In this document: piece by piece, positions 1 to 64,000 of the stretch
How positions within the stretch are numbered: position 1 is the stretch's first letter
How the letters are laid out: each line of letters starts with the position of its first letter
Assembly (NCBI RefSeq): GCF_055900595.2
Contig: NZ_CM148325.1
DNA length: 64,000 nucleotides
Strand: one strand, 5' to 3'
Made by a program: the position numbers and the translations under genes
Notes under the pieces: model-generated
The model's database searches: none
Told to the model about the DNA's origin: nothing
What the model saw: the letters and a program-made list of their open reading frames with translations, nothing else

Positions 1-301
1 TGAATTCTGATTCTTAGTTTCAGCAATGTAACGTCCATCACCAGACATATGATCAGGAAGTCGATAATCTTTTTTGCCGCTAGCACTTGGGATTTTTACC
101 GTATTTTTAGGTAGTCCAGTTAATTCAGAAGAATTTTTCTCACCCGCCTTACCTAAATCTGTACAGGCTTTTCCTCCCTTTAATCCTAAAGGATCGATCC
201 AGCCTAACGGATTCGGCGCATACTGATAAAGATTCAGTCCCCCCGCCAGCCCTATCGGGTCTGGCTGCGTAAACCGCCCGCAGTCCGGATCGTAGTACCT
301 G
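1..301 (-). pseudogene. Orphan rhs C-terminal fragment (5'-truncated, no start codon); runs off the window start
   Basis: Minus-strand translation from ~301 gives [41 protein letters not shown] followed by a divergent tail ([16 protein letters not shown]...). An in-frame stop lies immediately upstream and there is no ATG. Confidence 0.6.
188..301. repeat. Direct repeat copy 1 (~113 bp, ~85% identical to 1074..1185): conserved Rhs core/CT junction
   Basis: Aligned by eye: ggatcgatcc...gattcagtccccccgccagccctatcgggtc...ccggatcgtagtacctg is shared with the main rhs junction. Confidence 0.7.
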
Positions 302-409
302 AGTAAGTATACCCACGCTCAAGATGCATCTCTTAAAAATAAAGAAGCAGCGCAGTGTTTATTACCTTCTGCGATTACACTCGCTGCATGCAACTCTGAT
401 GCTTCACGA

Positions 410-736
410 CTATTTATTTAAACCGGACATATTAATACCTATATACGATAATTCATCTAAATCTTGATGCCTATTTGTAGGTTCTAAATAACGTGCAGGA
501 AATAAATCCCTGGCAGCATGATAATATAAAATAGAGATAATATCCTTTTGTATTTCCTTCAATGCCTCTCTATTTTCACAACCAGTAATTTCATAAACCT
601 CCTGATCGCTACAATTTTCTAATACATAATTTATGCACGATTCATAAATCATCAAACCGTCTTCTGATACATCAATGTGAAATTGATTCACTGTTCCTGA
701 AGGATTTCTATGTTCCAATAAATACATTTCTCTCAC
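410..736 (-). CDS. Putative Rhs immunity protein (RhsI), 108 aa, cognate to the CT toxin of the upstream rhs
   Basis: Starts 3 nt after the rhs stop on the same strand with a GTG start; AT-rich like the rhs tip. This is the canonical position for an immunity gene. Confidence 0.6.
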   Translation of the reverse strand: MREMYLLEHRNPSGTVNQFHIDVSEDGLMIYESCINYVLENCSDQEVYEITGCENREALKEIQKDIISILYYHAARDLFPARYLEPTNRHQDLDELSYIGINMSGLNK

Positions 737-739
737 CTA

Positions 740-3700
740 TTAAAATCTTACATAATCACTAAATATATCTCTAAATTCATCAAGTTCACTTTGAGTTGGT
801 CTTTCCCATCGGTCAGTATTTCTATTCATTCGATGTTGGATATTTTTCCTAGAGATATCCCTCATAGATGTGACAATTTCAGAACCATCTTTTTCAATTA
901 TATGTGCTCTGCCATTTGGTCCCAGTACAACCCACCGCCCATCTGATTGCTTTAATATATCGCTAGAACGCGCATTTTGAAGATCATTAATAACAGCACC
1001 AATAGGTCGACCTTCACGATGCCGTTGTAAAGCATGACTACTTTTCTTCAAAGTAGCACACATCTGTCCCAACGGATCGATCCAACTTAATGGATTCGGT
1101 GCATATTGATAGAGATTCAGTCCCCCCGCCAGCCCTATCGGGTCCGTTACCATGAACCGCCCGACATCCGGATCATAGTACCTGTGCAGATTGTAATGCA
1201 GCCCTGTTTCCCTGTCGAGGTACTGTCCCTGGTAGCGCAGGTTCTGCTCCACCCCGCCGTGGTCCTTCTCCTGTATCGTGTTACCCCAGACCTGATACCC
1301 CGTCTCCCACACGATTTTCCCGTCACTGTCCGTCATCTCTTCCGGCGCACCGTTCACATCCGTGTGAAAATACAGTATCCGGTTCGGTCCCTCTTTGCCC
1401 GCCTTATCCACCCGCGCCAGCGGTTCATAACTCCCCTGGTCACTGTAGATATACAGGCTGCCTGTTCCCTCCGGCCTGCTCTCCTGCGCCAGCCGCATTC
1501 CGTCCCATAAAAATGTCGTCCGGTTATACGGTTTACCGTCAGGGCTGATGTGCTGTTTTTCCGTCCGCCTCCCCAGCGCATCGTACACATACCGGTACGT
1601 TCCCCGCGCTGTCGTCACTTCCACCATCCGGTGTTCCGCATCATAACGGTAACTCTGCGCTCCGCTCCGGCCCTGCTTTTCCACCGTCCGGCCAAATTCG
1701 TCGTAACGGTAGTGCACACCACGGTAAGACATCAGCCGGTTGAACGGCACAACGCTGTTTTCTGCCGTGGCCCTTTCCCCCGCACGCCGCCCCAGCAGGT
1801 TTCCCGCCGCGTCGTACTGCCAGCTCGCCAGATACCCCTCATCCTCCGAGCGGCACGCCGTGATGCGCCCCGTGGGGTCGTAGAAGTAATCCGTTTCCCC
1901 CCGCCGGCTGTGCCGCGTCTTCAGCAGTTCATCCTCGCCGCTGTAGCTGTACTGCCGGTCCGTGAACGTCTCCGGTACCACCCCGCGCATCCCGCTGTAT
2001 GTCTCCCTGCGCTTCAGCCGCCCGGCGGTGTCGTAAAGCTGCCGCGTGCTCAGTCGCCCCTGACTTCTGAGCACCTCCCGGTGCAGGGCGTCACGTGTGA
2101 ACTCGCTGATGACCTCCCGGTCCAGATTTATCTGCTGGAGATGGCCGCTGCCGTAGTACAGATGGCGCTGCGTTCTGCCGTCCGGAAAGGTGGTGGCTGT
2201 CCGGTTGCCCAGTTCATCGTACTGATGGGTCAGGACGCCCTGCGCCGTCTCCTCGGTCAGCATCCGCCCCAGTCTGTCGTAACTGAAGCGGATAACTTCC
2301 GGCGCGTCAGTTTCGTGCCGCTGGCGGCGGATTTCCAGTAGCTGGTCTGCCGCATCATGGACGTATTCCGTATGGCTATCGGCTGTCTCCTTTGCCGTGA
2401 GCCGGCCCGCCGCATCGCGCGCCAGCCGGTGACGGATTTCACCGCCCCGGTCCCCGGTGAACACCACTTCCGTGACCGCGTTCAGCGCGTTGTAACGGTA
2501 CGCCTGGCGGCAGCCGTCCGGATTTATCTGCTCCGCCAGACGGTCCAGCACATCATGGCGGAACCGGTAGCTTTCTCCGTTCTCGTTCGTGAGCGTGACC
2601 AGACGCCCGTAAGCATCGTACCCGAACGCCGTCCTGCGCCCCGTCGCGTCTGTCCGGCTGCGCACCCGGCCCTGCCCGTCCCGCTGCCAGCGCGTTATCC
2701 TCCCCATCGGGCTGGTGTACTTCACCAGCCTGCCCGCCGCGTCCGACTGGTAATTCACCGTGCGGCCGTCCGCCAGTATCACCTCCGTCAGATGACCGCT
2801 GTCGTCATACCCGTAGCGCGTGCTGTGGCTCTGCGCGTCTGTCATTCTGATAAGCCGCGTGCGTTCGTCGTAGAACCAGGCCGTCTGCGAGCCGGAACAG
2901 TCCGTGTGCCGCATGAGCTGCCCGTCTTCGTTCCACTGAAGGTATTTATTCCCCCCACGGGCATCGGTTATCTGCACCACCTGGCCGTGGCGGTCATACT
3001 GATACCGGGTGTTCTGCTGCAGCGGGTCGGTCACCGCAAGAAGATTGCCGCGTTCATCGTACTCACAGCACCAGCTGTTCCCCGCCGCGTCCACCTCCGT
3101 TTCCGGCTGGTGCCACACCGGGTGCCACTGTGTCTGTGCCACCCGCCCCAGCGGGTCGTGCGTCTCCGTGATATGCCCCTGCCGGTCATACACATAGCGC
3201 CATTTGCCGCCCTGCGCATCGCTCATTCCCAGTAACAGCCGTTCTTCGTCGCTCCAGCGGAACGTCGTCACCTGCCCGGCTTCGTCCTGGTACGCCGTCA
3301 CCTGGTTCTGCGCATCCCACTGATGATAACGCGTGCGCCCCAGCCCGTCCGTCACGCACAGCCTGCGTGCCGCCAGGCTCCACGCCAGCCGGTACTGTTC
3401 ACCGCTGTCCGTGTGGTGCCCCGTCACCCGCCACGCTGCGTCATCCGGGCCTTCATACCAGCCCCACTGGTAATAATACCCTTCGCCGCCCGGCTGGCGG
3501 TGCAGGGTCATGCAGTGGTTTTCGTCGTAAGCAAACTCACGCAGCAGGTGCCCCGTGCTGTCGTACACGCCGTTCAGGTCGCCGGCCTCGTCATAGCGGT
3601 AACGACGCAGCAGTAAAGGAGCCGTCTCAGGGAAATGCTGATAAATCTGTGTCACCCGCCGGGGATGCGCCGCCAGTTCATAATGCAGACGAATGCACGG

Positions 3701-5371
3701 ACGCTGCTGTTCACCGCTGATTTGCGTGATGCGCCCCAGCTCGTCGTAGTACAGATTCAGACAGTTGCTGTTGCGGTCGCCCAGCATTTTCAGCCGCTGG
3801 CGCTGCGGGTGATGCGGGTCGGCTTCAAACAGAAAAAACTGCCCGTCATCGCTGCTGATAAGCCAGTGCCCCTGCTCACCCCGCCGTACTGCCAGTCCTT
3901 CGCCGGGGCTGTAAAACCCGCTCCCCGGCAGCACGGCCTCCATATCCAGGCGTCGTCCCATGCCCGACACAAAGGTCATACAGTTTTCGTCAGCAGTACC
4001 CGGCGTGCGCTCGAGGCTGACTTCATACATCACGCTCCAGCCCTGCCCGAACATCCCTTCCGTGCGGTCGTCACGACTGCTGTACACGCGCTGCCAGTCC
4101 AGCGGAAAGTGGCCCGGCAGACTGAAATCGAAGTCATCGTCATCCGCCAGATATTTGGCTCCGGTGGCGGCATTGACCGGATGCGGAAGGGCACTGATGG
4201 CCTTCTGCGTCATCACCCCCATCCCGACACTGGCAGCAAAACAGGCGATTTTAGAAAGCATTTTGCCCGGGCGAAGAAACATCAGCGCCACGGTTGCCAC
4301 CAGGGTTATCTGCGACCTGCCGCTTCTGATATCCCTGACCACCAGTAACGGACCGCCAATGCGGACATCCGGTGACAAAAACGCCCCGTTCCCCGGCTCA
4401 TTCACCACCCTGGCCTCGCAGGTACAGCGTGCCCCGCTGCGTGCCGCCGGCTGGCTGTTGATACGCACATCCCGCGCGCCTTCCGCGATATATTCCGCTG
4501 CGGGCGGTTCATCATCGCCTTTGAACAGATTACTGATGCTGCCAATAACCGCATTCACTCCCTGAAAGGCGGTTTCCAGCATACCGCCCGGACTCAACAG
4601 GTTAAGGGCCGTTCCCAGGGGGTCATCCAGAAAGGCGGCTTTTTTTTGTGCGAGAAACTGCGTCAGTGAGGAGGGATGTTTATGGCAGTCGATTTTATCG
4701 TCAGGGGTCGGGGTGGAGCCCGGGGCCGCACTGGCCACGGTGGGCTGCCATAGTTCCGACACAAAATGTGTCACGCCATCCACCATTTCAGAACGCCCTT
4801 CTTCCGTACTGAGCTGGTCGTGCAGCGCCCGGGACATCAGCACAGGCCCTGTCACCGGGTTAACCGCCAGGGCTATGGCCCCCGCCATTTCCAGATATTC
4901 CCCGGCCACATCCAGAAACGTTCTGGCATCCTCCTGACGCTGCGCTTCTTCCTGTTCCGCCTTCGCCTTCGCCTGCGCCTCCTGCGCCTCAATGTCCTGC
5001 CGTGATGCCGCAGTCGCCGCGGCCCGCGCGGCAGGTTTGCTGTTGATCCATGTGTCGCCAGAGCCGGTGAGGATGTAACCTTCAATCTGAGGCGGGAAAA
5101 GCCAGTTCGCCAGTTGCTCACTTTCCCTACTGATTCGGTCATTCCAGCCCTGATACGACATAAATACCGCTGTTGCTATACCGATCGCTAAAATGGTTGA
5201 GCAGCCCAGCGTTGCCACTTCAACTCCGCCCAGCGCCGCCATGGTTCCGACAACCAGAACATCCACCAGGGCTGTGGCGGCAACCTCTACAACTGCCCCC
5301 AGCACATCTGCTATAAACGACGTATGCAGCAGGGCATCACCCTGCCTTGCTGCCCAGAATGCCTCTTCCAT
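740..5371 (-). CDS. prePAAR/PAAR-Rhs type VI secretion effector, 1543 aa
   Basis: N-terminus carries an AARxxDxxxH prePAAR motif (AARQGDALLH, residues 7-16) and hydrophobic segments flanking a PAAR-like region. Long YD/Rhs repeat core follows. Core ends with [26 protein letters not shown], then a 108-aa C-terminal tip. Confidence 0.9.
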   Translation of the reverse strand: MEEAFWAARQGDALLHTSFIADVLGAVVEVAATALVDVLVVGTMAALGGVEVATLGCSTILAIGIATAVFMSYQGWNDRISRESEQLANWLFPPQIEGYILTGSGDTWINSKPAARAAATAASRQDIEAQEAQAKAKAEQEEAQRQEDARTFLDVAGEYLEMAGAIALAVNPVTGPVLMSRALHDQLSTEEGRSEMVDGVTHFVSELWQPTVASAAPGSTPTPDDKIDCHKHPSSLTQFLAQKKAAFLDDPLGTALNLLSPGGMLETAFQGVNAVIGSISNLFKGDDEPPAAEYIAEGARDVRINSQPAARSGARCTCEARVVNEPGNGAFLSPDVRIGGPLLVVRDIRSGRSQITLVATVALMFLRPGKMLSKIACFAASVGMGVMTQKAISALPHPVNAATGAKYLADDDDFDFSLPGHFPLDWQRVYSSRDDRTEGMFGQGWSVMYEVSLERTPGTADENCMTFVSGMGRRLDMEAVLPGSGFYSPGEGLAVRRGEQGHWLISSDDGQFFLFEADPHHPQRQRLKMLGDRNSNCLNLYYDELGRITQISGEQQRPCIRLHYELAAHPRRVTQIYQHFPETAPLLLRRYRYDEAGDLNGVYDSTGHLLREFAYDENHCMTLHRQPGGEGYYYQWGWYEGPDDAAWRVTGHHTDSGEQYRLAWSLAARRLCVTDGLGRTRYHQWDAQNQVTAYQDEAGQVTTFRWSDEERLLLGMSDAQGGKWRYVYDRQGHITETHDPLGRVAQTQWHPVWHQPETEVDAAGNSWCCEYDERGNLLAVTDPLQQNTRYQYDRHGQVVQITDARGGNKYLQWNEDGQLMRHTDCSGSQTAWFYDERTRLIRMTDAQSHSTRYGYDDSGHLTEVILADGRTVNYQSDAAGRLVKYTSPMGRITRWQRDGQGRVRSRTDATGRRTAFGYDAYGRLVTLTNENGESYRFRHDVLDRLAEQINPDGCRQAYRYNALNAVTEVVFTGDRGGEIRHRLARDAAGRLTAKETADSHTEYVHDAADQLLEIRRQRHETDAPEVIRFSYDRLGRMLTEETAQGVLTHQYDELGNRTATTFPDGRTQRHLYYGSGHLQQINLDREVISEFTRDALHREVLRSQGRLSTRQLYDTAGRLKRRETYSGMRGVVPETFTDRQYSYSGEDELLKTRHSRRGETDYFYDPTGRITACRSEDEGYLASWQYDAAGNLLGRRAGERATAENSVVPFNRLMSYRGVHYRYDEFGRTVEKQGRSGAQSYRYDAEHRMVEVTTARGTYRYVYDALGRRTEKQHISPDGKPYNRTTFLWDGMRLAQESRPEGTGSLYIYSDQGSYEPLARVDKAGKEGPNRILYFHTDVNGAPEEMTDSDGKIVWETGYQVWGNTIQEKDHGGVEQNLRYQGQYLDRETGLHYNLHRYYDPDVGRFMVTDPIGLAGGLNLYQYAPNPLSWIDPLGQMCATLKKSSHALQRHREGRPIGAVINDLQNARSSDILKQSDGRWVVLGPNGRAHIIEKDGSEIVTSMRDISRKNIQHRMNRNTDRWERPTQSELDEFRDIFSDYVRF
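743..1066 (-). other. Rhs C-terminal toxin domain (108 aa after the DPLG junction), activity unknown
   Basis: Sequence after IDPLG: QMCATLKKSSHALQRHREGRPIGAVINDLQ...DEFRDIFSDYVRF. Composition drops sharply to AT-rich relative to the GC-rich core. Confidence 0.6.
1074..1185. repeat. Direct repeat copy 2 (Rhs core/CT junction within the full-length rhs)
   Basis: ~85% identical to 188..301. Confidence 0.7.
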
Positions 5372-5389
5372 GTCCCGTTCCCTGTGTGA

Positions 5390-5842
5390 TTAATTCGTCC
5401 CGGCTTCCTGCCGTATCCTGAAGCGCAGATTCTTTTTAATTTCAGCCCAGCGCGTCATATCTGCCGGGGTCAGCGGTGTGGTTCTGGCGTAGGTGAAGGC
5501 CATCATGACCCGCTCACCCGGCAACACAAATGCCACCTGACACTGGTACACCTGCTCGTTACCCCGGAGAAACTGACTCTGTATTTCCAGCCCTTCTTCA
5601 CCGTCATTAATCCCTACCCGTGTTACCTGAACGGGCGTGTAGTGAAGATCCTTTACCTGTTTCTCCAGTTTTTTCATTTGCTGTTCAATCTGGGAGGCTA
5701 ATTCGTCTCCTTCCTGCATCTGGCCCCGGCTGATAATGAGTGCAGCGTCGGGATCGCTGAGACGCAGCATATTAATCGTACTGTCCTGAATAATATTCCC
5801 GGGGAAAGTTACAACAGTTTCATTGAGATAATACTCCGTCAT
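5390..5842 (-). CDS. DUF1795/EagR-family chaperone for the prePAAR-Rhs effector, 150 aa
   Basis: Sits between vgrG and rhs on the same strand, 18 bp upstream of the rhs start; size and N-terminal pattern (MTEYYLNETVVTFPG) fit the Eag family. Confidence 0.65.
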   Translation of the reverse strand: MTEYYLNETVVTFPGNIIQDSTINMLRLSDPDAALIISRGQMQEGDELASQIEQQMKKLEKQVKDLHYTPVQVTRVGINDGEEGLEIQSQFLRGNEQVYQCQVAFVLPGERVMMAFTYARTTPLTPADMTRWAEIKKNLRFRIRQEAGTN

Positions 5843-5892
5843 AATGGTATGAGTCCTTGTTAATTAATAAATTATTTAATGATGGTTTTTAT

Positions 5893-7887
5893 TTATTTTT
5901 TAGTCATGAAGGTGACGTCTATTGCCAACTGAAGGGCTGTTTTCTCCGATGTTCCAGGCGGAGGTATATCTGCCGCTCTGTCATTCATATTTAAATCAAG
6001 CTGCCCTGATTGTGTATTTATCTTTCCATTTTCCGTTGCGGTAATATTAAAATTCTTACAGGTTATATTAAATATTCCGTCACTGGTCATTTGCAGGATA
6101 GTTTCTCCGCAGCTAAGAATAATGGAATCTCCCGCAGCAAGGCGTAAATTCTGTACGGCCTGAATCGTTTTATTTCGTCCGGCAAGGGAGGTATCATCCG
6201 TCTGGACTGTTAGAGAACGTTTCTCACCAATAATCGCAGTTTCTGTTTTATCAATGACTTTAAGGCGATTATTGCCCACCCAGTGGCTTTCATTATTATT
6301 TACTTCAATGCGTTGATCTTTCTCGGCATGCAACCAGATTTCTTCTCCGCCAGTTTTATCCTCAAAACGCAAGGCGTTAGCATTGGTCGGGCCGCCGCCG
6401 ATAGTGTGGCTGTAAAACCCGCTTTGCGTCGCTGCGCCCGGTAGTCCCCACGGTGGCATGGTGTCCTGATTGTAGGTACGCCCAACGATTATCGGTAAAT
6501 CCGGATCACCGTTTTTGAAATCCACCAGTACTTCCTGACCAATGCGCGGGATCTGAATGCCACCGAATCCTTTACCCGCCCACGGATAACTGACACGGAC
6601 CCAGCAGGAACTGTTTTCATCATTCTTACCGTAACGATCCCAGCCAAACTGAACTTTCACCCGGCCATATTTATCTGTCCAGATTTCCTGTCCCGTCGGG
6701 CCGGTCACGATGGCGCTCTGCGGGCCTTTAGTATGGGGTTTGCTCAGGGTTCGCTGCGGGCGGTAAACTTCGCTGGTGGGATGCAGTTCAAAGCTGGTTG
6801 AGTAAGAGAAATGCTGCTCCTGGCCGCTGTGTTGCGCATTGTCCTGTATAAATAGCGTGGTCTGAACCAGCAGATATTCCCGGTTCACTTCGGCTGTCGG
6901 ATAGTTTTCCAGGGTGAAGGTAAAACCTGTCATCAGGGTACGAATATTGCCGCTGCCCTGTACCCGACTACCGGGGCTACACTGTTCTTCCATGCGGATG
7001 CGTGTCAGCATTTCACCTTCACTCTTTGTGAAGTAGTCTCCCGGCCATTCGTAGTGCTCATATTCAGCAAGGCCAGTTTCACGCGGATTAGCCACGGTGC
7101 TCTTGAGCAGTGAACGCGGCTTCATAAAGTCGAAATCATTTAGTACCCACTGTCCGCTGCGCAGGCTTTCATTTGCTGTGATGGTATGGATAAATTCCTT
7201 GTCCAGTTTCAGCCCTTTCTGGTAATAACACACCAGTGGCGAATCTGCGCACGCCTTGTGGACATTAATGGCATCAGCCAGCACTAACGTGTGACTGTTC
7301 TCGTTGTGCTCAAACCACCAGTAGATACCCCACTCCTGCATCAGGCGCTGAATAAAATCGAAATCTGTTTCACCGTACTGCACCTGCCAGGCGCGAGTCG
7401 GATAATTTTCCACCAGTCGTTTTTCCACTGGCCAGGGGTACTCATCCAGTACCTCATCCAGGATCTCCACCACGTTTTTATTTTGAAACGCTTTGTAGTC
7501 ACTAGTGTGGGTCAGTATTTTTAACCACGGTTCAATCCGCAGTTCATACACCACCGAACGTCCTTGATGACCAGCCACGCGTGCCGCCGTCACCAGCCCG
7601 CTGATATAACGTTTTCCGCCGCCATCCAATTCGATATTGACGCACAGATCTTTGCCCACCATCGGTTTGAGCTGCAGGTTGGCTGCGGGGGAAACATAGC
7701 CCAGGTTCAGGATGTCAGGAGTTTTTAATTTAATAGAATAAGTAAATAGTTCCCCTACTGTTTCTGTCCCCCCTAAGCTTGCAAACAGTAACATTCCATC
7801 AGGAACTGCGCTGCCGCTCAAAGTCACGTTATGTGTACCCGATCCAGTTAGTGCGCCGGATGGATAATCTGTAGCTGCAAAACTCAT
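5893..7887 (-). CDS. vgrG: VgrG type VI secretion spike protein, 664 aa
   Basis: gp27/gp5-like hallmark segments ([62 protein letters not shown]) with a C-terminal beta-helix-like repeat region; 3' end is AT-rich. Confidence 0.9.
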
Positions 7888-8242
7888 AATTAATCCTTTT
7901 AACTAGAAATGGCTAAGTGCTAATAAGAAATCTTACAGAGAATAAAATATGCAATATATTCGTAGCTGGCATAAAACATCTCAATACTTATGCGTGCTAC
8001 TGAAGATACTATCAACCATATATGCCTTGAAGAATGCACCATCATGTTAACCTGGTGGAAACATTCACCTAAAGTACATTAATAAAACCAATAAAATTAT
8101 TTAATCTGTTATTTGATATGATTATCATCAAATCTTAAAATACGTTCCCCGGTTCTAATTATGCTAAAACCATAATATTCTTTTGTACTTCCGGAAGAGA
8201 GCATATATTTCCCGATATACATAACATCTGAAGATAGCTCAC

Positions 8243-8464
8243 TTATGTCAATACATTGGGATCGAACTGACCTGTCACTCTTTTCAATTTTATTGCATTG
8301 CCATATTTACCTTCATATAAAATATAATTTGAAATAATATTCCCATCGTCTGGTTTTGAACAAACCCGCCCGTCTTGTAAATATACATTACCGGGTAACA
8401 ATGGGCGAACATAATCACCAACAGTGCATCCCGATAAAAAGAATAACAAAAAGAATCTCTTCAT
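8243..8464 (-). CDS. Small predicted lipoprotein, 73 aa; candidate periplasmic immunity protein
   Basis: Signal peptide with lipobox (MKRFFLLFFLSGC). Start overlaps the stop of the upstream HExxH gene by 4 bp (ATGA), suggesting translational coupling. AT-rich. Confidence 0.55.
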   Translation of the reverse strand: MKRFFLLFFLSGCTVGDYVRPLLPGNVYLQDGRVCSKPDDGNIISNYILYEGKYGNAIKLKRVTGQFDPNVLT

Positions 8465-9030
8465 ATGACACCAGCAGGAAATAAATTAAGCACCTTCTTG
8501 TATTTTTCCGATAGAGTATTCACTGATTCTGTTGTATCACCTACATAGTTAACATTTGCCAAATCAGAGACCAATCCATAGTTAATCAATAGCCAATAAT
8601 CAGCAACTATAGATGCTTGTTGTTCCATAGAATAAGAAGAAATTGACTGTAAATTAAGATCGTAATGATAATTTGCCGCCCAGGAAAATAAACCACGCAA
8701 CTTAACTGCATACCCTTTCTGATATTGCCAAACATGCATCGTTTCATGAATAAACAAGTGAGAAGCACCTGCAACTGTTTCACGATCACCAGGCATTGCT
8801 TGCGATGAAAAATCTGAACTATAAACAGCATCAGGATAATACATTTCCCCGTTTGGGGTCATCGCTGTTCTTTCCCCTTGACCAGGCAAATATTTTTCAT
8901 TGTGGATCCATACCTTGCTATAATCAATTGTATTCTCAAAAATCGATCTGGCCAATGTTAATTCACCAGATGTCATTCTCCTTAATGATATATCCTTTCC
9001 CCTGGAAATAATATCTTTCAGATAAAACAC
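8461..9030 (-). CDS. Putative zincin-like metallopeptidase, 189 aa; candidate secreted effector
   Basis: HExxH motif extended to HETMHVWQYQ at residues 95-104, an HExxHxxQ pattern I recall as typical of DUF4157-type toxin domains. No signal peptide. AT-rich. Confidence 0.5.
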   Translation of the reverse strand: MFYLKDIISRGKDISLRRMTSGELTLARSIFENTIDYSKVWIHNEKYLPGQGERTAMTPNGEMYYPDAVYSSDFSSQAMPGDRETVAGASHLFIHETMHVWQYQKGYAVKLRGLFSWAANYHYDLNLQSISSYSMEQQASIVADYWLLINYGLVSDLANVNYVGDTTESVNTLSEKYKKVLNLFPAGVI

Positions 9031-9928
9031 AAACGCTCTTTGATGTTCAACATTTCCACTTTATACAGTATTGATGACATCATCTTCATAGAAAATGAAA
9101 TCAAAGTAAGTTATCAACGTTTCCCGTTATGATTTTTTAACCTTAATTCTCAGCATTTTTATTAATCTATCTTCAATATCAATAACCGATGCAAATGATT
9201 ACGCAGTTATCATAACTCCCATCAATTGATTAATATCTGTAAACGCTACCGCCCCACCCTGATATTTTAATCTGCACATAGCAATCTTAACGTTATGCCC
9301 CATACATTAGTAATGTAAATTAAGAATTCGGAATATATCAAATTCACTTCATAAATTAATATCGAGAATGATATACACATTAATTATATTGAAGTCATGT
9401 TTTAAGCGTTGTAATGACCATGGAACAGGACTAATTCCAGAAACTCCTGTCAGGCAATAGCGCGTTTATCACCCTACATGCCTTTTACATTTTTTAGCCT
9501 TTTCTGTAACGTCGGCAACTGGCTCATTTAATCAGCAATTGTATCGGCATTTGGCGTATTACCCCTGAAACCTGCCATGTGCTAGCCCCTCACTATTCAA
9601 TGATCCAACCACGCCAGTGTCCACTGCAACCACTGGCGTTCAGAGCGACGAACGAGTGGCGCAAGAGTAGGACTGCCGTCGGGTATCATCAAACCAATAG
9701 TGGTTGTTTCCGTCATAATTTCATCAGGTTGCTATTTTGTTGCCGGCCGCCTTTATCCCCGCATATTTATAGCGGGATTATTTTGCATCGTTACACGATA
9801 AAAGGTAGGATTCTGCGCCGACAGTTATACCCATAAAGAATAATGGTGAATCTTGTCATCGCCAGGATGAATAAACATTGTTCATGGCAACTTATATGAC
9901 TTTTTCATTAAAGCAATCAGGGAGAGCA

Positions 9929-11428
9929 ATGAGTAAACACGACACCGACACTTCAGATCAACACGCCGCGAAACGCCGCTGGCTTAATGCCCACGAAGAG
10001 GGGTATCACAAAGCGATGGGCAATCGCCAGGTACAGATGATCGCCATCGGCGGCGCGATTGGCACCGGCTTGTTTTTAGGCGCTGGAGCCCGACTGCAAA
10101 TGGCGGGGCCAGCACTGGCATTGGTCTATTTAATCTGCGGCCTGTTTTCATTTTTTATTCTGCGTGCATTGGGTGAGCTGGTGCTACACCGCCCTTCCAG
10201 TGGCAGTTTTGTCTCTTATGCCCGTGAGTTTTTAGGAGAGAAAGCCGCTTACGTTGCAGGCTGGATGTACTTCATTAACTGGGCGATGACCGGGATTGTC
10301 GATATTACCGCCGTCGCGCTGTATATGCATTACTGGGGCGCATTTGGTGGTGTGCCGCAGTGGGTCTTTGCGCTCGCTGCGCTGACCATCGTTGGCACCA
10401 TGAATATGATTGGTGTGAAATGGTTTGCGGAGATGGAGTTCTGGTTTGCGCTTATTAAAGTGCTCGCCATTGTGACCTTTTTGGTCGTGGGTACAGTGTT
10501 CCTCGGTAGTGGTCAGCCGCTGGATGGCAACACCACTGGCTTTCATTTAATCACCGATAATGGCGGCTTCTTCCCCCATGGTTTGCTACCTGCGCTGGTA
10601 TTGATTCAGGGCGTAGTGTTTGCTTTTGCCTCCATTGAAATGGTGGGTACAGCTGCCGGAGAATGTAAAGATCCGCAGACCATGGTGCCTAAAGCGATTA
10701 ACAGTGTGATTTGGCGTATTGGCCTGTTTTACGTCGGCTCCGTGGTGTTGCTGGTTATGTTATTGCCGTGGAGCGCGTATCAGGCGGGGCAAAGTCCGTT
10801 CGTGACGTTTTTCTCTAAACTGGGTGTGCCATATATCGGCAGCATTATGAACATTGTGGTGCTGACCGCTGCCCTCTCCAGCCTGAACTCAGGTCTGTAC
10901 TGCACCGGACGTATTCTGCGCTCAATGGCGATGGGCGGTTCCGCACCGAGTTTTATGGCGAAAATGAGCCGTCAGCATGTGCCGTATGCCGGGATCCTGG
11001 CGACGCTGGTCGTTTATGTTGTTGGCGTATTCCTTAACTATCTGGTGCCGTCTCGCGTATTTGAGATTGTGTTGAACTTCGCGTCGCTGGGAATCATCGC
11101 TTCATGGGCGTTTATCATTGTTTGCCAGATGCGTCTACGTAAAGCGATTAAAGAAGGCAAAGCAGCGGATGTCAGTTTTAAACTCCCAGGTGCGCCCTTT
11201 ACGTCGTGGCTGACATTACTGTTTTTACTGAGCGTCCTGGTGCTGATGGCGTTCGATTACCCGAACGGGACTTATACCATCGCTGCGCTGCCGATTATTG
11301 GCCTTCTGCTGGTAGTAGGTTGGTTTGGTGTACGCAAACGCGTTGCAGAAATACACAGCACTGCGCCAGTCGTCGAGGAAGACGAAGAAAAACAGGAAAT
11401 TGTGTTTAAGCCAGAGACGGCGAGTTAA
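9929..11428 (+). CDS. ansP: L-asparagine permease, 499 aa
   Basis: Matches remembered K-12 AnsP from MSKHDTDTSDQHAAKRRW; amino acid permease family. Confidence 0.9.
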   Translation: MSKHDTDTSDQHAAKRRWLNAHEEGYHKAMGNRQVQMIAIGGAIGTGLFLGAGARLQMAGPALALVYLICGLFSFFILRALGELVLHRPSSGSFVSYAREFLGEKAAYVAGWMYFINWAMTGIVDITAVALYMHYWGAFGGVPQWVFALAALTIVGTMNMIGVKWFAEMEFWFALIKVLAIVTFLVVGTVFLGSGQPLDGNTTGFHLITDNGGFFPHGLLPALVLIQGVVFAFASIEMVGTAAGECKDPQTMVPKAINSVIWRIGLFYVGSVVLLVMLLPWSAYQAGQSPFVTFFSKLGVPYIGSIMNIVVLTAALSSLNSGLYCTGRILRSMAMGGSAPSFMAKMSRQHVPYAGILATLVVYVVGVFLNYLVPSRVFEIVLNFASLGIIASWAFIIVCQMRLRKAIKEGKAADVSFKLPGAPFTSWLTLLFLLSVLVLMAFDYPNGTYTIAALPIIGLLLVVGWFGVRKRVAEIHSTAPVVEEDEEKQEIVFKPETAS

Positions 11429-11432
11429 TTGC

Positions 11433-11466
11433 AAAATTGCCCGGCTATGTGCCGGGCAAATTCAGA
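11433..11466. terminator. Candidate bidirectional rho-independent terminator between convergent ansP and yncE
   Basis: gcccggc-tatgt-gccgggc hairpin with A/T-rich flanks. Confidence 0.4.
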
Positions 11467-11540
11467 TTAGAAACGAGGGGGCCGCATGCGGCGTGATAAA
11501 AGTCAGGCAAGTCTCTCCGTTTTCACCCTCGCCATATCTA

Positions 11541-12602
11541 TTACAGCGCAATACGAATCACATCGTCTGGCTGGGTAGCTTCCTGCTGTTTAGTGGATTT
11601 TTGTTTCACACTGACATACAGCGTTTTGCCATCGGCAGACAGCGCCAGGCTGTTCGGATGAGTCGGGGTATCGAACGTTTTCACCACTTTATAGCTTTTC
11701 GCGTCAATCACACTGACTTTACCTGCCTGACGATGCGTTACGTAGGCTTCATTACGCGCTGGGTTAAACAGCACAGCCAGTGATTCCGGTGCCGCAACCT
11801 TCGCCAGAATATTGCCATTACGGGTATCGACCACTAGCACTTCTGCCGCTTTAGAATCGGTGATAAATGCACGCTGATTGGCGGTATCGAGGCTGATGTT
11901 GATAAAGAAGTGCTCTTTCCCATCATCCAGCAGCTTTTTACGGCTGAGGATTTTATTGTCGGCGGTGTCGATGGTAATCAATTCGCCGTCAGCGTTAGTG
12001 GTGTAAAGACGTTTGCCTTTGCTATCCAGCGCCAGACCGGTACTCATTTTACCGGTGTTCTGGATGGCGGTTTTCAGTTTGATATTCTCGCCATCAACGA
12101 CCCAAATCACGCTCTCTTTACCAATACCACTGATGTAAACGGTGTTCGTGGCATCATCAGCTACCAGCTCACGCGGTTGCAGCGGGCGCACCTCTTCCGT
12201 GCGCTTACGATCATCCAGCACCAGACGGCCTTTCACTTCGCCCGTTTTGGCATCTATCGCCGTGACCGCGCTGTTTACGGTGTTACCAAACCACAACGTC
12301 TGAGTCGTGTTATTGATGGTGGCACCAAACGGCTTGAGATCGTTATGGATCGCCTGCGTCACTTCCAGAGTGACCGGATCAAGACGATAAACCACGCCAC
12401 CTTTATCCAGTTTGCGGCTTTGCGAAGTGGCGAGCCACAGCGCGTTTTCTTGCTGGCTATAAGCCATTTCGTAGGCACCTTTACCTACCGCTTTACGCAG
12501 CATTTCTTCTGCGGCCTGCGTACTGAATGATGAAGCAACAAGCAATGAACCTAACAGTAATGAACCACGCAGGCGCGATGAAAACATATGACGTAAATGC
12601 AT
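11541..12602 (-). CDS. yncE: Beta-propeller protein YncE, 353 aa, secreted
   Basis: Length and sequence match K-12 YncE; N-terminal signal peptide. Confidence 0.85.
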   Translation of the reverse strand: MHLRHMFSSRLRGSLLLGSLLVASSFSTQAAEEMLRKAVGKGAYEMAYSQQENALWLATSQSRKLDKGGVVYRLDPVTLEVTQAIHNDLKPFGATINNTTQTLWFGNTVNSAVTAIDAKTGEVKGRLVLDDRKRTEEVRPLQPRELVADDATNTVYISGIGKESVIWVVDGENIKLKTAIQNTGKMSTGLALDSKGKRLYTTNADGELITIDTADNKILSRKKLLDDGKEHFFINISLDTANQRAFITDSKAAEVLVVDTRNGNILAKVAAPESLAVLFNPARNEAYVTHRQAGKVSVIDAKSYKVVKTFDTPTHPNSLALSADGKTLYVSVKQKSTKQQEATQPDDVIRIAL

Positions 12603-12688
12603 GACGACTCCCTTTGATGAACCGATATTTTTGCTGCTTCACAATGCTTCGCTAAGCGTAATCATCGTTACGCTCTTGTTATAAATGG

Positions 12689-12707
12689 GAATGGTAATCA
12701 TTATTTT
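12689..12707. promoter_or_regulatory. Candidate Fur box in the divergent yncE/yncD promoter region
   Basis: gaatggtaatcattatttt resembles the Fur consensus (gataatgataatcattatc); yncD is a TonB-dependent receptor and yncE is a reported Fur-regulon member. Confidence 0.4.
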
Positions 12708-12843
12708 CTCAAATGTGGAGCATTTCTTGCCGTTACGACTACAATTTTCTCAATTACTTAACGTATTGTGCCGTTTCATTTTCCATAAATTTACAATTTC
12801 ATTACCATGACGGCGTTTTCCCATTCTTAACCTGGCTTTTTTC

Positions 12844-14946
12844 ATGAAGATTTTTTCCGTCCGACAGACCGTTTTGCCCGCACTGCTTGTCCTTTCCCCC
12901 GTTGTTTTTGCCGCTGATGAACAGACTATGATTGTCAGTGCCGCACCGCAGGTGGTTTCAGAACTGGATACCCCAGCAGCAGTAAGCGTGGTGGATGGCG
13001 AGGAGATGCGTCTGGCAACACCGCGCATTAACTTGTCCGAATCACTGACCGGCGTGCCTGGTTTGCAGGTACAAAACCGGCAGAACTATGCGCAAGATTT
13101 ACAGCTGTCGATTCGCGGATTTGGCTCCCGCTCCACTTACGGTATTCGCGGTATTCGCCTGTATGTGGACGGTATTCCCGCCACAATGCCCGACGGGCAA
13201 GGGCAAACATCCAACATCGATTTAAGCAGTGTACAAAATGTGGAAGTGCTGCGTGGCCCCTTTTCTGCCCTGTATGGCAACGCGTCTGGCGGTGTAATGA
13301 ATGTCACCACCCAGACCGGGCAACAGCCACCAACCATTGAAGCCAGTAGTTACTACGGCAGTTTTGGCAGCTGGCGCTATGGGCTGAAAGCAACGGGCGC
13401 AACGGGAGACGGCACACAGCCCGGCGATGTCGATTACACCGTCTCAACCACGCGTTTTACGACCCACGGCTATCGTGATCATAGTGGCGCACAGAAAAAT
13501 TTAGCCAATGCCAAACTGGGCGTTCGCATTGATGACGCCAGCAAATTAAGCCTGATTTTCAATAGTGTGGATATCAAAGCAGATGACCCAGGTGGGCTAA
13601 CCGAAGCAGAATGGAAGGCGAATCCGCAACAAGCGCCACGCGCTGAACAGTACGACACGCGAAAAACCATCAAGCAAACTCAGGCTGGGTTGCGCTATGA
13701 ACGTAGCCTAAGTTCGCAGGATGATATGAGTGTGATGATGTATGCCGGAGAACGAGAAACGACCCAGTACCAGTCAATCCCAATGGCCCCCCAACTTAAC
13801 CCATCGCATGCGGGCGGTGTGATTACTCTACAACGTCATTACCAGGGGATAGACAGCCGCTGGACACACCGTGGCGAACTGGGTGTTCCGGTCACGTTCA
13901 CTACCGGCCTGAACTACGAAAACATGAGTGAAAACCGTAAAGGCTACAACAACTTCCGCCTGAACAGCGGTGTGCCGGAGTACGGGCAAAAAGGTGAGTT
14001 GCGCCGCGACGAACGCAATCTGATGTGGAACGTCGATCCTTATTTACAAACGCAGTGGCAGCTGAGCGAAAAACTGTCGCTGGATGCTGGCGTGCGCTAC
14101 AGCTCCGTATGGTTTGATTCCAACGATCATTACATTACTCCGGGTAACGGCGATGACAGTGGTGATGCCAGTTATCACAAATGGCTACCAGCCGGATCGT
14201 TAAAATATGCAATGACCGATGCCTGGAATATCTATCTGGCAGCCGGGCGTGGTTTTGAAACGCCGACGATTAATGAGCTGTCTTATCGTGCTGACGGTCA
14301 AAGCGGTATGAACTTTGGTTTAAAACCATCCACCAACGATACAATTGAGATCGGCAGTAAAACGCGTATTGGTGATGGGCTGCTTAGTCTCGCATTGTTC
14401 CAGACCGACACCGATGATGAAATTGTTGTCGATAGCAGTAGCGGTGGACGTACGACTTATAAAAATGCCGGAAAGACCCGTCGTCAAGGCGCTGAACTGG
14501 CATGGGATCAACGTTTCGCGGGAGATTTTCGCGTAAAAGCGTCCTGGACCTGGCTTGATGCGACCTATCGCAGCAATGTGTGCAATGAACATGATTGTAA
14601 CGGTAACCGGATGCCAGGGATCGCCCGTAATATGGGCTTTGCGTCGATAGGTTATGTACCGGAAGATGGCTGGTATGCAGGTACGGAAGCGCGTTATATG
14701 GGCGATATTATGGCAGATGATGAAAATACGGCCAAAGCGCCTTCTTATACACTCGTCGGCTTATTCACGGGGTATAAATACAATTACCACAATTTAACTG
14801 TGGATTTATTTGGCAGTGTCGACAATTTATTCGATAAAGAATACGTTGGTTCTGTCATTGTCAATGAGTCGAACGGGCGATATTACGAACCTGCGCCCGG
14901 GCGAAATTATGGTATCGGCGTGAATGTTGCGTGGCGATTTGAGTGA
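12844..14946 (+). CDS. yncD: TonB-dependent outer-membrane receptor, 700 aa
   Basis: Signal peptide, TonB-box-like N-terminus, C-terminal aromatic residue (RFE...WRFE); matches K-12 YncD length. Confidence 0.9.
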   Translation: MKIFSVRQTVLPALLVLSPVVFAADEQTMIVSAAPQVVSELDTPAAVSVVDGEEMRLATPRINLSESLTGVPGLQVQNRQNYAQDLQLSIRGFGSRSTYGIRGIRLYVDGIPATMPDGQGQTSNIDLSSVQNVEVLRGPFSALYGNASGGVMNVTTQTGQQPPTIEASSYYGSFGSWRYGLKATGATGDGTQPGDVDYTVSTTRFTTHGYRDHSGAQKNLANAKLGVRIDDASKLSLIFNSVDIKADDPGGLTEAEWKANPQQAPRAEQYDTRKTIKQTQAGLRYERSLSSQDDMSVMMYAGERETTQYQSIPMAPQLNPSHAGGVITLQRHYQGIDSRWTHRGELGVPVTFTTGLNYENMSENRKGYNNFRLNSGVPEYGQKGELRRDERNLMWNVDPYLQTQWQLSEKLSLDAGVRYSSVWFDSNDHYITPGNGDDSGDASYHKWLPAGSLKYAMTDAWNIYLAAGRGFETPTINELSYRADGQSGMNFGLKPSTNDTIEIGSKTRIGDGLLSLALFQTDTDDEIVVDSSSGGRTTYKNAGKTRRQGAELAWDQRFAGDFRVKASWTWLDATYRSNVCNEHDCNGNRMPGIARNMGFASIGYVPEDGWYAGTEARYMGDIMADDENTAKAPSYTLVGLFTGYKYNYHNLTVDLFGSVDNLFDKEYVGSVIVNESNGRYYEPAPGRNYGIGVNVAWRFE

Positions 14947-14981
14947 TTATCTTGATGCCCGGTATTTGCCGGGCATTTAAT

Positions 14982-15647
14982 TTAACGATTATATTGCTGG
15001 TATAACATAGCAACATTTTGTTGCATAATTTCAGCAAGACAATGTCTGCATCGCTCTTTGTCTTTTACTTTCAACGCGGCGAGTAGTTCATGATAGCTTT
15101 CTATACGATCCTGTAATTCCGCTGGATTAATCGTTTCATAAAGATAATGTAAACCAGGTCCCATCCTGACCCACAGTTGCTCAATCATCTCACACAGGAT
15201 GGGCATATTTGAACGATGATAAATCGCTAAGCGAAATAACCTGTTCGCATTAATGATTTGTTCCATGTCGCCCTTTTCTTGCGCCTGCTGTAATTTATCG
15301 AGCAATTTCTGAAGTTCCGCTATATCTTGCGAGGAGAGGTTTTCTACAGCCAGAGCAACTGCCATTAATTCCAGTTCGTAGCGGATCCGATTGATTTCGT
15401 CTAATTGACGTTTCCCCACTTCCGGTACTGTAAATGCTTGCGCTGGTGCGACAGAGAGCGCATTCACCGAAACCAGACGTAATAATGCTTCACGCACGGG
15501 TGTAATACTCATACCTAATTGCTCCGCCAGATTTTTAGTAATCAGGCGTGCGCCAGGTTTTAGTGCACCAATACTTAGTTGATGTTTCAGGTCGTTCTCA
15601 ACCTGCATAGTCAAACTGACATGTTTCATTTTTTCCGTTCCAGGCAT
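14982..15647 (-). CDS. mcbR: GntR-family transcriptional regulator McbR/YncC, 221 aa
   Basis: Matches K-12 McbR from MPGTEKMKHVSL; the track ORF is extended 19 codons upstream. Confidence 0.85.
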   Translation of the reverse strand: MPGTEKMKHVSLTMQVENDLKHQLSIGALKPGARLITKNLAEQLGMSITPVREALLRLVSVNALSVAPAQAFTVPEVGKRQLDEINRIRYELELMAVALAVENLSSQDIAELQKLLDKLQQAQEKGDMEQIINANRLFRLAIYHRSNMPILCEMIEQLWVRMGPGLHYLYETINPAELQDRIESYHELLAALKVKDKERCRHCLAEIMQQNVAMLYQQYNR

Positions 15648-15845
15648 TTTACTTCCTTCGCGTGTTTTCTTTCCGACCCTGCCTGCATGGCAGAAGGCGT
15701 TCACCTGGTGTGTTAAAATGAATAATCATAAGCCACTCACCTTTGTAGTTATTAGCAGCAGAACAATGATGTGGTCAGTTAATTAAAGCTGAAAATAAGC
15801 TTTTTGCCTGGATTTTTATGGCGGCCTTACGCCGCCGTTGAAACT

Positions 15846-16883
15846 TTAATCATCATCCGCCACGCGGATCACCACTTTGCCAAAGTTTTTACCCTTCAGC
15901 AGGCCGATAAACGTCTGTGGGGCGTTCTCCAAACCGTTGGTAATTTGTTCACGATAGTGAATTTTCCCCTCTTTCACCCATTGTCCCATCTCCTGCTGAA
16001 ACTCATGGATACGGTGACCATAATCCTGACCAATAATAAACCCTTGCAAGCGAATGCGTTTTTTCAGCACCGTTGCCATCAACAGGGGTAAACGATCCGG
16101 ACCGGGTGGTAGCTCTGTAGCGTTATAGCTGCTCACTAAGCCGCAGACGGGAATGCGCGCGGATGTATTGAGTAACGGTAGCACCGCATCAAATACCTTA
16201 CCGCCAACGTTTTCATAATAAATATCGATACCTTTTGGGCACGCTTTCGCCAGTTGCTCGGCAAAATCATCCGCGTGATGGTCAAGGCAGACATCGAAGC
16301 CCAACACCTCGGTAGCATGGCGGCATTTTTCCGCGCCACCAGCTACCCCCACCACTCTGCAACCTTTAAGTTTGCCGATTTGCCCCACCGTCGCCCCCAC
16401 TGGTCCTGTCGCTGCAGCTACCACCAACGTTTCGCCTTCTTTGGGCTGACCGATATCCAGCAGGCCCATATAAGCGGTAAAGCCTGGCATCCCCAGCACA
16501 CCCAGCGACCACGATGGATTTTGCGGATGATCGCCAAGTTTCACCAAATCATCACCACTGGATATGTCATAGTCCTGCCATCCACTGTAGCCCAGCACCC
16601 AGTCACCAGGCTGGTAATCAGGATGATTTGACTCCACAACACGGCTCACCGTACCGCCGACCATCACGCCGTCAATGTCAACCGGCGGTGAATAAGATGG
16701 CTCATCGCTCATACGTCCACGCATATACGGGTCCAGTGACAAATAAACTGTGCGCAGTAATACCTGTCCTTCACCCGGTGTGGCGACATCATCTTCTTCA
16801 AGACGAAAATTCTCCGGAACCGGCGCGCCATGCGGACGCGAGGCCAGAACCCAACGGCGGTTACGCTGCTTTTGTTGCCCCAT
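15846..16883 (-). CDS. curA: NADPH-dependent curcumin/dihydrocurcumin reductase, 345 aa
   Basis: Matches K-12 CurA/YncB from MGQQKQRNRRWVL; medium-chain dehydrogenase fold. Confidence 0.85.
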   Translation of the reverse strand: MGQQKQRNRRWVLASRPHGAPVPENFRLEEDDVATPGEGQVLLRTVYLSLDPYMRGRMSDEPSYSPPVDIDGVMVGGTVSRVVESNHPDYQPGDWVLGYSGWQDYDISSGDDLVKLGDHPQNPSWSLGVLGMPGFTAYMGLLDIGQPKEGETLVVAAATGPVGATVGQIGKLKGCRVVGVAGGAEKCRHATEVLGFDVCLDHHADDFAEQLAKACPKGIDIYYENVGGKVFDAVLPLLNTSARIPVCGLVSSYNATELPPGPDRLPLLMATVLKKRIRLQGFIIGQDYGHRIHEFQQEMGQWVKEGKIHYREQITNGLENAPQTFIGLLKGKNFGKVVIRVADDD

Positions 16884-17063
16884 AATGCTCTCCTGTGCTT
16901 TTGGCATGAATCCATCAATAGTAGCAGGCTCGCAGGATTGGTTTTGTTTGCAGTCGTCACATCCCCTCTGCAACACGCAATAATTTCATCGAGGAATCCG
17001 TTGCTTCGGGCTGTTTTCGATAGTATTGATAACGTCATTATCATTATTTTATCGAGGCCAGAC

Positions 17064-17579
17064 ATGTCCATCCGTTTTGCCCGCAAAGCCGACTGTGCTG
17101 CCATTGCGGAAATTTATAACCACGCCGTGTTGTATACGGCGGCTATCTGGAATGACCAAACGGTGGATGCAGATAACCGCATTGCCTGGTTTGAAGCGCG
17201 GACCATAGCAGGTTATCCGGTGCTGGTGAGTGAAGAAGATGGCGTAGTGACGGGATATGCCTCGTTTGGCGACTGGCGTAGTTTCGATGGTTTTCGCCAT
17301 ACCGTGGAGCATTCGGTTTATGTCCATCCTGATCATCAGGGCAAAGGTCTTGGGCGTAAATTGTTAAGCCGATTGATTGATGAAGCGCGGGATTGCGGGA
17401 AGCATGTTATGGTCGCCGGGATCGAATCGCAAAATCAGGCTTCGCTGCATCTCCACCAGTCGCTGGGATTTGTCATCACCGCACAAATGCCGCAGGTGGG
17501 CACTAAATTTGGGCGCTGGCTGGATCTGACATTTATGCAGTTGCAACTCGACGAACGCAGTGAACCGGACGCAATCTGA
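17064..17579 (+). CDS. mnaT: L-amino acid N-acyltransferase MnaT/YncA, 172 aa
   Basis: Matches K-12 MnaT from MSIRFARKADCAAIAEIYNHAV; GNAT family. Confidence 0.85.
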   Translation: MSIRFARKADCAAIAEIYNHAVLYTAAIWNDQTVDADNRIAWFEARTIAGYPVLVSEEDGVVTGYASFGDWRSFDGFRHTVEHSVYVHPDHQGKGLGRKLLSRLIDEARDCGKHVMVAGIESQNQASLHLHQSLGFVITAQMPQVGTKFGRWLDLTFMQLQLDERSEPDAI

Positions 17580-18028
17580 TGAATCAGTCGCTTACCCTTG
17601 CCTTTTTGATTGCCGCAGGGATTGGTCTGGTCGTCCAGAACACGCTAATGGTGCGCATCACCCAGACCTCCTCTACCATTCTCATCGCCATGTTGCTGAA
17701 CTCACTGGTAGGGATTGTGCTCTTTGTTGCTATTTTATGGTTTAAACAAGGCATGGCGGGGTTTGGCGAACTGGTGTCCAGCGTACGCTGGTGGACACTT
17801 ATACCCGGCTTGCTGGGATCTTTTTTTGTCTTCGCCAGTATCAGCGGATATCAGAATTTGGGAGCGGCGACAACTATTGCAGTACTGGTCGCCAGCCAGC
17901 TAATTGGCGGTCTGGTGCTGGATATCTTCCTCAGTCATGGCGTACCACTACGGGCGTTGATCGGCCCAATTTGTGGCGCAATTTTACTTGTGGTTGGTGC
18001 CTGGCTGGTGGCCAGGCGCACATTTTAA
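17579..18028 (+). CDS. ydcZ: Inner-membrane protein YdcZ (DMT-like), 149 aa
   Basis: Length and hydrophobic profile match K-12 YdcZ; start overlaps the mnaT stop. Confidence 0.8.
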   Translation: MNQSLTLAFLIAAGIGLVVQNTLMVRITQTSSTILIAMLLNSLVGIVLFVAILWFKQGMAGFGELVSSVRWWTLIPGLLGSFFVFASISGYQNLGAATTIAVLVASQLIGGLVLDIFLSHGVPLRALIGPICGAILLVVGAWLVARRTF

Positions 18029-18262
18029 TCAGAGGATGGTGCCGCCTTTGGTTAACTGTTCGTGGCGCGCTTCCATATCTTCTTTATGCTTGCGACCGTG
18101 ATGGGCGATCGCTGTGCGCAGACGCTGCTGCTGGGTGTAGCGATCTTCCCGACTTAACTCCGCGTCATCGCTCAGGGCGATTAATAATTCGTTCATATGG
18201 GCAATGACGCTCTCTTCAATCGCGGCATCCACGCGCGTGATGACTTCATCCAGATGCGACAT
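18029..18262 (-). CDS. ydcY: Small protein YdcY, 77 aa
   Basis: Length and position match K-12 ydcY. Confidence 0.75.
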   Translation of the reverse strand: MSHLDEVITRVDAAIEESVIAHMNELLIALSDDAELSREDRYTQQQRLRTAIAHHGRKHKEDMEARHEQLTKGGTIL

Positions 18263-18347
18263 ACTTTCTCCTTAGCCACTTGTGAAATTTATCGATTCAT
18301 CCAAATGATATAAGTCTGCGTGGTGCCGTCAAGCCAGTGCGTAAGAT

Positions 18348-18521
18348 TTAAAACAGCGAAAACAACAGCGCCACCGGGAAACTCATCGGCCATGTTGCCC
18401 CCACCAGAAAGGCGCTTAAGAAACGGATGCGTTTCTTATCGTGAGAAAGAAACCAGGTGATAAGAAATGCGATTGCTGCCATAACCGCATAAAAAACAAG
18501 CATGTGTTGATAGAGAGACAT
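18348..18521 (-). CDS. ortT: Orphan membrane toxin OrtT/YdcX, 57 aa
   Basis: MSLYQHMLVFYAVMAAIAFLITWFLSHDKKRIRFLSAFLVGATWPMSFPVALLFSLF matches K-12 OrtT; the track ORF is 5'-extended. Confidence 0.8.
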   Translation of the reverse strand: MSLYQHMLVFYAVMAAIAFLITWFLSHDKKRIRFLSAFLVGATWPMSFPVALLFSLF

Positions 18522-18715
18522 GTACGGGCGTCCAGCCAGATGAATAAAACGCGCGCAAATATGCGTCATTTTTTGACGTGCATCAAGTTTTTTCACCAGT
18601 TTGAGAAAAAATCATCAAACAGCAACTTGCCCTTATCCATCTTCAGAATGAGTATTATTGCGGATTTTCTTAACCCGTACTATACACATAGGGGCAATGA
18701 TAAAAGGTGGCAAAA

Positions 18716-18811
18716 ATGAATGTTTCCAGTAGAACTGTAGTACTGATAAATGTCTTTGCTGCTGTTGGTTTGTTTACTCTTATCTCTATGAGATTTGGCT
18801 GGTTTATTTGA
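18716..18811 (+). CDS. yncL: Small membrane protein YncL, 31 aa
   Basis: Own translation MNVSSRTVVLINVFAAVGLFTLISMRFGWFI matches remembered K-12 YncL; below the ORF-track size cutoff. Confidence 0.7.
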   Translation: MNVSSRTVVLINVFAAVGLFTLISMRFGWFI

Positions 18812-18907
18812 TGTAGTGATTTTGCACGCAGCACGTACTGTCAGAGAAATCAGTGCTCTGACAGTACGCAAGATCTTCTCATACTCTTACGATCTGCAAT
18901 ATTATCC

Positions 18908-30594: not shown

Positions 30595-31263
30595 TTACTT
30601 TTTGTTAACGTCAAACATAGTGGCATCGGTCGCCATGTCATCAATAACTTGTTTAATATTTTCGAAAGCCATTGGCGTACTTTCGTTATTCAGGTCTTTA
30701 CCTTCGCCCTGACGAACGACTTTGATAACCGGTTTATTAGTAGCTGCATCAATCAGCTCACCTTCAAAATACAGGCGAGTATCCATGGTACGGTGGCCCG
30801 TCGCCATTTGCGTCCCCGCGACCACTAATGCGACAGGAACCACTTCATAGAATTGCAGCCCTTCTTTGCTGGTATCAACACCGGTAATGGCCCCACGGAA
30901 AATCAGACTACGCGGCCCAGCGGTGGTAACCAGTGGTTTACGCTGCGCAATCGCTTCTTTCATTTCGGTGTTGGTATAACTCAAAATTTTATCCAGAACT
31001 TTCTGCCCTACCTGGGTAGATGGTTTCGGTACCGGATAATAAGTGACTGGGTTCCAGACGATGCTGTCATATTTGCTTTGATCAAAACTCGGGTCTACCC
31101 AACGTAAAACAGGTTTACCTGTTGCTGAGGTTGTTTCTTTTAAATCAGAGTAATTGTTTAAAAAACCAGAATATTTATCTGGCTGGGTGATTTTAGAGGC
31201 ACAACCAGACAGAGCCAACAAGCCGCATAAAGCTGCGACTTTCGTAAATGATGTGGTACGCAT
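30595..31263 (-). CDS. ydcL: Lipoprotein YdcL, 222 aa
   Basis: Signal peptide with lipobox (LALSGC); matches K-12 YdcL. Confidence 0.85.
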   Translation of the reverse strand: MRTTSFTKVAALCGLLALSGCASKITQPDKYSGFLNNYSDLKETTSATGKPVLRWVDPSFDQSKYDSIVWNPVTYYPVPKPSTQVGQKVLDKILSYTNTEMKEAIAQRKPLVTTAGPRSLIFRGAITGVDTSKEGLQFYEVVPVALVVAGTQMATGHRTMDTRLYFEGELIDAATNKPVIKVVRQGEGKDLNNESTPMAFENIKQVIDDMATDATMFDVNKK

Positions 31264-31361
31264 GAATAGTTTCCTGAGATGATTATATTACTTTTTAAGT
31301 TATAGCAAAAAGCACCGCTTCGTGTTGTGGCAAAAAAAGTGTTGGTGAAAATAAATTTTTC

Positions 31362-31403
31362 AGCCCCTTTTCAGACGACATAGTCAATGCCGAAAAAGGG
31401 GCT
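31362..31403 (-). terminator. Candidate rho-independent terminator downstream of tehAB
   Basis: agcccctttt...aaaaggggct inverted repeat followed on the minus strand by a T-rich tract. Confidence 0.4.
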
Positions 31404-31564
31404 AAGTCAATCATCAGTAGTTAAATATCAGTGCGTTAATCTGATGAAAAACTTCGACTACCGTGATTAATTTCACATCCTTTTGATTAAAAATATGCTT
31501 ACCGAAAAGAACAACAGTTAACCATCTCAACGCGGGCATTTTCACGCGCCTTGTTCTTACCGGG

Positions 31565-32158
31565 TCATTTTTTACGTGCCAGCATCGTGGCGAAACGCAG
31601 TTTAATACGATTACCGTTGGCGTCGGTGCGGTGCAGCTCGCCGACGTCTTCATTGTATTTCACCATCTCCCAGCCTTCGTAATATCGACGTAATTCTCCC
31701 TCTTTGAAGGCAAACGGGAAGCCGACGGTACATGGATAATCAGCGGTATCCATCGCCGCCACAATCAGGTTGTAACCGCCAGGTTTAGTGCAACGTTGCA
31801 TATTGGCAATCAGCCCAGGGATGGTTTTAGCCTCAAGGAACATCAGCACCACAGTCGAAAGAATAAAAGCGTATTGCCCATCAAACGTGAAGTTATTCAG
31901 ATCAACAACCCGGGTGTGTAAATTATCCAGATTTTCAATGGATTTAATGCGCTCGACGTTGGCGATACTCATGGCATTTTTATCCCATGCGTCAACTTCA
32001 TAACCATTGGCTGCCAGGTAAAGACTGTTACGACCATTGCCACAGCCCAGATCCAGCGTTTTACCGGGTTTAACCACTTTCACCGCTTCCAGTACTTCAG
32101 AGTGTGTGCGGGTTAATTCATACTTATCAGTAAAATAGTTTTCGTCACGAATGATCAT
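31565..32158 (-). CDS. tehB: Tellurite-resistance SAM-dependent methyltransferase, 197 aa
   Basis: SAM-binding motif ([15 protein letters not shown]); overlaps the tehA stop; matches K-12 TehB. Confidence 0.9.
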
Positions 32159-33147
32159 TCTTTGTCCTCAGCTTTCATTAAAACGGCGCGCTCGGTTCTG
32201 ATTAACAATTTCCCCTGCATCAGAAGCGCGAAAGTTCGGATGAGCAGTATTGCAATTATAAAATTGGTAAAGATAAACAGCGGCACCGCCAGGGTATGGA
32301 AAAATCCATTATCGCTGCCACTCCCCAGATGCAAACCGGTGGTTGCCAGTGCAGATACGCCGAACGAGAAACTCCAGAATGAAGCATTAAATGGCTGGGA
32401 GAGATACCATGGCATCAGACGTAGCATAAACAGCAGTTGCAGCAGCCCATAACCGAAAAGCATTTTCGCCAGCGTGTCACCCTCGCCGCCGTTGACGCTC
32501 AGCCAGGCACTACAGGCCACCAGCGCAGGAGCGAGCTGAATGCCGAGTGATGTCCGCAGCGCCGTGGGTAATTCTCCCGAACTGCGCAGACGCTGCAAGA
32601 TCACCGGTTCCAGGCTTAACCATGAGAAAACGCCTGCGCCTAAAAACACCAGACCGGCGTCGGTGTAGCCCAATGCACCACAGGCCATTGCGCTGATAAA
32701 GTTGTTGGCAACTGTCGGCAGATACAGTCCAGGCGTGGTAGCTTCTTCAGGATGAGATCCGCGCCATAATCCCGCAGTTTGCCAGGCGGCATAAGCCAAC
32801 TGAACCACGACACCAAAACTGAACAGGCATACCGCCAGTGGGCGAAACCACGGAACAAAACCAATCGCTACCAGCATCGTCGTTGCAGGAAACAAACTCA
32901 CAAAACTGCTCATCACTGGATGGCGCACTTCCGCCAGCACGCTATGCGGAAAACGTATGAGTCGGGTAATAAATGCGCTAGTCAATAATCCCCAGATGAT
33001 CATCGCCAGAATCACTAGCCCATCCCCTAACCAGTGGCTGACCTGCCAAACCTGGCTGGCATAGCGCCAGGCAAATCCCATCCCTATCGTCCCCAACACA
33101 ATACCAAAGTAGCCTGCCGGCAAATTGAGCACTTTATCGCTCTGCAT
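32155..33147 (-). CDS. tehA: Tellurite-resistance membrane protein TehA, 330 aa
   Basis: Matches K-12 TehA from [19 protein letters not shown]. Confidence 0.9.
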
Positions 33148-33270
33148 CTTCTTACTCATTTTGTTTAATTTATAAAGTATATTTTAAATGCATTTTATGG
33201 AATTTTCTCGAGCATAGCCAGAGCCGCAGAATTTGCTACGGTTATAGTAAGTCACCTGTGGGAAAACGCT

Positions 33271-34251
33271 ATGCGCAAATATCGTCTAAGTGAAGAACAG
33301 CGAGCCTTTAGTTATCAGGATGATGGCACTAAAAAAAGTGTGTTATTACGGCAAATTATCGCCATGAGCGATTTTAACGATGTGATAGCAGGAACCGCTG
33401 GCGGCTGGATCGATCGCGAAACGGTGTTAGCACAGGAAGGAAATTGCTGGATTTACGATCAGAATGCTATTGCGTTCGGCGGAACGGTGATTTCCGGTAA
33501 TACGCGTATCACCGGCACCAGCGTCCTTTGGGGAGAGGTTTACGCAACGGATAACGTCTGGATCGATAATAGTGAAGTCAGTCAGGGTGCATATATAAGT
33601 GACAGTGTCACCATTCGTGACTCATTAGTTTGCGGTCAATGTAGAATATTTGGTCACGCCTTAATTGATCAACATTCTATGATCGTCGCCGCGCAAGGCT
33701 TAACCTCCGACCATCAACTCCTGCTACAAATTTATGATCGCGCAAGGGTTAGCGCCTCGCGTATTGTCCACCAGGCACAAATTTATGGCGATGCCGTCGT
33801 CCGGTATGCTTTTATTGAACATCGCGCCGAAGTTTTTGATTTTGCCAGTATTGAAGGTAATGAAGAGAACAACGTCTGGCTATGCGATTGCGCTAAAGTC
33901 TACGGTCACGCGCAGGTGAAAGCTGGCATAGAAGAAGATGCCATTCCGACAATTCATTACAGTTCGCAGGTAGCGGAATATGCCATTGTGGAAGGTAATT
34001 GTGTGTTAAAACATCATGTCTTGATTGGCGGAAAGGCAGTGGTAAGTGGCGGACCGATTCTGCTCGACGAGCACGTTATAATACAAGGTGAGAGCTATAT
34101 AACAGGTGCGGTGATAATTGAAAACCATGTGGAGTTAACCGACCACGCCCTCGTTGAAGCCTTTGATGGCGACACGATTCATCTCCGTGGTCCAAAAGTC
34201 ATAAACGGCGAAGAGCGCATTACGCGAACGCCGCTGGCAGGGTTATTGTGA
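33271..34251 (+). CDS. ydcK: Hexapeptide-repeat protein YdcK, 326 aa
   Basis: Left-handed beta-helix repeat pattern; matches K-12 YdcK length. Confidence 0.8.
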
Positions 34252-34782
34252 ATCGATAATACGCGCGTATAAGTTCACATCATCATAGGCATCATTCAGA
34301 AACTCAGCCTGTTTCAGGCAACCTTCAAGGATAAAACCATTGCGCAAAGCGACCTGGTTGCTTTGCGCATTATCCACCCGACATTTGATCACGAAGCGTC
34401 TAAGTTCACCAGACTGAGCGTAATGATGAATCAATGCCTGCAGCGCCTGAGAAATGATCCCCTGCCCCTGATGAGATTCGTCCAGCCAGTAGCCGATTTC
34501 AGCGGTTTTATTCAGTGGTTCAATACGATTAAACGAGATAACGCCGATAAGTTCATCTTCTTTGAAAATCATGAACATTTTGGCATAGCCGCGTTGATGC
34601 AACATTACATTGCCCTGCACCGTTTTTCGCGTGTCCTCTTCACTTTGAACAAACTGCGGCCAGTTAAGCGACTGTTGTAACCATGTTTTATTTTTACAGA
34701 TTAACTGATGAAGAGGTGTGACGTGACTTTCTGCAACAGCATGTAATTCTAGTGATTCGCTTACTTTTATCGTTTCTGCCAT
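34243..34782 (-). CDS. rimL: Ribosomal protein L7/L12-serine N-acetyltransferase, 179 aa
   Basis: GNAT fold; matches K-12 RimL from [18 protein letters not shown]. Confidence 0.85.
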
Positions 34783-34844
34783 CTTATCTCCAGTCAATCC
34801 ATACCACTGTTAAAAAAGCCGCCTGGCTGGCGGCTTAGGAAAGT

Positions 34845-35069
34845 TTACACCTCTTTGACGCTCTCCTGCTGCAGGATTTTGAGCATCTCATCTTTTAACT
34901 GTAGCTTTTGTTTTTTCATGCGGACCACTTCCGCATTGTACCCTCGACCGTCGGAACCTTCCTTTCTGGCAATTTCATGATCAAGTTTATTGTGTTTATC
35001 GAACAAGGACATAAAGCGAGGATTTTCGTTTTTCAGACGGGATATTAAATCTCGGTATTCTGGAAACAT
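34845..35069 (-). CDS. ydcH: DUF465 small protein YdcH, 74 aa
   Basis: Matches K-12 YdcH from MFPEYRDLISRLKNENPRF. Confidence 0.8.
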   Translation of the reverse strand: MFPEYRDLISRLKNENPRFMSLFDKHNKLDHEIARKEGSDGRGYNAEVVRMKKQKLQLKDEMLKILQQESVKEV

Positions 35070-35208
35070 ACGCACTCCCTGTTAGTGGCTGACAAGGTGT
35101 ATCTGAAATACACACTATCAGATTACTCATTTAACTTAGGGAAAAATGCGAGCGGGATCGTGTTTAACCAGACGGCACCTCCCGAAGAAGGTGCCGAAGA
35201 AAAAACGA

Positions 35209-36864
35209 TTAACTCATCACGCGGTCGTCAACATACTGACGTTTATCCGGCGCTGGCGGGAAATACTGATACAGCCATGTTTCACTGATAGCGTCGCCCT
35301 GACAACGCAGATACATCCGCATATCGACCGGATCAGTGGAGTCCGAAGTCGGATACCAGTCAAACTGAATACGATAACCATCAATGGGTTCAATATAGAG
35401 AATTTCGATTTGCTTCGCTTCCCCACTGGAAAGCGTAATCACCGGCTCAATGCCTTTTGGTGCGGCAGCTTTCAGATCACCACCAACGAAATCGACGGCA
35501 AAACGACGCGCCCATTTTTCGGGATAGTGTTCACCAGGCGCCCAACCTTCCGGGAAACCGCCCATGCCGGTACGCGTTGCCATAACGCGCGCTAATGGGC
35601 AATGAACAGGCGGTTGCGCACTCCAGTACAGACGATACTGGAATGCAAACTCATCACCCGCTTTTACAGCTTTTTCTGGCTGCCAGAAGCAGACAATGTT
35701 ATCCAGCGTTTCGCCCGTTGTTGGGATTTCCATCAGGCCGATGGTGCCCTTACCCCACTTGTTACGCGGTTCCACCCACAGACTTGGGCGTTTGTTATAC
35801 CAGCCCATAATGTCCTGATAATGAGAGAAATCGCGATCCAGTTGCAATAAACCAAACCCTTTCGGGTTGTTGTCGGTGTAAGCATTGAACTGCAATTTTT
35901 GCGGATTATTCAGCGGACGGCAAATCCACTCGCCGTTGCCCCGCCACATGGACAGACGATCAGAGTCATGGATTTGCGGATGAATGGTGTCGCACATCCG
36001 ACGTTCATTAGTGCCGCAGCTGAACATGCTGGTCATCGGCGCAATGCCCAGCTGTTTAATGTCTTTGCGCGCATACAGGTGATTTTCCACATCCATAATC
36101 ACCTGACTTTTCTCACAATGGATAGTGAACTTATAGGCACCAGTAATGCTGGCGCTATCGAGCAACGCATAAACGGTAAAGGTGGTTGCCCCTGGTTTTA
36201 CCGTATCAAACCAGAAGGCGGTAAAGTCGGGGAACTCTTCTTTGCTGTCGGTGTAAGTGTCGATCGCCAGGCCGCGGGCCGACAAACCGTATTGATATGT
36301 GTCATCAACGGCGCGGAAATAACTCGCGCCGAGGAATGATACGACATCACGGCGCGCCAGTTCGGGGGCTTTAAACACGCGAAAACCGGCAAAACCGAGA
36401 TCGCTTTGCCCTTCTAATTGTTTGGTATCCACACCCGCATCGTTGTATTTGAACAACTCCGGGCGAAAGTGAATTTCACGCGCCAGATGTGTTGCTGGAT
36501 CTACAGAAAACATACGAACGCGGCGACGGAATCCCATTCCCATATGGAAGAACTGAGCGTCCAGTTGACGGTTCTCAACGTTATGCCAGAGCGATTTTTC
36601 GGCGTCGTATTGAATACTGTTATAAGCCTGCGGCGTCATTGTCGCCAGAGTGTCAGGTAACGGACGCGGCGCACCACGCCACGCGGTTTGCGCTAAGTCG
36701 TGCGCCATTGACTGTAGAATGGAGAAGTCAAAACGCTGGGTTTGCCCGTCGGCAATATCAGAATCTGCCGCGAATGCCGCCTGAGAAAAAAGAGAAGCAA
36801 TGCCGCTGGTACCGCACACGGCGGCCATAGCCATTGAACCTTTAATAAATCGTCTACGATCCAT
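35209..36864 (-). CDS. opgD: Glucans biosynthesis protein D (periplasmic, Tat-exported), 551 aa
   Basis: Tat signal ([18 protein letters not shown]); matches K-12 OpgD/MdoD. Confidence 0.9.
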
Positions 36865-37088
36865 ACCTGAAAGTGAGTCCTTCTGGTGTTGTGAATAGTC
36901 CCGCGCTGGTCGTTTTCAGCGGCAAGAAAGTGCTTATTTATGACCGCTCACTCTAGACAATATTTATTAATAATCCAATTGTTGAACTCAGAGAATATGC
37001 ATTAATCGGCAATTTTTTTATGTCGATGGGATGAGCCTGATTCGTTTGTAAAATCAGGCAAATTTTTGCAAAGGCAGATAGTCAAAAT

Positions 37089-38432
37089 TTAAAGCAAACC
37101 ACAGCGGCGTTTACTGCGTTCTTCCGCTTCCTGATAAAGCTGGAACTCATCAAAAACTGGGCATCCCAACGCATGTTCGAAAGCTTCGCGGCTGGCATTA
37201 CCGTGACTGCGTGCCTGCGTTTCATTACCCAGATTTGACTGGAAGATCCCCGCCGCGCTAACAGGCAAAAAATCTTCATAAGTAATGGGTTGTGCCACTA
37301 CCCAACCACGTTCAATTAAGGGTTGTGGATCGTCTCCGGGATGAATCGCCTGACGATGCGCCTCACCTGAAGGCGTCAAACGATATCGGAACCATGCCAA
37401 CCCTTGCTGACGCATTAAAAACTCACTGTCAGGAAAAGTGCGGAAGGTTTCCTGTAAATGCATTTGATGAGTGAGATTATCCTGCCCGGTTCCAGCGTTC
37501 CGCAGAAGATCATCATACATTTGTCGTCCTTTCGGCGTTAATGCCACGCCACGCTGCTCTATTTCACCAAAGCGCGCGGTATGCGTGCCCTGTTTCTGCC
37601 CCGCAAACAACACCTTCTCTTCCAGTGCTTTAAAGCTGGTCTGGCGTAGTAAAATCGGTACCTCGCGGCGCGGCGGCCCTTCGATCAGAATTTTGGGTTC
37701 AATTCCGCATTCAGGCATCATCGACTGCACACGGTCAATATCCAGCGTACGTGGCGTCAGGTGGTTGATATGGCACCCAGGAAAACAGACCACATCAGCA
37801 ATCAGCCGATGTTCGTTGTGCAACGCACGATAGGTTTCTTCATCAACCGTTGCTGACTGGTGCCAGCGAAACGTTTCCAGGGCTTCCTGCACAAACTCCT
37901 GTGCCTGTGTTTCGTTAAAACCGCCCCGCTGCTCATACTCCTCTAACAGTTGTCGACAACGTGGGGTGAAGATATCGCGCTGACGCAGAATCTCCGCCGC
38001 TTTCTGGCGCAAAAATTCGTTCTCGATAAGCTCAAGACGGAGTAATGAGGTAAAAACGCGGAAGGGATTACGCGCCAGAGAAGCATCATCAATGGGCCGA
38101 AATGCTGTGGAATGTACCGGCACGCCCGCCTGCGAGAGATCGTAATAGCTCACCGGGTACATCCCCATAATGGCAAACATCCGCCGAAGAGTAGCAAGCT
38201 CTTGTGCAGTCCCAACGCGAATTGCCCCATGACGTTCAACATTCAGTCGCGCCAGCTCGTCTGCATTTACCATTTTTTCGTGCAGTTGAGGATTGTTTTC
38301 CAGCACAGCCAGATTCACATCAGCTACCAGTTCCAGCAGCGTGCCGTACTGCGGAACTTCTTGCTGGTACATGGCTGACATTGCCTGCGAAAACTGTTCC
38401 CGAATCTCATCCGCCGTGATGCTGTTCGCCAT
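37089..38432 (-). CDS. ydcJ: DUF1338 metalloenzyme YdcJ, 447 aa
   Basis: Matches K-12 YdcJ length and sequence. Confidence 0.85.
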   Translation of the reverse strand: MANSITADEIREQFSQAMSAMYQQEVPQYGTLLELVADVNLAVLENNPQLHEKMVNADELARLNVERHGAIRVGTAQELATLRRMFAIMGMYPVSYYDLSQAGVPVHSTAFRPIDDASLARNPFRVFTSLLRLELIENEFLRQKAAEILRQRDIFTPRCRQLLEEYEQRGGFNETQAQEFVQEALETFRWHQSATVDEETYRALHNEHRLIADVVCFPGCHINHLTPRTLDIDRVQSMMPECGIEPKILIEGPPRREVPILLRQTSFKALEEKVLFAGQKQGTHTARFGEIEQRGVALTPKGRQMYDDLLRNAGTGQDNLTHQMHLQETFRTFPDSEFLMRQQGLAWFRYRLTPSGEAHRQAIHPGDDPQPLIERGWVVAQPITYEDFLPVSAAGIFQSNLGNETQARSHGNASREAFEHALGCPVFDEFQLYQEAEERSKRRCGLL

Positions 38433-38648
38433 AATGTCTGCCTCCAGTGGTCAGTAATCTGGAGTGTAGGTAACCGCATTCACTCTGGCGGGAAGAATTT
38501 GCAAACTGTGATCTCGCCGCGAAAACATCAATATTATCCATTTCGCTGTAACACAATTGCTTTATTTGTTAATAATATTTTGCAACTAAGTTATCATAAT
38601 CAAACAACTTCACTTGTCAGCGACACTGCTTCGTTTTTAACATCGCTT

Positions 38649-39572
38649 ATGGAAAAAAATAGTCTGTTTAGTCAGCGCATCCGTTTGCGCCACCTTCATA
38701 CATTCGTAGCTGTCGCACAACAAGGAACTTTGGGGCGCGCGGCTGAAACCCTTAATTTGAGTCAACCTGCGCTCTCTAAAACATTGAATGAACTGGAGCA
38801 GCTGACGGGCGCTCGCTTGTTTGAGCGTGGTCGTCAGGGGGCGCAACTTACCTTACCCGGCGAACAATTTTTAACACATGCAGTCAGAGTTCTTGACGCT
38901 ATTAACACTGCCGGACAGTCGCTTCATCGTAAAGAAGGTCTTAACAATGATGTCGTCAGGGTAGGTGCATTACCTACCGCGGCGCTGGGAATATTACCTT
39001 CGGTTATAGGTCAGTTTCATCAGCAACAAAAAGAGACGACCTTGCAAGTTGCGACAATGAGTAACCCTATGATTCTGGCGGGTTTGAAGACTGGCGAAAT
39101 CGATATCGGCATTGGTCGGATGTCAGATCCTGAACTGATGACCGGGCTTAATTATGAACTGCTGTTTCTTGAATCGCTGAAGCTGGTCGTCCGCCCTAAT
39201 CACCCGCTACTTCAGGAGAACGTAACGCTAAGCCGGGTGCTGGAATGGCCGGTTGTTGTATCACCAGAAGGCACTGCGCCACGCCAGCATTCAGATGCAT
39301 TAGTGCAGAGCCAGGGCTGTAAAATTCCTTCGGGCTGTATCGAAACACTGTCTGCTTCGCTATCTCGTCAACTTACGGTTGAATACGACTACGTGTGGTT
39401 TGTCCCTTCTGGCGCTGTAAAAGACGACCTGCGTCATGCCACGCTGGTGGCCCTGCCTGTTCCGGGTCATGGTGCAGGCGAACCGATTGGAATACTGACC
39501 CGCGTAGATGCGACGTTCTCTTCTGGTTGCCAGTTGATGATTAACGCTATTCGAAAATCAATGCCGTTCTGA
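38649..39572 (+). CDS. ydcI: LysR-family transcriptional regulator YdcI, 307 aa
   Basis: LysR HTH (HLHTFVAVAQQGTLGRAAETLNLSQPALSKTLNELE); the track ORF is extended 50 codons upstream. Confidence 0.85.
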   Translation: MEKNSLFSQRIRLRHLHTFVAVAQQGTLGRAAETLNLSQPALSKTLNELEQLTGARLFERGRQGAQLTLPGEQFLTHAVRVLDAINTAGQSLHRKEGLNNDVVRVGALPTAALGILPSVIGQFHQQQKETTLQVATMSNPMILAGLKTGEIDIGIGRMSDPELMTGLNYELLFLESLKLVVRPNHPLLQENVTLSRVLEWPVVVSPEGTAPRQHSDALVQSQGCKIPSGCIETLSASLSRQLTVEYDYVWFVPSGAVKDDLRHATLVALPVPGHGAGEPIGILTRVDATFSSGCQLMINAIRKSMPF

Positions 39573-39609
39573 AAGGTGAAGGGATCTGTCGATCCCTCCT
39601 TTAACATTT

Positions 39610-41250
39610 TCACACCGTAGCGAAACTAACTGGTTCACCAGCTCCGCGAGGTTCTGCCGACACAGAATGTTTGTTCAGACGGAATACGTCCACCGCCTCA
39701 GTTAATCGTGCAGCCTGTTCTTCAAGGGACACCGCCGCCGCTGAGGCCTCTTCTACCAGAGAAGCATTCTGTTGCGTCACCTTATCCATTTCGGAAATCG
39801 CCTGGCTCACCTGCGTTATGCCTCTGCTTTGCTCATCCGAGGCGGCGGCAATCTCCTGCATGATATGTGTGACACTCGCGACGGCATCAACAATAGTGCT
39901 CATGGTTTTCCCTGCCGTTGCTACCTCATCCGATCCCAGGTCAATTAATCTGACTGATTCACTGATCAAGCCTTCAATCTCTTTTGCCGCCTGAGCGCTG
40001 CGGCTTGCGAGTGTCCGTACTTCGCTGGCGACAACGGCAAATCCACGTCCTTGCTCACCCGCTCGCGCGGCTTCAACGGCAGCATTCAGTGCCAGAATAT
40101 TCGTCTGGAAAGCAATACTGTTGATGACGGAAGTGATCTCGGAAATTTTCTTCGAACTCGTGGAGATAGCGCCCATCGTTTTTACTACACCGGAAACCGT
40201 CTGCCCGCCATCGCTGGCTTTAATAGAAGCCTCTTGCGCCAGTTTGCTGGCATGATGCGCGTTATCCGCATTCTGTTTCACCGTTGCAGTGAGTTGCTCC
40301 ATGCTGGCGGCAGTTTGTTCGATTGCCGCCGCTTGTTCTTCGGTGCGAGATGACAGGTCCGCATTGCCAGCGGAAATTTCGCTGGTGCCACGATAAATCT
40401 CTTCCGCGCCCTGTCGAACGGTCCCTACAGTCATCCCCAGTGAATGCTGCATTTGCTGTAAATGATGACTTAAGCGACCGATTTCATTACGACCCGCCGG
40501 TTCATCATTCATCGTCAGATCGCCACTGGCAATTTTTTCAATCCGTTGTGCGGCATGTTGCAGTGGACGAATGACGATCCGACGTAGCACCATAAATGTT
40601 ATCAGCGTCATGACCACGGCAAGCACAAACGCGCCAATCATAAACATCACACCCAGGCGGGTACGCTGATGGGCCTGTTCCGCCAGTTGGTTGGCTCTGG
40701 TGCTACGTATCTTAACGGCTTTGTTCAAAATATCGGTATAAGCATTATCCAGCGGTCGGATCTGCTCACTTTCATGATTGATAATCGCCTCAAACATGCC
40801 ATTTTTGGCATATTTCAGCATGGGTTGGATACCCGTGATATAAGCCTGGAAACGTTGATTTAATTCAGCCTCGAGAGCTTCATCAGCAGGTGTTTTCACC
40901 GGCCGACTCCGGTAAGCCCGATAACCTTGCTGCGACTGTTTAATCTCCGATTCGGCTTGCGCAATATTTCGCTTCATTGCTTCCATTTCCGCAATACGAC
41001 TCGCGGCCCCGGCCTGAATCATATTGATCCGGGCCGAACGCAAAAAATCTGAGCTGTTCGCTAACCCGGTCCGAACCTCAATCTCTGCAGTCACATCACG
41101 CTGATCGCGATCGGCCTTCCAGAGGAAATAGCCAGCCAGGGCTGAACTCAAGGCAAACAGAAGTAAGATACCGCCAAGAATGCAGGCAAATAACGGAACC
41201 AGCCTGATGTGATGCAAAAAACCTAATCGCTGTGAGGGAGTTGTATTCAT
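39610..41250 (-). CDS. trg: Methyl-accepting chemotaxis protein III (ribose/galactose), 546 aa
   Basis: Two transmembrane segments, HAMP and MCP signalling domain (conserved [29 protein letters not shown]). Confidence 0.9.
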
Positions 41251-41544
41251 TACCGTTGTCTCTCGTCCAGGTTTACTCCTGATAGAAAGTCATCGGCACT
41301 TGACGGTAATTACTTATGACCAAAAACCTCTTTGCGTCACATTTTTACAACAATTATGGCAGAGAAGAATAATGCCATTGGAATGAAGAGAGTAACGAAC
41401 GGCTAAACCGAATGACGAAAAATTCTGGAAAACAGCACGCAATTTCGTCAAGTGATTATTTTCGTCCCTAAGGAAACCTCATAGGATGCCTGCGGGTGCC
41501 TGAGACTTTCTGTTTTCAGGCTAACCGGGAATCAGAAAGACGAA

Positions 41545-41581
41545 GGCCCCGACCGATATTTCTATCAACCGAGGCCAACGA

Positions 41582-41610
<29 letters not shown>
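41545..41610 (-). ncRNA. sokB: Approximate position of the sokB antisense RNA
   Basis: Inferred only from the hok/sok paradigm (antisense overlapping the mok start region); boundaries not determined. Confidence 0.3.
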
Positions 41611-41789
<179 letters not shown>

Positions 41790-41860
41790 GGGCAAGCGCG
41801 GGGATTTTCCCCGCGCATCTGACTAGCAGATTCATTTTCTCATGGCACCCCTTTTACACT

Positions 41861-42034
41861 TCAGTTAGTGCATGTTTTTTTCGATGCACTAATAGAACCA
41901 TCATTACAGACAAATTTGCCACCTGCCGTACAGTGTGAGATCCCCCCTTTCGAACCAGAACAGGGTTTGCGCCCGGCATCGGCATAAAAGGAAACAAGCG
42001 CTCCCATAACCAAGATAAGTGCCAATTTTTTCAT
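41861..42034 (-). CDS. ydcA: Small secreted protein YdcA, 57 aa
   Basis: Own translation MKKLALILVMGALVSFYADAGRKPCSGSKGGISHCTAGGKFVCNDGSIASASKKTCTN; signal peptide. Confidence 0.7.
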   Translation of the reverse strand: MKKLALILVMGALVSFYADAGRKPCSGSKGGISHCTAGGKFVCNDGSISASKKTCTN

Positions 42035-42204
42035 ATAACCTCCATGGTTTATCGAATCTTATGTTCGATTTGAACGTTATACGCTGGTTTATTTTGATAC
42101 CGTTGATGAGATCAAAGATCGGGTGAATTGATTAAAGATAAGCCAGATGGACATATGGACAAGGATTATGGTTTTATTTGTCATACAAATAAATATAATA
42201 GGCG

Positions 42205-42268
42205 CTTCCGATGTAGGCCCGTATTCTTCGCCTGTACCACGGGTCGGTTTTAGTACAGGCGTTTTCTT
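42205..42268 (+). ncRNA. rydC: Hfq-dependent small RNA RydC
   Basis: cttccgatgtaggcccgtattcttcgcctgtaccacgggtcggttttagtacaggcgttttcttt matches remembered RydC, with a terminal hairpin and U-tract, in the cybB/ydcA intergenic region. Confidence 0.7.
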
Positions 42269-42278
42269 TAAAGATCCT

Positions 42279-42809
42279 TCAGGAACGTTTACGCGGCATC
42301 ATGCGTAGAAGTGTGTTGTCCTTCCAGAAATAGTGGTGTGCCAGTGCAGCCGCAGCGTGCAACCCGATGACAAAATATCCCAGATTCGCCAGCGTCTCAT
42401 GCCACCACTTTAAGCTATCAACCCGTTCGAAATTGGCCTCTGCTGCATAAGGCATTGTCATACCAAACGCAAACCACGGGTTGCCCCGGTTATACATCAT
42501 CACCAAACCAATCACTGGCAGCGCAATAAACAGGAGATAGATCACCAAATGTCCCAAATGTGCCAGTCCCGTCATCATCGGTTTTGGTTTAGGTACAATC
42601 GGCGGAGTCGGGTTTTTAAGCCTTAACAAAAGACGAACAACCATCAGCACGAGAATTGAGATGCCACAGGAAACATGAATCATGTTGATGAGCGGCCGAT
42701 CGCTACGTGGGAAGAAACCACGAAACTCCATTGCGCAATACGCTGCGATAACCAACAAAAAGACCAGCCAGTGAATGCTGATTTGTAACCTTGAGTATTT
42801 ATTTTCCAT
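42279..42809 (-). CDS. cybB: Cytochrome b561, 176 aa
   Basis: Matches K-12 CybB from MENKYSRLQISIHWLVFLL. Confidence 0.85.
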   Translation of the reverse strand: MENKYSRLQISIHWLVFLLVIAAYCAMEFRGFFPRSDRPLINMIHVSCGISILVLMVVRLLLRLKNPTPPIVPKPKPMMTGLAHLGHLVIYLLFIALPVIGLVMMYNRGNPWFAFGMTMPYAAEANFERVDSLKWWHETLANLGYFVIGLHAAAALAHHYFWKDNTLLRMMPRKRS

Positions 42810-42997
42810 AACATTTCCTGCTTTAAAACAATTTGCCGTTAACATAACGAGCTTTTCTTAAAATTTCATTAAATATTGTTCACCCGTTTTCAGTACGTTA
42901 CGTTCCACGGCAAGAATGTAGATTGCCCATCCCGCCATCCTGGTCTAAGCCTGGAAAGGATCAATTTTCATCCGAACGTTCCTGACAGGAGAAGACC

Positions 42998-43999
42998 ATG
43001 AGTAAAGTTGGTATTAACGGTTTTGGTCGTATCGGTCGACTGGTGTTGCGTCGATTACTTGAAGTCAAAAGTAACATAGACATTGTCGCTATTAATGATC
43101 TCACTTCCCCAAAAATTCTCGCCTACCTGCTGAAACATGATTCAAACTACGGACCGTTCCCCTGGAGCGTTGATTTTACGGAAGATTCACTTATCGTTGA
43201 TGGAAAAAGTATCGCGGTTTACGCCGAAAAAGAGGCTAAAAATATTCCATGGAAAGCGAAAGGCGCAGAAATCATTGTCGAATGTACTGGCTTTTATACC
43301 TCCGCCGAGAAATCGCAGGCGCACCTTGATGCTGGTGCGAAGAAGGTGTTGATTTCCGCCCCTGCCGGTGAAATGAAAACCATCGTTTATAACGTCAATG
43401 ACGACACACTGGATAGCAACGACACCATTGTTTCCGTGGCGTCATGCACCACTAACTGTCTTGCACCGATGGCCAAAGCCTTGCACGACAGTTTCGGAAT
43501 AGAAGTCGGCACGATGACGACCATTCATGCCTATACTGGCACCCAGTCACTGGTGGATGGCCCGCGAGGTAAAGATCTACGCGCTTCACGTGCAGCGGCA
43601 GAAAATATCATTCCCCACACTACAGGCGCGGCAAAAGCCATTGGTCTGGTGATCCCAGAACTGAGCGGCAAACTGAAAGGTCATGCGCAACGCGTACCCG
43701 TGAAAACAGGTTCGGTGACTGAACTGGTGTCTATTCTTGGAAAAAAAGTGACTGCCGAAGAGGTGAACAACGCGCTTAAAAACGCGACAAACAATAACGA
43801 GTCATTTGGTTATACCGATGAAGAAATAGTCTCTTCTGATATCATTGGCAGCCATTTCGGGTCGGTGTTTGATGCCACGCAAACCGAAATTACCACCGTG
43901 GGCGATTTACAGCTGGTGAAAACGGTCGCCTGGTATGATAACGAATATGGCTTCGTCACGCAGCTTATTCGCACCCTCGAAAAATTCGCTAAACTCTGA
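42998..43999 (+). CDS. gapC: Glyceraldehyde-3-phosphate dehydrogenase C, intact 333-aa frame
   Basis: NAD-binding [10 protein letters not shown], catalytic [10 protein letters not shown]-terminal WYDNEYGF; uninterrupted ORF. Confidence 0.85.
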
Positions 44000-44040
44000 C
44001 GAGCAAAGGCGGAGGGAAAAGCCTCCGCCTCTTTCACTCA

Positions 44041-45480
44041 TTACGACTGTAAATAAACCACCTGGGTCTGCAGGTATTCATGCAAGCCATGTTTGCCATC
44101 TGCGCCGCCAATACCGGATTTACGCCATCCGGCGTGGAATCCTTGCATAGCTTCGAAGTTTTCACGGTTGATGTAAGTTTCACCAAACTTCAGCCCTTTA
44201 ATAGCTTTCATCGCGACGTTCAGATTTTGGGTATAGAGTGATGAGGTCAGGCCGTAATCACTGTCATTAGCCATTGCGATAGCCTCTTCCAGCGTGTCAA
44301 ATGCGACCACTGGCAGCACCGGGCCAAAGGTTTCCTCGTGCATGATCGACATTTCCTGACGAACATCCAGTAGCAATGTCGGCGGATAATAATATCCTTT
44401 CCCCTCTACTGCCTTGCCCCCCAACGCCACTCTCGCCCCCTCTTCGACTGCGCGCGCCACTTTTTGCTCGACCCTTTCCAGCGCCGCGGCGTTAATCAAC
44501 GGCCCCATCGCAATGTCGTTGCGTTCAGCGGGGTTACCAAATTGAACCGCCTGCATCGCTTCACCCAGCCGATTGACGAAATGATCATAAATGCCTTTCT
44601 GTACATAAACACGTTCTGCACAGTTACACACTTGCCCACTATTAATGACGCGTGAATCAACGATGGCTTTGACTGCCAGTTCAAGATCGGCATCGTCCAT
44701 TACGATAGCTGGTGCTTTACCACCCAATTCCAGACACACTTTTGTGATATTTTTTGCTGCAGTCGCCATGATCTTTTCACCTGCAGAGACGCTGCCTGTC
44801 ATACTGACCATTGCGACCTTTGGGTTACCCGCCAGTTCTTGCCCAACAGTTTCACCACGCCCCAGCACAAGGTTAAACACACCGCGTGGAAGGCCTATTT
44901 CATCGACAATTTTGGCAAAAGCAATCGCATTGTTTGGCGTAAATTCACTGGGTTTAATGACGATGGTATTACCGGTCAAAAGAGCGGGAGCCATTTTGCG
45001 GGCAATGAGGAAGAACGGGAAGTTCCACGGCAGAATGCCGGTAGTCACGCCAAGCGCACGTTTAAAGAGAAGAATATTTTCTCCTGGACGATCGCTTTGA
45101 ATAATCTCGCCTTCATAACGCCGTGCCCACTCCGCCATGTAATCGATATAGTCCGCAGTAAAAGCCACTTCGACTTCAGCCAGCTGCTGGATCTTGCCCC
45201 CTTCTTCAACAATCAGCGCACTGATTTCACCGGCGCGTTCGCGGATCCCGGCGGAGATTTTGCACAACCAACTGGCGCGTTCAATGGCAGGCAATGCTTC
45301 CCATTCTGGCTGCGCGCGCTCTGCGGCGTCGATTGCTTTGCGAGCATCTTCAGCCTGACCATCGGGAATGCGGGAAATCACCGCCTCTGTTGCGGGGTTA
45401 ACCACATAAATCCATGCGTCTCCACGCCAGGTAACAAACTGTCCATCGATATACATAGGATGTTGAACGGGTACTGACAT
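44041..45480 (-). CDS. aldA: Lactaldehyde dehydrogenase, 479 aa
   Basis: Aldehyde dehydrogenase family; matches K-12 AldA. Confidence 0.9.
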   Translation of the reverse strand: MSVPVQHPMYIDGQFVTWRGDAWIYVVNPATEAVISRIPDGQAEDARKAIDAAERAQPEWEALPAIERASWLCKISAGIRERAGEISALIVEEGGKIQQLAEVEVAFTADYIDYMAEWARRYEGEIIQSDRPGENILLFKRALGVTTGILPWNFPFFLIARKMAPALLTGNTIVIKPSEFTPNNAIAFAKIVDEIGLPRGVFNLVLGRGETVGQELAGNPKVAMVSMTGSVSAGEKIMATAAKNITKVCLELGGKAPAIVMDDADLELAVKAIVDSRVINSGQVCNCAERVYVQKGIYDHFVNRLGEAMQAVQFGNPAERNDIAMGPLINAAALERVEQKVARAVEEGARVALGGKAVEGKGYYYPPTLLLDVRQEMSIMHEETFGPVLPVVAFDTLEEAIAMANDSDYGLTSSLYTQNLNVAMKAIKGLKFGETYINRENFEAMQGFHAGWRKSGIGGADGKHGLHEYLQTQVVYLQS

Positions 45481-45673
45481 GGGAGACTCCTGTGATTAAT
45501 GTGTGTATTTGGTAAATTATTTGTTAATTAATATCAATCATCATAGAGACAGCATCTTGAAAGGACAAATCTGTGAAGAGCTTCATAAAAAGAAGGGTAA
45601 AAGGAATAAAAGGCAGAAAAAAAAGTAAGGAGTCATGCCCGTTTGCAAACAGTTGTTCTCAAACGGGCAATTT

Positions 45674-46474
45674 TCAACGTAGCGAACGACTTTCCATCGC
45701 CTCGATGAGCACCGCATCGTGTTTCAGCGTTTGCCATGCCTGGATGACTTCTGCCGGAAAATCAACGTGAACGATAAAATCTCGCCCGCGTGGACCGTAG
45801 CCATCGCTATCATCGCGTAAACGTGGCAGCTCGCCAGTGAGTAGTGAGAGATAACGCTCAACCGCCCATAATCCTTCTAACTGGTTAATAAAGATTACAC
45901 TGTCTTCGTTATTTCCCAACTGAGGAACGAATCCGGGATAACTTAACCAACGAGGTGCGTCTGGATTGTCACCGGTAATACGACGGAACGTCGCCATTGT
46001 GCGCCGCTGCATGGTGGGGTCCTGAACAACGATAGCCGTATGAACTCTTTCTACGGCCTGATTCAATAGCGCGATGCTAAAGCGTGCGTTTTCACCGCAG
46101 TTTGTTGACTGGTCTTCAATCCAGATTTTTTCATGCGGAATGTGCCAGAACTGATGAGCGATATCCGCCAGGATGGTAGCTTCTGCTCTGCCAGTGGTGC
46201 GGATAGTGTTGTAGTGCGGATGCTGTGCGATGGCGCTATACAAAAAAGTTGTCGAGTGACCGATACCACCACTAATCAGTAGAGGAATTTGCTGATCGCG
46301 GGCAATCTTACATGCCGCATCGATAGTCGGCATAACCGCATTGCCTGCAAGGATCACGCAATCGGCCTGATACGGCACCTCACCGGAGAAATCATCCTGC
46401 GCCAGCCACTGACCGATAACATTTATGGCATCTATGGTTGCCGGCGAAAGCGTCGGAAACGGGGTAATGTTCAT
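45674..46474 (-). CDS. ydcF: DUF218-domain protein YdcF, 266 aa
   Basis: Matches K-12 YdcF length and sequence. Confidence 0.8.
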
Positions 46475-46863
46475 GGTTCCTCCTTATCGTTCCCTTAAGA
46501 ATACTGCGTGAGATAATAATGAGAAGCGGAGCACTCTGAAAGGAAGATGATGCTTTTTCTATCGCGCCATCGCGAACCAGACACTGGTTTTAGTCATACT
46601 GTATTTGCGGAGAAACTGTTGATAAAACATCAATAACATAATGTTGTATCATTTTTAAATGATAGATAATCTGGTGTGATATTTATATAATATTCATTCT
46701 TATATTTCTCAATCAAGGGGAACATTTGCAACACGCTCATTAGTGGTAATTCCTTAAATTTTAATTGAATAATATCTGCTCTCAGCTATAAACTACTATC
46801 TGTCTATGGTGCCGAATTACCATTTTTATTCATCAACACAATGCTATATGTCGAGAAACATAC

Positions 46864-47358
46864 ATGGAAAAAATATTTCAACTTTTAGAAACCGCCTGGC
46901 CTGCCGTAAAAGCAACAGGACTTACAGGTTGCGTAACCGCTCCAGAAACTGAAGATAACCTTCTTTTATTTGAGGATAAATACGCGACACATATTCCAAA
47001 AGACTATCGGCAGTTATTATCTCATTTTGGCGCATGTCATTTTGCCGATCCTCAAATTTATACTTTGAATGATCTGGACAGATATTACCCTCTATTTTTT
47101 CAACAATGGGAAGAGTATAAAAAAGAATATCCATCATTGAACAACATTGATCCTTTTCCTGTTGGCAGTTTTGGCGACGGGAGTGTCGCTTTTCTTGACC
47201 GCAACAGCCTAAAAATTTATATTCTAATTCATGATTTTGGTATATTTACCGATGATGTTGGTGATTTCCCTTGTGAGTTATGCTTTGAAAATTTTGGTGA
47301 GTTAGTGGAAATGCAAGTTGAAATGATTCTTTATTTACAGCAATATCATGTATCATGA
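46864..47358 (+). CDS. Hypothetical protein, 164 aa; possible SMI1/KNR4 (SUKH-1)-like immunity protein
   Basis: AT-rich ORF with SUKH-like patterns (IPKDYRQLLSHFGACHF and VGSFGDGSVAFLD); family assignment is from motif recollection only. Confidence 0.45.
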   Translation: MEKIFQLLETAWPAVKATGLTGCVTAPETEDNLLLFEDKYATHIPKDYRQLLSHFGACHFADPQIYTLNDLDRYYPLFFQQWEEYKKEYPSLNNIDPFPVGSFGDGSVAFLDRNSLKIYILIHDFGIFTDDVGDFPCELCFENFGELVEMQVEMILYLQQYHVS

Positions 47359-47395
47359 ATAATAAAATTATCACTCATGTTCTTACTGAAAAAAA

Positions 47396-47656
47396 GTGAA
47401 TTCTATAGCAGAGAAATATTGTAAAATGTATAATCTTAATAGCTCGTTAGCATACCAAATCACGGCTATTAAATTTCTTCCTGATGGTATGAAATCATTC
47501 GGCCTTGATGTTCCATTATGGATGGTCGTCAGAGATGTTAACGGTTGGGATGATATGGAAATTACGATTTTTATTTGTGACAAAAATAGTGAAGTTCTTT
47601 GTTGCAGTAATATTTGGTATCCAGTATATCGTCCTCATCAAGCAGATTTGTTATAA
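47396..47656 (+). CDS. Hypothetical small protein, 86 aa
   Basis: ORF in the same AT-rich islet, followed by a terminator hairpin; no recognisable domain. Confidence 0.25.
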   Translation: MNSIAEKYCKMYNLNSSLAYQITAIKFLPDGMKSFGLDVPLWMVVRDVNGWDDMEITIFICDKNSEVLCCSNIWYPVYRPHQADLL

Positions 47657-47701
47657 GCACGTAAGGAGTACCGCCCTTGCTATTTTTCAGAATTCATAAA
47701 G

Positions 47702-47735
47702 AAAAAACCCGGCGCTAAATGCTTACCGGGTTTTA
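47702..47735. terminator. Bidirectional rho-independent terminator downstream of hrpA
   Basis: aaaaaacccggcgctaaatgcttaccgggtttt: GC stem flanked by an A-run and a T-run. Confidence 0.55.
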
Positions 47736-47758
47736 GATTTATCAGGCAAATAGCAGCG

Positions 47759-50700
47759 TTAACCGCTAATCTGCTCCATCGCCTGCAAAATACGCTTATC
47801 TGAAATCGGATAAGGCGTACCAAGTTGTTGAGCGAAGTAACTAACGCGCAGTTCTTCTATCATCCAACGGATCTCTTTCACATCCTCATCCTCACGACGT
47901 GCGGGCGGCAGTTTGTTGATCCATTGCTGCCACGCCTGCTGGACGTTTTCAACTTTCAGCATCTGAGCACGGTCACGGTGCGGGTCAACCGCCAGTTTTT
48001 CCAGACGCTTTTCAATCGCCTGCAAATAACGCAGCGTGTCGCCCAGCCGTTTGAAGCCATTACCAGTGACAAAACCGCGATACACCAGCCCACCCATCTG
48101 CGCTTTAATGTCAGAAAGCCCCAGCGCCATGGTCATATCCACCCGTCCTTTCAGGCGTTTGTTGATATTGAACACTGCCGTAAGGATTTGCTCGACCTGC
48201 TTCGCAATATCCACCACCGTGTCGTTCAGTTCAGCGCGGACTTTTTCATGAAGCGCAGCAAAGCCTTCTTCCGTCCAGACCGGGCCGCCCGCCTCATCAA
48301 TCAATTTATCAACACCGCAGGAGATGCAGTCGTCAATGAGATCCAGCACTTTACCGTACGGGTTAAAGTAGAGACCCAGCTTCGCTTTGTTCGGCAGTTT
48401 CTCATGCAGATATTTAATTGGCGACGGAATGTTCAGCAACAGCAAGCGACGCAAACCACGCCACATAGCCTGCTGTTGTTCCTGCGGGTTATCAAAAAGC
48501 TTAATCGCTACGCTGTCACGCTCATCCACCAGCGCAGGCCAGGCCTTCACTTTGTAGTTGCCACGTTTCTGCTCGTAGTGATCCGGTAAATTACCGAAGC
48601 TCCAGATATGTAACCCGCTTTGCTCAATACCATCATCGGCAACGGCGGAAAGCGTTTCCTGCACTTTGCCTTTCAGGGCGTCTTTCAGATCCTGTAATGA
48701 GCGCCCTTCTTTTAGCTTCTTATTTTTGTCGTCCACCACGCGGAAGGTGATTTTCAGGTGATCGGGCACCTGCTCCCAGTGCCAGTCTTCGCGGTCAACG
48801 GTAACGCCGGTCATCCGCCGTAGCTCGCGCTCAAGGCTGTCGAGCAACGGCAGTTCCAGCGGCGTGACGCGACCTAAAAACGCTTCGGCGTAGTTTGGCG
48901 CGGGCACAAAATTACGCCGTACCGGTTTCGGCAACGATTTGATTAGAGCAATCACCAGTTCACGGCGCAGGCCGGGGATCTGCCATTCAAACCCGCTTTC
49001 CTCAACCTGGTTAAGTAACGGCAGCGGAATATGCACGGTCACACCGTCAGCATCCGCCCCCGGCTCAAACTGATAGCTTAAACGCAGCTTGAGATTACCC
49101 TGATGCCAAAAGTTCGGGTAATCCAGCTTGCTGATTTTTTCCGCCCCTTCTTTGATCAACATGCTCTTTTCAAAGTTGAGCAAATCAGGCGTTTCGCGGC
49201 TGACTTTTTTCCACCAACTATCAAAGTGACGTGCAGAGATCACATCATGGCTGATGCGCTGGTCGTAAAACTCAAACAACGTTTCGTCATCCACCAGAAT
49301 ATCGCGGCGACGTGATTTGTGTTCCAGTTCTTCCACTTCTGCCCGTAGTTTCAGGTTTTCACGGAAGAATGCGTGACGCGTCTGCCAGTCACCTTCCACC
49401 AGCGCGTGGCGAATAAAAAGTTCACGACACAGCGCAGGATCAATCTGGCTGTAGTTGACCTTACGCGCAGCAACAATCGGCAACCCGTAAACGGTGACTT
49501 TTTCAGTTGCCATCACCGCGCCCTGCGCCCGTTCCCAGTGCGGTTCGCTGTAGGAGCGTTTAATCAAATGCTGGGCAACTGGCTCTACCCATTCCGGATC
49601 GATACGTGCCGCAATGCGCCCCCACAGGCGGCTGGTTTCTACCAGTTCCGCCACCATTGCCCATTTCGGCGGCTTCTTGAATAAACCAGAACCGGGGAAG
49701 ATGGAGAAACGCGCGTTACGTGCGCCGGTATATTCCTGTTTATCGGCATCTTTCATGCCGATATGCGAAAGCAAACCTGTCAGTAAGGCGATGTGAATTT
49801 CGCGATACTCCGCCGGTTCGCTGTTAACCGGAATGCCAAGTTCTTTCACCACCTGGCGCAACTGGGTGTAGATATCCTGCCATTCGCGCACGCGCAGATA
49901 GTTAAGGTAATCGGTACGGCACAGGCGACGGAAGGCGTTTGAAGAGAGCGCCTTTTGCTGCTCGCCGAGATAATTCCACAGATTTACAAACGCCAGGAAG
50001 TCGGATTCTTTATCGTGAAAGCGACGATGTTTTTCGTCCGATGCCTGCTGCTTGTCCATTGGCCGCTCACGCGGGTCCTGAATAGAGAGCGCGGAAGTGA
50101 TAATCATCGCCTCACGCACGCAGCCATGTTTCTGCGCTTCCAGCACCATTCGCGCCAGACGAGGATCGACTGGCAGTTGCGAGAGCTGGCGACCGAGCGG
50201 CGTCAGTTTATAGGCGCTGGCCTGTTCATCAGTGGTGATCGCGCCCAGCTCTTCGAGCAGACGCACGCCATCCTGGATATTGCGTTTATCCGGCGCTTCT
50301 ACAAACGGGAACGCAGCGATATCGCCCAGCCCCAGCGCGGTCATCTGCAAAATAACCGAGGCCAGGTTGGTACGCAGAATCTCCGGATCGGTAAATTCCG
50401 GGCGCGAGAGGAAATCGTCTTCGGAATAAAGACGAATGCAGATCCCTTCTGACACACGACCACAGCGGCCTTTACGCTGATTAGCTGAAGCCTGCGAAAT
50501 GGGCTCAATCGGCAGACGCTGCACTTTGGTGCGATAGCTGTAGCGGCTGATACGCGCCGTACCTGGGTCGATAACGTATTTAATCCCCGGCACAGTCAGC
50601 GAGGTTTCCGCGACGTTAGTCGCCAGCACAATGCGCCGTCCGCTGTGCGACTGGAAGACGCGGTTCTGCTCGCTGTTCGAAAGCCGTGCATAAAGCGGAA

Positions 50701-51661
50701 GAATTTCCGTATGGCGTAAGTTCAGCTTGTTCAGCGCATCGGCGGTATCGCGAATTTCTCGCTCGCCGCTCATAAAAATCAGAATGTCGCCAGGGCTTTC
50801 CTGGCTCAGTTCGTCTACGGCATCGAAAATCGCCTGCAACTGGTCGCGCTCGGTGTCATCAGCTTCTTCAACAATCGGGCGATAGCGCACCTCCACCGGA
50901 TAGGTACGACCGGAGACTTCGATAATCGGCGCATTATTAAAGTGGCGCGAAAAGCGTTCCGGGTCGATAGTCGCGGAAGTGATAATGATTTTTAGGTCAG
51001 GACGCCGCGGCAGCAACTCTTTCAAATAACCGAGGAGAAAATCGATATTCAGGCTGCGTTCGTGCGCTTCGTCAATAATGATGGTGTCGTACTGCATCAG
51101 CAGGCGGTCTTGCTGGATCTCCGCCAGCAGGATACCGTCGGTCATCAGCTTGACCATCGTGTTATCACTTACGTGATCGCTGAAACGCACTTTATACCCG
51201 ATGCAACCGCCCGGCTCCGTTTTCAGCTCTTCCGCAATACGGTTCGCCACCGTTCGTGCCGCCAGACGACGCGGCTGGGTGTGGCCGATCAGCCCTTTAA
51301 TCCCGCGGCCCAGTTCCATACAGATTTTCGGTAACTGAGTCGTTTTACCGGAACCCGTTTCCCCGGCGACGATCACCACCTGGTGATCACGGATTGCTTC
51401 GAGAATGTCCTGCTTTTTCTGACTAACCGGCAAATTGTCCGGATAAGTGATTTCCGGTCGTGCTGCTTCACGCAGCAGGACTTTCCCTGCCGCCTGGTCA
51501 ATCTCTTTCGCCATCTCCTGGAAAATGGCCTGTTGTGCATCAGGATTTTTAACCTTCTTCACGCCGTGCAGACGGCGGGAAAAACGCAGTCTGTCACGCA
51601 GCATCAGCGAATCCAACCGTTGCTGCAAGGCCGTAAAGGTCAATTTTTGTTGTTCTGTCAT
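47759..51661 (-). CDS. hrpA: ATP-dependent RNA helicase HrpA (DEAH-box), 1300 aa
   Basis: Helicase motifs (GETGSGKTTQLP, DEAHER); length matches K-12 HrpA. Confidence 0.95.
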   Translation of the reverse strand: MTEQQKLTFTALQQRLDSLMLRDRLRFSRRLHGVKKVKNPDAQQAIFQEMAKEIDQAAGKVLLREAARPEITYPDNLPVSQKKQDILEAIRDHQVVIVAGETGSGKTTQLPKICMELGRGIKGLIGHTQPRRLAARTVANRIAEELKTEPGGCIGYKVRFSDHVSDNTMVKLMTDGILLAEIQQDRLLMQYDTIIIDEAHERSLNIDFLLGYLKELLPRRPDLKIIITSATIDPERFSRHFNNAPIIEVSGRTYPVEVRYRPIVEEADDTERDQLQAIFDAVDELSQESPGDILIFMSGEREIRDTADALNKLNLRHTEILPLYARLSNSEQNRVFQSHSGRRIVLATNVAETSLTVPGIKYVIDPGTARISRYSYRTKVQRLPIEPISQASANQRKGRCGRVSEGICIRLYSEDDFLSRPEFTDPEILRTNLASVILQMTALGLGDIAAFPFVEAPDKRNIQDGVRLLEELGAITTDEQASAYKLTPLGRQLSQLPVDPRLARMVLEAQKHGCVREAMIITSALSIQDPRERPMDKQQASDEKHRRFHDKESDFLAFVNLWNYLGEQQKALSSNAFRRLCRTDYLNYLRVREWQDIYTQLRQVVKELGIPVNSEPAEYREIHIALLTGLLSHIGMKDADKQEYTGARNARFSIFPGSGLFKKPPKWAMVAELVETSRLWGRIAARIDPEWVEPVAQHLIKRSYSEPHWERAQGAVMATEKVTVYGLPIVAARKVNYSQIDPALCRELFIRHALVEGDWQTRHAFFRENLKLRAEVEELEHKSRRRDILVDDETLFEFYDQRISHDVISARHFDSWWKKVSRETPDLLNFEKSMLIKEGAEKISKLDYPNFWHQGNLKLRLSYQFEPGADADGVTVHIPLPLLNQVEESGFEWQIPGLRRELVIALIKSLPKPVRRNFVPAPNYAEAFLGRVTPLELPLLDSLERELRRMTGVTVDREDWHWEQVPDHLKITFRVVDDKNKKLKEGRSLQDLKDALKGKVQETLSAVADDGIEQSGLHIWSFGNLPDHYEQKRGNYKVKAWPALVDERDSVAIKLFDNPQEQQQAMWRGLRRLLLLNIPSPIKYLHEKLPNKAKLGLYFNPYGKVLDLIDDCISCGVDKLIDEAGGPVWTEEGFAALHEKVRAELNDTVVDIAKQVEQILTAVFNINKRLKGRVDMTMALGLSDIKAQMGGLVYRGFVTGNGFKRLGDTLRYLQAIEKRLEKLAVDPHRDRAQMLKVENVQQAWQQWINKLPPARREDEDVKEIRWMIEELRVSYFAQQLGTPYPISDKRILQAMEQISG

Positions 51662-51852
51662 AACGTTAGTGGGCAGCAGGCTGCCTGATTAATTTTCTTT
51701 TAAATGATAGATATAGAGTACCACATCGCGGCTTTCTATGCGTTGTTCAATAAATTCGAACATAGGCTTCGATTTATTGCGCTATCTCTGTGGCAGGATT
51801 GTGAATAAAGTGTCAACAAGCAACGGGGCATCGCCCATTCAAACATCTATAA

Positions 51853-52467
<615 letters not shown>

Positions 52468-52520
52468 CCGGACACTATTTTGATGTGGACTGTAGATATT
52501 CAGTCCACATCTCAATCCAC

Positions 52521-55584
<3,064 letters not shown>

Positions 55585-55599
55585 TTTCTCTATTTTCCT

Positions 55600-56496
55600 T
55601 CAGTAACAGCAGTAGCGAATAAAATAAAAAAATACCGGAGCGGTGAAAATTAATGAGTCAATCCTGTCAAGGAGTCCGCCATGTCCTGGTAATAGTTTTC
55701 CACTATCTTTAACACCAATATCTTGTTTGATGGCTGACATCACTACATCGCCGCAAAAACCACTAATACCAATTAACAAACCCGCTAATAATGCCTGTAA
55801 TGTATCTAGCGGTGTCAGCAACGGTCCAATAATCAGTGACGCAATCATGGTGGTGATTACGCCGCCCATCAGACCTTCCAATGTTTTTCCCGGGCTGACT
55901 TTGGGGACCACTTTTCTTCTGCCGCAGGATTTTCCCCATAAATACTGTGCAATATCGTTTGACTCGGTTAATGCCAAAAGAAATAACACCAGTAACGCCC
56001 CGCCCTGGATATTTGTGGTTGGCAACATTAATAACCAGGCGGCATGACTCAAGGCGAAAACGGTCATTATCCAGCCCCAAAAAATGGCGCTCACGGTATG
56101 CAGAAAACCGGAGGGGTCACCCACTAAAACTCGCCAAGTGGCTAATATCAGAAACCCAGCCAAAGGTATAAATAACAGAAACAGCTCAAAGCAATTAAAA
56201 CCGATAAGAAAATAGTTAAGAGGAATACCCCAATATAACCAACGCGGAAAATGTACAGATATAAGCGTACAATATTCTTTCAATGCCAGAAAACTTATCA
56301 GCGCAAAAAACGTCAACGTCATCCAGCGTGGACCTGAAATGACCAGTGAAAAACAAATGACGATGCCCCACCAGGTACGAATACGTAATGTAACTTCATC
56401 TCCTTTTCTCTCCGGTAACCGCCATACCAGAAAACGGTTTATCAGCGTTGCTAAAATTAACAACACGAAAAGTATTGCCAGAGATTTTTCCAGCAT
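55600..56496 (-). CDS. ynbB: CDP-diglyceride synthetase-like membrane protein YnbB, 298 aa
   Basis: CdsA-like membrane protein; K-12 synteny ynbABCD. Confidence 0.8.
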   Translation of the reverse strand: MLEKSLAILFVLLILATLINRFLVWRLPERKGDEVTLRIRTWWGIVICFSLVISGPRWMTLTFFALISFLALKEYCTLISVHFPRWLYWGIPLNYFLIGFNCFELFLLFIPLAGFLILATWRVLVGDPSGFLHTVSAIFWGWIMTVFALSHAAWLLMLPTTNIQGGALLVLFLLALTESNDIAQYLWGKSCGRRKVVPKVSPGKTLEGLMGGVITTMIASLIIGPLLTPLDTLQALLAGLLIGISGFCGDVVMSAIKQDIGVKDSGKLLPGHGGLLDRIDSLIFTAPVFFYFIRYCCY

Positions 56497-57101
56497 TACT
56501 TTTCAGCGCTCATAAGGAGCACGCTTCGACAACGATTAATCGCAGTCCAGAGAAGCAGAATTGAAGCAATGCTCCATAAAAGATTATTCCATTGCATCCA
56601 CTGTGGATAAATGGCAACGGCCAGCCCCCACAAACCAAATATTAACGCACGATCGCTTTTGCCAAATGGACCGGCATAACTGCGAATACCGTTAATCGTC
56701 TGCGCGAGTAAACCGCAAAACTCAGTCAATATGGTGCAAAATAACATGAGTATTACGAGTGATGCGTTACTTTCCGGTAAAAATAAAAACGGTAAATAAA
56801 GCGCAATATCGGAAATAACATCGCCAGTTTCATTCAAAATCGCCCCAAGACGTGTTTGCTGATTACACTCACGCGCCATCATGCCATCCAGCGCATTGAG
56901 TGCCATACGGACAAAAAGCACGATGGGCAATAGCAAAAAGAGGATGGGTCGTGCCACCAACATCAACAGCAATCCGGTAAGAAGAGAAAGCGCCAGTGCA
57001 GCAAGAGTGATGTGATTCGCTGTAACATGGTGCTTATAAAGCCAAAACATCGTCGGCCTTAACAGCGACTGAAAGAGCGGTTTTATCTGGTAGAGCGTCA
57101 T
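56496..57101 (-). CDS. ynbA: CDP-alcohol phosphatidyltransferase-family protein YnbA, 201 aa
   Basis: Matches K-12 YnbA from MTLYQIKPLFQSLL. Confidence 0.8.
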   Translation of the reverse strand: MTLYQIKPLFQSLLRPTMFWLYKHHVTANHITLAALALSLLTGLLLMLVARPILFLLLPIVLFVRMALNALDGMMARECNQQTRLGAILNETGDVISDIALYLPFLFLPESNASLVILMLFCTILTEFCGLLAQTINGIRSYAGPFGKSDRALIFGLWGLAVAIYPQWMQWNNLLWSIASILLLWTAINRCRSVLLMSAEK

Positions 57102-57271
57102 TATCAATCCTTGATAATTCGGTTTGCGCTATGGTGCATCAATTCCCCTGACGGAGATATCGCAACACGCCGCTTCATTAAAAATTCAGAATATATCAAG
57201 GTATTGGGGACTCACCGTCAGGAATGATTATCCCCAATAGATCAAGTGGTTAAAAATTATTACGCTGTTAT

Positions 57272-64000: not shown

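What the first reader, a model, noticed from the sequence alone, without database searches (positions are those of the whole stretch)
410..1066. Rhs C-terminal toxin tip of unknown type with cognate immunity gene
After the conserved DPxGL-(18)-DPLG demarcation the Rhs protein carries a 108-aa tip (QMCATLKKSSHALQRHREG...DEFRDIFSDYVRF) that I cannot assign to a known toxin family. Composition switches abruptly from GC-rich core to AT-rich tip, and the AT-rich 108-aa gene follows 3 nt later. This is the signature of a horizontally exchanged toxin/immunity cassette.
Basis: partly seen in the sequence, partly recalled or inferred. Interest (0 to 1): 0.75.

Follow-up and report, generated by a model that had tools for sequence, protein, structure and literature searches.

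The report
Rhs toxin tip with immunity gene
The end of this E. coli Rhs protein is a real, horizontally acquired toxin with its own antidote gene; the toxin belongs to an unnamed but widespread family whose predicted fold is that of RelE/colicin-type RNA-cutting toxins, so it is a new member of a well-known kind of bacterial weapon.

Summary
On the minus strand a 1543-aa Rhs protein (740-5371) ends in DPIG-(18)-DPLG followed by a 108-aa tip (743-1066), and a small gene follows. G+C drops from 0.61 in the core to 0.37 in the tip and 0.31 in the small gene. Homology to other E. coli rhs genes stops exactly at the tip boundary.

One correction: the downstream gene most likely starts at the ATG at 727, giving 105 aa and a 12-nt gap, not at the GTG at 736.

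A homologue of the partner lies directly downstream of the toxin in every clade-A context checked, from Proteobacteria to Bacillota.

Verdict: a genuine T6SS Rhs toxin/immunity cassette and a probable metal-independent RNase. It is a new member of a known kind, of moderate interest.

The parts
5893..7887 (-). vgrG (664 aa), the T6SS spike protein that heads the module
   Evidence: ORF. RefSeq annotates the identical locus as 'type VI secretion system Vgr family protein'. No family search was run on it here.
5390..5842 (-). Eag-type chaperone (150 aa, DcrB/DUF1795 family) for the Rhs N-terminal transmembrane region
   Evidence: Pfam DcrB PF08786, E=7e-19. RefSeq calls it 'DcrB-related protein'. 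The chaperone role is inferred from published Eag/EagR work (PMC8636562).
740..5371 (-). rhs gene, 1543 aa plus stop: prePAAR, TM region, PAAR, DUF6531, YD-repeat shell, aspartyl-protease plug and toxin tip
   Evidence: RHS_core, YD repeats, Rhs_assc_core 1359-1436; PAAR_motif E=2e-5; DUF6531 E=6e-19.
5324..5353 (-). prePAAR motif AARQGDALLH (residues 7-16), matching AARxxDxxxH
   Evidence: Read from the translation. The motif definition is quoted in PMC8636562.
1064..1144 (-). Autoproteolysis motif DPIG-(18)-DPLGQ (residues 1410-1436). Cleavage is expected after Q1436, which would release a 107-aa toxin starting at Met1437.
   Evidence: Sequence. By analogy, Photorhabdus Rhs1 cleaves after the Leu of the second DPLGL motif (PMC8636562). 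Here Q replaces that Leu in all E. coli copies checked.
743..1066 (-). 108-aa toxin tip of an unnamed BECR/RelE-like fold family. Conserved residues are H11, R15, G19-R20, D28, G49, R53, H55, G61 and T66 (tip numbering, Q1436 = 1).
733..738 (-). Shine-Dalgarno-like AGGTGA, 5 nt upstream of the immunity ATG
   Evidence: Read. This is a consensus match only.
410..727 (-). Cognate immunity gene, 105 aa plus stop, acidic (pI 4.60), no known family. The mechanical ORF extends to the GTG at 736.
   Evidence: 17 homologue clusters, 15 with a conserved Met start, 14 reading MYLL; conserved position directly downstream of the toxin; pI, G+C 0.305.

Best explanation
This is the effector end of a vgrG-eag-rhs type VI secretion module in the E. 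coli chromosome. From my own knowledge of the K-12 map, it lies between ansP/yncG and yddH/nhoA, which is the rhsE locus. The Rhs protein has a prePAAR motif, a transmembrane region, a PAAR domain and a YD-repeat shell. By analogy with characterised Rhs effectors, the Eag chaperone holds it, it mounts on VgrG, and the shell encloses the C-terminal tip. The DPIG-(18)-DPLGQ aspartyl-protease motif is expected to cut the tip free after Q1436. [quoted passage not shown] It most likely acts in the target cytoplasm as a metal-independent endoribonuclease, cutting tRNA or another translation-related RNA. The invariant His11 and Arg15 on helix 1, Asp28 on helix 2, Arg53/His55 on strand 3 and Thr66 on strand 4 would form the active site. 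The 105-aa acidic protein encoded 12 nt downstream binds and neutralises the toxin in the producer cell. Tip and immunity gene travel together as an AT-rich cassette that recombines at the conserved DPLG junction onto different carriers. Shown here: the gene anatomy, the composition and homology breakpoint, family membership, the predicted fold, the conserved residues, and toxin-partner synteny. Inferred: T6SS delivery, cleavage, RNase chemistry, substrate and neutralisation.
Confidence: 0.6

Rival explanations
1. The fold and toxin/immunity logic are the same, but the toxin is a ribosome-dependent mRNA interferase like RelE, YoeB, HigB or BrnT. It would cut mRNA in the ribosomal A site rather than acting as a free-standing tRNase or RNase like colicin D/E5 and CdiA-CT toxins.
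Confidence: 0.2
2. It is a BECR/RelE-like fold toxin that is not a nuclease. Examples would be a ParE-like gyrase poison, or a protein that blocks translation by stoichiometric binding to the ribosome or EF-Tu.
Against: The family keeps an invariant His and Asp and near-invariant Arg and Thr at positions typical of BECR catalytic sites. That pattern suggests an enzyme rather than a binder. The toxins are strongly basic and the partners strongly acidic, as for nucleic-acid-targeting toxins.
Confidence: 0.1
3. The cassette is real but no longer deployed in this strain. It would be an evolutionary remnant, retained mainly for the immunity gene or as a recombination reservoir, and not delivered or not released from the Rhs shell.
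For: The position before the expected autocleavage site is Q instead of the canonical L in all E. coli copies. No T6SS core cluster lies within the 64-kb window. Five of the eight E. coli genomes carrying the cassette have a truncated rhs and a partial vgrG, two of them with an IS1 insertion. Orphan modules and decayed tips of this family exist in Proteus and Gilliamella.
Against: In this window vgrG, eag and the full 1543-aa rhs are intact open reading frames with all expected motifs. The catalytic aspartates of both DPxG motifs are present. The tip keeps every family-conserved residue. T6SS core clusters are commonly located elsewhere in E. coli chromosomes, which was not checked here.
Confidence: 0.15
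4. The tip is not a toxin domain but a fragment of a beta-propeller (NHL/SGL lactonase-like) protein, as one automated annotation of a homologue suggests.
Confidence: 0.02

Closest known systems
T6SS prePAAR-Rhs effectors with Eag chaperones (e.g. Photorhabdus laumondii Rhs1/Tre23-EagR, Pseudomonas protegens RhsA, Salmonella Rhs effectors)
   Same: The gene order is the same: vgrG, DUF1795/DcrB chaperone, rhs, immunity. Also shared are the prePAAR AARxxDxxxH motif, PAAR, the YD shell, a double DPxG aspartyl-protease motif before a variable tip, and orphan tip/immunity modules downstream.
   Different: The tip is a different toxin family: Tre23 and TreTu are ADP-ribosyltransferases and Salmonella Rhs2 carries Ntox47. 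The second motif reads DPLGQ instead of DPLGL. No T6SS core cluster lies nearby in the window.
BECR-fold RNase toxins of polymorphic toxin systems: colicin D, colicin E5, and the CdiA-CT toxins of E. coli NC101 and O32:H37
   Different: There is no detectable sequence relationship: no Pfam Colicin_D or Colicin_E5 match above noise and no PDB sequence match. The colicin D motifs [KH]K and Hxx[ED] are absent. Two extra C-terminal helices are present. The substrate is unknown, and so is any EF-Tu dependence.
RelE/ParE-superfamily type II toxins (BrnT, YoeB, HigB, YafQ, RelE, MqsR, DUF4258)
   Different: None of 86 family members reaches any Pfam RelE, ParE, BrnT or DUF4258 model. The partners have no match to any Pfam family. 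In this window the domain is a secreted Rhs tip, not a TA toxin.
Ntox47 (Salmonella Rhs2/SciX) and Ntox49 of Zhang et al. 2012
   Same: Both are predicted BECR-fold toxin tips found on Rhs proteins in Enterobacteria. Salmonella Rhs2 was recently shown to be toxic with catalytic-type Asp and His residues and to bind EF-Tu (bioRxiv 10.64898/2026.05.10.723254). The Ntox49 signature 'H, [KR]' and its wide phyletic spread resemble this family.
   Different: Ntox47: profile comparison gives no relationship (hhalign probability 0.1%), and the only Pfam Ntox47 match (E 0.14) lies over the junction, not the toxin. Ntox49: no model or sequence was available to test. Its reported immunity, Imm22, was not found on any partner.

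Membership tests
Rhs polymorphic toxin (T6SS, prePAAR class) | YD/RHS repeat shell and RHS-associated core domain | tested here: met
   NCBIfam RHS_core E=9e-97, YD_repeat_2x in 12 stretches, Rhs_assc_core E=8e-29 at residues 1359-1436.
Rhs polymorphic toxin (T6SS, prePAAR class) | Double DPxG aspartyl-protease motif immediately before a variable C-terminal tip | tested here: met
   DPIG-(18)-DPLG is read. The variation is Q instead of L after the second motif. Actual cleavage was not tested.
Rhs polymorphic toxin (T6SS, prePAAR class) | prePAAR motif AARxxDxxxH, a PAAR domain and an Eag (DUF1795) chaperone gene next to vgrG | tested here: met
   AARQGDALLH at residues 7-16. Pfam PAAR_motif E=2e-5. 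Pfam DcrB PF08786 E=7e-19 for the upstream 150-aa protein. vgrG is identified by RefSeq annotation.
Rhs polymorphic toxin (T6SS, prePAAR class) | T6SS-dependent delivery and contact-dependent inhibition | not testable with these tools
   This requires competition assays. No T6SS core genes lie in the window.
Toxin/immunity pair | A dedicated partner gene conserved immediately downstream of the toxin across carriers and taxa | tested here: met
   A type-A partner was found directly downstream in every clade-A context checked, including 11 of 11 genome loci. Clade B has its own partner family.
Toxin/immunity pair | The toxin is growth-inhibitory and is neutralised by its partner | not testable with these tools
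   This is an experimental test.
[quoted passage not shown] | A conserved Ser/Thr on strand 4 contributing to the active site (Zhang 2012) | tested here: met
   T66 is conserved in 97% of 86 members and lies in strand 63-68. The criterion comes from PMC3482391.
[quoted passage not shown] | Metal-independent RNA cleavage leaving 2',3'-cyclic phosphate ends | not testable with these tools
   This requires biochemistry.
Ntox47 (PF15540) | Match to the family profile over the toxin domain | tested here: not met
   The Pfam match has E=0.14 and covers only the junction region. No member matched. hhalign against an Ntox47 protein gives probability 0.1%.
Colicin D / Colicin E5 / RelE-ParE / BrnT / DUF4258 Pfam families | Match to any of these profiles | tested here: not met
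   Of 86 members scanned individually, none reaches E<=0.001. A single Colicin_E5 hit at E=0.036 is the best.
Ntox49 (Zhang et al. 2012; not in Pfam to my knowledge) | Sequence membership; signature H, [KR]; Imm22 immunity | tested here: inconclusive
   No model or sequence was available. H11 and R15 would fit the loose signature. No Imm22 hit is on record for the partners.
NHL / SGL beta-propeller | Multiple tandem blades forming a propeller | tested here: not met
   The domain has one meander only, flanked by helices. The per-repeat matches are insignificant.

The most novel reading that the evidence does not exclude
The tip would define a previously unnamed, widely distributed BECR-like toxin family. 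It has at least 410 clusters at 50% identity and two clades, each with its own dedicated acidic immunity family. It is shared between T6SS Rhs, T5SS CdiA, Gram-positive Rhs/Hint toxins and stand-alone TA-like operons. Its RNA target or chemistry would differ from the characterised colicin D/E5, CdiA-CT and RelE enzymes.
Probability: 0.3. Interest if true: 0.5.

Novelty: new member of a known kind. Interest (0 to 1): 0.35.

Why it matters
Rhs and CdiA tips are the variable warheads of bacterial competition, and many remain unclassified. This work turns one 'unknown' E. coli tip into a defined family. The deliverables are an alignment, a confident predicted fold, a short list of candidate catalytic residues (H11, R15, R20, D28, R53, T66) and two partner immunity families. 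Together they make the toxin directly testable as an RNase.

The family is absent from Pfam and NCBIfam. It is currently annotated as 'hypothetical protein', or wrongly as a lactonase, so a profile would improve annotation of Rhs, CdiA and TA-like loci in Enterobacterales, Orbaceae, Pseudomonas, Paenibacillus and cyanobacteria. It does not change how these systems are understood.

Tried and rejected
- **Single-sequence searches.** Pfam, NCBIfam, PHROGs, PADLOC and PDB sequence searches on the tip and the immunity protein gave nothing significant. The PADLOC 'oligonucleotide cyclase' hit (E 0.011) and the PHROG anti-repressor hit (E 0.013) were treated as noise.
- **Word-indexed homologue search.** The first search returned only 8 clusters for the tip. 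This understated the family because tips on long Rhs proteins are hidden inside clusters whose representative carries another tip. The exhaustive profile search corrected this.
- **Family profile against PDB sequences.** It hit only NHL-repeat proteins. I examined this and rejected it as local beta-hairpin similarity (see the rival explanations).
- **Ntox47.** The link suggested by a weak Pfam hit was rejected by hhalign.
- **Ntox49.** The Zhang 2012 alignments are not held and no other paper mentions the family, so this stays inconclusive.
- **Salmonella 10KSG catalogue (PMC12994826).** It lists BECR families but gives no sequences, so the Salmonella homologues could not be mapped to an STox name.
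- **Accession-number and topic literature searches.** These found no paper on this protein.
- **Genome scan with the diverse alignment.** A narrower alignment worked but samples only clade A.
- **Promoter and terminator scan of 1-1400.** It gave no more sites than expected by chance, so no internal immunity promoter is claimed.
- **Spatial clustering of conserved residues.** This could not be checked because model coordinates are not exposed.
Full report

On the minus strand lie vgrG (5893-7887), a 150-aa gene (5390-5842), a 1543-aa rhs gene (740-5371) and a small gene (410-736 as a mechanical ORF). The Rhs protein has the RHS core, 12 YD-repeat stretches and the RHS-associated core domain ending at residue 1436. 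Its end reads [27 protein letters not shown] followed by 108 residues, QMCATLKK...SDYVRF.

G+C is 0.613 in the core, 0.373 in the tip and 0.305 in the small gene, against 0.494 for the window. Among 5426 complete E. coli genomes, 223 match the core part of the query. The matches that lack the tip end at window 1063-1068, and only 8 genomes carry the tip and small gene. The breakpoint therefore coincides with the DPLG junction.

One correction is needed. RefSeq starts the small gene at the ATG at 727 (105 aa). Fifteen of the 17 homologue clusters start at the aligned Met, 14 of them reading MYLL, and AGGTGA lies 5 nt upstream. The gap is therefore 12 nt, not 3.

**Surroundings.** The 150-aa protein belongs to Pfam DcrB (PF08786, E 7e-19), which is the DUF1795/Eag chaperone family. 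The Rhs N-terminus carries AARQGDALLH, which matches the prePAAR motif AARxxDxxxH, together with a PAAR motif and DUF6531.

This is the architecture of characterised prePAAR-Rhs effectors. In those proteins the shell encloses the tip, and an aspartyl protease cuts after the second DPLGL motif (PMC8636562). Here that motif reads DPLGQ in all E. coli copies, whereas relatives have DPLGL.

Flanking genes are ansP, a GST fragment, yddH, nhoA and narZ. From my own knowledge of the K-12 map, this is the rhsE locus. The remaining 55 kb of the window is ordinary backbone without T6SS core genes. Downstream of the immunity gene there is an orphan rhs-core fragment fused to another toxin tip. It runs off the window start and is followed in the genome by a SUKH-4 immunity gene.

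**What the tip is.** Neither the tip nor its partner matches Pfam, NCBIfam, PHROGs, PADLOC or PDB sequences.

A word-indexed search found only 8 tip clusters (E. coli, Salmonella, Pectobacterium). An exhaustive profile search of 1.84 billion representatives found 410 proteins at E<=1e-3 and 121 at E<=1e-10. The domain is always at the C-terminus.

Carriers include:
- a 3736-aa TPS/filamentous-haemagglutinin CdiA and PT-VENN CdiA proteins;
- Rhs proteins, and Rhs with Hint/intein-type pretoxin modules;
- many stand-alone proteins of about 93 aa.

UniProt relatives are all 'uncharacterized' or named only for their carrier.

In an 86-sequence alignment, H11 and D28 are invariant. R15 and R53 are 99% conserved, R20 and T66 97%, G49 95%, G19 94%, H55 92% and G61 91%. 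None of the 86 members reaches any Pfam family.

**Fold.** AlphaFold2 gave pLDDT 83.8 with 8 sequences and 85.8 (pTM 0.78) with 86 sequences. The elements are helices 10-17 and 22-31, strands 37-39, 45-49, 53-57 and 63-68, and helices 73-81 and 92-101.

- BrnT 6.6, toxin 7vd7 6.2, H. pylori toxin 4ls4 5.7;
- CdiA-CT O32:H37 5.4 and CdiA-CT NC101 5.3;
- HigB2, YoeB, YafQ, RelE and MqsR at about 5;
- colicins D and E5 at 4.8, and ParE at 4.6-4.8.

Foldseek against AFDB50 finds 13 true family members and then DUF4258 proteins. DUF4258 is a RelE/ParE-superfamily family.

Zhang et al. define the BECR core as an N-terminal helical segment plus a four-stranded meander. They note a conserved Ser/Thr on strand 4 and, in the colicin D/E5-like clades, a His on the N-terminal helix. 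T66 and H11 fit these positions.

The tip is basic (pI 9.73; family median 9.96). All partners are acidic (pI 4.05-5.08).

**A caveat examined.** The family profile matches NHL-repeat proteins in the PDB (whole-sequence E down to 4e-6) through strands 1-4. Each repeat match is individually insignificant. The same similarity explains three things: the six-stretch hits, sub-threshold SGL hits, and a JGI 'lactonase YvrE' label on one homologue. A single meander flanked by four helices cannot be a propeller, so I treat this as local hairpin resemblance.

**The partner is a cognate immunity protein.** Homologues of the 105-aa protein (17 clusters; Proteus, Gilliamella, Salmonella) sit in Rhs orphan arrays and immunity islands.

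Evidence from individual loci:
- In Proteus, an 86%-identical tip on an orphan Rhs fragment lies 12 nt upstream of the immunity homologue. In Gilliamella, an intact immunity gene follows a tip remnant containing stop codons.
- Where the toxin has diverged to 55-65% identity (two Salmonella loci, metagenome L008), the next gene is still a homologue of the partner at 34-45% identity.
- The same holds after a PT-VENN CdiA and after the 3736-aa CdiA, where the partner is an uncalled ORF starting right after the stop.
- It also holds in 11 of 11 loci recovered from species-representative genomes. These are Orbaceae/Gilliamella, Proteus, Pseudomonas, Paenibacillus, Clostridiaceae and Bacillota, with HMM E-values of 4e-29 to 4e-16.

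A second toxin clade (motif GREHIFE) has a different conserved acidic partner. It occurs downstream of a stand-alone toxin and of an Rhs, and is fused to the toxin in two gene calls.

**Mechanism.** The best-supported reading is a T6SS-delivered Rhs effector whose autoproteolytically released tip is a BECR-fold, metal-independent endoribonuclease. The acidic downstream protein neutralises it in the producer cell.

Shown: anatomy, breakpoint, family, predicted fold, conserved residues and synteny. Inferred: delivery, cleavage, chemistry and substrate.

My probability estimates:
- toxin/immunity pair: about 0.9;
- BECR fold: about 0.75;
- RNase activity: about 0.6.

**Comparison with known families.** It works like colicin D/E5, CdiA-CT tRNases and Ntox47-type Rhs tips. 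Salmonella Rhs2/SciX was recently characterised. It is not a member of any of these by sequence. Identity with the loosely defined Ntox49 of Zhang 2012 could not be tested, and its Imm22 immunity is not found here. No paper on this protein or family was found.

**Verdict.** The finding is real and correctly interpreted. It is a new, unnamed family within a well-known kind of system. It is useful for annotation and easy to test experimentally, but not surprising to a specialist.

Noticed in passing
window 1-318 (minus strand), continuing beyond the window start: An orphan rhs module lies here. After a stop codon, an Rhs core fragment ([22 protein letters not shown]...IDPLGL) is fused to a different tip ([18 protein letters not shown]...[18 protein letters not shown]). 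In the identical genome, RefSeq annotates it as a partial RHS pseudogene plus 'putative toxin', followed by a SUKH-4 immunity gene. The D...E.K-like stretch suggests a restriction-endonuclease-fold toxin. That suggestion is from memory and was not tested.
   Followed up: partly
window 1064-1078 (Rhs residues 1432-1436): The second autoproteolysis motif reads DPLGQ, with Gln where the canonical DPLGL has the Leu that precedes the cleavage site. This is true in all E. coli copies checked, while Salmonella, Pectobacterium and other relatives keep DPLGL. Whether this affects release of the toxin is unknown.
   Followed up: partly
family-wide (alignment A4; proteins P0086, P0122, P0131, P0177): Strands 1-4 of the toxin (DvlvQxDGRyVVrGxnGRvHIfExdGexVT) resemble a single NHL/SGL propeller blade. 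The resemblance is close enough that the profile pulls NHL-repeat proteins from the PDB and from the 1.84-billion-protein library. One homologue is labelled 'sugar lactone lactonase YvrE' by JGI. This is a likely source of misannotation. No common-origin claim is made.
   Followed up: partly
proteins P0098 and P0152; loci L010 4279-4623 and L013 2925-3224: A second clade of the toxin family has its own conserved acidic partner family with a C-terminal TW...P...FY...W-like region. In two gene calls the toxin and this partner are fused into one protein. This could be a real fusion or a read-through or assembly artefact.
   Followed up: partly
related E. coli genomes (locus L002 and hits H4-H8): In five of the eight E. 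coli genomes carrying this cassette, the rhs gene is shortened to 3231 nt and vgrG is a partial pseudogene. Two of them have an IS1 element nearby. The cassette is thus retained while the delivery genes decay.
   Followed up: no
   Followed up: no
window 8000-8900 (minus strand), upstream of vgrG: RefSeq annotates a frameshifted lipoprotein gene and a 176-aa hypothetical protein between vgrG and the yncG-like GST fragment. I did not examine whether they belong to the T6SS island.
   Followed up: no

Follow-up and report, generated by a model that had tools for sequence, protein, structure and literature searches.

The left part of the window, the whole stretch of 64,000 nucleotides analysed here (contig NZ_CM148325.1 of RefSeq assembly GCF_055900595.2), carries an effector island of a known kind, an auxiliary (orphan) T6SS locus sited in the ansP-yddH hotspot. 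Our preferred reading, which we consider probable, is that the T6SS matching this island has been deleted in the clone to which the genome belongs, leaving the island stranded and starting to decay. A complete set of VgrG, Eag, Rhs and immunity genes was identified, all on the minus strand and closely spaced, and the island extends beyond the left end of the window. An earlier note on this DNA had proposed an auxiliary T6SS cargo locus, and this is borne out: a class I prePAAR Rhs is encoded alongside VgrG, Eag and an immunity gene, and the surroundings lack core genes. As that note had also reported, T6SS core genes were absent from the window, and the corresponding 64 kb of a nearly identical genome likewise contained none.

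The VgrG spike (664 aa, complete; 5893..7887, minus strand) was identified through TIGR03361, which it matches with 557 bits against a cut-off of 186, and through its Pfam domains, comprising the Phage_GPD hub, OB and Gp5_trimer_C regions expected of VgrG/TssI. Amino-acid comparisons place it in an i3/SPI-6-like lineage, with 73% identity to the main-cluster VgrG of the SPI-6-like aspV T6SS of strain VE-T9, 32% to that of Sakai T6SS-2, and 24% to each of those of EAEC Sci-1 and EAEC aai; its best PDB matches (9mlp, 7q5p and 4mtk) agree with this lineage picture. The Eag chaperone (150 aa; 5390..5842, minus strand) belongs to the DUF1795/DcrB family, being recognised by Pfam PF08786 (DcrB; E = 7e-19), a family once named DUF1795. 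Its closest relatives of solved structure are SciW (E = 1.3e-3) and EagT6. The eag gene adjoins rhs, 18 bp upstream of it, as expected of the chaperone of a class I prePAAR effector.

The rhs gene itself (740..5371, minus strand) encodes a 1543-aa protein that domain searches and homology to RhsA identify as a class I prePAAR PAAR-Rhs effector. The perfect prePAAR motif previously noted in this protein, AARQGDALLH, was recovered at residues 7-16 (5324..5353, minus strand) as an exact match to AARxxDxxxH, the form in which the motif has been defined (PMC7773334). Hydrophobic segments had also been described as flanking the PAAR region, and of these the N-terminal one stands: only about residues 13-73 reach transmembrane-grade hydrophobicity (19-residue Kyte-Doolittle mean >= 1.6), corresponding to a single N-terminal transmembrane (TMD) region at 5153..5323 (minus strand; residues ~17-73) which is the expected Eag-binding site, whereas segments inside the PAAR domain and beyond it rise no higher than 1.35-1.4. 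Class I prePAAR effectors possess a single N-terminal TMD region and class II effectors possess two (Ahmad et al. 2020, PMC7773334). Judged by its sequence, the protein fits class I of that scheme, having a lone TMD region and an Rhs cage and being encoded next to an eag gene. A class II assignment was ruled out by hydropathy and by homology to the class I effector RhsA.

The PAAR domain (4403..5083, minus strand; Pfam PF05488) is split by an insert of ~170 aa, such that residues 97-119 correspond to model positions 8-30 and residues 293-323 to model positions 39-69; one of these pieces scores E = 3e-5 and the other weakly, at 2.6. Further along the protein we identified DUF6531 (residues 397-475), numerous RHS/YD repeats and an Rhs-associated core (residues 1359-1436), together with an N-terminal cleavage motif, HPVNAATGAK (residues 397-406), the aspartyl-protease motifs YLDRETG and RYYDP, and a C-terminal autoprotease core that matches TIGR03696 with 100 bits (cut-off 32.5). 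The closest solved structure is that of P. protegens RhsA (7q97), with 1056 bits over residues 289-1441; the HP|V cleavage site of RhsA aligns with the HPVNAATGAK motif of the island protein.

The C-terminal toxin tip comprises 107 aa (residues 1437-1543; 743..1063, minus strand) and falls into no Pfam or NCBIfam family. Searches of Pfam, NCBIfam, PADLOC and the PDB, the last by both phmmer and profile search, returned zero family or sequence matches, and Foldseek against the PDB gave propeller-blade noise only, because the tip motif GRWVV-G-NGR-H-I-E-DG resembles an NHL blade. A profile search with the tip recovered 482 representative clusters. The domain occupies the C-terminus throughout, and in 20 full-length members that were sampled it is preceded by PT-VENN, Rhs, PT-HINT or eCIS-core domains. 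The tip is thus a genuine, unnamed polymorphic-toxin domain. Carriers of the family include CdiA, Rhs, PT-HINT and eCIS proteins. Eight residues are invariant across the aligned family (H10, R14, D27, Q39, G42, R43, G48 and R52 in tip numbering). We tentatively suggest that the tip is probably a nuclease-type enzyme, and possibly a BECR-fold RNase.

Immediately following the tip, the ORF at 410..736 (minus strand; 410-727 in RefSeq, 105 aa) is supported as the gene for the cognate immunity protein by conserved pairing, since in Pectobacterium and Salmonella the toxin homologues are directly followed by ORFs that share 40-45% identity with it. The order of toxin tip and then immunity gene given in the earlier note is thereby upheld. 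In searches of NCBIfam and PADLOC, this ORF proved a member of no named family.

The island was found at ansP in about 190-230 of 5426 complete E. coli genomes, with 96-97% identity as far as the toxin boundary. Homology to ~190 other island-bearing E. coli genomes breaks off at nt 1063, precisely at the codon that follows DPLGQ, and the toxin tip and immunity gene of this allele were matched in full in 2 of the 5426 genomes. GC content follows the same divisions, at 61% in the Rhs core, 37% in the last 321 bp of rhs (the tip) and 31% in the small ORF at 410-736, a classic Rhs core/tip contrast.

Upstream of vgrG we also identified a second effector, a stand-alone zinc-metallopeptidase-like T6SS protein of the VgrG2b C-terminal domain family, encoded by a 189-aa ORF (8461..9030, minus strand) for which RefSeq gives a 176-aa product starting near 8991. 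The product is homologous to the metallopeptidase domain of P. aeruginosa VgrG2b, and possesses the HExxH zinc site and fold of that family as well as a downstream envelope-targeted immunity ORF. The latter, a lipoprotein gene (8103..8464, minus strand; lipobox MKRFFLLFFLSGC) whose start overlaps the metallopeptidase stop (ATGA), is a pseudogene here, a 1-bp deletion at ~8256/8257 having cut its product at 73 of 118 aa. The description of the island as intact is thus accurate for the complete VgrG, Eag, Rhs and Rhs immunity genes but not for the immunity gene at 8103-8464; with a frameshifted immunity gene next to the second effector in 8103-9030, the island as a whole is not fully intact. This segment lies inside the range covered by the earlier note, in which neither gene was mentioned. 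Also missed there was an orphan rhs module at the left end of the window (1..322, minus strand), a fusion of a core fragment (181-306) with a small toxin ORF of a different kind, which exits the window on the left. A SUKH-4 immunity gene constitutes an extra immunity gene in the island.

The presence or loss of a matching T6SS was judged from clone-mates of the window's genome, which are its best proxies. In brief, a single-copy island marker (8100-9800) was combined with fragments of tssC from each type of T6SS, and matching places per chromosome were counted. The types were run one at a time, since amino-acid identity between them is only ~43%, which precludes cross-type detection at the DNA level. 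The search used megablast, which needs ~85% identity or more, and covered chromosomes, such that a divergent or plasmid-borne T6SS would escape it. By this measure, tssC of the VE-T9 type, which matches the spike, was detected on the chromosomes of none of the eight genomes of the clone, and the same was true of Sakai-type tssC (0/8). In the nearest outgroup, R32_14_1F, the lipoprotein gene is intact and the cognate tssC is present. Sci-1 and/or aai-type tssC was found in six of the eight clone-mates, and a non-cognate machine of this kind might use the spike. Across the 200-230 island-bearing E. coli genomes, cognate VE-T9-type tssC occurs in at most ~113 and T6SS-2 in at most 12. In one clone-mate, E400634, a single deletion has removed the 3' half of vgrG, the entire eag and the 5' end of rhs, and the toxin tip and immunity gene are still present. 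The earlier note's view that the island depends on a T6SS elsewhere is right in principle, but the matching T6SS is probably absent, its tssC being missing in the clone-mates. That note had further taken the lack of any T6SS core cluster in the genome to speak against its reading, and the best proxies come close to this state: in the two genomes that carry the complete island, the megablast search of chromosomes found no tssC of any of four E. coli T6SS types.

By analogy with studied homologues, the Eag chaperone would shield the lone transmembrane region near the N-terminus of the Rhs, the VgrG trimer would be capped by prePAAR and PAAR, and the Rhs cage would self-cleave between HP and V and again after DPLG(Q), with the 107-aa toxin enclosed. 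The toxin would then be freed into the prey cytoplasm, and the small downstream protein would neutralise it in the producer. A second cargo, encoded upstream, would consist of the VgrG2b-like periplasmic metallopeptidase with an outer-membrane lipoprotein as its immunity protein. The clone appears to have lost, by deletion, the aspV SPI-6-like cluster, the T6SS of the spike's own type; with the spike-matching machine gone, the island is most likely stranded, and would thereby have lost its function. Signs of decay are visible in the frameshifted lipoprotein immunity gene and in the internal vgrG-eag-rhs deletion of the sister strain. Immunity to a periplasm-acting effector would become dispensable after sister cells cease firing, and the Rhs immunity gene would be useful for as long as rhs is expressed. 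The Rhs toxin/immunity pair is intact, plausibly because its immunity protein still protects the cell from its own cytoplasmic toxin, or when related strains attack. That the 4.6-kb rhs, vgrG and eag are still open argues for recent loss or continuing selection, and not for long-standing decay.

The intact state of the three delivery genes and of the toxin/immunity pair would also fit an island that is fully functional, with a compatible T6SS elsewhere in the source genome firing the VgrG-Eag-Rhs complex at competitors. This would be in keeping with the occurrence of VE-T9-type tssC in ~113 of the ~200 or more island-bearing E. coli genomes, and of Sci-1 and/or aai systems in six clone-mates. 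We nevertheless regard it as unlikely, the T6SS core of the spike's own type, which a functional auxiliary module calls for, being absent from the clone-mate proxies as measured by megablast for tssC. Somewhat unlikely, in our assessment, is that the tip founds an uncharacterised toxin family with a fold and activity of its own, and is not a BECR RNase, and separately that a Sci-1/aai machine uses the spike. The orphan tip and extra immunity gene within the island, and the retention of tip and immunity in E400634 despite the loss of vgrG, eag and the 5' end of rhs, might instead suggest an immunity or recombination reservoir, in which rhsI, the orphan tip and the SUKH-4 immunity gene guard against Rhs toxins fired by other E. 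coli, with the delivery genes as passengers; that E. coli retains orphan immunity genes has been discussed (PMC6730261). Such a role leaves the open state of rhs, vgrG and eag unexplained, and attack by a matching toxin should be uncommon given the rarity of the tip in E. coli (the full match in 2 of 5426 genomes), and we consider it very unlikely.

Under the preferred reading of a stranded island, the locus illustrates how cargo islands may outlive their secretion machine, and an intact vgrG-rhs island is no evidence of T6SS activity in a strain. The order of decay would also be a sensible one, with the immunity of the periplasmic effector lost first and that of the cytoplasmic toxin retained. 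The module type (Ma 2017; Ahmad 2020), chaperone logic and metallopeptidase family have already been published, and the locus adds little that is new to general T6SS biology. Only the 107-aa toxin tip is uncharacterised, and novelty is confined to it; its family is widespread, lacks a Pfam model and is directly testable.

Comparison with K-12 revealed a different occupant of the identical chromosomal hotspot. In agreement with the earlier note, K-12 carries only an rhsE remnant at this junction, the rhsE pseudogene (b1456) lying between ansP and yddH. The accompanying contrast of an intact with a degenerate form does not survive: K-12 rhsE and the island rhs share 93 bp at 72% only (blastn), which rules out K-12 rhsE as a decayed copy of the island gene. 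Against the model for the classical E. coli RHS core (NF041261; RhsA-E type), the island Rhs scores 325 bits, below the cut-off of 2000. On the strength of both results, K-12 rhsE represents a different rhs lineage and an alternative occupant of the hotspot. K-12 also keeps yncG, yncH, ydcD, ydcC and pptA, which are absent or present as remnants at the island locus.

Among systems described previously, the E. coli vgrGO1-eagR(DUF1795)-PAAR-Rhs-CT islands (Ma et al. 2017, Environ Microbiol 19:345), which are presented in a review (PMC6730261), share with the present island the species, gene order and domain set, and their C-terminal toxin, too, is variable and followed by an immunity gene; according to the same review, vgrGO1 and eagR are both needed for delivery of the PAAR-Rhs-CT toxin in E. 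coli. The RhsA-EagR1-VgrG1 system of P. protegens, for which the mechanism including cleavage (PMC8765631) and the class I prePAAR assignment (PMC7773334) have been reported, resembles the island in its prePAAR, one TMD region, linker-split PAAR, HP|V N-terminal cleavage motif, Rhs cocoon, C-terminal aspartyl protease and vgrG-eag-rhs-immunity order. Relative to P. protegens RhsA, the island Rhs has two extra insertions in its N-terminal linker region that together add ~75 aa, an unrelated toxin, and a core ending in DPLGQ where RhsA has the DPxGL type. The Salmonella SPI-6 and E. coli aspV i3-type clusters (VE-T9) show an equal module order, vgrG-eag(SciW)-rhs, with a VgrG 73% identical to that of the island, whereas the island Eag finds no BLASTP match in the VE-T9 cluster and the Rhs is merely 34% identical; furthermore, the island module sits away from core genes and the VE-T9 module lies within the T6SS main cluster. 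Finally, the upstream pair resembles the VgrG2b C-terminal metallopeptidase effectors with PA0261-type immunity (Wood et al. 2019, PMC6899460), from which it differs in that the island metallopeptidase is separate from VgrG and its immunity gene is frameshifted.

The gene encoding the lipoprotein immunity protein of the metallopeptidase effector (window 8103-8464, minus strand) was found to be frameshifted by a 1-bp deletion at about 8256/8257, and is annotated in the same way in 8/8 genomes of the clone. The gene is intact in strains E371 and D10, and appears likewise intact in R32_14_1F, the nearest outgroup. A larger event was identified in one member of the clone, E400634, in which a single internal deletion has left rhs fused to the 5' half of vgrG (L012, the locus in this genome, 5745-9928, corresponding to about 2140-6960 of the window), resulting in the loss of eag together with the prePAAR, TMD and PAAR region of the Rhs protein. 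Despite this deletion, the toxin tip and its immunity gene are retained.

At the end of the Rhs core (residues 1432-1436; window 1064-1078, minus strand), the usual cleavage motif DPxGL is replaced by DPLGQ, the Q being encoded by CAG. The same Q closes the core in two further E. coli alleles of the tip (P0001 and P0002), whereas homologues from Escherichia sp. and Salmonella possess L at this position. Within the hotspot itself, yncG (glutathione S-transferase) is reduced to a 120-bp remnant beside ansP (9591-9710, minus strand), and none of the K-12 genes yncH, ydcD, ydcC and pptA is annotated in the window's version of the hotspot.

The 189-aa metallopeptidase (8461-9030, minus strand) has a 42%-identical homologue in the Sci-1 T6SS-1 cluster of EAEC 042 (L010 26994-28096), where this homologue and a "T6SS immunity periplasmic lipoprotein" lie immediately upstream of vgrG. 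The three-gene arrangement of metallopeptidase, lipoprotein and vgrG is common to the Sci-1 cluster and the island, although their VgrG proteins are just 24% identical.

What the first reader, a model, noticed from the sequence alone, without database searches (positions are those of the whole stretch)
4920..5000. Low-complexity charged Ala/Gln/Glu/Lys linker in the Rhs N-terminal region
A GCC/GCG-rich repeat encodes EAQEAQAKAKAEQEEAQRQE between the first hydrophobic segment and the PAAR region. Such repeats are slippage-prone and could vary in length between strains; the opposite strand gives a spurious poly-Arg ORF.
Basis: seen in the sequence. Interest (0 to 1): 0.3.

Follow-up and report, generated by a model that had tools for sequence, protein, structure and literature searches.

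The report
Charged helix inside Rhs toxin's PAAR tip
The flagged stretch is an ordinary acidic alpha-helical spacer in a known E. coli type VI secretion Rhs toxin; its length is almost fixed across strains, and this genome carries a rare 6-base duplication adding one Ala-Lys.

Summary
Window 4920-5000, minus strand, encodes RQDIEAQEAQAKAKAEQEEAQRQEDART (aa 124-151) of a 1543-aa class I prePAAR Rhs effector (740-5371), downstream of vgrG and a DUF1795/Eag chaperone gene. It is the lowest-complexity and most hydrophilic part of the N-terminus.

It is predicted as a single 25-residue helix (pLDDT about 90). It is acidic, not amphipathic, and has no heptad seam, so it looks like a spacer, not a coiled coil.

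Length variation between strains is minimal. No best-matching place in 207 complete E. coli genomes carries the window's allele, and every listed row but one has the same length. All 17 metagenome contigs and 26 of 27 Escherichia protein variants share that length, as do the Salmonella relatives. The window is the exception: a 6-bp duplication (AGGCGA x2 to x3) adds one Ala-Lys and is seen on one contig only. Across the wider family the loop ranges from 0 to 93 aa.

The antisense ORF is Leu/Arg-rich, not poly-Arg, and spurious. Low interest.

The parts
740..5371 (-). Class I prePAAR Rhs effector gene, 1543 aa. Order: prePAAR, TMD, split PAAR, DUF6531, RHS repeats, RHS core, about 110-aa C-terminal toxin.
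   Evidence: ORF, translation, Pfam RHS_repeat 3.5e-77, DUF6531, RHS, PAAR_motif. The exact protein equals HFT1105155.1 from E. coli.
5324..5353 (-). prePAAR motif AARQGDALLH (aa 7-16)
   Evidence: Read directly from the sequence. A7, A8, D12 and H16 are nearly invariant in alignment A2. Predicted as beta strands 6-16.
5099..5323 (-). Single transmembrane/hydrophobic region (aa 17-91)
   Evidence: The only Kyte-Doolittle 19-aa windows at or above 1.6 in the first 420 aa lie in residues 13-73. AF2 helices at 19-48, 57-74 and 76-91.
5012..5095 (-). PAAR piece 2 (aa 93-120, PQIEGYILTGSGDTWINSKPAARAAAT)
   Evidence: A spliced construct extends the Pfam PAAR_motif match to profile positions 5-69 of 70, E = 1.2e-13. 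R116 and A117 are invariant. AF2 strands at 95-100 and 112-114.
4928..5002 (-). The finding: acidic Ala/Gln/Glu/Lys linker helix (aa 124-148, RQDIEAQEAQAKAKAEQEEAQRQED)
   Evidence: AF2 helix 124-148 with block pLDDT of 90-92 for residues 121-140 and 80 for 141-150. Entropy, charge and hydrophobic-moment analysis.
4957..4974 (-). Three-copy 6-bp micro-repeat (gene strand AGGCGA AGGCGA AGGCGG). One unit is a private duplication that adds Ala-Lys. Its exact placement within the array is ambiguous.
   Evidence: DNA alignments against eight E. coli loci. The nearest protein, P0176, differs by this indel. TRF row 4958-4980.
4745..5011 (-). PAAR-internal insertion A (aa 121-209). Contains the linker helix plus three more helices and ends in the conserved HFVSELWQ that precedes PTVA.
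   Evidence: AF2 helices at 124-148, 152-170, 175-188 and 190-208. The family length range for this segment is 0-93 aa.
4676..4744 (-). PAAR piece 3 (aa 210-232, PTVASAAPGSTPTPDDKIDCHKH)
   Evidence: C229 is invariant in A2. AF2 strands at 211-213 and 226-229.
4508..4675 (-). PAAR-internal insertion B (aa 233-288), helical and specific to this clade
   Evidence: It is 54-60 aa in the Escherichia, Salmonella and P0044 sequences, 3-10 aa in most other homologues and 24-29 aa in two. AF2 helices at 236-284.
4328..4507 (-). PAAR piece 4 (aa 289-348), the only part Pfam detects in the intact protein
   Evidence: Pfam PAAR_motif covers aa 293-323, profile positions 39-69. AF2 strands at 293-344.
5390..5842 (-). 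Eag-type chaperone gene (DUF1795/DcrB family, 150 aa)
   Evidence: Pfam DcrB, 6.4e-19. RefSeq annotates the orthologue as 'DcrB-related protein'.
5893..7887 (-). VgrG spike gene (664 aa)
   Evidence: Pfam Phage_GPD 3.6e-97, Phage_base_V, Gp5_trimer_C.
4766..5005 (+). Antisense 79-aa ORF with a Leu/Arg-rich tail. Spurious.
   Evidence: Translation. Substitutions are 1 synonymous: 21 non-synonymous in this frame, against 15: 7 in the Rhs frame.

Best explanation
The stretch encodes a solvent-exposed, acidic, single alpha-helical spacer (aa 124-148). It leaves the second PAAR strand of a class I prePAAR Rhs type VI secretion effector and leads into a helical insertion looped out of the PAAR cone.

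The PAAR fold is assembled from four discontinuous pieces: prePAAR 6-16, 93-120, 210-232 and 289-348. The TMD and two helical insertions bulge out between them. The linker's likely job is geometric and solubilising. It would hold the downstream amphipathic helices (TFLDVAGEYL ... HFVSELWQ-PTVA) at a set distance and then return the chain to the cone. That would explain why composition and length are kept while sequence drifts.

The micro-repeats are a by-product of encoding Ala/Glu/Gln/Lys with GCG, GAG, CAG and AAG codons. They occasionally slip. This genome carries one such event, a 6-bp duplication that adds Ala-Lys. The event is probably recent and close to neutral.

Shown here: gene identity, the split PAAR fold, the predicted helix, length conservation and the private indel. 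Inferred: solvent exposure, the spacer role and neutrality.
For: - **Gene context.** Pfam identifies the Rhs, Eag and VgrG genes.
- **Split PAAR.**
  - Pfam sees only profile positions 39-69 in the intact protein.
  - It sees positions 5-69 once the TMD and both insertions are spliced out, with E improving from 3.4e-08 to 1.2e-13.
- **Helix.** DSSP assigns helix to 124-148, with block pLDDT of 90-92 for residues 121-140 and 80 for 141-150.
- **Spacer character.** Mean hydropathy is -2.0, hydrophobic moment 0.13 and net charge -4. There are 7 opposite-charge i/i+3 or i+4 pairs and no hydrophobic heptad positions.
- **Length constraint.**
  - The INS...GEY segment is 49 aa in every E. coli, Shigella, E. 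marmotae and Salmonella sequence examined, although Salmonella is only 58% identical overall.
  - 195 bp is the span in essentially every listed complete genome.
  - All 17 metagenome contigs have the common length.
- **Family scale.** The same loop ranges from 0 to 93 aa. Acidic residues outnumber basic ones in 32 of the 36 sequences that have a loop.
- **Private indel.** The nearest relative, P0176, is 1539/1543 identical and lacks the Ala-Lys. The exact window protein is on record on one contig only.
Against: - No coordinates or contact map were available, so whether the helix is exposed or packed is not known. A pLDDT near 90 could mean it packs against other helices.
- AF2 was run with only 42 sequences, and the neighbouring helices (152-190) score poorly (pLDDT 52-65).
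- Strict length conservation from Escherichia to Salmonella could reflect a specific binding function rather than a passive spacer.
- The +6 bp allele rests on a single assembly and could be an error.
- No experiment on this region was found in the prePAAR/Rhs papers read.
Confidence: 0.68

Rival explanations
1. This is the first reader's reading: a hypermutable repeat. The GC-rich repeat would act as a slippage hotspot whose copy number differs between strains and tunes or diversifies the effector.
For: Two slippage-type in-frame indels were found in this about 100-bp GC-rich region. One is +6 bp in the window, from AGGCGA x2 to x3. The other is -9 bp in E. coli AST85, between GCCGCG direct repeats.
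Against: - No best-matching place in 207 complete genomes carries the +6 allele, and only one genome among the listed rows deviates in length at all.
- All 17 metagenome contigs have the common length.
- 26 of 27 Escherichia protein variants have it.
- The array has only 2-3 copies of a 6-bp unit.
- TRF rows of similar score occur about once per 5 kb in this window.
- All changes are in frame, so there is no on/off switching.
Confidence: 0.05
2. A coiled-coil or specific docking helix. The helix would pair with another helix, from the Eag chaperone, VgrG, a baseplate component or the second insertion. Its exact length would be conserved for that reason.
For: - Length is conserved exactly between Escherichia and Salmonella even though Salmonella is only 58% identical overall and the linker sequence clearly differs.
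- The helix has high pLDDT.
- Published cross-linking shows Eag contacting regions of a related Rhs beyond the TMD (PMC8636562).
Against: - There is no hydrophobic heptad seam, and Ile127 is the only large hydrophobic residue.
- The hydrophobic moment is 0.13.
- In most family members the equivalent segment is Pro/Glu-rich and cannot be helical, or is absent altogether, as in P. laumondii Rhs1 (7PQ5) and six representative homologues.
Confidence: 0.17
3. An intrinsically disordered acidic linker that acts as an entropic tether rather than a helix.
For: - The segment is low-complexity and strongly hydrophilic.
- Homologous loops elsewhere are Pro-rich and acidic, and so are likely disordered.
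- The whole PAAR region (75-267) of P. protegens RhsA was unresolved by cryo-EM (PMC8765631).
Against: - In this clade the segment has no Pro or Gly and is made of strong helix formers (Ala, Glu, Gln, Lys).
- AF2 calls one continuous helix with pLDDT near 90.
- Exact length conservation is unusual for a disordered tether.
Confidence: 0.08
4. The extra 6 bp in the window is a sequencing or assembly artefact, not a real allele.
For: The exact protein is on record on one contig only, from a third-party-annotated assembly. No other genome, metagenome contig or protein variant shares it.
Against: - A clean, in-frame gain of one unit of a 6-bp repeat is the expected signature of replication slippage. 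It is not a typical short-read assembly error.
- The same record has two other private substitutions relative to its nearest relative, consistent with a slightly diverged real lineage.
Confidence: 0.1

Closest known systems
Class I prePAAR Rhs effectors with Eag (DUF1795) chaperones, defined by Ahmad et al. 2020, eLife 9:e62816 (PMC7773334)
   Same: The protein has the AARxxDxxxH motif, a single N-terminal TMD region, a 'split PAAR' completed by prePAAR, an Rhs cage, an upstream Eag gene and an upstream vgrG.
   Different: The paper describes a two-part split: prePAAR plus PAAR. Here the PAAR fold is interrupted twice more, by about 89 aa and about 56 aa of helices. None of the papers I read mentions the charged linker.
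Pseudomonas protegens RhsA (PDB 7Q97; Guenther et al. 2022, PMC8765631)
   Same: It matches the window's N-terminus in three stretches, with E = 3.7e-26. It has the same motif order: PAARAAG, an acidic loop, FLDMAKEFFSQMWRPTVAS, CxKH and YLAEGS. Its 'PAAR domain' is given as residues 75-267, far larger than a 93-aa orphan PAAR.
   Different: Its loop is roughly 30 aa and rich in Pro, Gly, Glu and Thr, so it is probably not helical. It lacks the second insertion. That region was not resolved in the structure.
Photorhabdus laumondii Rhs1/Tre23 (PDB 7PQ5; Jurenas et al. 2021, PMC8636562)
   Same: A prePAAR-TMD-PAAR-postPAAR-Rhs architecture that depends on EagR.
   Different: It has no loop at this position. 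The sequence runs PAARATTD...C.KHPAPPLIAQGS directly, which shows that the linker is dispensable for the fold.
Orphan PAAR protein c1882 of E. coli (PDB 4JIW)
   Different: c1882 is one contiguous 93-aa chain with no TMD or helical insertions.
Charged single alpha helices (ER/K-type SAH domains); comparison from general knowledge
   Same: A helix-favouring E/K/R/Q/A composition, i to i+4 opposite-charge pairs and no hydrophobic seam.
   Different: It is only 25 residues long, net acidic (-4), and richer in Ala and Gln than in Lys and Arg. Stability as an isolated helix is untested.

Membership tests
Class I prePAAR Rhs T6SS effector | N-terminal AARxxDxxxH (prePAAR) motif | tested here: met
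   AARQGDALLH at aa 7-16. The positions are nearly invariant in A2.
Class I prePAAR Rhs T6SS effector | One TMD region, N-terminal to the PAAR domain, with no second TMD after it | tested here: met
   The only TM-grade hydropathy in the first 420 aa lies in residues 13-73. The segment 158-179 peaks at 1.41, below the 1.6 cut-off, and is not hydrophobic in Salmonella.
Class I prePAAR Rhs T6SS effector | PAAR domain completed by prePAAR | tested here: met
Class I prePAAR Rhs T6SS effector | Rhs/YD repeats and an RHS core with a C-terminal toxin | tested here: met
   RHS_repeat 3.5e-77 in 11 stretches, and RHS core at aa 1332-1368. The C-terminal toxin has no Pfam match.
Class I prePAAR Rhs T6SS effector | Adjacent Eag (DUF1795) chaperone gene and vgrG | tested here: met
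   DcrB/DUF1795 family at 5390-5842 and VgrG at 5893-7887, both on the same strand.
Class I prePAAR Rhs T6SS effector | Eag-dependent stability and T6SS-dependent delivery | not testable with these tools
   This needs co-purification and competition assays.
Coiled coil | Heptad periodicity with hydrophobic a/d positions | tested here: not met
   The heptad columns contain only Ala and polar residues plus one Ile. The hydrophobic moment is 0.13.
Charged single alpha helix (SAH) | A long E/K/R-rich helix stabilised by i/i+4 salt bridges and monomeric in solution | tested here: inconclusive
   There are 7 opposite-charge pairs and a predicted continuous helix. It is only 25 aa, net -4 and Ala/Gln-rich. 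Behaviour in solution is untested.
Hypermutable simple-sequence contingency locus | A many-copy tandem array with frequent copy-number polymorphism among strains | tested here: not met
   The array has 2-3 copies of a 6-bp unit. One variant length appeared among the listed rows from 207 genomes, none among 17 metagenome contigs, and 1 among 27 protein variants, that one being the window itself.

The most novel reading that the evidence does not exclude
The Escherichia/Salmonella class I prePAAR Rhs effectors may carry a dedicated two-part helical module of about 145 residues, inserted into loops of the PAAR cone and opened by a length-locked acidic helix. This module, rather than being filler, could be a functional element of spike loading or membrane entry. 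For example, it could be a second docking surface for Eag or the baseplate, or a ruler that positions the chaperoned TMD relative to the VgrG tip. If so, the window's Ala-Lys insertion would shift the helix register by about 200 degrees and alter delivery.
Probability: 0.2. Interest if true: 0.4.

Novelty: new member of a known kind. Interest (0 to 1): 0.12.

Why it matters
It matters little for the scan. The gene is a recognisable T6SS Rhs effector, and the flagged stretch is a spacer with one private two-residue indel.

Two modest points are worth keeping:
- Domain annotation of these effectors under-calls the PAAR domain. The fold is interrupted three times, so Pfam sees only its last third. 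The published 'split PAAR' picture (two parts) is an under-description for this clade.
- The loop after the second PAAR motif varies from 0 to 93 aa across the family but is length-locked from Escherichia to Salmonella. That gives a clean natural series for anyone testing what the unresolved region of Rhs N-termini does. The window's +Ala-Lys allele and the AST85 PAAR-motif deletion are ready-made natural variants.

Tried and rejected
- **Sequence search of the PDB** with the window and Salmonella N-termini found RhsA (7Q97) and Rhs1/Tre23 (7PQ5) but no solved structure covering the linker. For that reason I do not equate the Salmonella homologue with the crystallised Rhs1 fragment.
- **Pfam on the insertion alone** gave only noise: Ribosomal_60s at 0.041 and Auts2 at 0.067.
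- **Control sequence.** It is not used as evidence.
- **Pfam on the C-terminal toxin and the downstream ORF** found nothing.
- **Literature.** Searches of five prePAAR/Rhs/Eag papers for 'linker', 'insertion' or 'loop' found no description of this segment.
- **Second TMD considered and rejected.** Residues 158-179 reach a hydropathy of only 1.41 at most, contain two Pro, have pLDDT about 52, and are polar in Salmonella.
- **Function for the antisense ORF considered and rejected,** on the substitution pattern.
Full report
**What is at the coordinates**

Window 4920-5000 lies inside a 1543-codon ORF on the minus strand, 740-5371. Its reverse complement, read in that frame, gives RQDIEAQEAQAKAKAEQEEAQRQEDART, aa 124-151.

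Pfam identifies the protein as an Rhs toxin: RHS_repeat 3.5e-77, DUF6531, RHS core, and a partial PAAR_motif at aa 293-323. The N-terminus carries AARQGDALLH, the prePAAR motif. Directly upstream on the same strand are a DcrB/DUF1795 (Eag-type) gene at 5390-5842 and a vgrG at 5893-7887.

This is the class I prePAAR effector architecture defined by Ahmad et al. 2020 (PMC7773334). Flanking genes are an amino-acid permease, a YncE-like propeller, a TonB-dependent receptor, a GntR regulator and an oxidoreductase. That marks a vgrG-eag-rhs island in ordinary E. coli chromosome. From memory of the K-12 map it is the rhsE neighbourhood; I did not test this. The DNA is 99.3% identical to an E. coli chromosome, and the exact protein is HFT1105155.1 from E. 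coli.

**Is it more than chance?**

The low complexity is real:
- The segment is the lowest-entropy 25-aa window of the protein (2.46 bits).
- It lies in the lowest 0.03% of 18,652 windows from long open frames of the window.
- Only 12 of 2000 composition-preserving shuffles of the Rhs protein reach the reference entropy of 2.53 bits.
- It is also the most hydrophilic 19-aa stretch of the first 420 residues.

At the DNA level the 'repeat' is modest. TRF reports a 6-bp unit x3.8 and a 9-bp unit x2.1, with scores of 38-39. Twelve other rows of similar score occur elsewhere in the 64 kb.

**Where it sits in the protein**

In fact INSKPAAR (aa 109-116) precedes it directly.

- Pfam matches only profile positions 39-69 of PAAR_motif in the intact protein.
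- When I spliced out the TMD and two intervening segments, the match extended to positions 5-69 and improved from 3.4e-08 to 1.2e-13.
- An AlphaFold2 model of aa 1-400, built on 42 homologues (pLDDT 76, pTM 0.70), places beta strands at 6-16, 95-120, 211-229 and 293-344, with helices everywhere between.

So the PAAR cone is assembled from four separate pieces. The linker is the first element of a roughly 89-aa helical insertion (aa 121-209) looped out of it. A second insertion (aa 233-288) follows the CxKH motif.

The published 'split PAAR' concept covers only the prePAAR/PAAR split. The extra interruptions are not discussed in the papers I read, although RhsA's 'PAAR domain' is quoted as residues 75-267 and was unresolved.

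**What the linker looks like**

- AF2 predicts one continuous helix, 124-148. Block pLDDT is 90-92 for residues 121-140 and 80 for 141-150.
- It contains no Pro or Gly.
- Mean hydropathy is -2.0, hydrophobic moment 0.13 and net charge -4.
- It has seven opposite-charge i/i+3 or i+4 pairs.
- Its heptad columns contain only Ala and polar residues plus one Ile.

This is not a coiled coil. It resembles a short charged single helix, or spacer.

**Length variation**

*Within E. coli*
- Alignment against five E. coli loci shows that the window has one extra 6-bp unit. On the gene strand it reads AGGCGA AGGCGA AGGCGG where the others read AGGCGA AGGCGG. The result is AQAKAKAEQ instead of AQAKAEQ.
- 207 of 5426 complete E. 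coli genomes hold the region, at 380 places.
- No best-matching place exceeds 96.5% identity to the 201-bp query, so none has the window's allele.
- In the 60 best and 60 evenly spread rows (overlapping samples), every place spans 195 bp.
- The one exception is strain AST85, at 186 bp. Its 9-bp deletion lies upstream, between GCCGCG direct repeats. It turns PAARAAAT into PAAAT and removes an Arg that is invariant in the family alignment.

*Other samples*
- A gapped-pattern scan of metagenome contigs found 17 matches, all with the common 6-nt gap.
- Of 27 distinct Escherichia protein sequences gathered, 26 have the short form. The one long form is the window's own record, which is known from one contig.
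- Its nearest relative, P0176, is 1539/1543 identical and lacks the Ala-Lys.
- E. marmotae, Shigella and Salmonella relatives all keep exactly 49 aa from INS to GEY. Salmonella is 58% identical overall and its linker sequence clearly differs.

Slippage therefore does happen here, but the length is effectively fixed. The window's allele is a singleton, and I cannot exclude that it is an assembly error.

*Family scale*

An exhaustive HMMER search (124 hits) and alignment show that the segment between PAARAAx and PTVA ranges from 0 aa to 93 aa. Six homologues have none, and P. laumondii Rhs1 (7PQ5) also lacks it. It usually begins with an acidic, often Pro-rich low-complexity stretch and ends in a conserved amphipathic helix, sF[LI]DxA...W[QR]PTVA. 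Acidic residues outnumber basic ones in 32 of the 36 sequences that have a loop. P. protegens RhsA has a loop of roughly 30 aa, rich in Pro, Gly and Glu. The Ala/Gln/Glu/Lys helix is the Escherichia/Salmonella version of a generally acidic, variable PAAR loop.

**Antisense ORF**

The + strand ORF 4766-5005 ends LRFFLFRLRLRLRLLRL, which is Leu/Arg-rich rather than poly-Arg. Substitutions among E. coli alleles are 15 synonymous: 7 non-synonymous in the Rhs frame and 1: 21 in the antisense frame.

**Interpretation**

The best-supported reading is a structural, acidic helical spacer that opens a clade-specific helical insertion in a discontinuous PAAR domain. Its length is constrained within the clade. 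The window carries a recent, probably neutral slippage duplication.

| Reading | Confidence |
|---|---|
| Structural acidic helical spacer | 0.68 |
| Specific docking helix | 0.17 |
| +6 bp is an artefact (concerns only the extra 6 bp, so it is independent of the structural readings) | 0.10 |
| Disordered tether | 0.08 |
| Hypervariable contingency repeat | 0.05 |

The gene is a new member of a known kind, and the finding itself is ordinary.

Noticed in passing
window 5096-5293 (Rhs aa 27-92), compared with loci L004 and L005: The TMD-coding segment is a sharply bounded mosaic cassette. It has about 52% DNA identity between two groups of E. coli alleles, while the prePAAR codons and everything downstream are 94-100% identical. 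The C-terminal 103 aa of the adjacent Eag chaperone are nearly identical in both groups (100-103 of 103). One chaperone type may therefore serve two very different TMDs, or the specificity may lie in its unseen N-terminal third.
   Followed up: partly
L006 (E. coli AST85, NZ_AP043644.1), equivalent to window about 5020-5036: A 9-bp in-frame deletion (GCCGCGCGG, between GCCGCG direct repeats) converts KPAARAAAT to KPAAAT. It removes the Arg of the PAAR motif, which is invariant across 42 family members. This is possibly an inactivating natural variant, in a gene that is still annotated as intact.
   Followed up: partly
window 4508-4675 (Rhs aa 233-288): A second helical insertion in the PAAR domain, between CxKH and YIAEG. 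It is 54-60 aa in the Escherichia, Salmonella and P0044 sequences, 3-10 aa in most other homologues and 24-29 aa in two. AF2 predicts three helices with pLDDT 77-88.
   Followed up: partly
window 740-1080 (Rhs C-terminal about 110 aa) and ORF 410-736 (108 aa, minus strand): The toxin domain after the DPxGL-type core end, and the downstream presumed immunity protein, have no Pfam match. The exact 108-aa sequence is not in the 15-billion-protein collection. The toxin activity is unknown.
   Followed up: no
loci L003, L005 and L008 (E. coli strains 181.1, 2A, A36): The orthologous Rhs gene is annotated as a frameshifted or incomplete pseudogene in several complete genomes. Many database entries are N-terminal fragments. 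Part of this may be decay of the locus and part assembly difficulty.
   Followed up: no
window 740-5371 compared with the whole window: The Rhs gene has 59.6% G+C against 49.4% for the 64-kb window. It also carries several long antisense ORFs (for example 1550-2341, 2357-3235 and 3635-4348 on the + strand). These are most likely by-products of its composition.
   Followed up: no
E. coli complete genomes: Genomes that have this N-terminal region usually have it twice (median 2 places, up to 3; 380 places in 207 genomes). That indicates paralogous vgrG-eag-rhs islands sharing a near-identical PAAR/linker module.
   Followed up: no

Follow-up and report, generated by a model that had tools for sequence, protein, structure and literature searches.

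The gap upstream of vgrG in an Escherichia coli type VI secretion island: the tail of a frameshifted lipoprotein gene and a 221-bp intergenic region

The C-terminal domain of VgrG2b and the other members of the Tpe family are periplasmic antibacterial metallopeptidase toxins of type VI secretion systems (T6SS), defined as a family by Wood et al. (PMC6899460). In many Enterobacteriaceae the Tpe-family toxin is a cargo effector encoded on its own, the effector gene is always followed by a small ORF, and the immunity proteins of Enterobacteriaceae are predicted outer-membrane lipoproteins (PMC6899460). The immunity family has conserved cysteines, and both the levels of PA0261 and the protection it confers collapse without DsbA (PMC6899460). 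Described members include P. aeruginosa VgrG2b–PA0261, A. baylyi Tpe1–Tpi1 and S. arizonae SARI_02727/SARI_02726 (PMC6899460, PMC12992299), the last pair having been validated experimentally (PMC12992299), and periplasmic antibacterial toxicity dependent on catalytic residues has been shown for VgrG2b, Tpe1 and SARI_02727 (PMC6899460, PMC12992299). The effector–immunity family itself is already published. There is also a precedent for an intergenic region upstream of vgrG that regulates this gene in E. coli, namely h3R, located between hcp3 and vgrG3 of EHEC, where the T6SS genes are repressed by H-NS (PMC13141884). Here, we compare with these systems the DNA that separates a pair of genes, coding for a HExxH protein and a lipoprotein, from vgrG in a 64,000-nucleotide stretch of the E. 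coli chromosome, referred to below as the window.

Gene order and the effector–immunity cassette

The locus lies beside ansP and is carried by 223–225 of 5426 E. coli genomes, every time as a single chromosomal copy; region 7700–9400 of the window shares 99.9% identity with eight complete RefSeq genomes. The gene order given below was obtained from the RefSeq annotation of the near-identical NZ_CP098223.1 together with Pfam matches; other sources are named on the line concerned.

9878–11428, plus strand: ansP (RefSeq annotation/Pfam)
9597–9716: remnant of yncG (GST), glutathione S-transferase-like, 39 codons, adjoining ansP
8461–8991, minus strand: gene for the HExxH metallopeptidase effector, 176 aa according to RefSeq homologues; the mechanical ORF starts from GTG 9030
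8243–8464, minus strand: truncated lipoprotein ORF of 73 codons with lipobox LSGC, stop at 8243–8245
8256..8257, minus strand: frameshift site in the lipoprotein gene (alignments to intact alleles)
8109..8242, minus strand: out-of-frame 3′ remnant of the lipoprotein gene, 134 bp, ancestral stop TAA at 8111–8109
8113..8141, plus strand: antisense sigma-70-like site, TTGATA-17-TAAAAT (consensus scan, PWM)
8040..8108, minus strand: distal, fast-evolving part of the true intergenic region, 69 nt
7888..8039, minus strand: vgrG-proximal conserved part of the intergenic region, 152 nt, with few variable columns
7920..8045, minus strand: probably spurious 41-codon ORF coinciding with the conserved spacer segment (ORF list)
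5893..7887, minus strand: vgrG, 664 aa (Pfam Phage_GPD, Gp5_trimer_C, Phage_base_V)
5390–5842, minus strand: eag/DcrB (Pfam DcrB)
740–5371, minus strand: PAAR-Rhs (Pfam RHS_repeat, PAAR, RHS)
410–736, minus strand: small ORF downstream of Rhs (RefSeq annotation)

The HExxH protein matches the effector domain of VgrG2b (PDB 6H56) with a phmmer E-value of 1.6e-19 (73.7 bits), the motif reading HETMHVWQ in the window and HEMTHVWQ in 6H56, and it has 143 homologues of about 160–200 aa in Enterobacterales. By homology, it is a member of the VgrG2b C-terminal (Tpe) family of metallopeptidase effectors. The small envelope-targeted ORF expected directly downstream is represented by the lipoprotein gene, T6SS linkage is provided by the downstream vgrG, and the same pairing recurs at seven other loci. 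The lipoprotein is the predicted Tpi-type immunity partner of the effector. Furthermore, the two genes overlap by ATGA (8461–8464), an arrangement that fits one translationally coupled unit. The locus therefore resembles the described Tpe/Tpi systems in having an HExxH effector homologous to 6H56 followed directly by a small envelope-targeted partner, and it resembles the reported enterobacterial members in its predicted stand-alone cargo effector and a lipoprotein immunity protein with conserved cysteines. It differs from the described systems in that the E. coli partner, 118–120 aa long, stays below the DUF7480 and NF045617 thresholds: the intact allele scores 30.9 bits against NCBIfam NF045617 (‘putative T6SS immunity periplasmic lipoprotein’; cut-off 43), and Pfam DUF7480 does not match the E. 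coli, Citrobacter farmeri or Atlantibacter lipoproteins. The partner lipoprotein of E. hormaechei matches DUF7480 at 4.4e-16. The window copy departs from the family further in its frameshifted immunity gene and in the effector start codon, changed from ATG to ATA. The canonical effector start (8991–8989, minus strand) reads ATA in both the window and NZ_CP098223.1 and ATG in ten other E. coli alleles; GTG 9030 and ATG 8976 are in-frame alternatives. An ATA start alongside a broken immunity gene suggests that the whole cassette is decaying in this lineage.

Homologous pairs without a downstream vgrG are found in Enterobacter, Kosakonia, Serratia, Pantoea and Atlantibacter. In E. hormaechei the pair follows remnants of T6SS core genes, in Atlantibacter it lies upstream of hcp–Tlde1 with a 386-bp gap, in Kosakonia it sits among prophage lysis genes, and in S. 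fonticola and Pantoea it is located beside a convergent hcp and beside an integrase fragment, respectively. Since pairs occur without a downstream vgrG, the pair must be expressible on its own. Judging from this distribution, the HExxH/lipoprotein pair is an autonomous two-gene effector–immunity cassette.

The C. farmeri locus (L006) has the same gene order and an AT-rich spacer, with an effector 67% identical and a VgrG 74% identical to those of the window: a vgrG 5′ fragment is followed by the pair, a 140-bp gap, vgrG, DcrB and Rhs. The two loci differ in the length of the gap (140 bp versus 221 bp of true intergenic DNA in the window) and in the truncated vgrG fragment upstream of the pair, which only C. 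farmeri has; in the window, a tblastn search upstream of the HExxH gene detected no remnant of vgrG. The fragment, 326 aa long (within 4000–6102 of L006), is separated by 20 nt from the HExxH gene downstream of it and shares 82% identity with residues 4–216 of the window VgrG. This arrangement hints that the C. farmeri cassette may be located inside a duplication of the vgrG 5′ region.

Within E. coli, the spacer, the HExxH/lipoprotein pair and this vgrG are always found together, and the spacer matches its own locus only (225 of 5426 genomes, one copy each). The idea that the spacer travels with other E. coli vgrG paralogues was rejected, the paralogues matching only from about vgrG codon 55 onward. 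Some further observations concern the surroundings of the locus. Approximately 560 E. coli genomes share 9257–9900 and diverge afterwards; in AR_0081, the one examined, an ISEc1 (ydcC) transposase stands in place of the whole island. The same element, ISEc1 (ydcC), cuts vgrG after 123 nt in one allele (L015). In a near-identical genome (L001, 18089–19168), Rhs and the small ORF that partners it are followed by a fragment of an RHS core, an orphan ‘putative toxin’ and an immunity gene of the SUKH-4 type, a typical orphan toxin–immunity array, which in the window runs off the start (1–740). A search of the literature for the ansP/vgrG/Rhs or rhsE/vgrG locus and for transcription start site (TSS) maps of E2348/69 yielded nothing directly usable.

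The frameshifted lipoprotein gene

Intact E. coli alleles of the lipoprotein (L002, 118 aa; L003, 120 aa; accessions of intact alleles WP_000819258.1 and WP_001542896.1) carry CCCGTATG where the aligned window sequence reads CCCA-ATG. The lesion, at 8256/8257, is a 1-nt deletion together with a substitution; the resulting frameshift leads to a premature TAA at 8243–8245, whereas the ancestral TAA is located at 8109–8111. Consistent with this, in most other carriers the gene is intact, 357–363 nt long (118–120 aa), and ends 221 nt before vgrG, and the alignment with the 126-aa C. farmeri homologue continues through this C-terminal region. The remnant also retains a coding signature: among 11 E. 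coli alleles, diversity at the three codon positions of the ancestral frame is 0.033, 0.036 and 0.094, with 14 of 48 third positions variable.

The frameshift is already known, being annotated in RefSeq. In NZ_CP098223, 99.9% identical to the window at this locus, PGAP labels a 356-nt gene (NBY12_RS24680) as ‘lipoprotein, frameshifted’; it reaches 134 nt into the gap and corresponds to window positions 8109–8464, without any difference in extent. The indel is common to 8–9 assemblies at ≥99% identity, all labelled ‘lipoprotein’, the label that RefSeq gives to the frameshifted copy. Single-base indels are frequent assembly errors, and the gene might accordingly be supposed to be intact and the gap to be simply 221 bp long. 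However, the presence of the same indel in 8–9 independent assemblies rules out a read error; these complete genomes come from different laboratories and hosts and share the adjacent substitution as well, and the site is not within a long homopolymer. The probability that the frameshift is an artefact is negligible.

Alignment of eight partner lipoproteins from six genera shows that Cys35 and Cys71 are invariant, as is the lipobox cysteine. The frameshift of the window allele falls one codon before Cys71, which is lost along with everything beyond it. Thus, of the lipobox and conserved cysteines characteristic of Tpi/PA0261-type partners, the window allele keeps LSGC and has lost Cys71, whereas the intact E. 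coli alleles have both features. Because the frameshift precedes the invariant Cys71 by a single codon, we infer an inactive immunity gene in the lineage of the window.

Independent disruptions of the lipoprotein gene are observed elsewhere in E. coli: an A-run deletion in L004 and L018, and a T-run deletion in the signal-peptide codons in L005 and L024 (the latter being EPEC E2348/69). These lineages also have a vgrG::rhs deletion fusion annotated as pseudogenes. In E2348/69 the spacer is located at 2521151–2521371 of NZ_CP059840.2 and vgrG is truncated; the island with an intact vgrG is carried, for example, by the source strain of the window and by an APEC O78 isolate. Among 40 evenly sampled carriers, about six bear the label ‘lipoprotein’ that RefSeq uses for frameshifted copies.

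Composition, conservation and signals of the gap

The sequence-only reading of this locus had described the gap as a 355-bp non-coding AT-rich spacer. The length is correct for the distance between the ORF stop at 8243–8245 and the vgrG ATG at 7887–7885, and no ORF longer than 41 codons is present on either strand of 7888–8242; the non-coding description fails for the 134 bp that are the tail of a gene. Since 8109–8242 is a gene remnant, the true intergenic distance is 221 bp, and the gap consists of two parts, the remnant (134 bp, 38%) and the true intergenic region 7888–8108 (221 bp). The GC content of the gap is 30.7%, compared with 49.4% for the whole window. The lipoprotein ORF (34.2%), the HExxH gene (36.8%) and the upstream segment 8992–9450 (31.2%) flank it, and composition switches at the start of vgrG. 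AT-richness is a property of the whole 1.6-kb block 7888–9450 and is not specific to the gap.

The intergenic region is itself heterogeneous. Counted per 60 nt, there are 10–14 variable sites from 8400 to 8041 and 2–5 from 8040 on into vgrG. In the distal part, 69 nt following the ancestral lipoprotein stop, 16 of 69 columns are variable, compared with 61 of 292 third positions of the pair (p = 0.74), so this segment drifts at the synonymous rate. The proximal 152 nt vary less than the third positions of the pair (12/152 versus 61/292, p = 4e-4) and of vgrG (9/152 versus 38/296, p = 0.023) and do not differ from vgrG overall (9/152 versus 52/888, p = 1.0), the counts of 12 and 9 including and leaving out, respectively, the allele with truncated vgrG. 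The 152 nt beside vgrG are conserved along with vgrG. Their low diversity suggests constraint, to be read with the relatedness of the alleles in mind, as a shared local genealogy or a recombination tract could also lower diversity without regulatory constraint. The step in allelic diversity at about 8040 is sharp, and the immunity gene has a much higher evolutionary rate than its neighbours. A Shine–Dalgarno sequence, AAGGA, can be read at 7898–7894, 6 nt before the vgrG ATG, and the 140-bp spacer of C. farmeri is alignable only around the RBS and the start codon.

A scan for the sigma-70 consensus revealed no minus-strand site in 7888–8242. On the coding strand, the highest PWM score is 11.0, compared with 11.5 ± 1.5 in composition-matched random sequences, 60% of which score as well or better; the PWM is approximate, its hexamer frequencies following published compilations, and this null result leaves room for a weak or activator-dependent promoter. 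The suggestion that the gap is large enough to hold a promoter is thus valid for the 221 bp as a matter of length, although nothing promoter-like rises above chance on the coding strand. In 7888–8242 there is no match to the sigma-54 consensus TGGCAC-N5-TTGCW at ≤2 mismatches and none to the Fur 19-mer at ≤3 mismatches. A perfect Fur-box core, GATAATCAT, is present at 8126–8118 (minus strand), about 230 nt upstream of vgrG; it falls within the final codons of the lipoprotein gene in its ancestral form, and the full 19-mer is matched at only about 12 of 19 positions by eye. The best promoter-like match in the region is antisense and points into the lipoprotein remnant (8113–8141, plus strand; 10/12 consensus, PWM 14.7); it has probably arisen by chance in AT-rich DNA. 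Promoter-like sites upstream of the pair are found at 9182–9155 and 9341–9312.

No site resembling an intrinsic terminator is present in the gap between the lipoprotein gene and vgrG. Predicted RNA folds of the whole spacer and of three sub-segments are no better than those of shuffled sequences (z = +0.43, +1.15, −0.38 and −0.56, the value of +1.15 belonging to the distal part, 8040–8108). Rho loading is unlikely because the RNA strand has more G than C (18% and 13%, respectively). Given this base bias and the absence of a terminator or stable hairpin in the gap, nothing shows that the transcript of the pair ends before vgrG. A covariance scan of 5000–10500 with Rfam 15, thresholded by E-value, returned only a chance match to snoR27 (9142–9234, E = 0.53), below the gathering score and outside the gap, and the only repeats are short matches of the kind common in AT-rich sequence. 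What is left of the spacer is ordinary intergenic DNA in which no special element can be detected.

Transcription of the cassette and of vgrG

We consider it probable that the gap as a whole is accounted for by a pseudogene tail and a module junction, the conserved part of which would serve as the vgrG RBS, 5′UTR and, possibly, a weak promoter. The alignments identify the upstream 134 bp (8109–8242) as the now untranslated tail of a predicted Tpi-type immunity lipoprotein gene broken by a 1-nt deletion, and we take 7888–8108 with confidence to be the junction of two putative T6SS modules, the AT-rich Tpe/Tpi-type cassette and vgrG–eag–PAAR–Rhs. As for the conserved 152 nt, we lean slightly towards their carrying, besides the RBS and 5′UTR of vgrG, a promoter that is weak or depends on an activator. 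It is plausible that this segment holds a vgrG promoter of its own, the grounds being conservation and gap length. Such a promoter would let vgrG–eag–rhs be expressed without the cassette, and it would probably be silenced by H-NS, which we propose because the whole 1.6-kb block has a GC content of only about 31–37%. Transcripts starting upstream of the cassette would probably also read through into vgrG, since no terminator is detectable.

The earlier proposal was that the whole 355 bp are non-coding and promoter-bearing and that the cassette and vgrG–eag–rhs form two fully independent transcription units. The gap is indeed long for a junction within an operon (by established operon-distance statistics, genes of one E. 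coli operon are typically separated by far less than the 221 bp between these co-directional genes), the pair is autonomous in other genera, and conservation extends over the 152 nt upstream of vgrG. However, 134 of the 355 bp are the frameshifted tail of a gene, neither a terminator nor a stable hairpin follows the lipoprotein gene, Rho loading is unlikely with G exceeding C, and no promoter scores above chance. Separate transcription of the pair retains the backing of its autonomy elsewhere, the 221-bp gap and the conserved 152 nt, but strict independence of the two units is unlikely, and partial coupling is the more likely condition. The converse explanation, in which HExxH–lipoprotein–vgrG–eag–rhs form one operon driven from upstream (candidate promoters at 9182–9155 or 9341–9312) and the 221 bp are an untranslated linker left by the joining of modules, accounts for a gap with neither terminator nor promoter signal. 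All genes are co-directional, the spacer, pair and vgrG always co-occur in E. coli, and promoter-like sites do exist upstream of the pair. Nevertheless, 221 bp would be atypically long inside an operon, nothing would explain why the proximal 152 nt are conserved beyond the RBS, and vgrG3 of EHEC is a unit separate from its upstream gene (PMC13141884). A single operon is therefore a doubtful candidate, although it is to be taken seriously.

Two further possibilities assign a more specific role to the conserved segment. The 152 nt (7888–8039) might be a dedicated cis-regulatory module, h3R-like in role and unrelated in sequence, that would uncouple vgrG–eag–rhs from the cassette through its own transcriptional or translational control, perhaps involving the 41-codon ORF. 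The window spacer, like h3R, lies directly upstream of vgrG and parts it from the upstream gene, and the EHEC locus is H-NS-repressed; in contrast, the terminator located right after the upstream stop codon in h3R and its predicted promoter (PMC13141884) have no detectable equivalents in the window gap, and the two regions share no sequence similarity. In EHEC, h3R is further described as repressing the translation of vgrG (PMC13141884). Such a module appears improbable. Alternatively, the conserved part could code for a separate product, be it the 41-aa ORF at 7920–8045 or a small RNA. All 11 sampled alleles keep the ORF intact, and its start at 8045 lies 5 nt upstream of the diversity step. 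On the other hand, the differences among its alleles are 7 non-synonymous and 5 synonymous, third positions show no significant excess, its Shine–Dalgarno sequence is weak, no counterpart exists in the C. farmeri spacer, and a small RNA would be at odds with the absence of an Rfam match and with folds no better than shuffles (z from −0.56 to +1.15). The ORF is thus unsupported as a gene, and a product encoded by the spacer is very improbable. A pseudogene tail with a module junction is the preferred explanation of the gap.

Overall, there is nothing remarkable about the gap within this decaying type VI secretion island, and the finding makes no open question testable. It matters mainly as a correction: the region relevant to a vgrG promoter is the 221 bp at 7888–8108, or the 152 nt within it, and not 355 bp. 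The locus represents one more modular, decaying T6SS effector island in E. coli, with a cassette placed before vgrG–eag–rhs and inactivated independently in different lineages.

Follow-up and report, generated by a model that had tools for sequence, protein, structure and literature searches.

Putative VgrG2b-family metallopeptidase effector and its frameshifted lipoprotein immunity gene in a vgrG-rhs island of E. coli

Architecture of the locus

The DNA analysed here, referred to below as the window, is a stretch of 64,000 nucleotides from contig NZ_CM148325.1 of NCBI RefSeq assembly GCF_055900595.2. In it, two small genes on the minus strand, coding for a putative metallopeptidase toxin and a lipoprotein, lie immediately upstream of a vgrG gene. 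The parts of this pair and of the genes downstream of it are as follows, in window coordinates.

8461..9030, minus strand: toxin gene, a stand-alone gluzincin of the VgrG2b C-terminal domain family and putative cargo T6SS effector; its longest ORF has 189 codons, with a GTG start at 9028..9030
8461..8991, minus strand: canonical 176-aa form of the toxin, from the PGAP start call at codon 14
8989..8991, minus strand: codon 14 of the toxin ORF, the canonical start position, here ATA (by alignment and script)
8725..8748, minus strand: HETMHVWQ motif, as read from the sequence
8734..8748, minus strand: HETMH, predicted zinc-binding and catalytic motif (H95, E96, H99), from the alignment to PDB 6H56 and invariance in 55 homologues
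8617..8625, minus strand: E136-Q137-Q138, E136 being the predicted third zinc ligand by alignment to 6H56
8109..8464, minus strand: immunity lipoprotein gene, a pseudogene here by comparison with intact 118-aa alleles
8243..8464, minus strand: translated part of the immunity gene, 73 aa (ORF list)
8109..8256, minus strand: out-of-frame remainder of the immunity gene, still open in the other frame
8426..8437, minus strand: lipobox L-S-G-C, with C13 as the predicted acylated cysteine, from the sequence
8257, minus strand: lesion GT to A, a net loss of 1 bp that shifts the frame at codon 70, from the alignment to intact alleles
5893..7887, minus strand: vgrG, 664 aa, the spike gene directly downstream of the pair (ORF list; PGAP name in the twin genome)
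5390..5842, minus strand: DcrB-related/DUF1795 (Eag-type) chaperone gene for the PAAR-Rhs toxin (PGAP name)
740..5371, minus strand: PAAR-Rhs toxin gene, 1543 aa (ORF list, PGAP name)

Most of this layout had been described in a first-pass annotation of the same DNA, and we found its elements in place. The minus-strand ORF of 189 codons and its HETMHVWQ motif both lie where they had been reported, the toxin's TGA stop codon and the ATG of the 73-codon ORF overlap by 4 bp (ATGA), and the vgrG, eagR and PAAR-Rhs genes follow downstream on the same strand. The pair is AT-rich, as claimed: G+C content is 0.32-0.37 over positions 8001-9500, compared with roughly 0.5 in the core genes on either side. 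Around the island are ansP, yncE, pqqU (yncD), mcbR and curA. At the same site K-12 carries yncG-yncH-rhsE', which bears out the earlier remark that yncG and yncH are the K-12 occupants, and on the ansP side homology with K-12 stops at window position 9774.

The Citrobacter equivalent of the chaperone gene matches Pfam DcrB. For the C-terminus of the Rhs protein (last 150 residues), a Pfam search returned Ntox47 alone, at an i-E of 0.11, and thus no confident family. A promoter/terminator scan of positions 7700-9900 gave counts of 12 and 1, respectively, against 10.0 +/- 2.8 and 1.2 in shuffled controls; as these were not above the controls, no operon boundary was drawn.

The toxin and the VgrG2b family

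Database searches returned 136 relatives of the toxin, with lengths of about 170-185 aa. The named ones come nearly all from Enterobacterales, the one exception being labelled Acinetobacter, and their usual database name is 'type IV secretion protein Rhs', which is wrong; one relative is fused to PAAR. Among the E. coli alleles of the toxin, dN/dS ranges from 0.08 to 0.35, which indicates that the gene has been under purifying selection. Together with the 136 homologues, these values argue that the ORF is a real gene and not a chance reading frame.

When the window protein was compared with PDB sequences using phmmer, it matched entry 6H56, the effector domain of VgrG2b, over residues 17-152 (E 8.7e-20, 74.6 bits). 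A profile built from 55 family sequences matched a single solved structure, which was also 6H56 (E 9e-38). The identity between the window toxin and the VgrG2b domain is about 31-37%. In the alignment, H95, E96 and H99 of the toxin correspond to H935, E936 and H939, and E136 corresponds to E983. VgrG2b is a thermolysin-like gluzincin, in which H935/E936/H939 form the catalytic motif and E983 is the third zinc ligand (PMC6899460). All four positions are invariant in the 55 homologues, as are R17, E23, Q51, P59, G61, Q102, Y123, Q138, D144 and Y177; Q137 is shared by 90% or more of them.

Structure prediction, which the first-pass annotation had put forward as a check, gave a zincin-type fold, that of a VgrG2b-like gluzincin. 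The AlphaFold2 model of the toxin had a pLDDT of 89.3 and a pTM of 0.87, with residues 1-11 of the 189-aa form below a pLDDT of 50, and a Foldseek search (E 9.3e-9, probability 1.00) agreed with the VgrG2b assignment. The earlier statement that no characterised effector family could be assigned therefore has to be withdrawn: sequence and fold both mark the toxin clearly as a homologue of the metallopeptidase domain at the C-terminus of VgrG2b.

The family was identified solely through the PDB sequence search. Scanning of the toxin against Pfam yielded no family, RE_HindIII being the one hit (i-E 0.13, spurious), and scans with NCBIfam and PADLOC models gave no match. A connection with Pfam DUF4157 had also been suggested, and this turned out to be marginal. 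The window toxin has an extended HExxHxxQ-type motif in common with PF13699 (eCIS_core, formerly DUF4157), and many orthologues of the VgrG2b C-terminal domain have been classified as DUF4157 (Wood et al., PMC6899460). The window protein itself did not match PF13699 even at E<=10, and its relatives are mostly weak matches (32 of 55 at E<=0.1, one at E<=0.001). An M91/NleD-like or Tox-MPTase identity was considered and rejected; Peptidase_M91 was matched by three of the 55 relatives at E<=0.1.

According to the alignments the toxin domain begins at about residue 15, which means that there is no separate N-terminal loading domain. The N-terminus also lacks any hydrophobic segment that would mark a signal peptide, in line with the earlier claim: for 12-residue segments within residues 1-45, the highest Kyte-Doolittle mean is 0.6. 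The homologues start at the position of codon 14, giving a protein of 176 aa; three other E. coli lineages have ATG at this codon, and the window has ATA, as do the relatives closest to it. The originally described 189-aa frame is thus open over its whole length, 8461..9030, but it depends on a GTG start, whereas the usual start elsewhere is codon 14. The upstream GTG has been retained in those E. coli alleles that are closest to the window; in one E. coli lineage the upstream GTG frame is broken. ATA at codon 14 is also present in R32_14_1F, a relative with an intact T6SS and an intact immunity gene. It follows that the ATA codon is older than the loss of the T6SS and that, taken alone, it is no proof of toxin inactivation. 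Translation could start from the GTG at codon 1, and the toxin ORF is otherwise intact.

The activity of such an enzyme can be approached through its characterised relatives. The C-terminal domain of VgrG2b, an H2-T6SS protein of P. aeruginosa, is toxic in the periplasm, where it causes midcell blebbing and lysis, and it lowers the level of the membrane-bound lipoproteins MltC, LolB and RcsF (PMC6899460). These effects could also be read as those of a peptidoglycan peptidase, an amidase or endopeptidase of the Tae or M23 type, instead of a cutter of envelope proteins. The periplasmic site of action and the periplasmic immunity partner would suit such an enzyme, as would the lysis and the beta-lactam-like appearance of the midcell blebs, and the top pull-downs of VgrG2b included MltC, PBP5 and PBP6a (PMC6899460). 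However, peptidoglycan hydrolase activity of the VgrG2b C-terminal domain was not detected in four assays (PMC6899460); the domain was inactive on Micrococcus cells, in sacculus zymograms and in HPLC muropeptide profiles (PMC6899460). In our analysis, the toxin had no sequence or fold similarity to the Tae, M23 or NlpC/P60 hydrolase families, and its fold, the same as that of 6H56, is found in gluzincins that cleave proteins or peptides and not in LAS, M23 or NlpC/P60 enzymes. We regard a peptidoglycan target as unlikely.

The window pair resembles the VgrG2b/PA0261 system in its zinc site (HExxH plus Glu) and in having a small, envelope-targeted immunity gene directly downstream of the toxin. 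It differs in that the toxin stands alone, with about 176 aa, and is not a C-terminal extension of a VgrG spike. Furthermore, the E. coli/Citrobacter/Salmonella branch has, unlike VgrG2b, eight extra residues (PGDRETVA) just before the HExxH helix. With this insert beside the active-site helix, the E. coli branch could have a different target. A Salmonella enterica relative falls in a cluster with 65-69% identity.

A closer counterpart is SARI_02727 of S. arizonae, which has the same stand-alone cargo form, with 189 aa and equal residue numbering (H95, E96). This protein is toxic when sent to the periplasm, and its lipoprotein partner SARI_02726 protects partly (PMC12992299); in competition assays the two behave as an effector-immunity pair (PMC12992299). 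Periplasmic toxicity that is zinc-dependent, lost in the catalytic-Glu mutant and relieved by the immunity protein has been reported for VgrG2b (PMC6899460) and for SARI_02727 (PMC12992299). Homology to these two systems supports the earlier proposal of a secreted zincin toxin that would act in the periplasm and be countered by a lipoprotein.

The immunity lipoprotein and its frameshift

The 73-codon ORF begins MKRFFLLFFLSGC, which is a standard lipoprotein signal with an LSGC lipobox. The ORF and the lipobox had been recognised correctly; as a complete 73-aa lipoprotein, however, the product does not stand, being the frameshifted remnant of a 118-aa gene. Relative to the intact alleles (118-120 aa), the window has A in place of GT at 8257, and this leads to a stop after codon 73. 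In a genome that is 99.9% identical, the immunity gene carries the PGAP label 'frameshifted'. The lesion is recent, because beyond it the gene can still be read without a stop, in the other frame, as far as 8109.

The NCBIfam model NF045617, 'putative T6SS immunity periplasmic lipoprotein', was found by the intact allele at E 2.3e-7 (30.9 bits) and by the window allele at E 2.6e-7 (30.7 bits), both under the cutoff of 43 bits. Nearly all of this score comes from the first 52 residues, which are the most conserved part of the family and are retained in the window product. The SARI_02727/SARI_02726 pair (SPI-20) is bicistronic like the window pair, and its lipoprotein also matches the NCBIfam putative T6SS immunity lipoprotein model. 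SARI_02726 has 154 aa and matches Pfam DUF7480, whereas the E. coli partner has 118 aa (73 here) and neither the window allele nor an intact E. coli allele gave a direct match to DUF7480 (PF24295). In Serratia, Acerihabitans and Enterobacter, the gene that immediately follows the toxin homologue does match this domain. When the intact immunity protein was used in a word-based search for homologues, E. coli sequences alone were returned, and the link to DUF7480 was drawn through synteny and hhalign, in which a profile of the E. coli/Citrobacter type aligned with three DUF7480-positive partners over 98 columns (87.3% probability, E 3.8e-6).

Across nine partners from six genera, the invariant residues are G12-C13 of the lipobox, G16, C35, C71 and Y83. 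The window product retains C35 and is without C71, Y83 and 45 further residues. Intact alleles carry C35 and C71, and the two-cysteine, full-length immunity fold is lacking in the window allele. Conserved periplasmic cysteines are a feature that the intact E. coli-type partners share with PA0261, the periplasmic protein that neutralises the VgrG2b C-terminal domain by binding and whose level depends on DsbA (PMC6899460). On this analogy, C35 and C71 would fit the disulfide requirement reported for PA0261. While PA0261 is a soluble periplasmic protein, the window-type immunity protein is a lipoprotein. Many Enterobacteriaceae encode a VgrG2b-type metallopeptidase as a putative cargo effector, with PA0261 homologues that are predicted lipoproteins; the S. 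arizonae pair was already predicted there, and on cell fractionation its lipoprotein SARI_02726 was recovered with the outer membrane (PMC6899460 throughout).

Genomic context, probable decay of the module and its meaning

The surroundings of homologous pairs were compared in other bacteria. In Citrobacter farmeri, the gene order of the window (toxin-immunity-vgrG-DcrB-PAAR-Rhs) occurs at the end of the main T6SS cluster, after tssM-tagF, and in Enterobacter kobei the order is tssK-tssL-tagL-hcp-clpV-toxin-immunity-vgrG. In Raoultella/Klebsiella hcp comes next after the pair, and in Acerihabitans a toxin fused to PAAR is followed by the immunity gene. The SARI pair is located inside the main T6SS cluster, and the window pair in the vgrG-rhs island at ansP. 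With its size of about 20 kDa, the toxin could travel either within the lumen of Hcp or at the tip of VgrG.

Orphan pairs are found as well, in Serratia, Pantoea and Yersinia. The Serratia pairs (WP_108680118.1/WP_108680119.1) belong to the same family, with relatives that are 45-52% identical, and like the window pair they have the lipoprotein downstream and go under the wrong name 'type IV secretion protein Rhs'. They differ from the E. coli pair, which is linked to vgrG-eag-PAAR-Rhs, in being orphans within defence or multi-conflict islands that have no adjacent vgrG. The many relatives that lie far from T6SS genes, the multi-conflict islands of Serratia (10.1101/2024.01.28.577318) and the homologues in Sphingomonadaceae, which are seldom T6SS carriers (Wood et al., PMC6899460), could be taken to mean that the pair is unrelated to the T6SS and stands beside vgrG by chance, its role being in phage defence, in something like a toxin-antitoxin system or, as a peptidase with its lipoprotein, in housekeeping. 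We consider this highly improbable. Fusions of the domain to PAAR and to VgrG exist, vgrG or hcp adjoins the pair in four genera, and the S. arizonae homologue contributes to inter-strain competition (PMC12992299). The Serratia 'Rhs IV effector' proteins have been recognised as VgrG2b toxic domains that occur as orphans, with a lipoprotein as immunity partner, and showed no phage-defence activity (10.1101/2024.01.28.577318); a role in phage defence was rejected on this negative phage test and the lack of a PADLOC match.

Counts in E. coli also tie the pair to its spike gene. Among 5426 complete E. coli genomes the pair is present in 230 (about 4%), always on the chromosome, and vgrG of the window's type is present in 234; the two are adjacent in every locus inspected.

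An exact 61-mer containing the window lesion was found in 8 of the 5426 genomes. A contiguous aspV-tssA'-ISAs1'-yafV junction, at 100% identity, was found in exactly eight genomes, and these are the eight with the frameshift. In the clone with the frameshift the T6SS cluster at aspV has thus been deleted, and the machine seems to have been lost. This reading comes from the aspV and metV sites of one twin genome, 99.9% identical, and from the junction search, and from these we infer the state of the window's own genome; at the metV site of the twin there were no T6SS genes. Among relatives whose immunity gene is intact, R32_14_1F is the nearest, and at aspV it has a complete cluster comprising tssH, tssB, tssC, hcp, tssJ, tssK, tssL, tssM, tagF and vgrG-DcrB-Rhs. 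In another lineage, RM14723, the immunity gene has independently lost 1 bp (leaving 62 aa) beside truncated vgrG and rhs, which points to relaxed selection. The most economical interpretation is that, after loss of the machine or the spike, the immunity gene falls into decay.

As the immunity frameshift and the aspV T6SS deletion coincide in the same eight genomes, the module is probably defunct here, and the pair in the window is probably a relic and not a working weapon. Several observations would also be compatible with a pair that still works, in which the toxin is made from GTG (189 aa), the 61-residue mature lipoprotein binds it and a T6SS is encoded elsewhere. The toxin ORF and the downstream vgrG, chaperone and Rhs genes are intact, the closest E. 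coli alleles have kept the upstream GTG, the most conserved part of the immunity protein, its first 52 residues, remains, and the search for a T6SS covered just two candidate sites. Yet the invariant C71 and Y83 and 45 other residues are gone, the stability of PA0261 depends on its disulfide (PMC6899460), the aspV deletion is present in 8 of 8 genomes with the frameshift, and a second frameshift arose independently in a lineage with degraded vgrG and rhs. We hold a functioning pair to be quite unlikely.

Taken together, we consider it very likely that the two ORFs represent an effector-immunity module that belongs with the VgrG2b C-terminal metallopeptidases and has the stand-alone 'cargo' layout typical of Enterobacterales, here most likely a non-functional relic. 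In its working form, and by analogy with the characterised systems, a toxin of about 20 kDa without an export signal would be fired by a T6SS spike or tube into the periplasm of a neighbour. There it would act as a zinc peptidase, with the metal predicted to be held by H95, H99 and E136 and with E96 as the catalytic base, and it would damage the cell envelope as VgrG2b does. The partner would be a periplasmic lipoprotein anchored in the outer membrane that binds and blocks the toxin, and it probably needs a C35-C71 disulfide. The copy in the window, with its immunity gene frameshifted (73 of 118 residues, C71 lost), the toxin ATG changed to ATA and the aspV T6SS cluster deleted in its clone, would be a leftover after loss of the machinery. 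It is very unlikely that, rather than plain decay, we are looking at a truncated 61-residue lipoprotein that still neutralises as a minimal immunity core, or at a toxin kept for a T6SS-independent role.

As judged from homology, the E. coli pair thus adds one more member to a family of known architecture, compartment of action and immunity type. The main value of the finding is in annotation, the pair's current names being 'hypothetical protein' or the erroneous 'type IV secretion protein Rhs'. The toxin goes unrecognised by Pfam and NCBIfam models, and a family model built from an alignment of the VgrG2b C-terminal domain would mend this. The locus is also a small, clean example of the fate of an effector-immunity module after loss of the T6SS. 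No new mechanism is opened by it, and the question of the family's substrate was already posed in 2019; if the E. coli branch has a different target, the search for that target would have a tractable host in E. coli.

Immunity frameshift and the T6SS cluster at aspV

In genomes carrying the frameshift in the lipoprotein immunity gene, the aspV region, which lies outside the window, is represented here by a 99.9%-identical twin of the window genome:

L012:11389-13900: aspV locus, twin genome NZ_CP098223.1

The eight complete E. coli genomes carrying the immunity frameshift are exactly the same eight that have a contiguous junction at aspV, in the order aspV, tssA fragment, hypothetical gene, ISAs1 fragment and yafV, and thus a deletion of the T6SS cluster at this site. 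A full T6SS cluster is present at aspV in R32_14_1F (L020), the closest relative with an intact immunity gene.

A second lesion of the immunity gene was found in a lineage approximately 93% identical to the window:

L014:3010-3365: immunity gene of E. coli RM14723, with a 1-bp deletion and a product of 62 AA

This deletion is a second event, independent of the lesion in the window. The toxin open reading frame of RM14723 is still intact, and a truncated vgrG and rhs adjoin the broken immunity gene.

Toxin sequence and database naming

Between the window and its 99.9%-identical twins, one non-synonymous change was observed in the toxin, a VgrG2b-C-ter-family metallopeptidase. Residue 157 (window 8560..8562, minus strand) is serine in the window (GLVSDLA) vs. 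alanine in the twins (GLVADLA), at a weakly conserved position. The toxin was covered by no Pfam or NCBIfam model. Many of its homologues appear in database and RefSeq rows as 'type IV secretion protein Rhs', and others simply as 'hypothetical protein'; homologues with these names have neither Rhs repeats nor a link to type IV secretion.

Regions flanking the toxin module

The PAAR-Rhs gene ends in a toxin domain of its own and is followed directly at its 3′ end by a small open reading frame, and an AT-rich stretch extends from the metallopeptidase toxin gene to the point where homology to K-12 resumes:

740..1192, minus strand: C-terminal toxin domain of PAAR-Rhs (the approximately 110 AA after the DPxGL-type motif)
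410..736, minus strand: 108-AA open reading frame
9031..9774: AT-rich stretch, approximately 740 bp, G+C approximately 0.32

No confident Pfam family was assigned to the PAAR-Rhs C-terminal domain, with Ntox47 found only at an i-E of 0.11. The 108-AA frame is likely the immunity gene for this toxin and likewise has no family assignment. In the twin genome, the PGAP annotation places a fragment of 39 AA, named 'glutathione S-transferase', within the AT-rich stretch (approximately 9597..9716). When the K-12 ansP-yncG-yncH-rhsE stretch, yncG included, was compared with the window by megablast, no match was obtained beyond the ansP side.

Gene neighborhood in other lineages

On a Raoultella/Klebsiella metagenome contig (L016:7001-8390), the gene immediately after the toxin-immunity pair is hcp, not vgrG, and therefore the carriers of this toxin family may differ between lineages.

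Follow-up and report, generated by a model that had tools for sequence, protein, structure and literature searches.

The divergent intergenic region between yncE and yncD (pqqU) of Escherichia coli carries a canonical, conserved, Fur-occupied operator of yncE, a site which is already present in the literature. It is very probable that positions 12684 to 12707 (core 12687 to 12705) of the analysed window, i.e. of the whole 64,000-nucleotide stretch of DNA under study, form a Fur operator that occludes the yncE promoter, with a further layer of control added by RyhB and with pqqU largely outside Fur control. The present check adds the exact register and the anatomy of this site: the box holds the predicted -10 hexamer, and the region has one operator only, which belongs to yncE. 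The check also validates the scan from which it started, the first-pass annotation, in which a reader without tools had found the true operator, and it corrects a tempting inference, namely that the TonB-dependent receptor beside yncE transports iron and is controlled in the same way.

The yncE/pqqU locus

The window is a piece of E. coli chromosome. Of 5426 complete genomes, 5411 contain positions 12503-12943 with at least 95% identity, and yncE and pqqU are the genes annotated there. The intergenic region extends exactly from the yncE ATG (12602, minus strand) to the yncD/pqqU ATG (12844, plus strand) and is identical to that of K-12 MG1655 at 241 of 241 positions. Coordinates of the features discussed below are collected in Table 1.

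Divergence from K-12 displays a trough at 12150..13150, with 4 differences over about 1 kb as against 4.2% over the surrounding 7 kb. The trough is centred on the intergenic region and reaches into the coding regions of both yncE and pqqU. Purifying selection was considered as its cause and rejected: since the trough enters both coding sequences and strain CFT073 differs at 5 of the 241 intergenic positions, a recombination tract common to K-12 is more likely than selection.

Table 1. Features of the yncE/pqqU region; positions are those of the window unless a locus is named
Feature	Position	Strand	Basis
yncE CDS, periplasmic 7-bladed beta-propeller, Fur-dependent expression	11541..12602	-	ORFs; RefSeq annotation; published expression
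yncE/yncD (pqqU) divergent intergenic region, 241 bp	12603..12843	.	ORFs; RefSeq annotation, matching E. coli genomes
Conserved block GAAGCAUUGUGAAGCAG, complementary to the RyhB core (nt 41-58)	12634..12650	-	Duplex energy; conservation
Conserved stem-loop, 7-bp stem AGCGTAA/TTACGCT, loop CGATGA	12655..12674	-	Covariation
Predicted yncE transcription start zone, 5'UTR ~80-84 nt	12682..12686	-	Position of the predicted -10
Extended Fur-binding region, overlapping registers, two overlapping 7-1-7 units	12684..12707	.	PWMs; by-eye reading; ChIP-exo
Classical 19-bp Fur box, GGGAATGGTAATCATTATT on the plus strand, AATAATGATTACCATTCCC in yncE sense	12687..12705	.	15/19 consensus, PWM, ChIP
Predicted yncE -10 TACCAT (TACTAT or TATTAT elsewhere), wholly inside the Fur box	12691..12696	-	Sequence; alignment
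Predicted yncE -35 TCCACA in the invariant block CTCCAC(A/T)TT (12712..12720)	12714..12719	-	Near-invariant columns, 21 genera/species
Conserved marbox-like element ACGGCACAATACGTTAAGT, yncD-proximal module	12756..12774	-	1 mismatch to AYnGCACnnWnnRYYAAAY
yncD = pqqU CDS, TonB-dependent PQQ importer, divergent neighbour	12844..14946	+	ORFs; RefSeq annotation; literature
K-12 yddA Fur box	L016 5326..5344		yddA start

Published Fur occupancy and Fur-dependent expression of yncE

Occupancy of the box by Fur is evident from published ChIP studies. Gao et al. 2023 reported Fur ChIP-exo peaks at 1524928-1524940 in strain W3110 and at 1521238-1521250 (older coordinates) in MG1655. In the W3110 record the box lies at 1524918-1524936 and the yncE ATG at 1525021; the peak overlaps the box and corresponds to 12683..12695 of the window. 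If the offset from the old MG1655 coordinates to NC_000913.3 is taken to be 1976 bp, the MG1655 peak occupies the same place, 81-93 bp upstream of the yncE ATG. Under the same assumed offset a second MG1655 ChIP-exo peak (1520944-1520980, old coordinates) falls at 12953..12989, in the 5' coding region of pqqU, a stretch in which no Fur-like motif was found. The Fur ChIP-seq peak reported for CFT073 by Banerjee et al. 2020 (height 845) has its centre at 1711868, inside the CFT073 box (1711864-1711882).

Reports of Fur control over yncE go back to 2003 (McHugh 2003, as cited in later work), and Beauchene et al. 2015 also give a Fur site upstream of yncE. The box was also found by Huja et al. 2014 using PRODORIC matrices. 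The supplement of a 2026 Reg-Seq preprint remarks that the box exists and still lacks an annotation in RegulonDB; the K-12 coordinates that correspond to 12687..12705, 1523204-1523222, therefore have some curation value. No in vitro Fur footprint at the yncE box was found in the literature searched.

Expression of yncE responds strongly to loss of Fur. In the fur deletion strains of Gao et al. 2023 the log2 fold change of yncE was 3.1 in MG1655, 8.1 in W3110 and 3.6-5.5 in six more strains, so that by the published tables yncE is up 8- to 280-fold in eight of nine strains. In the CFT073 fur mutant of Banerjee et al. 2020 the increase was 147- to 205-fold. YncE protein is likewise overproduced in a fur mutant by published Western blot, and yncE is a member of the Fur-1 and Fur-2 iModulons. 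With ChIP peaks on the box and derepression in fur mutants, the iron-responsive regulation put forward in the first-pass annotation is supported for yncE; the expression check in a fur mutant that it had proposed has effectively been carried out in this published work, and the claim survives it.

Conservation of the operator and its assignment to yncE

Loci encoding YncE were scanned with one genome per species, which gave 79 loci and 70 usable upstream regions. The genera covered include Escherichia, Citrobacter, Salmonella, Enterobacter, Klebsiella, Raoultella, Kluyvera, Lelliottia, Leclercia, Phytobacter, Trabulsiella and Pseudocitrobacter, among others. The orthologous box, AATGATTAC(C/T)ATTC(N)CAT, is the top position weight matrix (PWM) match in all 70 upstream regions, at 15-26 bits. 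The E. coli box is more degenerate than that of most genera (20.9 vs 25 bits). A box is also present upstream of the yncE homologues of Buttiauxella, Rouxiella and Kluyvera genomosp. 3, and is absent at three Erwinia loci. In an alignment of the intergenic region from 21 taxa, representing about 20 enterobacterial genera, the Fur box is the longest invariant block.

The distance from the box to the yncE ATG is 94-106 bp, save in three natural-deletion variants at 55-59 bp, and it stays fixed while the length of the yncE/yncD intergenic region varies from 241 to 310 bp over 41 syntenic loci. No second Fur box scoring at least 13 bits was found near yncD in any of these 41 loci. The gene yncD is the divergent neighbour in 61 of the 79 loci, and several Citrobacter genomes in which it is not adjacent retain the Fur box. 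The fixed spacing to yncE, the variable intergenic length, the lack of a second site and the retention of the box without yncD together indicate that the operator belongs to yncE.

Some of the loci carry natural rearrangements. In several Citrobacter genomes no pqqU homologue lies beside yncE (loci L024, L025, L026, L029, L032, L034, L036, L039, L079 and L091). In one of these, C. youngae (L029), the yncD-proximal module is swapped for unrelated sequence that includes a REP-like palindrome, and neither the Fur box nor the yncE promoter module is damaged. Pseudescherichia vulneris and 'Escherichia sp. ESNIH1' (L043; L049, L050; 2900..3000) have naturally lost about 45 bp, and with them the 5'UTR hairpin and the RyhB-complementary block described below; CTCCACATT and the Fur box remain, the box at 55-59 bp from the ATG.

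The divergent neighbour pqqU

YncD is PqqU, a high-affinity importer of PQQ with no role in iron acquisition, and has been described as neither Fur- nor iron-regulated. The cue on which the first-pass annotation had relied in part, that an adjacent TonB-dependent receptor implies iron, was misleading: the substrate of PqqU is PQQ, not iron, and its dependence on Fur is weak at most. In the alignment the intergenic region consists of two conserved modules with a variable, indel-rich spacer between them. The yncE module comprises the -35-like block, the Fur box and the 5'UTR elements, and the yncD-proximal module comprises 12757..12810. The pqqU promoter is thus a separate conserved module, at least about 75 bp from the Fur operator and largely outside Fur control.

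Should the box instead be a shared bidirectional operator that represses both yncE and yncD/pqqU, PQQ uptake would also be iron-responsive. This is unlikely, even if several observations point in its direction. Gao et al. attribute the ChIP-exo peak of W3110 to yncE and yncD alike, and in their fur deletion data yncD is derepressed in W3110 (log2 2.95, p 2.7e-51) and in strain 042 (log2 2.02), a modest effect in two of nine strains. RyhB MAPS co-purifies yncD with yncE, for which its authors invoke overlapping head-to-head UTRs, and a weak plus-strand promoter-like site at 12638..12665 would put the box downstream of a distal yncD start. Against these stand the absence of any change of yncD in MG1655 lacking fur (log2 0.12, not significant, Gao et al.), the reports that the gene is not Fur- or iron-regulated, and the fact that its product transports no iron. 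There is moreover one box only, whose distance to yncD varies by about 70 bp and to yncE is fixed; it is retained where yncD is not adjacent, and the yncD module lies behind the variable spacer. The operator is therefore tied in spacing to yncE and not to both core promoters. A second Fur box near yncD, considered as an explanation of the weak Fur response, was rejected, as none exists in any genus.

The yncD transcript levels of Gao et al. differ between strains. In W3110 yncD rises from about 4-5 FPKM in the wild type to about 32 in the fur deletion strain, and in the MG1655 'wild type' it is already at about 30; in the same tables repression of yncE is only partial in the MG1655 'wild type'. 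The RNA-seq data for W3110 and strain 042 contradict the blanket statement that pqqU is Fur-independent. Given the yncD derepression in these two strains and its co-purification in RyhB MAPS, a modest, condition-dependent effect of the yncE operator on pqqU keeps a small probability. There is a slim chance that the yncE operator has a distal pqqU transcript under its control as well, one with a 5'UTR overlapping the yncE 5'UTR, and so couples PQQ to iron. If so, PQQ import would be repressed about 7-fold at full Fur activity and freed early in iron limitation. The Fur/RyhB-controlled YncE, proposed as a possible gluconolactonase, and PQQ import would then couple PQQ-dependent periplasmic glucose oxidation to iron starvation, and the Fur-independence of PqqU in the literature would be an artefact of incomplete repression under the conditions of the MG1655 datasets.

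The yncD-proximal module contains a marbox-like element. No other site in the window comes within one mismatch of the marbox consensus, but chance would supply 1.5 such sites per 64 kb, so that the sequence match alone is not significant; the element is conserved across genera. In other genera it also forms the palindrome TTAACG-N8-CGTTAA. Its spacing to a putative pqqU promoter (-35 TTTCCA, 12780-85; -10 TACCAT, 12803-08) is constant, and it is missing from one aligned Citrobacter locus without adjacent yncD, that of C. youngae. The constant spacing and this absence suggest that the element may serve pqqU rather than yncE.

The yncE promoter and the mode of repression

The sequence from 12720 to 12680, read in yncE sense, is CTCCACATTTGAGAAAATAATGATTACCATTCCCATTTATAAC. 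The predicted -35 (12719->12714) and the predicted -10 (12696->12691) are separated by a 17-bp spacer. A consensus promoter scanner did not call this promoter, since its match of 8/12 is below the cut-off of 9/12, and Cappable-seq supplements contain no start site near the yncE locus. Conservation of the predicted -10 is inseparable from that of the Fur box enclosing it. TATAAC (12685->12680) was considered as the yncE -10 and rejected for lack of conservation between genera.

Repression of yncE is likely to work by promoter occlusion, given that the box contains the predicted, conserved -10 hexamer, an arrangement customary for Fur; the -10, the -35, the start and the mode of repression are all deduced from the sequence. 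When iron is sufficient, Fe2+-Fur dimers would occupy the two overlapping 7-1-7 units at 12684..12707. Bound Fur would then cover the predicted -10 and part of the 17-bp spacer, by which RNA polymerase would be excluded and yncE kept silent. Under iron scarcity, or in a strain without fur, the operator would be free of Fur and yncE would be transcribed very highly.

An improbable alternative retains the functional Fur operator and has it act as a roadblock downstream of a yncE start near 12723, rather than by occlusion of the -10. It derives from RegulonDB, where yncEp is given a MarA site at -41.5. The region's best marbox has its centre at about 12764.5, and if the RegulonDB site is this marbox (12756-12774), the start would fall near 12723 and the Fur box would span about +18 to +39. 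For a start at 12723, however, the sequence offers neither a -10 nor a -35 of acceptable quality, and 12725..12755 is the least conserved segment of the alignment and rich in indels. A weaker marbox-like 20-mer at 12733->12714 (by eye, 3 mismatches) would give -41.5 for a start at about 12682, in agreement with occlusion. In addition, the RegulonDB annotation of MarA at yncEp is weak, and Reg-Seq saw no MarA footprint under salicylate.

Register and sequence statistics of the Fur box

The string gaatggtaatcattatttt, placed at 12689..12707 in the first-pass annotation, is found exactly there. The resemblance to the Fur consensus claimed for it is real and its register is off by 2 nt: read from 12689 the sequence matches the consensus GATAATGATAATCATTATC at 6 of 19 positions, and read from 12687 at 15 of 19. 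Over both strands of the 64 kb there are two matches of 15/19, the box at 12687..12705 being one of them, and none is better.

Sites were regarded as having Fur architecture if they contain overlapping 7-1-7 inverted heptamers (tGATAATnATTATCa) or at least three NATWAT hexamers, and the yncE box has this architecture. By eye, two overlapping units can be read at 12687-12701 and 12693-12707. AAATAAT-G-ATTACCA (12707->12693) matches the inverted heptamers at 5/7 and 6/7 positions, and TGATTAC-C-ATTCCCA (12701->12687) at 5/7 and 5/7. PWM matches at the box also occur in registers displaced by 3 and 6 nt, and the seeded PWM has a secondary match at 12681 (14.85 bits).

PWMs were trained on 16 established K-12 Fur promoter regions from which yncE was excluded (fepA-fes, fepD-entS, fepB-entC, fhuA, fecI, tonB, exbB, cirA, fiu, fhuE, fhuF, sodA, feoA, ryhB, sufA and yddA). 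In unseeded EM every start ended at AATGATAATCATTATCATT, the canonical Fur box. With the resulting matrix 12684..12702 ranks first in the whole 64-kb window at 20.75 bits, a score for which 0.02 chance matches are expected per dinucleotide-shuffled 64 kb and which is reached in 2 of 5000 shuffles of the intergenic region. With the consensus-seeded matrix 12687..12705 ranks first at 18.58 bits (0.05 expected; 6 of 5000 intergenic shuffles reach the score). The matrix scan suggested beforehand as a check of the site thus puts it at the head of the window. Against a uniform background the yncE site scores 20.9 bits, within the 18.4-27.1 bits of the 16 known sites, and in 169.5 kb of K-12 loci all 14 matches that score at least as high as the yncE site lie at known Fur-regulated promoters.

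Elsewhere in the window, the next PWM match is at 63397..63415 (19.3 bits), in a segment without a K-12 counterpart in the compared locus. Further matches are at 45520..45538 (17 bits; 32-50 bp upstream of the aldA ATG) and at 50975..50996, inside hrpA, and 54507..54525, inside ynbC, matches the Fur consensus at 15/19. No coincidence was seen between these four sites and published MG1655 ChIP-exo peaks.

A chance AT-rich likeness with no regulatory role, as the AT-richness of the intergenic region and the departure of the E. coli box from the consensus at 4 of 19 positions might suggest, has practically no probability and is refuted by the data, since the score is attained in 2-6 of 5000 shuffles of this intergenic sequence, about 20 genera share the block unchanged, ChIP peaks lie on the box in three strains, and expression is strongly Fur-dependent.

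The yncE 5'UTR and the RyhB layer

The control of yncE by Fur appears to be twofold, exerted on the promoter itself and, less directly, by way of RyhB, whose pairing site on yncE is a predicted one. RyhB is known from published work to activate yncE translation. RyhB, itself Fur-repressed, would activate yncE post-transcriptionally, probably by pairing at 12634..12650, and would thus act in the same direction as Fur.

The duplex of the conserved block at this position with RyhB has an energy of -20 kcal/mol, as against -9.4 +/- 2.9 for shuffles, and in 63 of 70 distinct orthologous UTRs no other segment forms a better duplex with the RyhB core. These energies are from calculations with the core and the block, as folding of full-length duplexes gave unrealistic end-to-end duplexes. 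CopraRNA scores the RyhB-yncE pair poorly (about -5 kcal/mol, rank 834). The predicted fold of the leader has the block paired to the ribosome-binding region and the start of the coding sequence, an arrangement that suggests activation of yncE by RyhB through an anti-antisense mechanism.

Upstream of this block in the transcript, the 5'UTR has a conserved stem-loop. Over 29 species 97% of cells are paired, with compensatory double changes in 7 of 7 pairs; the covariation score of 0.859 is reached by none of 500 shuffles and compares with 0.11-0.24 for slid controls. Its G-U pairs are compatible only with the yncE-sense strand. The hairpin had been called 'terminator-like' by a consensus scanner, a reading that was rejected in view of the covariation of the stem in yncE sense and of its location in a 5'UTR. 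A search of 12450-12950 against Rfam returned no family, every match having an E value above 1.

Comparison with known Fur-controlled systems

The yncE operator shares with the canonical E. coli Fur operators (fhuA, fepA-fes, cirA, fiu, sodA, ryhB, sufA, fhuF and others) the same 19-bp motif in overlapping 7-1-7 arrangement. It is also like them in a PWM score within their range, in ChIP occupancy, in derepression in fur mutants, and in its predicted position over the -10. There is no categorical difference. Within their range of scores the E. coli yncE box is one of the weaker ones, and YncE is without an established role in iron metabolism.

The bidirectional operators of fepA-fes, fepD-entS and fepB-entC likewise have a Fur box in a short divergent region beside a TonB-dependent receptor gene. 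At yncE/pqqU, however, robust dependence on Fur is confined to the yncE arm, the receptor PqqU takes up PQQ and shows no change in MG1655, and the single box is spaced to yncE.

For cirA and shiA, Fur control is combined with RyhB activating translation via the 5'UTR, and yncE is similarly Fur-repressed and RyhB-activated. As in these genes, its 5'UTR has a conserved block complementary to the RyhB core which is predicted to pair with the ribosome-binding region. The yncE case differs in that its pairing site and anti-antisense mechanism are predictions, with a poor CopraRNA score.

A close likeness in sequence is seen with the box at the start of yddA, in the yddAB-pqqL operon. The yddA box, AATGGGAATGGTTATCATT, and the yncE box in the register 12684..12702, AATGGGAATGGTAATCATT, are identical at 18 of 19 positions and have the same three departures from the consensus; both genes are core members of the Fur regulon. 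Outside the box there is no similarity between the two regions (32/79 over flanks and box), and duplication of the box was rejected on account of the dissimilar flanks. The yncE boxes of other genera are without the GGG/GG departures, and the departures shared by yddA and yncE are specific to Escherichia and a few Citrobacter-group loci.

Follow-up and report, generated by a model that had tools for sequence, protein, structure and literature searches.

An intact gapC allele in a divergent Escherichia coli genome and its probable product, an auxiliary glyceraldehyde-3-phosphate dehydrogenase

The annotation of E. coli K-12 MG1655 lists gapC (b4493, 1489713-1490713) as a pseudogene of 1001 bp, and the copy in strain JM109 is flagged by PGAP as 'frameshifted; internal stop'. 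The stretch of 64,000 nucleotides that was analysed for the current report (contig NZ_CM148325.1 of RefSeq assembly GCF_055900595.2, referred to in its full length as the window) carries a gapC gene that can be read from end to end. The locus raises the questions of which of the two states is the usual one in E. coli, whether the product of the intact gene is a working second glyceraldehyde-3-phosphate dehydrogenase (GAPDH), and what such an enzyme might contribute to its host.

Reading frame and product of gapC

In the window, gapC is a single unbroken frame at 42998..43999 of the plus strand, with an ATG start, 333 sense codons and a TGA stop. A preliminary description had given the gene this length and these boundaries, and the list of open reading frames and the raw sequence agree with it at the exact coordinates. 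A Shine-Dalgarno sequence (AGGAG, 42987..42991, plus strand) can be read from the sequence 6 nt 5' of the ATG and is invariant in all seven of the alleles that were aligned. Short ORFs (63-75 aa) that overlap the gene on the opposite strand or in its other frames arise as by-products of the coding sequence. At the same coordinates, near-identical RefSeq genomes are annotated by PGAP with an intact 'gap' CDS (WP_032302977.1). The reading frame, the Pfam and TIGR01534 matches, a 98.5% match to PDB entry 7C5F and the RefSeq annotation all identify the product as a type I NAD-dependent phosphorylating GAPDH.

The protein exhibits the two-domain architecture of the family, in which an N-terminal NAD-binding Rossmann domain (Gp_dh_N, PF00044, residues 3-102, E 1.1e-35) is followed by a C-terminal catalytic domain (Gp_dh_C, PF02800, residues 155-313, E 3.4e-58), and both matches lie far above the gathering scores. 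With a score of 447.1 bits, the protein clears the curated cut-off (367.2) of the NCBIfam equivalog model for type I GAPDH (TIGR01534), in a match that spans residues 3-325 of the protein and positions 1-330 of the 330 in the profile. These Pfam and TIGR01534 scores place the match far beyond chance. The GapA-type model (NF011954 / PRK15425) was rejected for this protein, which scores 299.4 bits and falls short of the cut-off of 662; in a search of the PDB, the protein also turned out to be nearer to GAPDHs of other bacterial groups (6iqm, 8hmn and 5j9g, at ~480 bits) than to GapA-like entries.

The catalytic and NAD-binding motifs that the preliminary description had placed in one frame are indeed all there, namely residues 5-14, Asp34, S149-C150-T-T-N-C154 and His177. 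The NAD-binding motif corresponds to residues 5-14, with a conserved G8-F-G10-R-I-G13 loop, and D34 is conserved in the alignment with GapC orthologues and GapA; an Asp at this position confers the preference for NAD over NADP in the GAPDH family. The same alignment of GapC orthologues with K-12 GapA shows G8-x-G10-x-x-G13, D34, S149-C150-T-T-N-C154, H177, T180, R195, R232, T209 and N315 to be invariant. The catalytic nucleophile Cys150, within the S149-C-T-T-N-C154 segment, is specified by a TGC codon at 43445..43447 (plus strand), and the catalytic base His177 by a CAT codon at 43526..43528 (plus strand).

Insights into the activity of this protein can be drawn from a near-identical enzyme. 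The PDB search retrieved an E. coli series (7C5F, 7C5H, 7C5P and 7C7K, together with mutants of C150 and H177) in which 328 of the 333 residues (98.5%) are the same as in the window protein. The sequence of 7C5F is that of the GapC allele of strains CI5 and AL.H8, and the changes from the window protein to it are I29V, S140G, N262Q, N265T and T300A, none of them catalytic. All five positions vary in the alignment of GapC orthologues with GapA; S140 is common to the window GapC and that of E. albertii, and residue 300 can be A, E or T among orthologues, with T300 confined to the window allele among the nine alleles compared. The wild-type enzyme of this series, named EcGAPDH1, is an active NAD-dependent GAPDH with a Km of 0.73 mM for D-G3P, as determined in assays under the non-physiological conditions of 50 C and pH 10 (PMC8615399). 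According to the same study, the activity is abolished in the C150A mutant and reduced ~10^4-fold in C150S and H177A (~8000-fold for H177A), and the structures contain G3P and the thioacyl intermediate (PMC8615399).

Pairwise Nei-Gojobori comparisons of the window gapC with eight other alleles yielded dN/dS ratios of 0.04-0.06 at dS values of 0.08-0.20, and a ratio of ~0.05 indicates strong purifying selection on the protein. We are highly confident that the product of the window gene should be a catalytically competent NAD-dependent phosphorylating GAPDH, by analogy with the allele, different at only five residues, for which the conversion of G3P to 1,3-BPG was measured. The suggestion in the preliminary description that the strain might possess a functional second GAPDH thus gains support and becomes very likely, since a 98.5%-identical protein has been purified, crystallised and found active.

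Intact and disrupted gapC alleles in E. coli

In a global alignment, the window and K-12 genes are separated by 42 substitutions and one indel, at 95.7% nucleotide identity over the whole gene. Codon 39 (43112..43114, plus strand) is AAA (Lys) in the window and a TAA stop in K-12 as well as in ~21% of complete E. coli genomes, with confirmation in river, goose and chicken isolates. The homopolymer of seven A residues that spans codons 248-250 (43741..43747, plus strand) is in frame in the window, and its shortening to A6 in K-12 amounts to a -1 frameshift. The remaining changes from the window to the K-12 gene comprise six missense substitutions (R18G, I29V, S140G, N262Q, N265T and T300A) and 35 synonymous ones. 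With the TAA at codon 39 and the A6 run, a full-length GapC cannot be made in K-12. The preliminary description had presented K-12 gapC as a pseudogene split by a frame disruption; the alignment bears this out, since the K-12 frame is disrupted at codon 39 and at the A run rather than being identically intact, and it adds a nonsense codon to the frameshift.

The gapC region was found by megablast in 5417 of 5426 complete E. coli genomes. The TAA allele of K-12 (searched as an exact 61-mer) is present in 1152 of the 5426 and the A6 frameshift allele (an exact 60-mer) in 1046, so that the K-12 lesions occur in about 20% of complete E. coli genomes. These counts rest on exact searches with short alleles. 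As a proxy for the frameshift, the length of the megablast match (net 1190 versus 1189 bases) was considered and dropped, as strain VTB97379v has a net length difference of -1 that stems from an intergenic indel, and its gene is intact. Five of the 5434 places that match gapC lie on records labelled as plasmids, and the gene is present twice in a few genomes.

An intact CDS of 1002 bp with a protein accession was found in each of the eight genomes sampled among those that lack the K-12 lesions (ATCC 25922, O157:H7 7409, NRZ14408, PK12, CI5, AL.H8, 2017.20.01CC and VTB97379v). The 333-aa GapC of E. coli belongs to a protein cluster at 90% identity with 4797 member sequences, and full-length orthologues exist in E. 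albertii (96%), Citrobacter (~90%), and Trabulsiella and the Klebsiella oxytoca group (~88%). The gene is ancestral and usually intact in E. coli, and K-12 is the exception. Both K-12 lesions, in copies flagged as pseudogenes, are also carried by the river-water isolate 1008S13, the Canada-goose isolate BR1220 and the chicken isolate VTB97420v. The occurrence of the double lesion in wild isolates implies that K-12 inherited it from a natural lineage and did not acquire it in the laboratory.

Beside the double lesion of the K-12 type, E. coli shows several other, independent losses of gapC. In SCPM-O-B-7615, an IS1-associated deletion has removed the 3' parts of both gapC and aldA; the GapC of LF82 has a 19-residue in-frame deletion (129-147), and other variants lack residues 101-119 or the catalytic segment 147-161, or are C-terminal frameshift products of 383 aa. 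Such recurrent loss indicates that the gene is dispensable in some lineages and that its physiological contribution may be small.

According to passages in PMC2949598 and PMC1796617 that cite Espinosa-Urgel and Kolter (Mol Microbiol 1998), environmental or natural isolates have an intact gapC and laboratory strains a truncated one, and the gapC promoter is preferentially active in fresh water. An intact gapC is already known: RefSeq annotates it, the literature has described it since 1998, and both the structure and the kinetics of its product have been characterised. What the preliminary description overlooked is that the intact gene is the common, ancestral and already published condition of E. 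coli.

Surroundings of gapC and lineage of the window

The gene is flanked upstream by the divergent cybB (cytochrome b561 / superoxide oxidase; 42279..42809, minus strand; 96.0% identical to K-12 cybB) and downstream by the convergent aldA (aldehyde dehydrogenase A; 44041..45480, minus strand; 95.7% identical to K-12 aldA), both of which are annotated in near-identical genomes. The order cybB-gapC-aldA is the same in the window, in K-12 MG1655 and in the near-identical RefSeq genomes, which places the window gene at the position expected of the gapC orthologue. Just past cybB, Rfam matches mark RydC (42205-42268) and the sok antitoxin RNA of hokB (41494-41645), as in K-12.

The divergent intergenic region between cybB and gapC (42810..42997, 188 bp) presumably contains the promoters of both genes. 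With a mean column identity of 98% among seven E. coli alleles, it is better conserved than the synonymous sites of gapC (dS up to 0.2), and this difference suggests regulatory constraint. A scan of positions 42750-44100 for sigma-70 consensus promoters returned no sites, against 2.0 expected. In K-12, a ChIP-seq peak of sigma-S RNA polymerase maps to gapC_1/cybB (PMC4447067), and gapC_1 is listed in a table of a carbon-limitation transcriptome (PMC4512719). Within the species, synonymous diversity at gapC itself is high (dS up to 0.2).

The 41-bp gap between the convergent gapC and aldA contains a GC-rich hairpin (44007..44030), for which folding predicts about -19 to -20 kcal/mol. Its 9-bp stem and 6-nt loop have a centroid energy of -19.3 kcal/mol (z = -3.4 relative to shuffled sequences), and the accompanying U tract, CUUUCAC, is weak. 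The hairpin is a plausible candidate for a bidirectional terminator of gapC and aldA, and likely to serve as one. A scan of 42750-44100 for consensus terminators did not call this hairpin, owing to the weak T tract.

Among the 5426 complete E. coli genomes, only eight match the 16 kb around gapC (36000-52000) at 100% identity, namely E400634, E600003, E200086, E500002, 100117, 100248, AST85 and Z0117EC0005; the next best match reaches 96.0%. Over the span that can be aligned (9781-62392), the window is 93.6-96.6% identical to K-12. A local import of gapC was considered and rejected, since gapC is diverged by ~4% from most E. coli and the whole alignable span is diverged likewise, so that the divergence is a property of the lineage rather than of the gene. 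From these comparisons, the window looks like a piece of a deep-branching E. coli lineage, and our guess would be Escherichia cryptic clade I.

Several further differences from K-12 lie elsewhere in the window. The side that includes hrpA, azoR, ynbABCD, ydbD and pdxI (47685-62392) is more diverged from K-12 (93.6%, with 14 gaps), identity is down to 91.9% over the 3' 1964 nt of hrpA, and past ~62.4 kb, in the ydbA region, the similarity falls to ~69% over a short piece. Positions 1-9780 have no K-12 counterpart at this place. The matching region of E400634 encodes an RHS repeat core protein together with a small putative toxin and a SUKH-4 immunity protein, and also has a truncated 'phage late control D' gene; this Rhs toxin/immunity module sits where K-12 has rhsE. 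Positions 4003-6959 of the window differ even from E400634, which suggests a swapped Rhs tip or an extra cassette. In the interval between ydcF and hrpA, ~1.1 kb (46548-47684) are without a K-12 counterpart; the near-identical genomes have genes there for a SMI1/KNR4 family protein (46864-47358) and a 76-aa hypothetical protein (47426-47656), along with a gene fragment, and the interval could be an orphan islet of the immunity type.

At ~26223, the window lacks the counterpart of K-12 positions 1509242-1509685 and with it hicA, the toxin gene, and the 5' portion of hicB; E400634 is annotated with a partial hicB only. The IS609 element with insQ that lies between ydcL and ydcO in K-12 (1503161-1504908) is absent from the window at 30559/30560. 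Two insertions of close relatives are likewise not in the window, namely an IS150 between trg and hokB in Z0117EC0005 and an IS200/IS605 tnpA between rimL and ydcH in E400634. The ydcS gene (~23111-24255) is annotated as 'frameshifted' in E400634, and since the window aligns to E400634 across this block free of gaps, it probably shares the putative pseudogene.

Role of GapC and comparison with known enzymes

The reading that we consider highly probable is that the window gene is an intact, ancestral, chromosomal allele of gapC, and that its product is a homotetrameric type I GAPDH (EC 1.2.1.12), phosphorylating and NAD+-dependent, with a role that would be auxiliary and condition-specific. In such an enzyme, Cys150 would attack glyceraldehyde-3-phosphate with His177 acting as the base, hydride would be transferred to NAD+ to leave a thioacyl-enzyme, and phosphorolysis would then release 1,3-bisphosphoglycerate. 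This route through Cys and His, hydride transfer, a thioacyl intermediate and phosphorolysis is the standard mechanism of the GAPDH family. The window allele would be expressed and add GAPDH activity in vivo, and its expression would probably come from a condition-specific promoter in the conserved cybB-gapC intergenic region, in association with sigma-S and with low temperature or fresh water. K-12 and about one-fifth of the sequenced E. coli, by this account, would have inherited a doubly disrupted allele. Most likely, we infer, GapC serves as an auxiliary GAPDH under specific conditions and is not a co-equal enzyme of glycolysis.

A bolder version of this role, to which we would give only a small chance, would make GapC a dedicated GAPDH for stress conditions, co-regulated with the divergent superoxide oxidase gene cybB from their shared, unusually conserved and sigma-S-bound intergenic region. 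It might then sustain lower glycolysis or gluconeogenesis when GapA is oxidatively inactivated or impaired by cold, and the repeated losses of gapC might mark lineages that have given up a secondary, extra-intestinal habitat.

It might instead be argued that gapC is intact but cryptic: silenced not long ago or simply not expressed, it would be a relic that is turning into a pseudogene and provides the strain with no GAPDH activity. The lack of a sigma-70 consensus promoter upstream of the gene and its independent inactivation in many E. coli lineages speak for such a relic, as does the example of Citrobacter sp. S-77, where gapA and gapC occur together and the purified GAPDH proved to be GapA. 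However, a dN/dS of ~0.05 maintained over dS values of up to 0.2 reflects long-term purifying selection, the gene has been kept intact from Klebsiella and Citrobacter via E. albertii to E. coli, and the upstream region, the Shine-Dalgarno sequence and the start codon vary less than synonymous sites do. Sigma-S RNA polymerase, moreover, binds the promoter region even of the K-12 pseudogene (PMC4447067), and a passage in PMC2949598 describes this pseudogene as having kept an environment-specific activation. The signal of selection, together with the upstream conservation, makes a cryptic, unexpressed gene unlikely.

Far less probable still is that the protein has the GAPDH fold but another main substrate or partner, so that it would not be a second glycolytic GAPDH. 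A precedent exists in Epd, a GAPDH paralogue of E. coli whose substrate has changed, and the window protein does give matches below threshold to the models for erythrose-4-phosphate dehydrogenase (Epd/GapB; NF010058 at 280.8 bits and TIGR01532 at 276.8 bits) and for the ArsJ-associated GAPDH (NF033735, 308.1 bits). Both assignments were rejected, as the scores are far under the respective cut-offs of 539, 530.55 and 450 whereas TIGR01534 passes its own, and the neighbours of gapC are cybB and aldA, with no arsJ adjacent to it. In addition, G3P is a substrate of the near-identical enzyme with NAD+ as the cofactor, and both G3P and the thioacyl intermediate are present in its structures (PMC8615399).

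It is scarcely credible that the intact frame is an artefact of assembly or sequencing in which the A7/A6 homopolymer was miscalled: one K-12 lesion is indeed a single base in a run of seven A residues, a classic site of long-read error, but the other is a substitution (TAA versus AAA) and not a change in a homopolymer, the same intact sequence recurs at 100% identity in eight independent complete genomes, A7 with AAA at codon 39 is the state of most E. coli, and an allele that is 4.3% diverged from that of K-12 is not the K-12 allele plus an error, so that we regard this explanation as excluded.

With the intact ancestral gene as the preferred reading, most wild E. coli would encode a second, catalytically competent GAPDH. 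K-12 is atypical at gapC, and metabolic models and results on the essentiality of gapA that derive from K-12 should not be transferred uncritically to wild E. coli. Beyond correct annotation, the intact state of the gene matters little. The population counts are a small refinement, in that the K-12 lesions are natural and that several independent losses have occurred amid strong purifying selection elsewhere.

Four known systems can be set beside the window gene. The gapC locus of K-12 MG1655 (b4493; formerly gapC_1, b1417, and gapC_2, b1416) is orthologous, lies between cybB and aldA in the same manner and has a conserved upstream region, but differs from the window allele by the TAA at codon 39 and by A6 in place of A7 at codons 248-250. 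The enzyme studied as E. coli GapC or 'EcGAPDH1' (Zhang et al., Biomolecules 2021, PMC8615399) is a product of the same gene, with the same length, Cys150, His177 and NAD-binding residues, and is distinguished from the window protein by the substitutions I29V, S140G, N262Q, N265T and T300A. GapA (b1779), the housekeeping GAPDH of glycolysis in E. coli, shares the fold, both Pfam domains, the SCTTNCLAP motif and the catalytic His with the window GapC, yet the two are only 46% identical. The account of gapC by Espinosa-Urgel and Kolter (1998), as it is relayed in the citing passages, makes the same observation of an intact gene in natural isolates; unlike the account in those passages, the genome counts presented here find the K-12 lesions beyond laboratory strains.

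Follow-up and report, generated by a model that had tools for sequence, protein, structure and literature searches.

The region described here lies in a 64,000-nucleotide stretch of contig NZ_CM148325.1 (RefSeq assembly GCF_055900595.2), hereafter the window, in which 1284 bp separate ydcF (45674-46474, minus strand) from hrpA (47759-51661, minus strand). GC content in this gap is 0.29-0.39 compared with ~0.5 in the flanks, and the islet proper, a segment of 1151 bp, has 34.1% GC against 49.4% in the whole window, in agreement with the initial annotation of the stretch as AT-rich. The features of the gap are as follows.

46545..47695, no strand: accessory islet, delimited by alignment with MC4100 and CB209 and by GC content
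46590..46667, minus strand: 3' remnant (pseudogene) of a 125-aa gene, recognised by the end of its translation and given in RefSeq as 'incomplete, missing N-terminus'
46663..46691, plus strand: candidate sigma-70-like promoter (TAGATA-17-TATAAT), the best match upstream of the SUKH gene
46724..46728, no strand: ATTTG microhomology, with its second copy at 47609-47613; the two bound the deletion in DUF2262-only genomes
46864..47358, plus strand: intact SUKH-1 (SMI1/KNR4) family gene, 164 aa
47355..47656, plus strand: orf2 pseudogene, a 14-codon stub (47355-47399) followed by 85 codons in another frame
47389..47395, plus strand: A7 homopolymer, site of a 1-bp deletion; CB209 has AAAACAAA here
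47667..47695, no strand: right 'frame' of the islet, common to the O157-type cassette, E. fergusonii and the DUF2262 states, not to K-12
47696..47742, no strand: bidirectional intrinsic-terminator hairpin of hrpA, conserved in K-12 and outside the islet

The 164-aa protein is named 'SMI1/KNR4 family protein' in RefSeq (WP_032302975.1) and matches the Pfam profiles SUKH_6 (4e-7, 31 bits), SMI1_KNR4 (1.4e-5) and SUKH_5 (1e-4) over residues 26-130. Its AlphaFold (AF2) model, with a pLDDT of 88.1 and a pTM of 0.84, has the alpha+beta SUKH fold. The best Foldseek matches of this model were Knr4, BF1740, YobK and 2icg, and its structural neighbours comprise YobK, Lin2918, Knr4, BF1740, FBXO3 and Syd. 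Structural-match figures were 13.2 for Lin2918 (2icg), 12.3 for PSPTO_5518, 11.8 for Knr4 and 10.9 for both BF1740 and FBXO3, with 8.4, 6.9 and 6.3 for the type VI secretion (T6SS) immunity proteins Tdi1, Atu4351 and RhsPI, respectively; the closest structural matches are YobK and 2icg, which are immunity-type bacterial SUKH-1 proteins. Across a 16-sequence alignment F36, P45 and P99 are invariant and E30, E37, Y48, R49, G56, F78, F98, G101 and G106 nearly so, and the motifs FE.KY...P..YR.LL and FP(I/V)G..GDGS are kept across relatives. Sequence, fold and motif evidence thus place the protein in the SUKH-1 family. The initial annotation had proposed this affiliation from sequence patterns, and both the profile search (SUKH_6 at 4e-7) and the fit of the model to SUKH structures bear it out, with the ORF intact wherever the islet is present.

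Searches against NCBIfam and PADLOC returned no model match for either the 164-aa protein or the product of orf2, and with PADLOC blank for both proteins an anti-phage defence system was rejected as a candidate. A lipoprotein was rejected as well: although residues 20-23 (L-T-G-C) look like a lipobox, the stretch before them is charged and modelled as a helix, and the cysteine is not conserved in relatives.

Both same-strand ORFs reported initially (164 aa, 46864-47358; 86 aa, 47396-47656) do exist, but the 86-aa ORF, which begins with GTG, is not a gene in its own right but the rest, read out of frame, of a 99-aa gene, orf2. In the CB209 allele, the common type, orf2 is intact and its start overlaps the stop codon of the SUKH gene (ATGA). 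In the window a 1-bp deletion in the A-run leaves a stub of 14 codons (MNNKIITHVLTEKK and a stop). E. fergusonii and two complete, mutually independent genomes share this frameshift, which is therefore genuine rather than a sequencing error; an in-frame variant of the window-type orf2 (TEKKV) was also found in a metagenome (P0037). No match to the orf2 product was obtained in Pfam, NCBIfam, PADLOC, PHROGs or a PDB sequence search, and no homologues were found outside Escherichia. Its single-sequence AlphaFold model, at a pLDDT of only 50, shows one helix followed by four strands, with no significant fold match in Foldseek.

Downstream of both ORFs, the hairpin at 47696-47742, preceded by an A-run and followed by a T-run, folds on either strand, with energies of -16.6 (plus) and -18.2 kcal/mol (minus) and z ~ -3. 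The ORFs had been described as ending at a strong bidirectional terminator, and in this respect the hairpin is real; it lies outside the islet, however, and is kept in K-12, which identifies it as the terminator of hrpA rather than as a part of the islet. It would also end SUKH-orf2 transcripts. A second hairpin at 47661-47680, overlapping the right frame, is not significant (-7.3 kcal/mol, z -1.0). The sole Rfam match was sub-threshold and fell on the terminator, and a non-coding RNA was accordingly rejected. The SUKH gene is preceded by 320 bp of AT-rich non-coding sequence and by the gene remnant on the opposite strand. Promoter-like sites number 6 in the region against 6.4 in shuffled sequences, so that the best match at 46663-46691 is no evidence of function. 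The Shine-Dalgarno sequence of the SUKH gene is weak.

Comparison of the site among 5,426 complete E. coli genomes revealed four states: the K-12 spacer in 4,641, an unrelated O157:H7-type cassette in 587, the full-length SUKH islet in 185 (~3%) and a DUF2262 gene only in five, such that 96.6% of complete genomes are without the SUKH islet. The initial annotation took the K-12 gap to be of similar size, and the ORFs to be possibly conserved there but unannotated. Neither expectation held. In MC4100, the K-12 derivative with which the comparison was made, the gap measures 271 bp; the islet is absent from K-12, where alignment with MC4100 and CB209 shows an unrelated spacer of ~128-138 bp instead, and the region is already annotated in RefSeq, the NCBI pipeline having called the gene. 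Modules found at the site in other genomes include the following.

L003 6046-7734 and L004 6046-7456, minus strand: O157-type cassette, at the same site in O157:H7 and other E. coli
L062 5914-6771 (E. fergusonii) and L066 2617-3474 (E. coli MFDS1022581): 285-aa DUF7021/DUF2262 gene

The O157:H7-type cassette consists of three or four minus-strand genes encoding proteins of 125, 143, 112 and 141 aa, none of which matched Pfam or NCBIfam; one weak PHROG match is to a family of unknown function. It is enclosed by the same left (46545-46642) and right (47667-47695) frame as the SUKH islet, the left ~98 bp of the islet being common to both. The remnant at 46590-46667 belongs with this shared DNA, as its translation ends in ...DVLSTVSPQIQYD and a stop, identical to the end of the 125-aa protein of locus L004, where the gene is intact in an O157:H7-type cassette. 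At the orthologous site of E. fergusonii the fullest version reads ydcF, SUKH, orf2, DUF7021/DUF2262 gene, hrpA, with the 285-aa DUF7021/DUF2262 gene on the minus strand beside SUKH-orf2. Compared with this version, the window state is without a 1086-bp DUF2262 segment, the junction reading ...TTATAAGCAC directly followed by GTAAGG... The DUF2262-only state of E. coli is a deletion derivative that has lost SUKH and most of orf2: its sequence is continuous to window position 46728 and picks up again at 47609, with ATTTG at both ends of the deletion. E. coli strain 100117, which is of the window type, carries an IS1 between orf2 and the hrpA terminator (L064 1800-2497), and its SUKH gene is intact.

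We conclude that the ydcF-hrpA gap is a variable spot holding small accessory modules, namely SUKH-orf2, the DUF7021/DUF2262 gene and the four O157-type genes of unknown function. The islet borders are without terminal inverted or direct repeats and no recombinase, integrase or transposase is encoded within it, for which reason a mobile element was rejected and the locus is better described as a composite of small modules lost piecemeal. A phage origin was rejected as no phage matched the islet. A plasmid origin was rejected too, the single true match in the plasmid collection being a Subdoligranulum record at 37% identity; an E. coli 'plasmid' match proved to be in truth a 4.9-Mb chromosome. 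A more far-reaching proposal, in which the gap would serve Escherichia as a dedicated place of exchange for small conflict-gene modules, moved between species through recombination of the core genes on either side, and SUKH-orf2 an 'antidote-first' pair with the 99-aa ORFan as a new toxin, is one to which we give little credence.

The flanking genes differ in their affinities. The window ydcF is E. coli-like and 76% identical to that of E. fergusonii (69-87% in 300-bp bins), while hrpA is 97.8% identical to E. fergusonii hrpA and ~93% identical to the hrpA of 5,394 of 5,418 E. coli genomes. From ~46.4 kb through the islet, identity to E. fergusonii is 95-99.7% in 300-bp bins (99.6% for SUKH), and it is still 97-99% near 51 kb, where the available E. 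fergusonii sequence ends; against K-12, CB209 and O157 the identity of the same stretch falls to 83-95%. The jump in identity at the ydcF/islet border shows that the window lineage carries an E. fergusonii-like recombinant tract with a breakpoint there. This tract, of inter-species origin, extends over at least 4.8 kb from a left breakpoint near 46400-46475, and window positions 47659-51270 within it represent most of hrpA. The CB209-type allele of the islet is ~94% identical to that of the window and adjoins an E. coli-like hrpA. As judged from these identities, the islet entered the lineage of the window together with hrpA by homologous recombination, and E. fergusonii would be the more likely donor.

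Several further differences from K-12 were seen across the window. Average identity over positions 15681-62392 is only ~95-97% in 1-kb bins, which is low for E. coli and suggests that the strain belongs to a divergent Escherichia lineage. The hicAB toxin-antitoxin locus at ~25985-26221 (minus strand) is degraded, with ~440 bp of the K-12 sequence (hicA and the start of hicB) missing, and in a near-identical genome only a partial hicB pseudogene is annotated. The gap (gapC) gene at 42998-43999 (plus strand) is intact, whereas the copy in the K-12 derivative is frameshifted and has an internal stop. In the autotransporter gene at 60710-64000, identity to the K-12 copy drops to 84% and then to 67-69%; this gene is intact in the near-identical genome and an IS-interrupted pseudogene in K-12.

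Close relatives of the SUKH protein are few. An exhaustive HMMER search through 1.84 billion representative proteins yielded 29 cluster matches at E <= 1e-3, the best full-length match being 41% identical, and a word-indexed search recovered Escherichia copies only. When one genome per species was scanned with a 5-sequence alignment, 43 loci with 33-46% identity were found, nearly all in Firmicutes (Paenibacillus, Lachnoanaerobaculum, Catonella, Mogibacterium, Veillonella and Clostridiales MAGs), with one in a Pseudomonadales MAG and one in a Campylobacter MAG; none of the 43 was in Enterobacterales. This preponderance of Firmicutes, combined with the 34% GC of the islet, points to acquisition from a low-GC donor. 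Some relatives are accompanied by immunity-type genes: an array of SMI1_KNR4, DUF4303, Imm68 and WGR surrounds those in Paenibacillus (L008/L028), Imm42 and Imm10 lie near another (L014), and DUF6881 and DUF6966 near a third (L012). Many others are solitary amid housekeeping genes such as those for RlmD and PepQ. Among 48 proteins neighbouring relatives were housekeeping enzymes, a Fic protein and DUFs, with no toxin recognised by Pfam or NCBIfam, although single rare toxin domains could escape the Pfam tally of the 20 commonest families; nor was a counterpart of orf2 found adjoining the relatives.

The window also carries a T6SS effector locus at 1-7881 (minus strand), with genes for VgrG (~5887-7881), a DcrB-related protein (5384-5836) and an RHS-core protein of 1541 aa (740-5365). 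These are accompanied by a small gene of putative immunity function (410-727) and by orphan Rhs/toxin fragments at 1-306, and just past window position 1 the near-identical genome has a SUKH-4 immunity gene. None of the proteins of this locus, 40 kb away, is related to the islet SUKH protein, immunity proteins of the same strain included, and the possibility that the latter is their paralogue was rejected.

Allele comparison gives some indication of the constraint acting on the islet. Of the 495 positions of the SUKH gene, 22 differ between the window and CB209, which changes 12 amino acids; the dN/dS values are 0.39 for SUKH, 0.22 for orf2, 0.05 for ydcF and 0.03 for hrpA. The SUKH ORF is free of stops and frameshifts in three alleles up to 4.4% apart at the DNA level; the CB209 protein was seen on at least 1000 contigs and the exact window protein on 408, so that more than 1,400 contigs in all carry the gene. 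By these measures the SUKH ORF is a real gene under weak constraint, which fits an arms-race gene or one drifting toward loss. The islet as a whole is visibly decaying, given the orf2 frameshift here, the SUKH-orf2 deletion in DUF2262-only genomes and the dN/dS of 0.39 for SUKH.

We suggest that a short piece of accessory DNA was acquired horizontally and has since partly decayed to give the islet, and that the SUKH-1 gene, the only one in it that is clearly functional, most likely provides orphan immunity against a non-self toxin, a reading that we consider reasonably probable. Neither the window nor the CB209-type allele nor E. fergusonii has a toxin gene adjoining the SUKH gene. The context that defines a cognate immunity gene is therefore missing, which makes orphan immunity the most likely role and the term 'orphan', already used in the initial annotation, an apt one. 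Isolated SUKH genes were proposed to give immunity to non-self toxins in the founding SUKH paper (PMC3113570), and the presence of some relatives in immunity-gene arrays counts in favour of this role. The SUKH-1 protein, acting in the cytoplasm, would bind and block the C-terminal domain of a polymorphic toxin (Rhs/T6SS, CDI or LXG), and its carrier would be protected from toxin injected by competing bacteria while having no toxin of its own. That the gene is expressed and that its product neutralises a toxin, whichever this may be, are inferences. Counted against orphan immunity are the facts that no cognate toxin is known and none adjoins the gene here or most of its relatives, that many Firmicutes relatives sit amid housekeeping genes, that the locus has promoter-like sites at chance level, a weak Shine-Dalgarno sequence and visible decay, and that H-NS typically silences foreign DNA rich in AT in E. 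coli, and also that SUKH proteins with non-immunity roles exist, such as Syd and Knr4.

The signs of decay could also mean that the islet is a functionless relic, with a silenced and slowly degenerating SUKH gene hitch-hiking with hrpA alleles via homologous recombination and bringing no benefit. Consistent with a relic are the frameshift of orf2 in both the window and E. fergusonii, the remnant of the 125-aa gene at the left edge, the microhomology deletion that took out SUKH and orf2 in other genomes, the absence of the islet from most complete E. coli genomes, its movement with the recombinant hrpA tract and the raised dN/dS of SUKH. We nevertheless consider this explanation unlikely, with the 164-aa ORF intact in three alleles despite their divergence, its dN/dS still below 1, and the CB209-type allele, known from at least 1000 contigs, retaining both genes intact. 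A non-immunity cellular role for the SUKH protein, for instance in binding or regulating a host protein, has precedents in E. coli Syd with SecY and in yeast Knr4; Knr4, FBXO3 and Syd are among the structural neighbours of the model, and most Firmicutes relatives are single genes amid housekeeping genes. We find such a role improbable, as a strain-specific, AT-rich, patchily distributed and easily lost gene is a better fit to a conflict gene, and the structures closest to the model, YobK and 2icg, are of the immunity type.

The arrangement of the two ORFs invites comparison with toxin-antitoxin modules, orf2 being a small intracellular toxin and SUKH its antidote, so that the frameshift would amount to loss of the toxin with the antidote left behind. 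As in many type II toxin-antitoxin operons, the CB209 genes overlap by ATGA with the larger SUKH gene first; the downstream gene has been inactivated while SUKH was kept intact, and the one-helix, four-strand layout of the low-confidence orf2 model is also known in small RNase toxins. Despite the ATGA overlap, however, orf2 does not belong to a recognisable toxin family as a type II toxin would, it has neither a homologue outside Escherichia nor a structure match, and its model is unreliable. The SUKH relatives lack an orf2-like companion, and in polymorphic-toxin loci the toxin precedes the immunity gene, not the reverse. We therefore regard a module of this kind as very improbable.

Returning to orphan immunity, the nearest characterised protein is YobK of Bacillus subtilis (PDB 2prv), which serves as SUKH-1 antitoxin/immunity protein to the LXG toxin YobL and whose gene directly adjoins yobL (PMC8321402). 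The window gene differs in having no toxin neighbour, and sequence identity to YobK is only ~13%. RhsPI, the immunity protein of Vibrio RhsP (PDB 8bd1), and the T6SS immunity proteins Tdi1/Atu4351 are structurally far less similar than YobK, and their genes adjoin their effectors, unlike that of the window. Syd, the E. coli SUKH-2 protein, is encoded by a conserved core gene and has a SecY-related role, whereas the window gene is accessory and its SUKH-1 product has no detectable sequence similarity to Syd. In genomic setting the islet resembles the acquired interbacterial defence (AID) clusters of gut Bacteroidales and a putative T6SS/CDI immunity islet of Salmonella Typhi, in which immunity-type genes without a cognate toxin are strain-variable, horizontally acquired and proposed to be protective against toxins of other bacteria (bioRxiv 10.1101/471110; PMC7400221): it likewise holds a toxin-less, immunity-type gene that varies between strains and was acquired horizontally. 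Those systems, however, are many-gene arrays (14 genes in S. Typhi), the AID clusters being located on mobile elements, while in the window islet a single immunity gene is recognisable, and recombinase and repeats are lacking. Unlike AID clusters, it appears to have spread via homologous recombination of the flanking core genes.

The practical weight of the finding is modest, as the SUKH gene is already annotated to family level, rare and uncharacterised, and resides in a decaying locus. If protection is indeed its function, the islet would exemplify orphan immunity in E. coli, with a gene that has crossed a phylum boundary. This gene would then have been passed between Escherichia species by ordinary recombination, which bears on how gut bacteria collect defences against one another.
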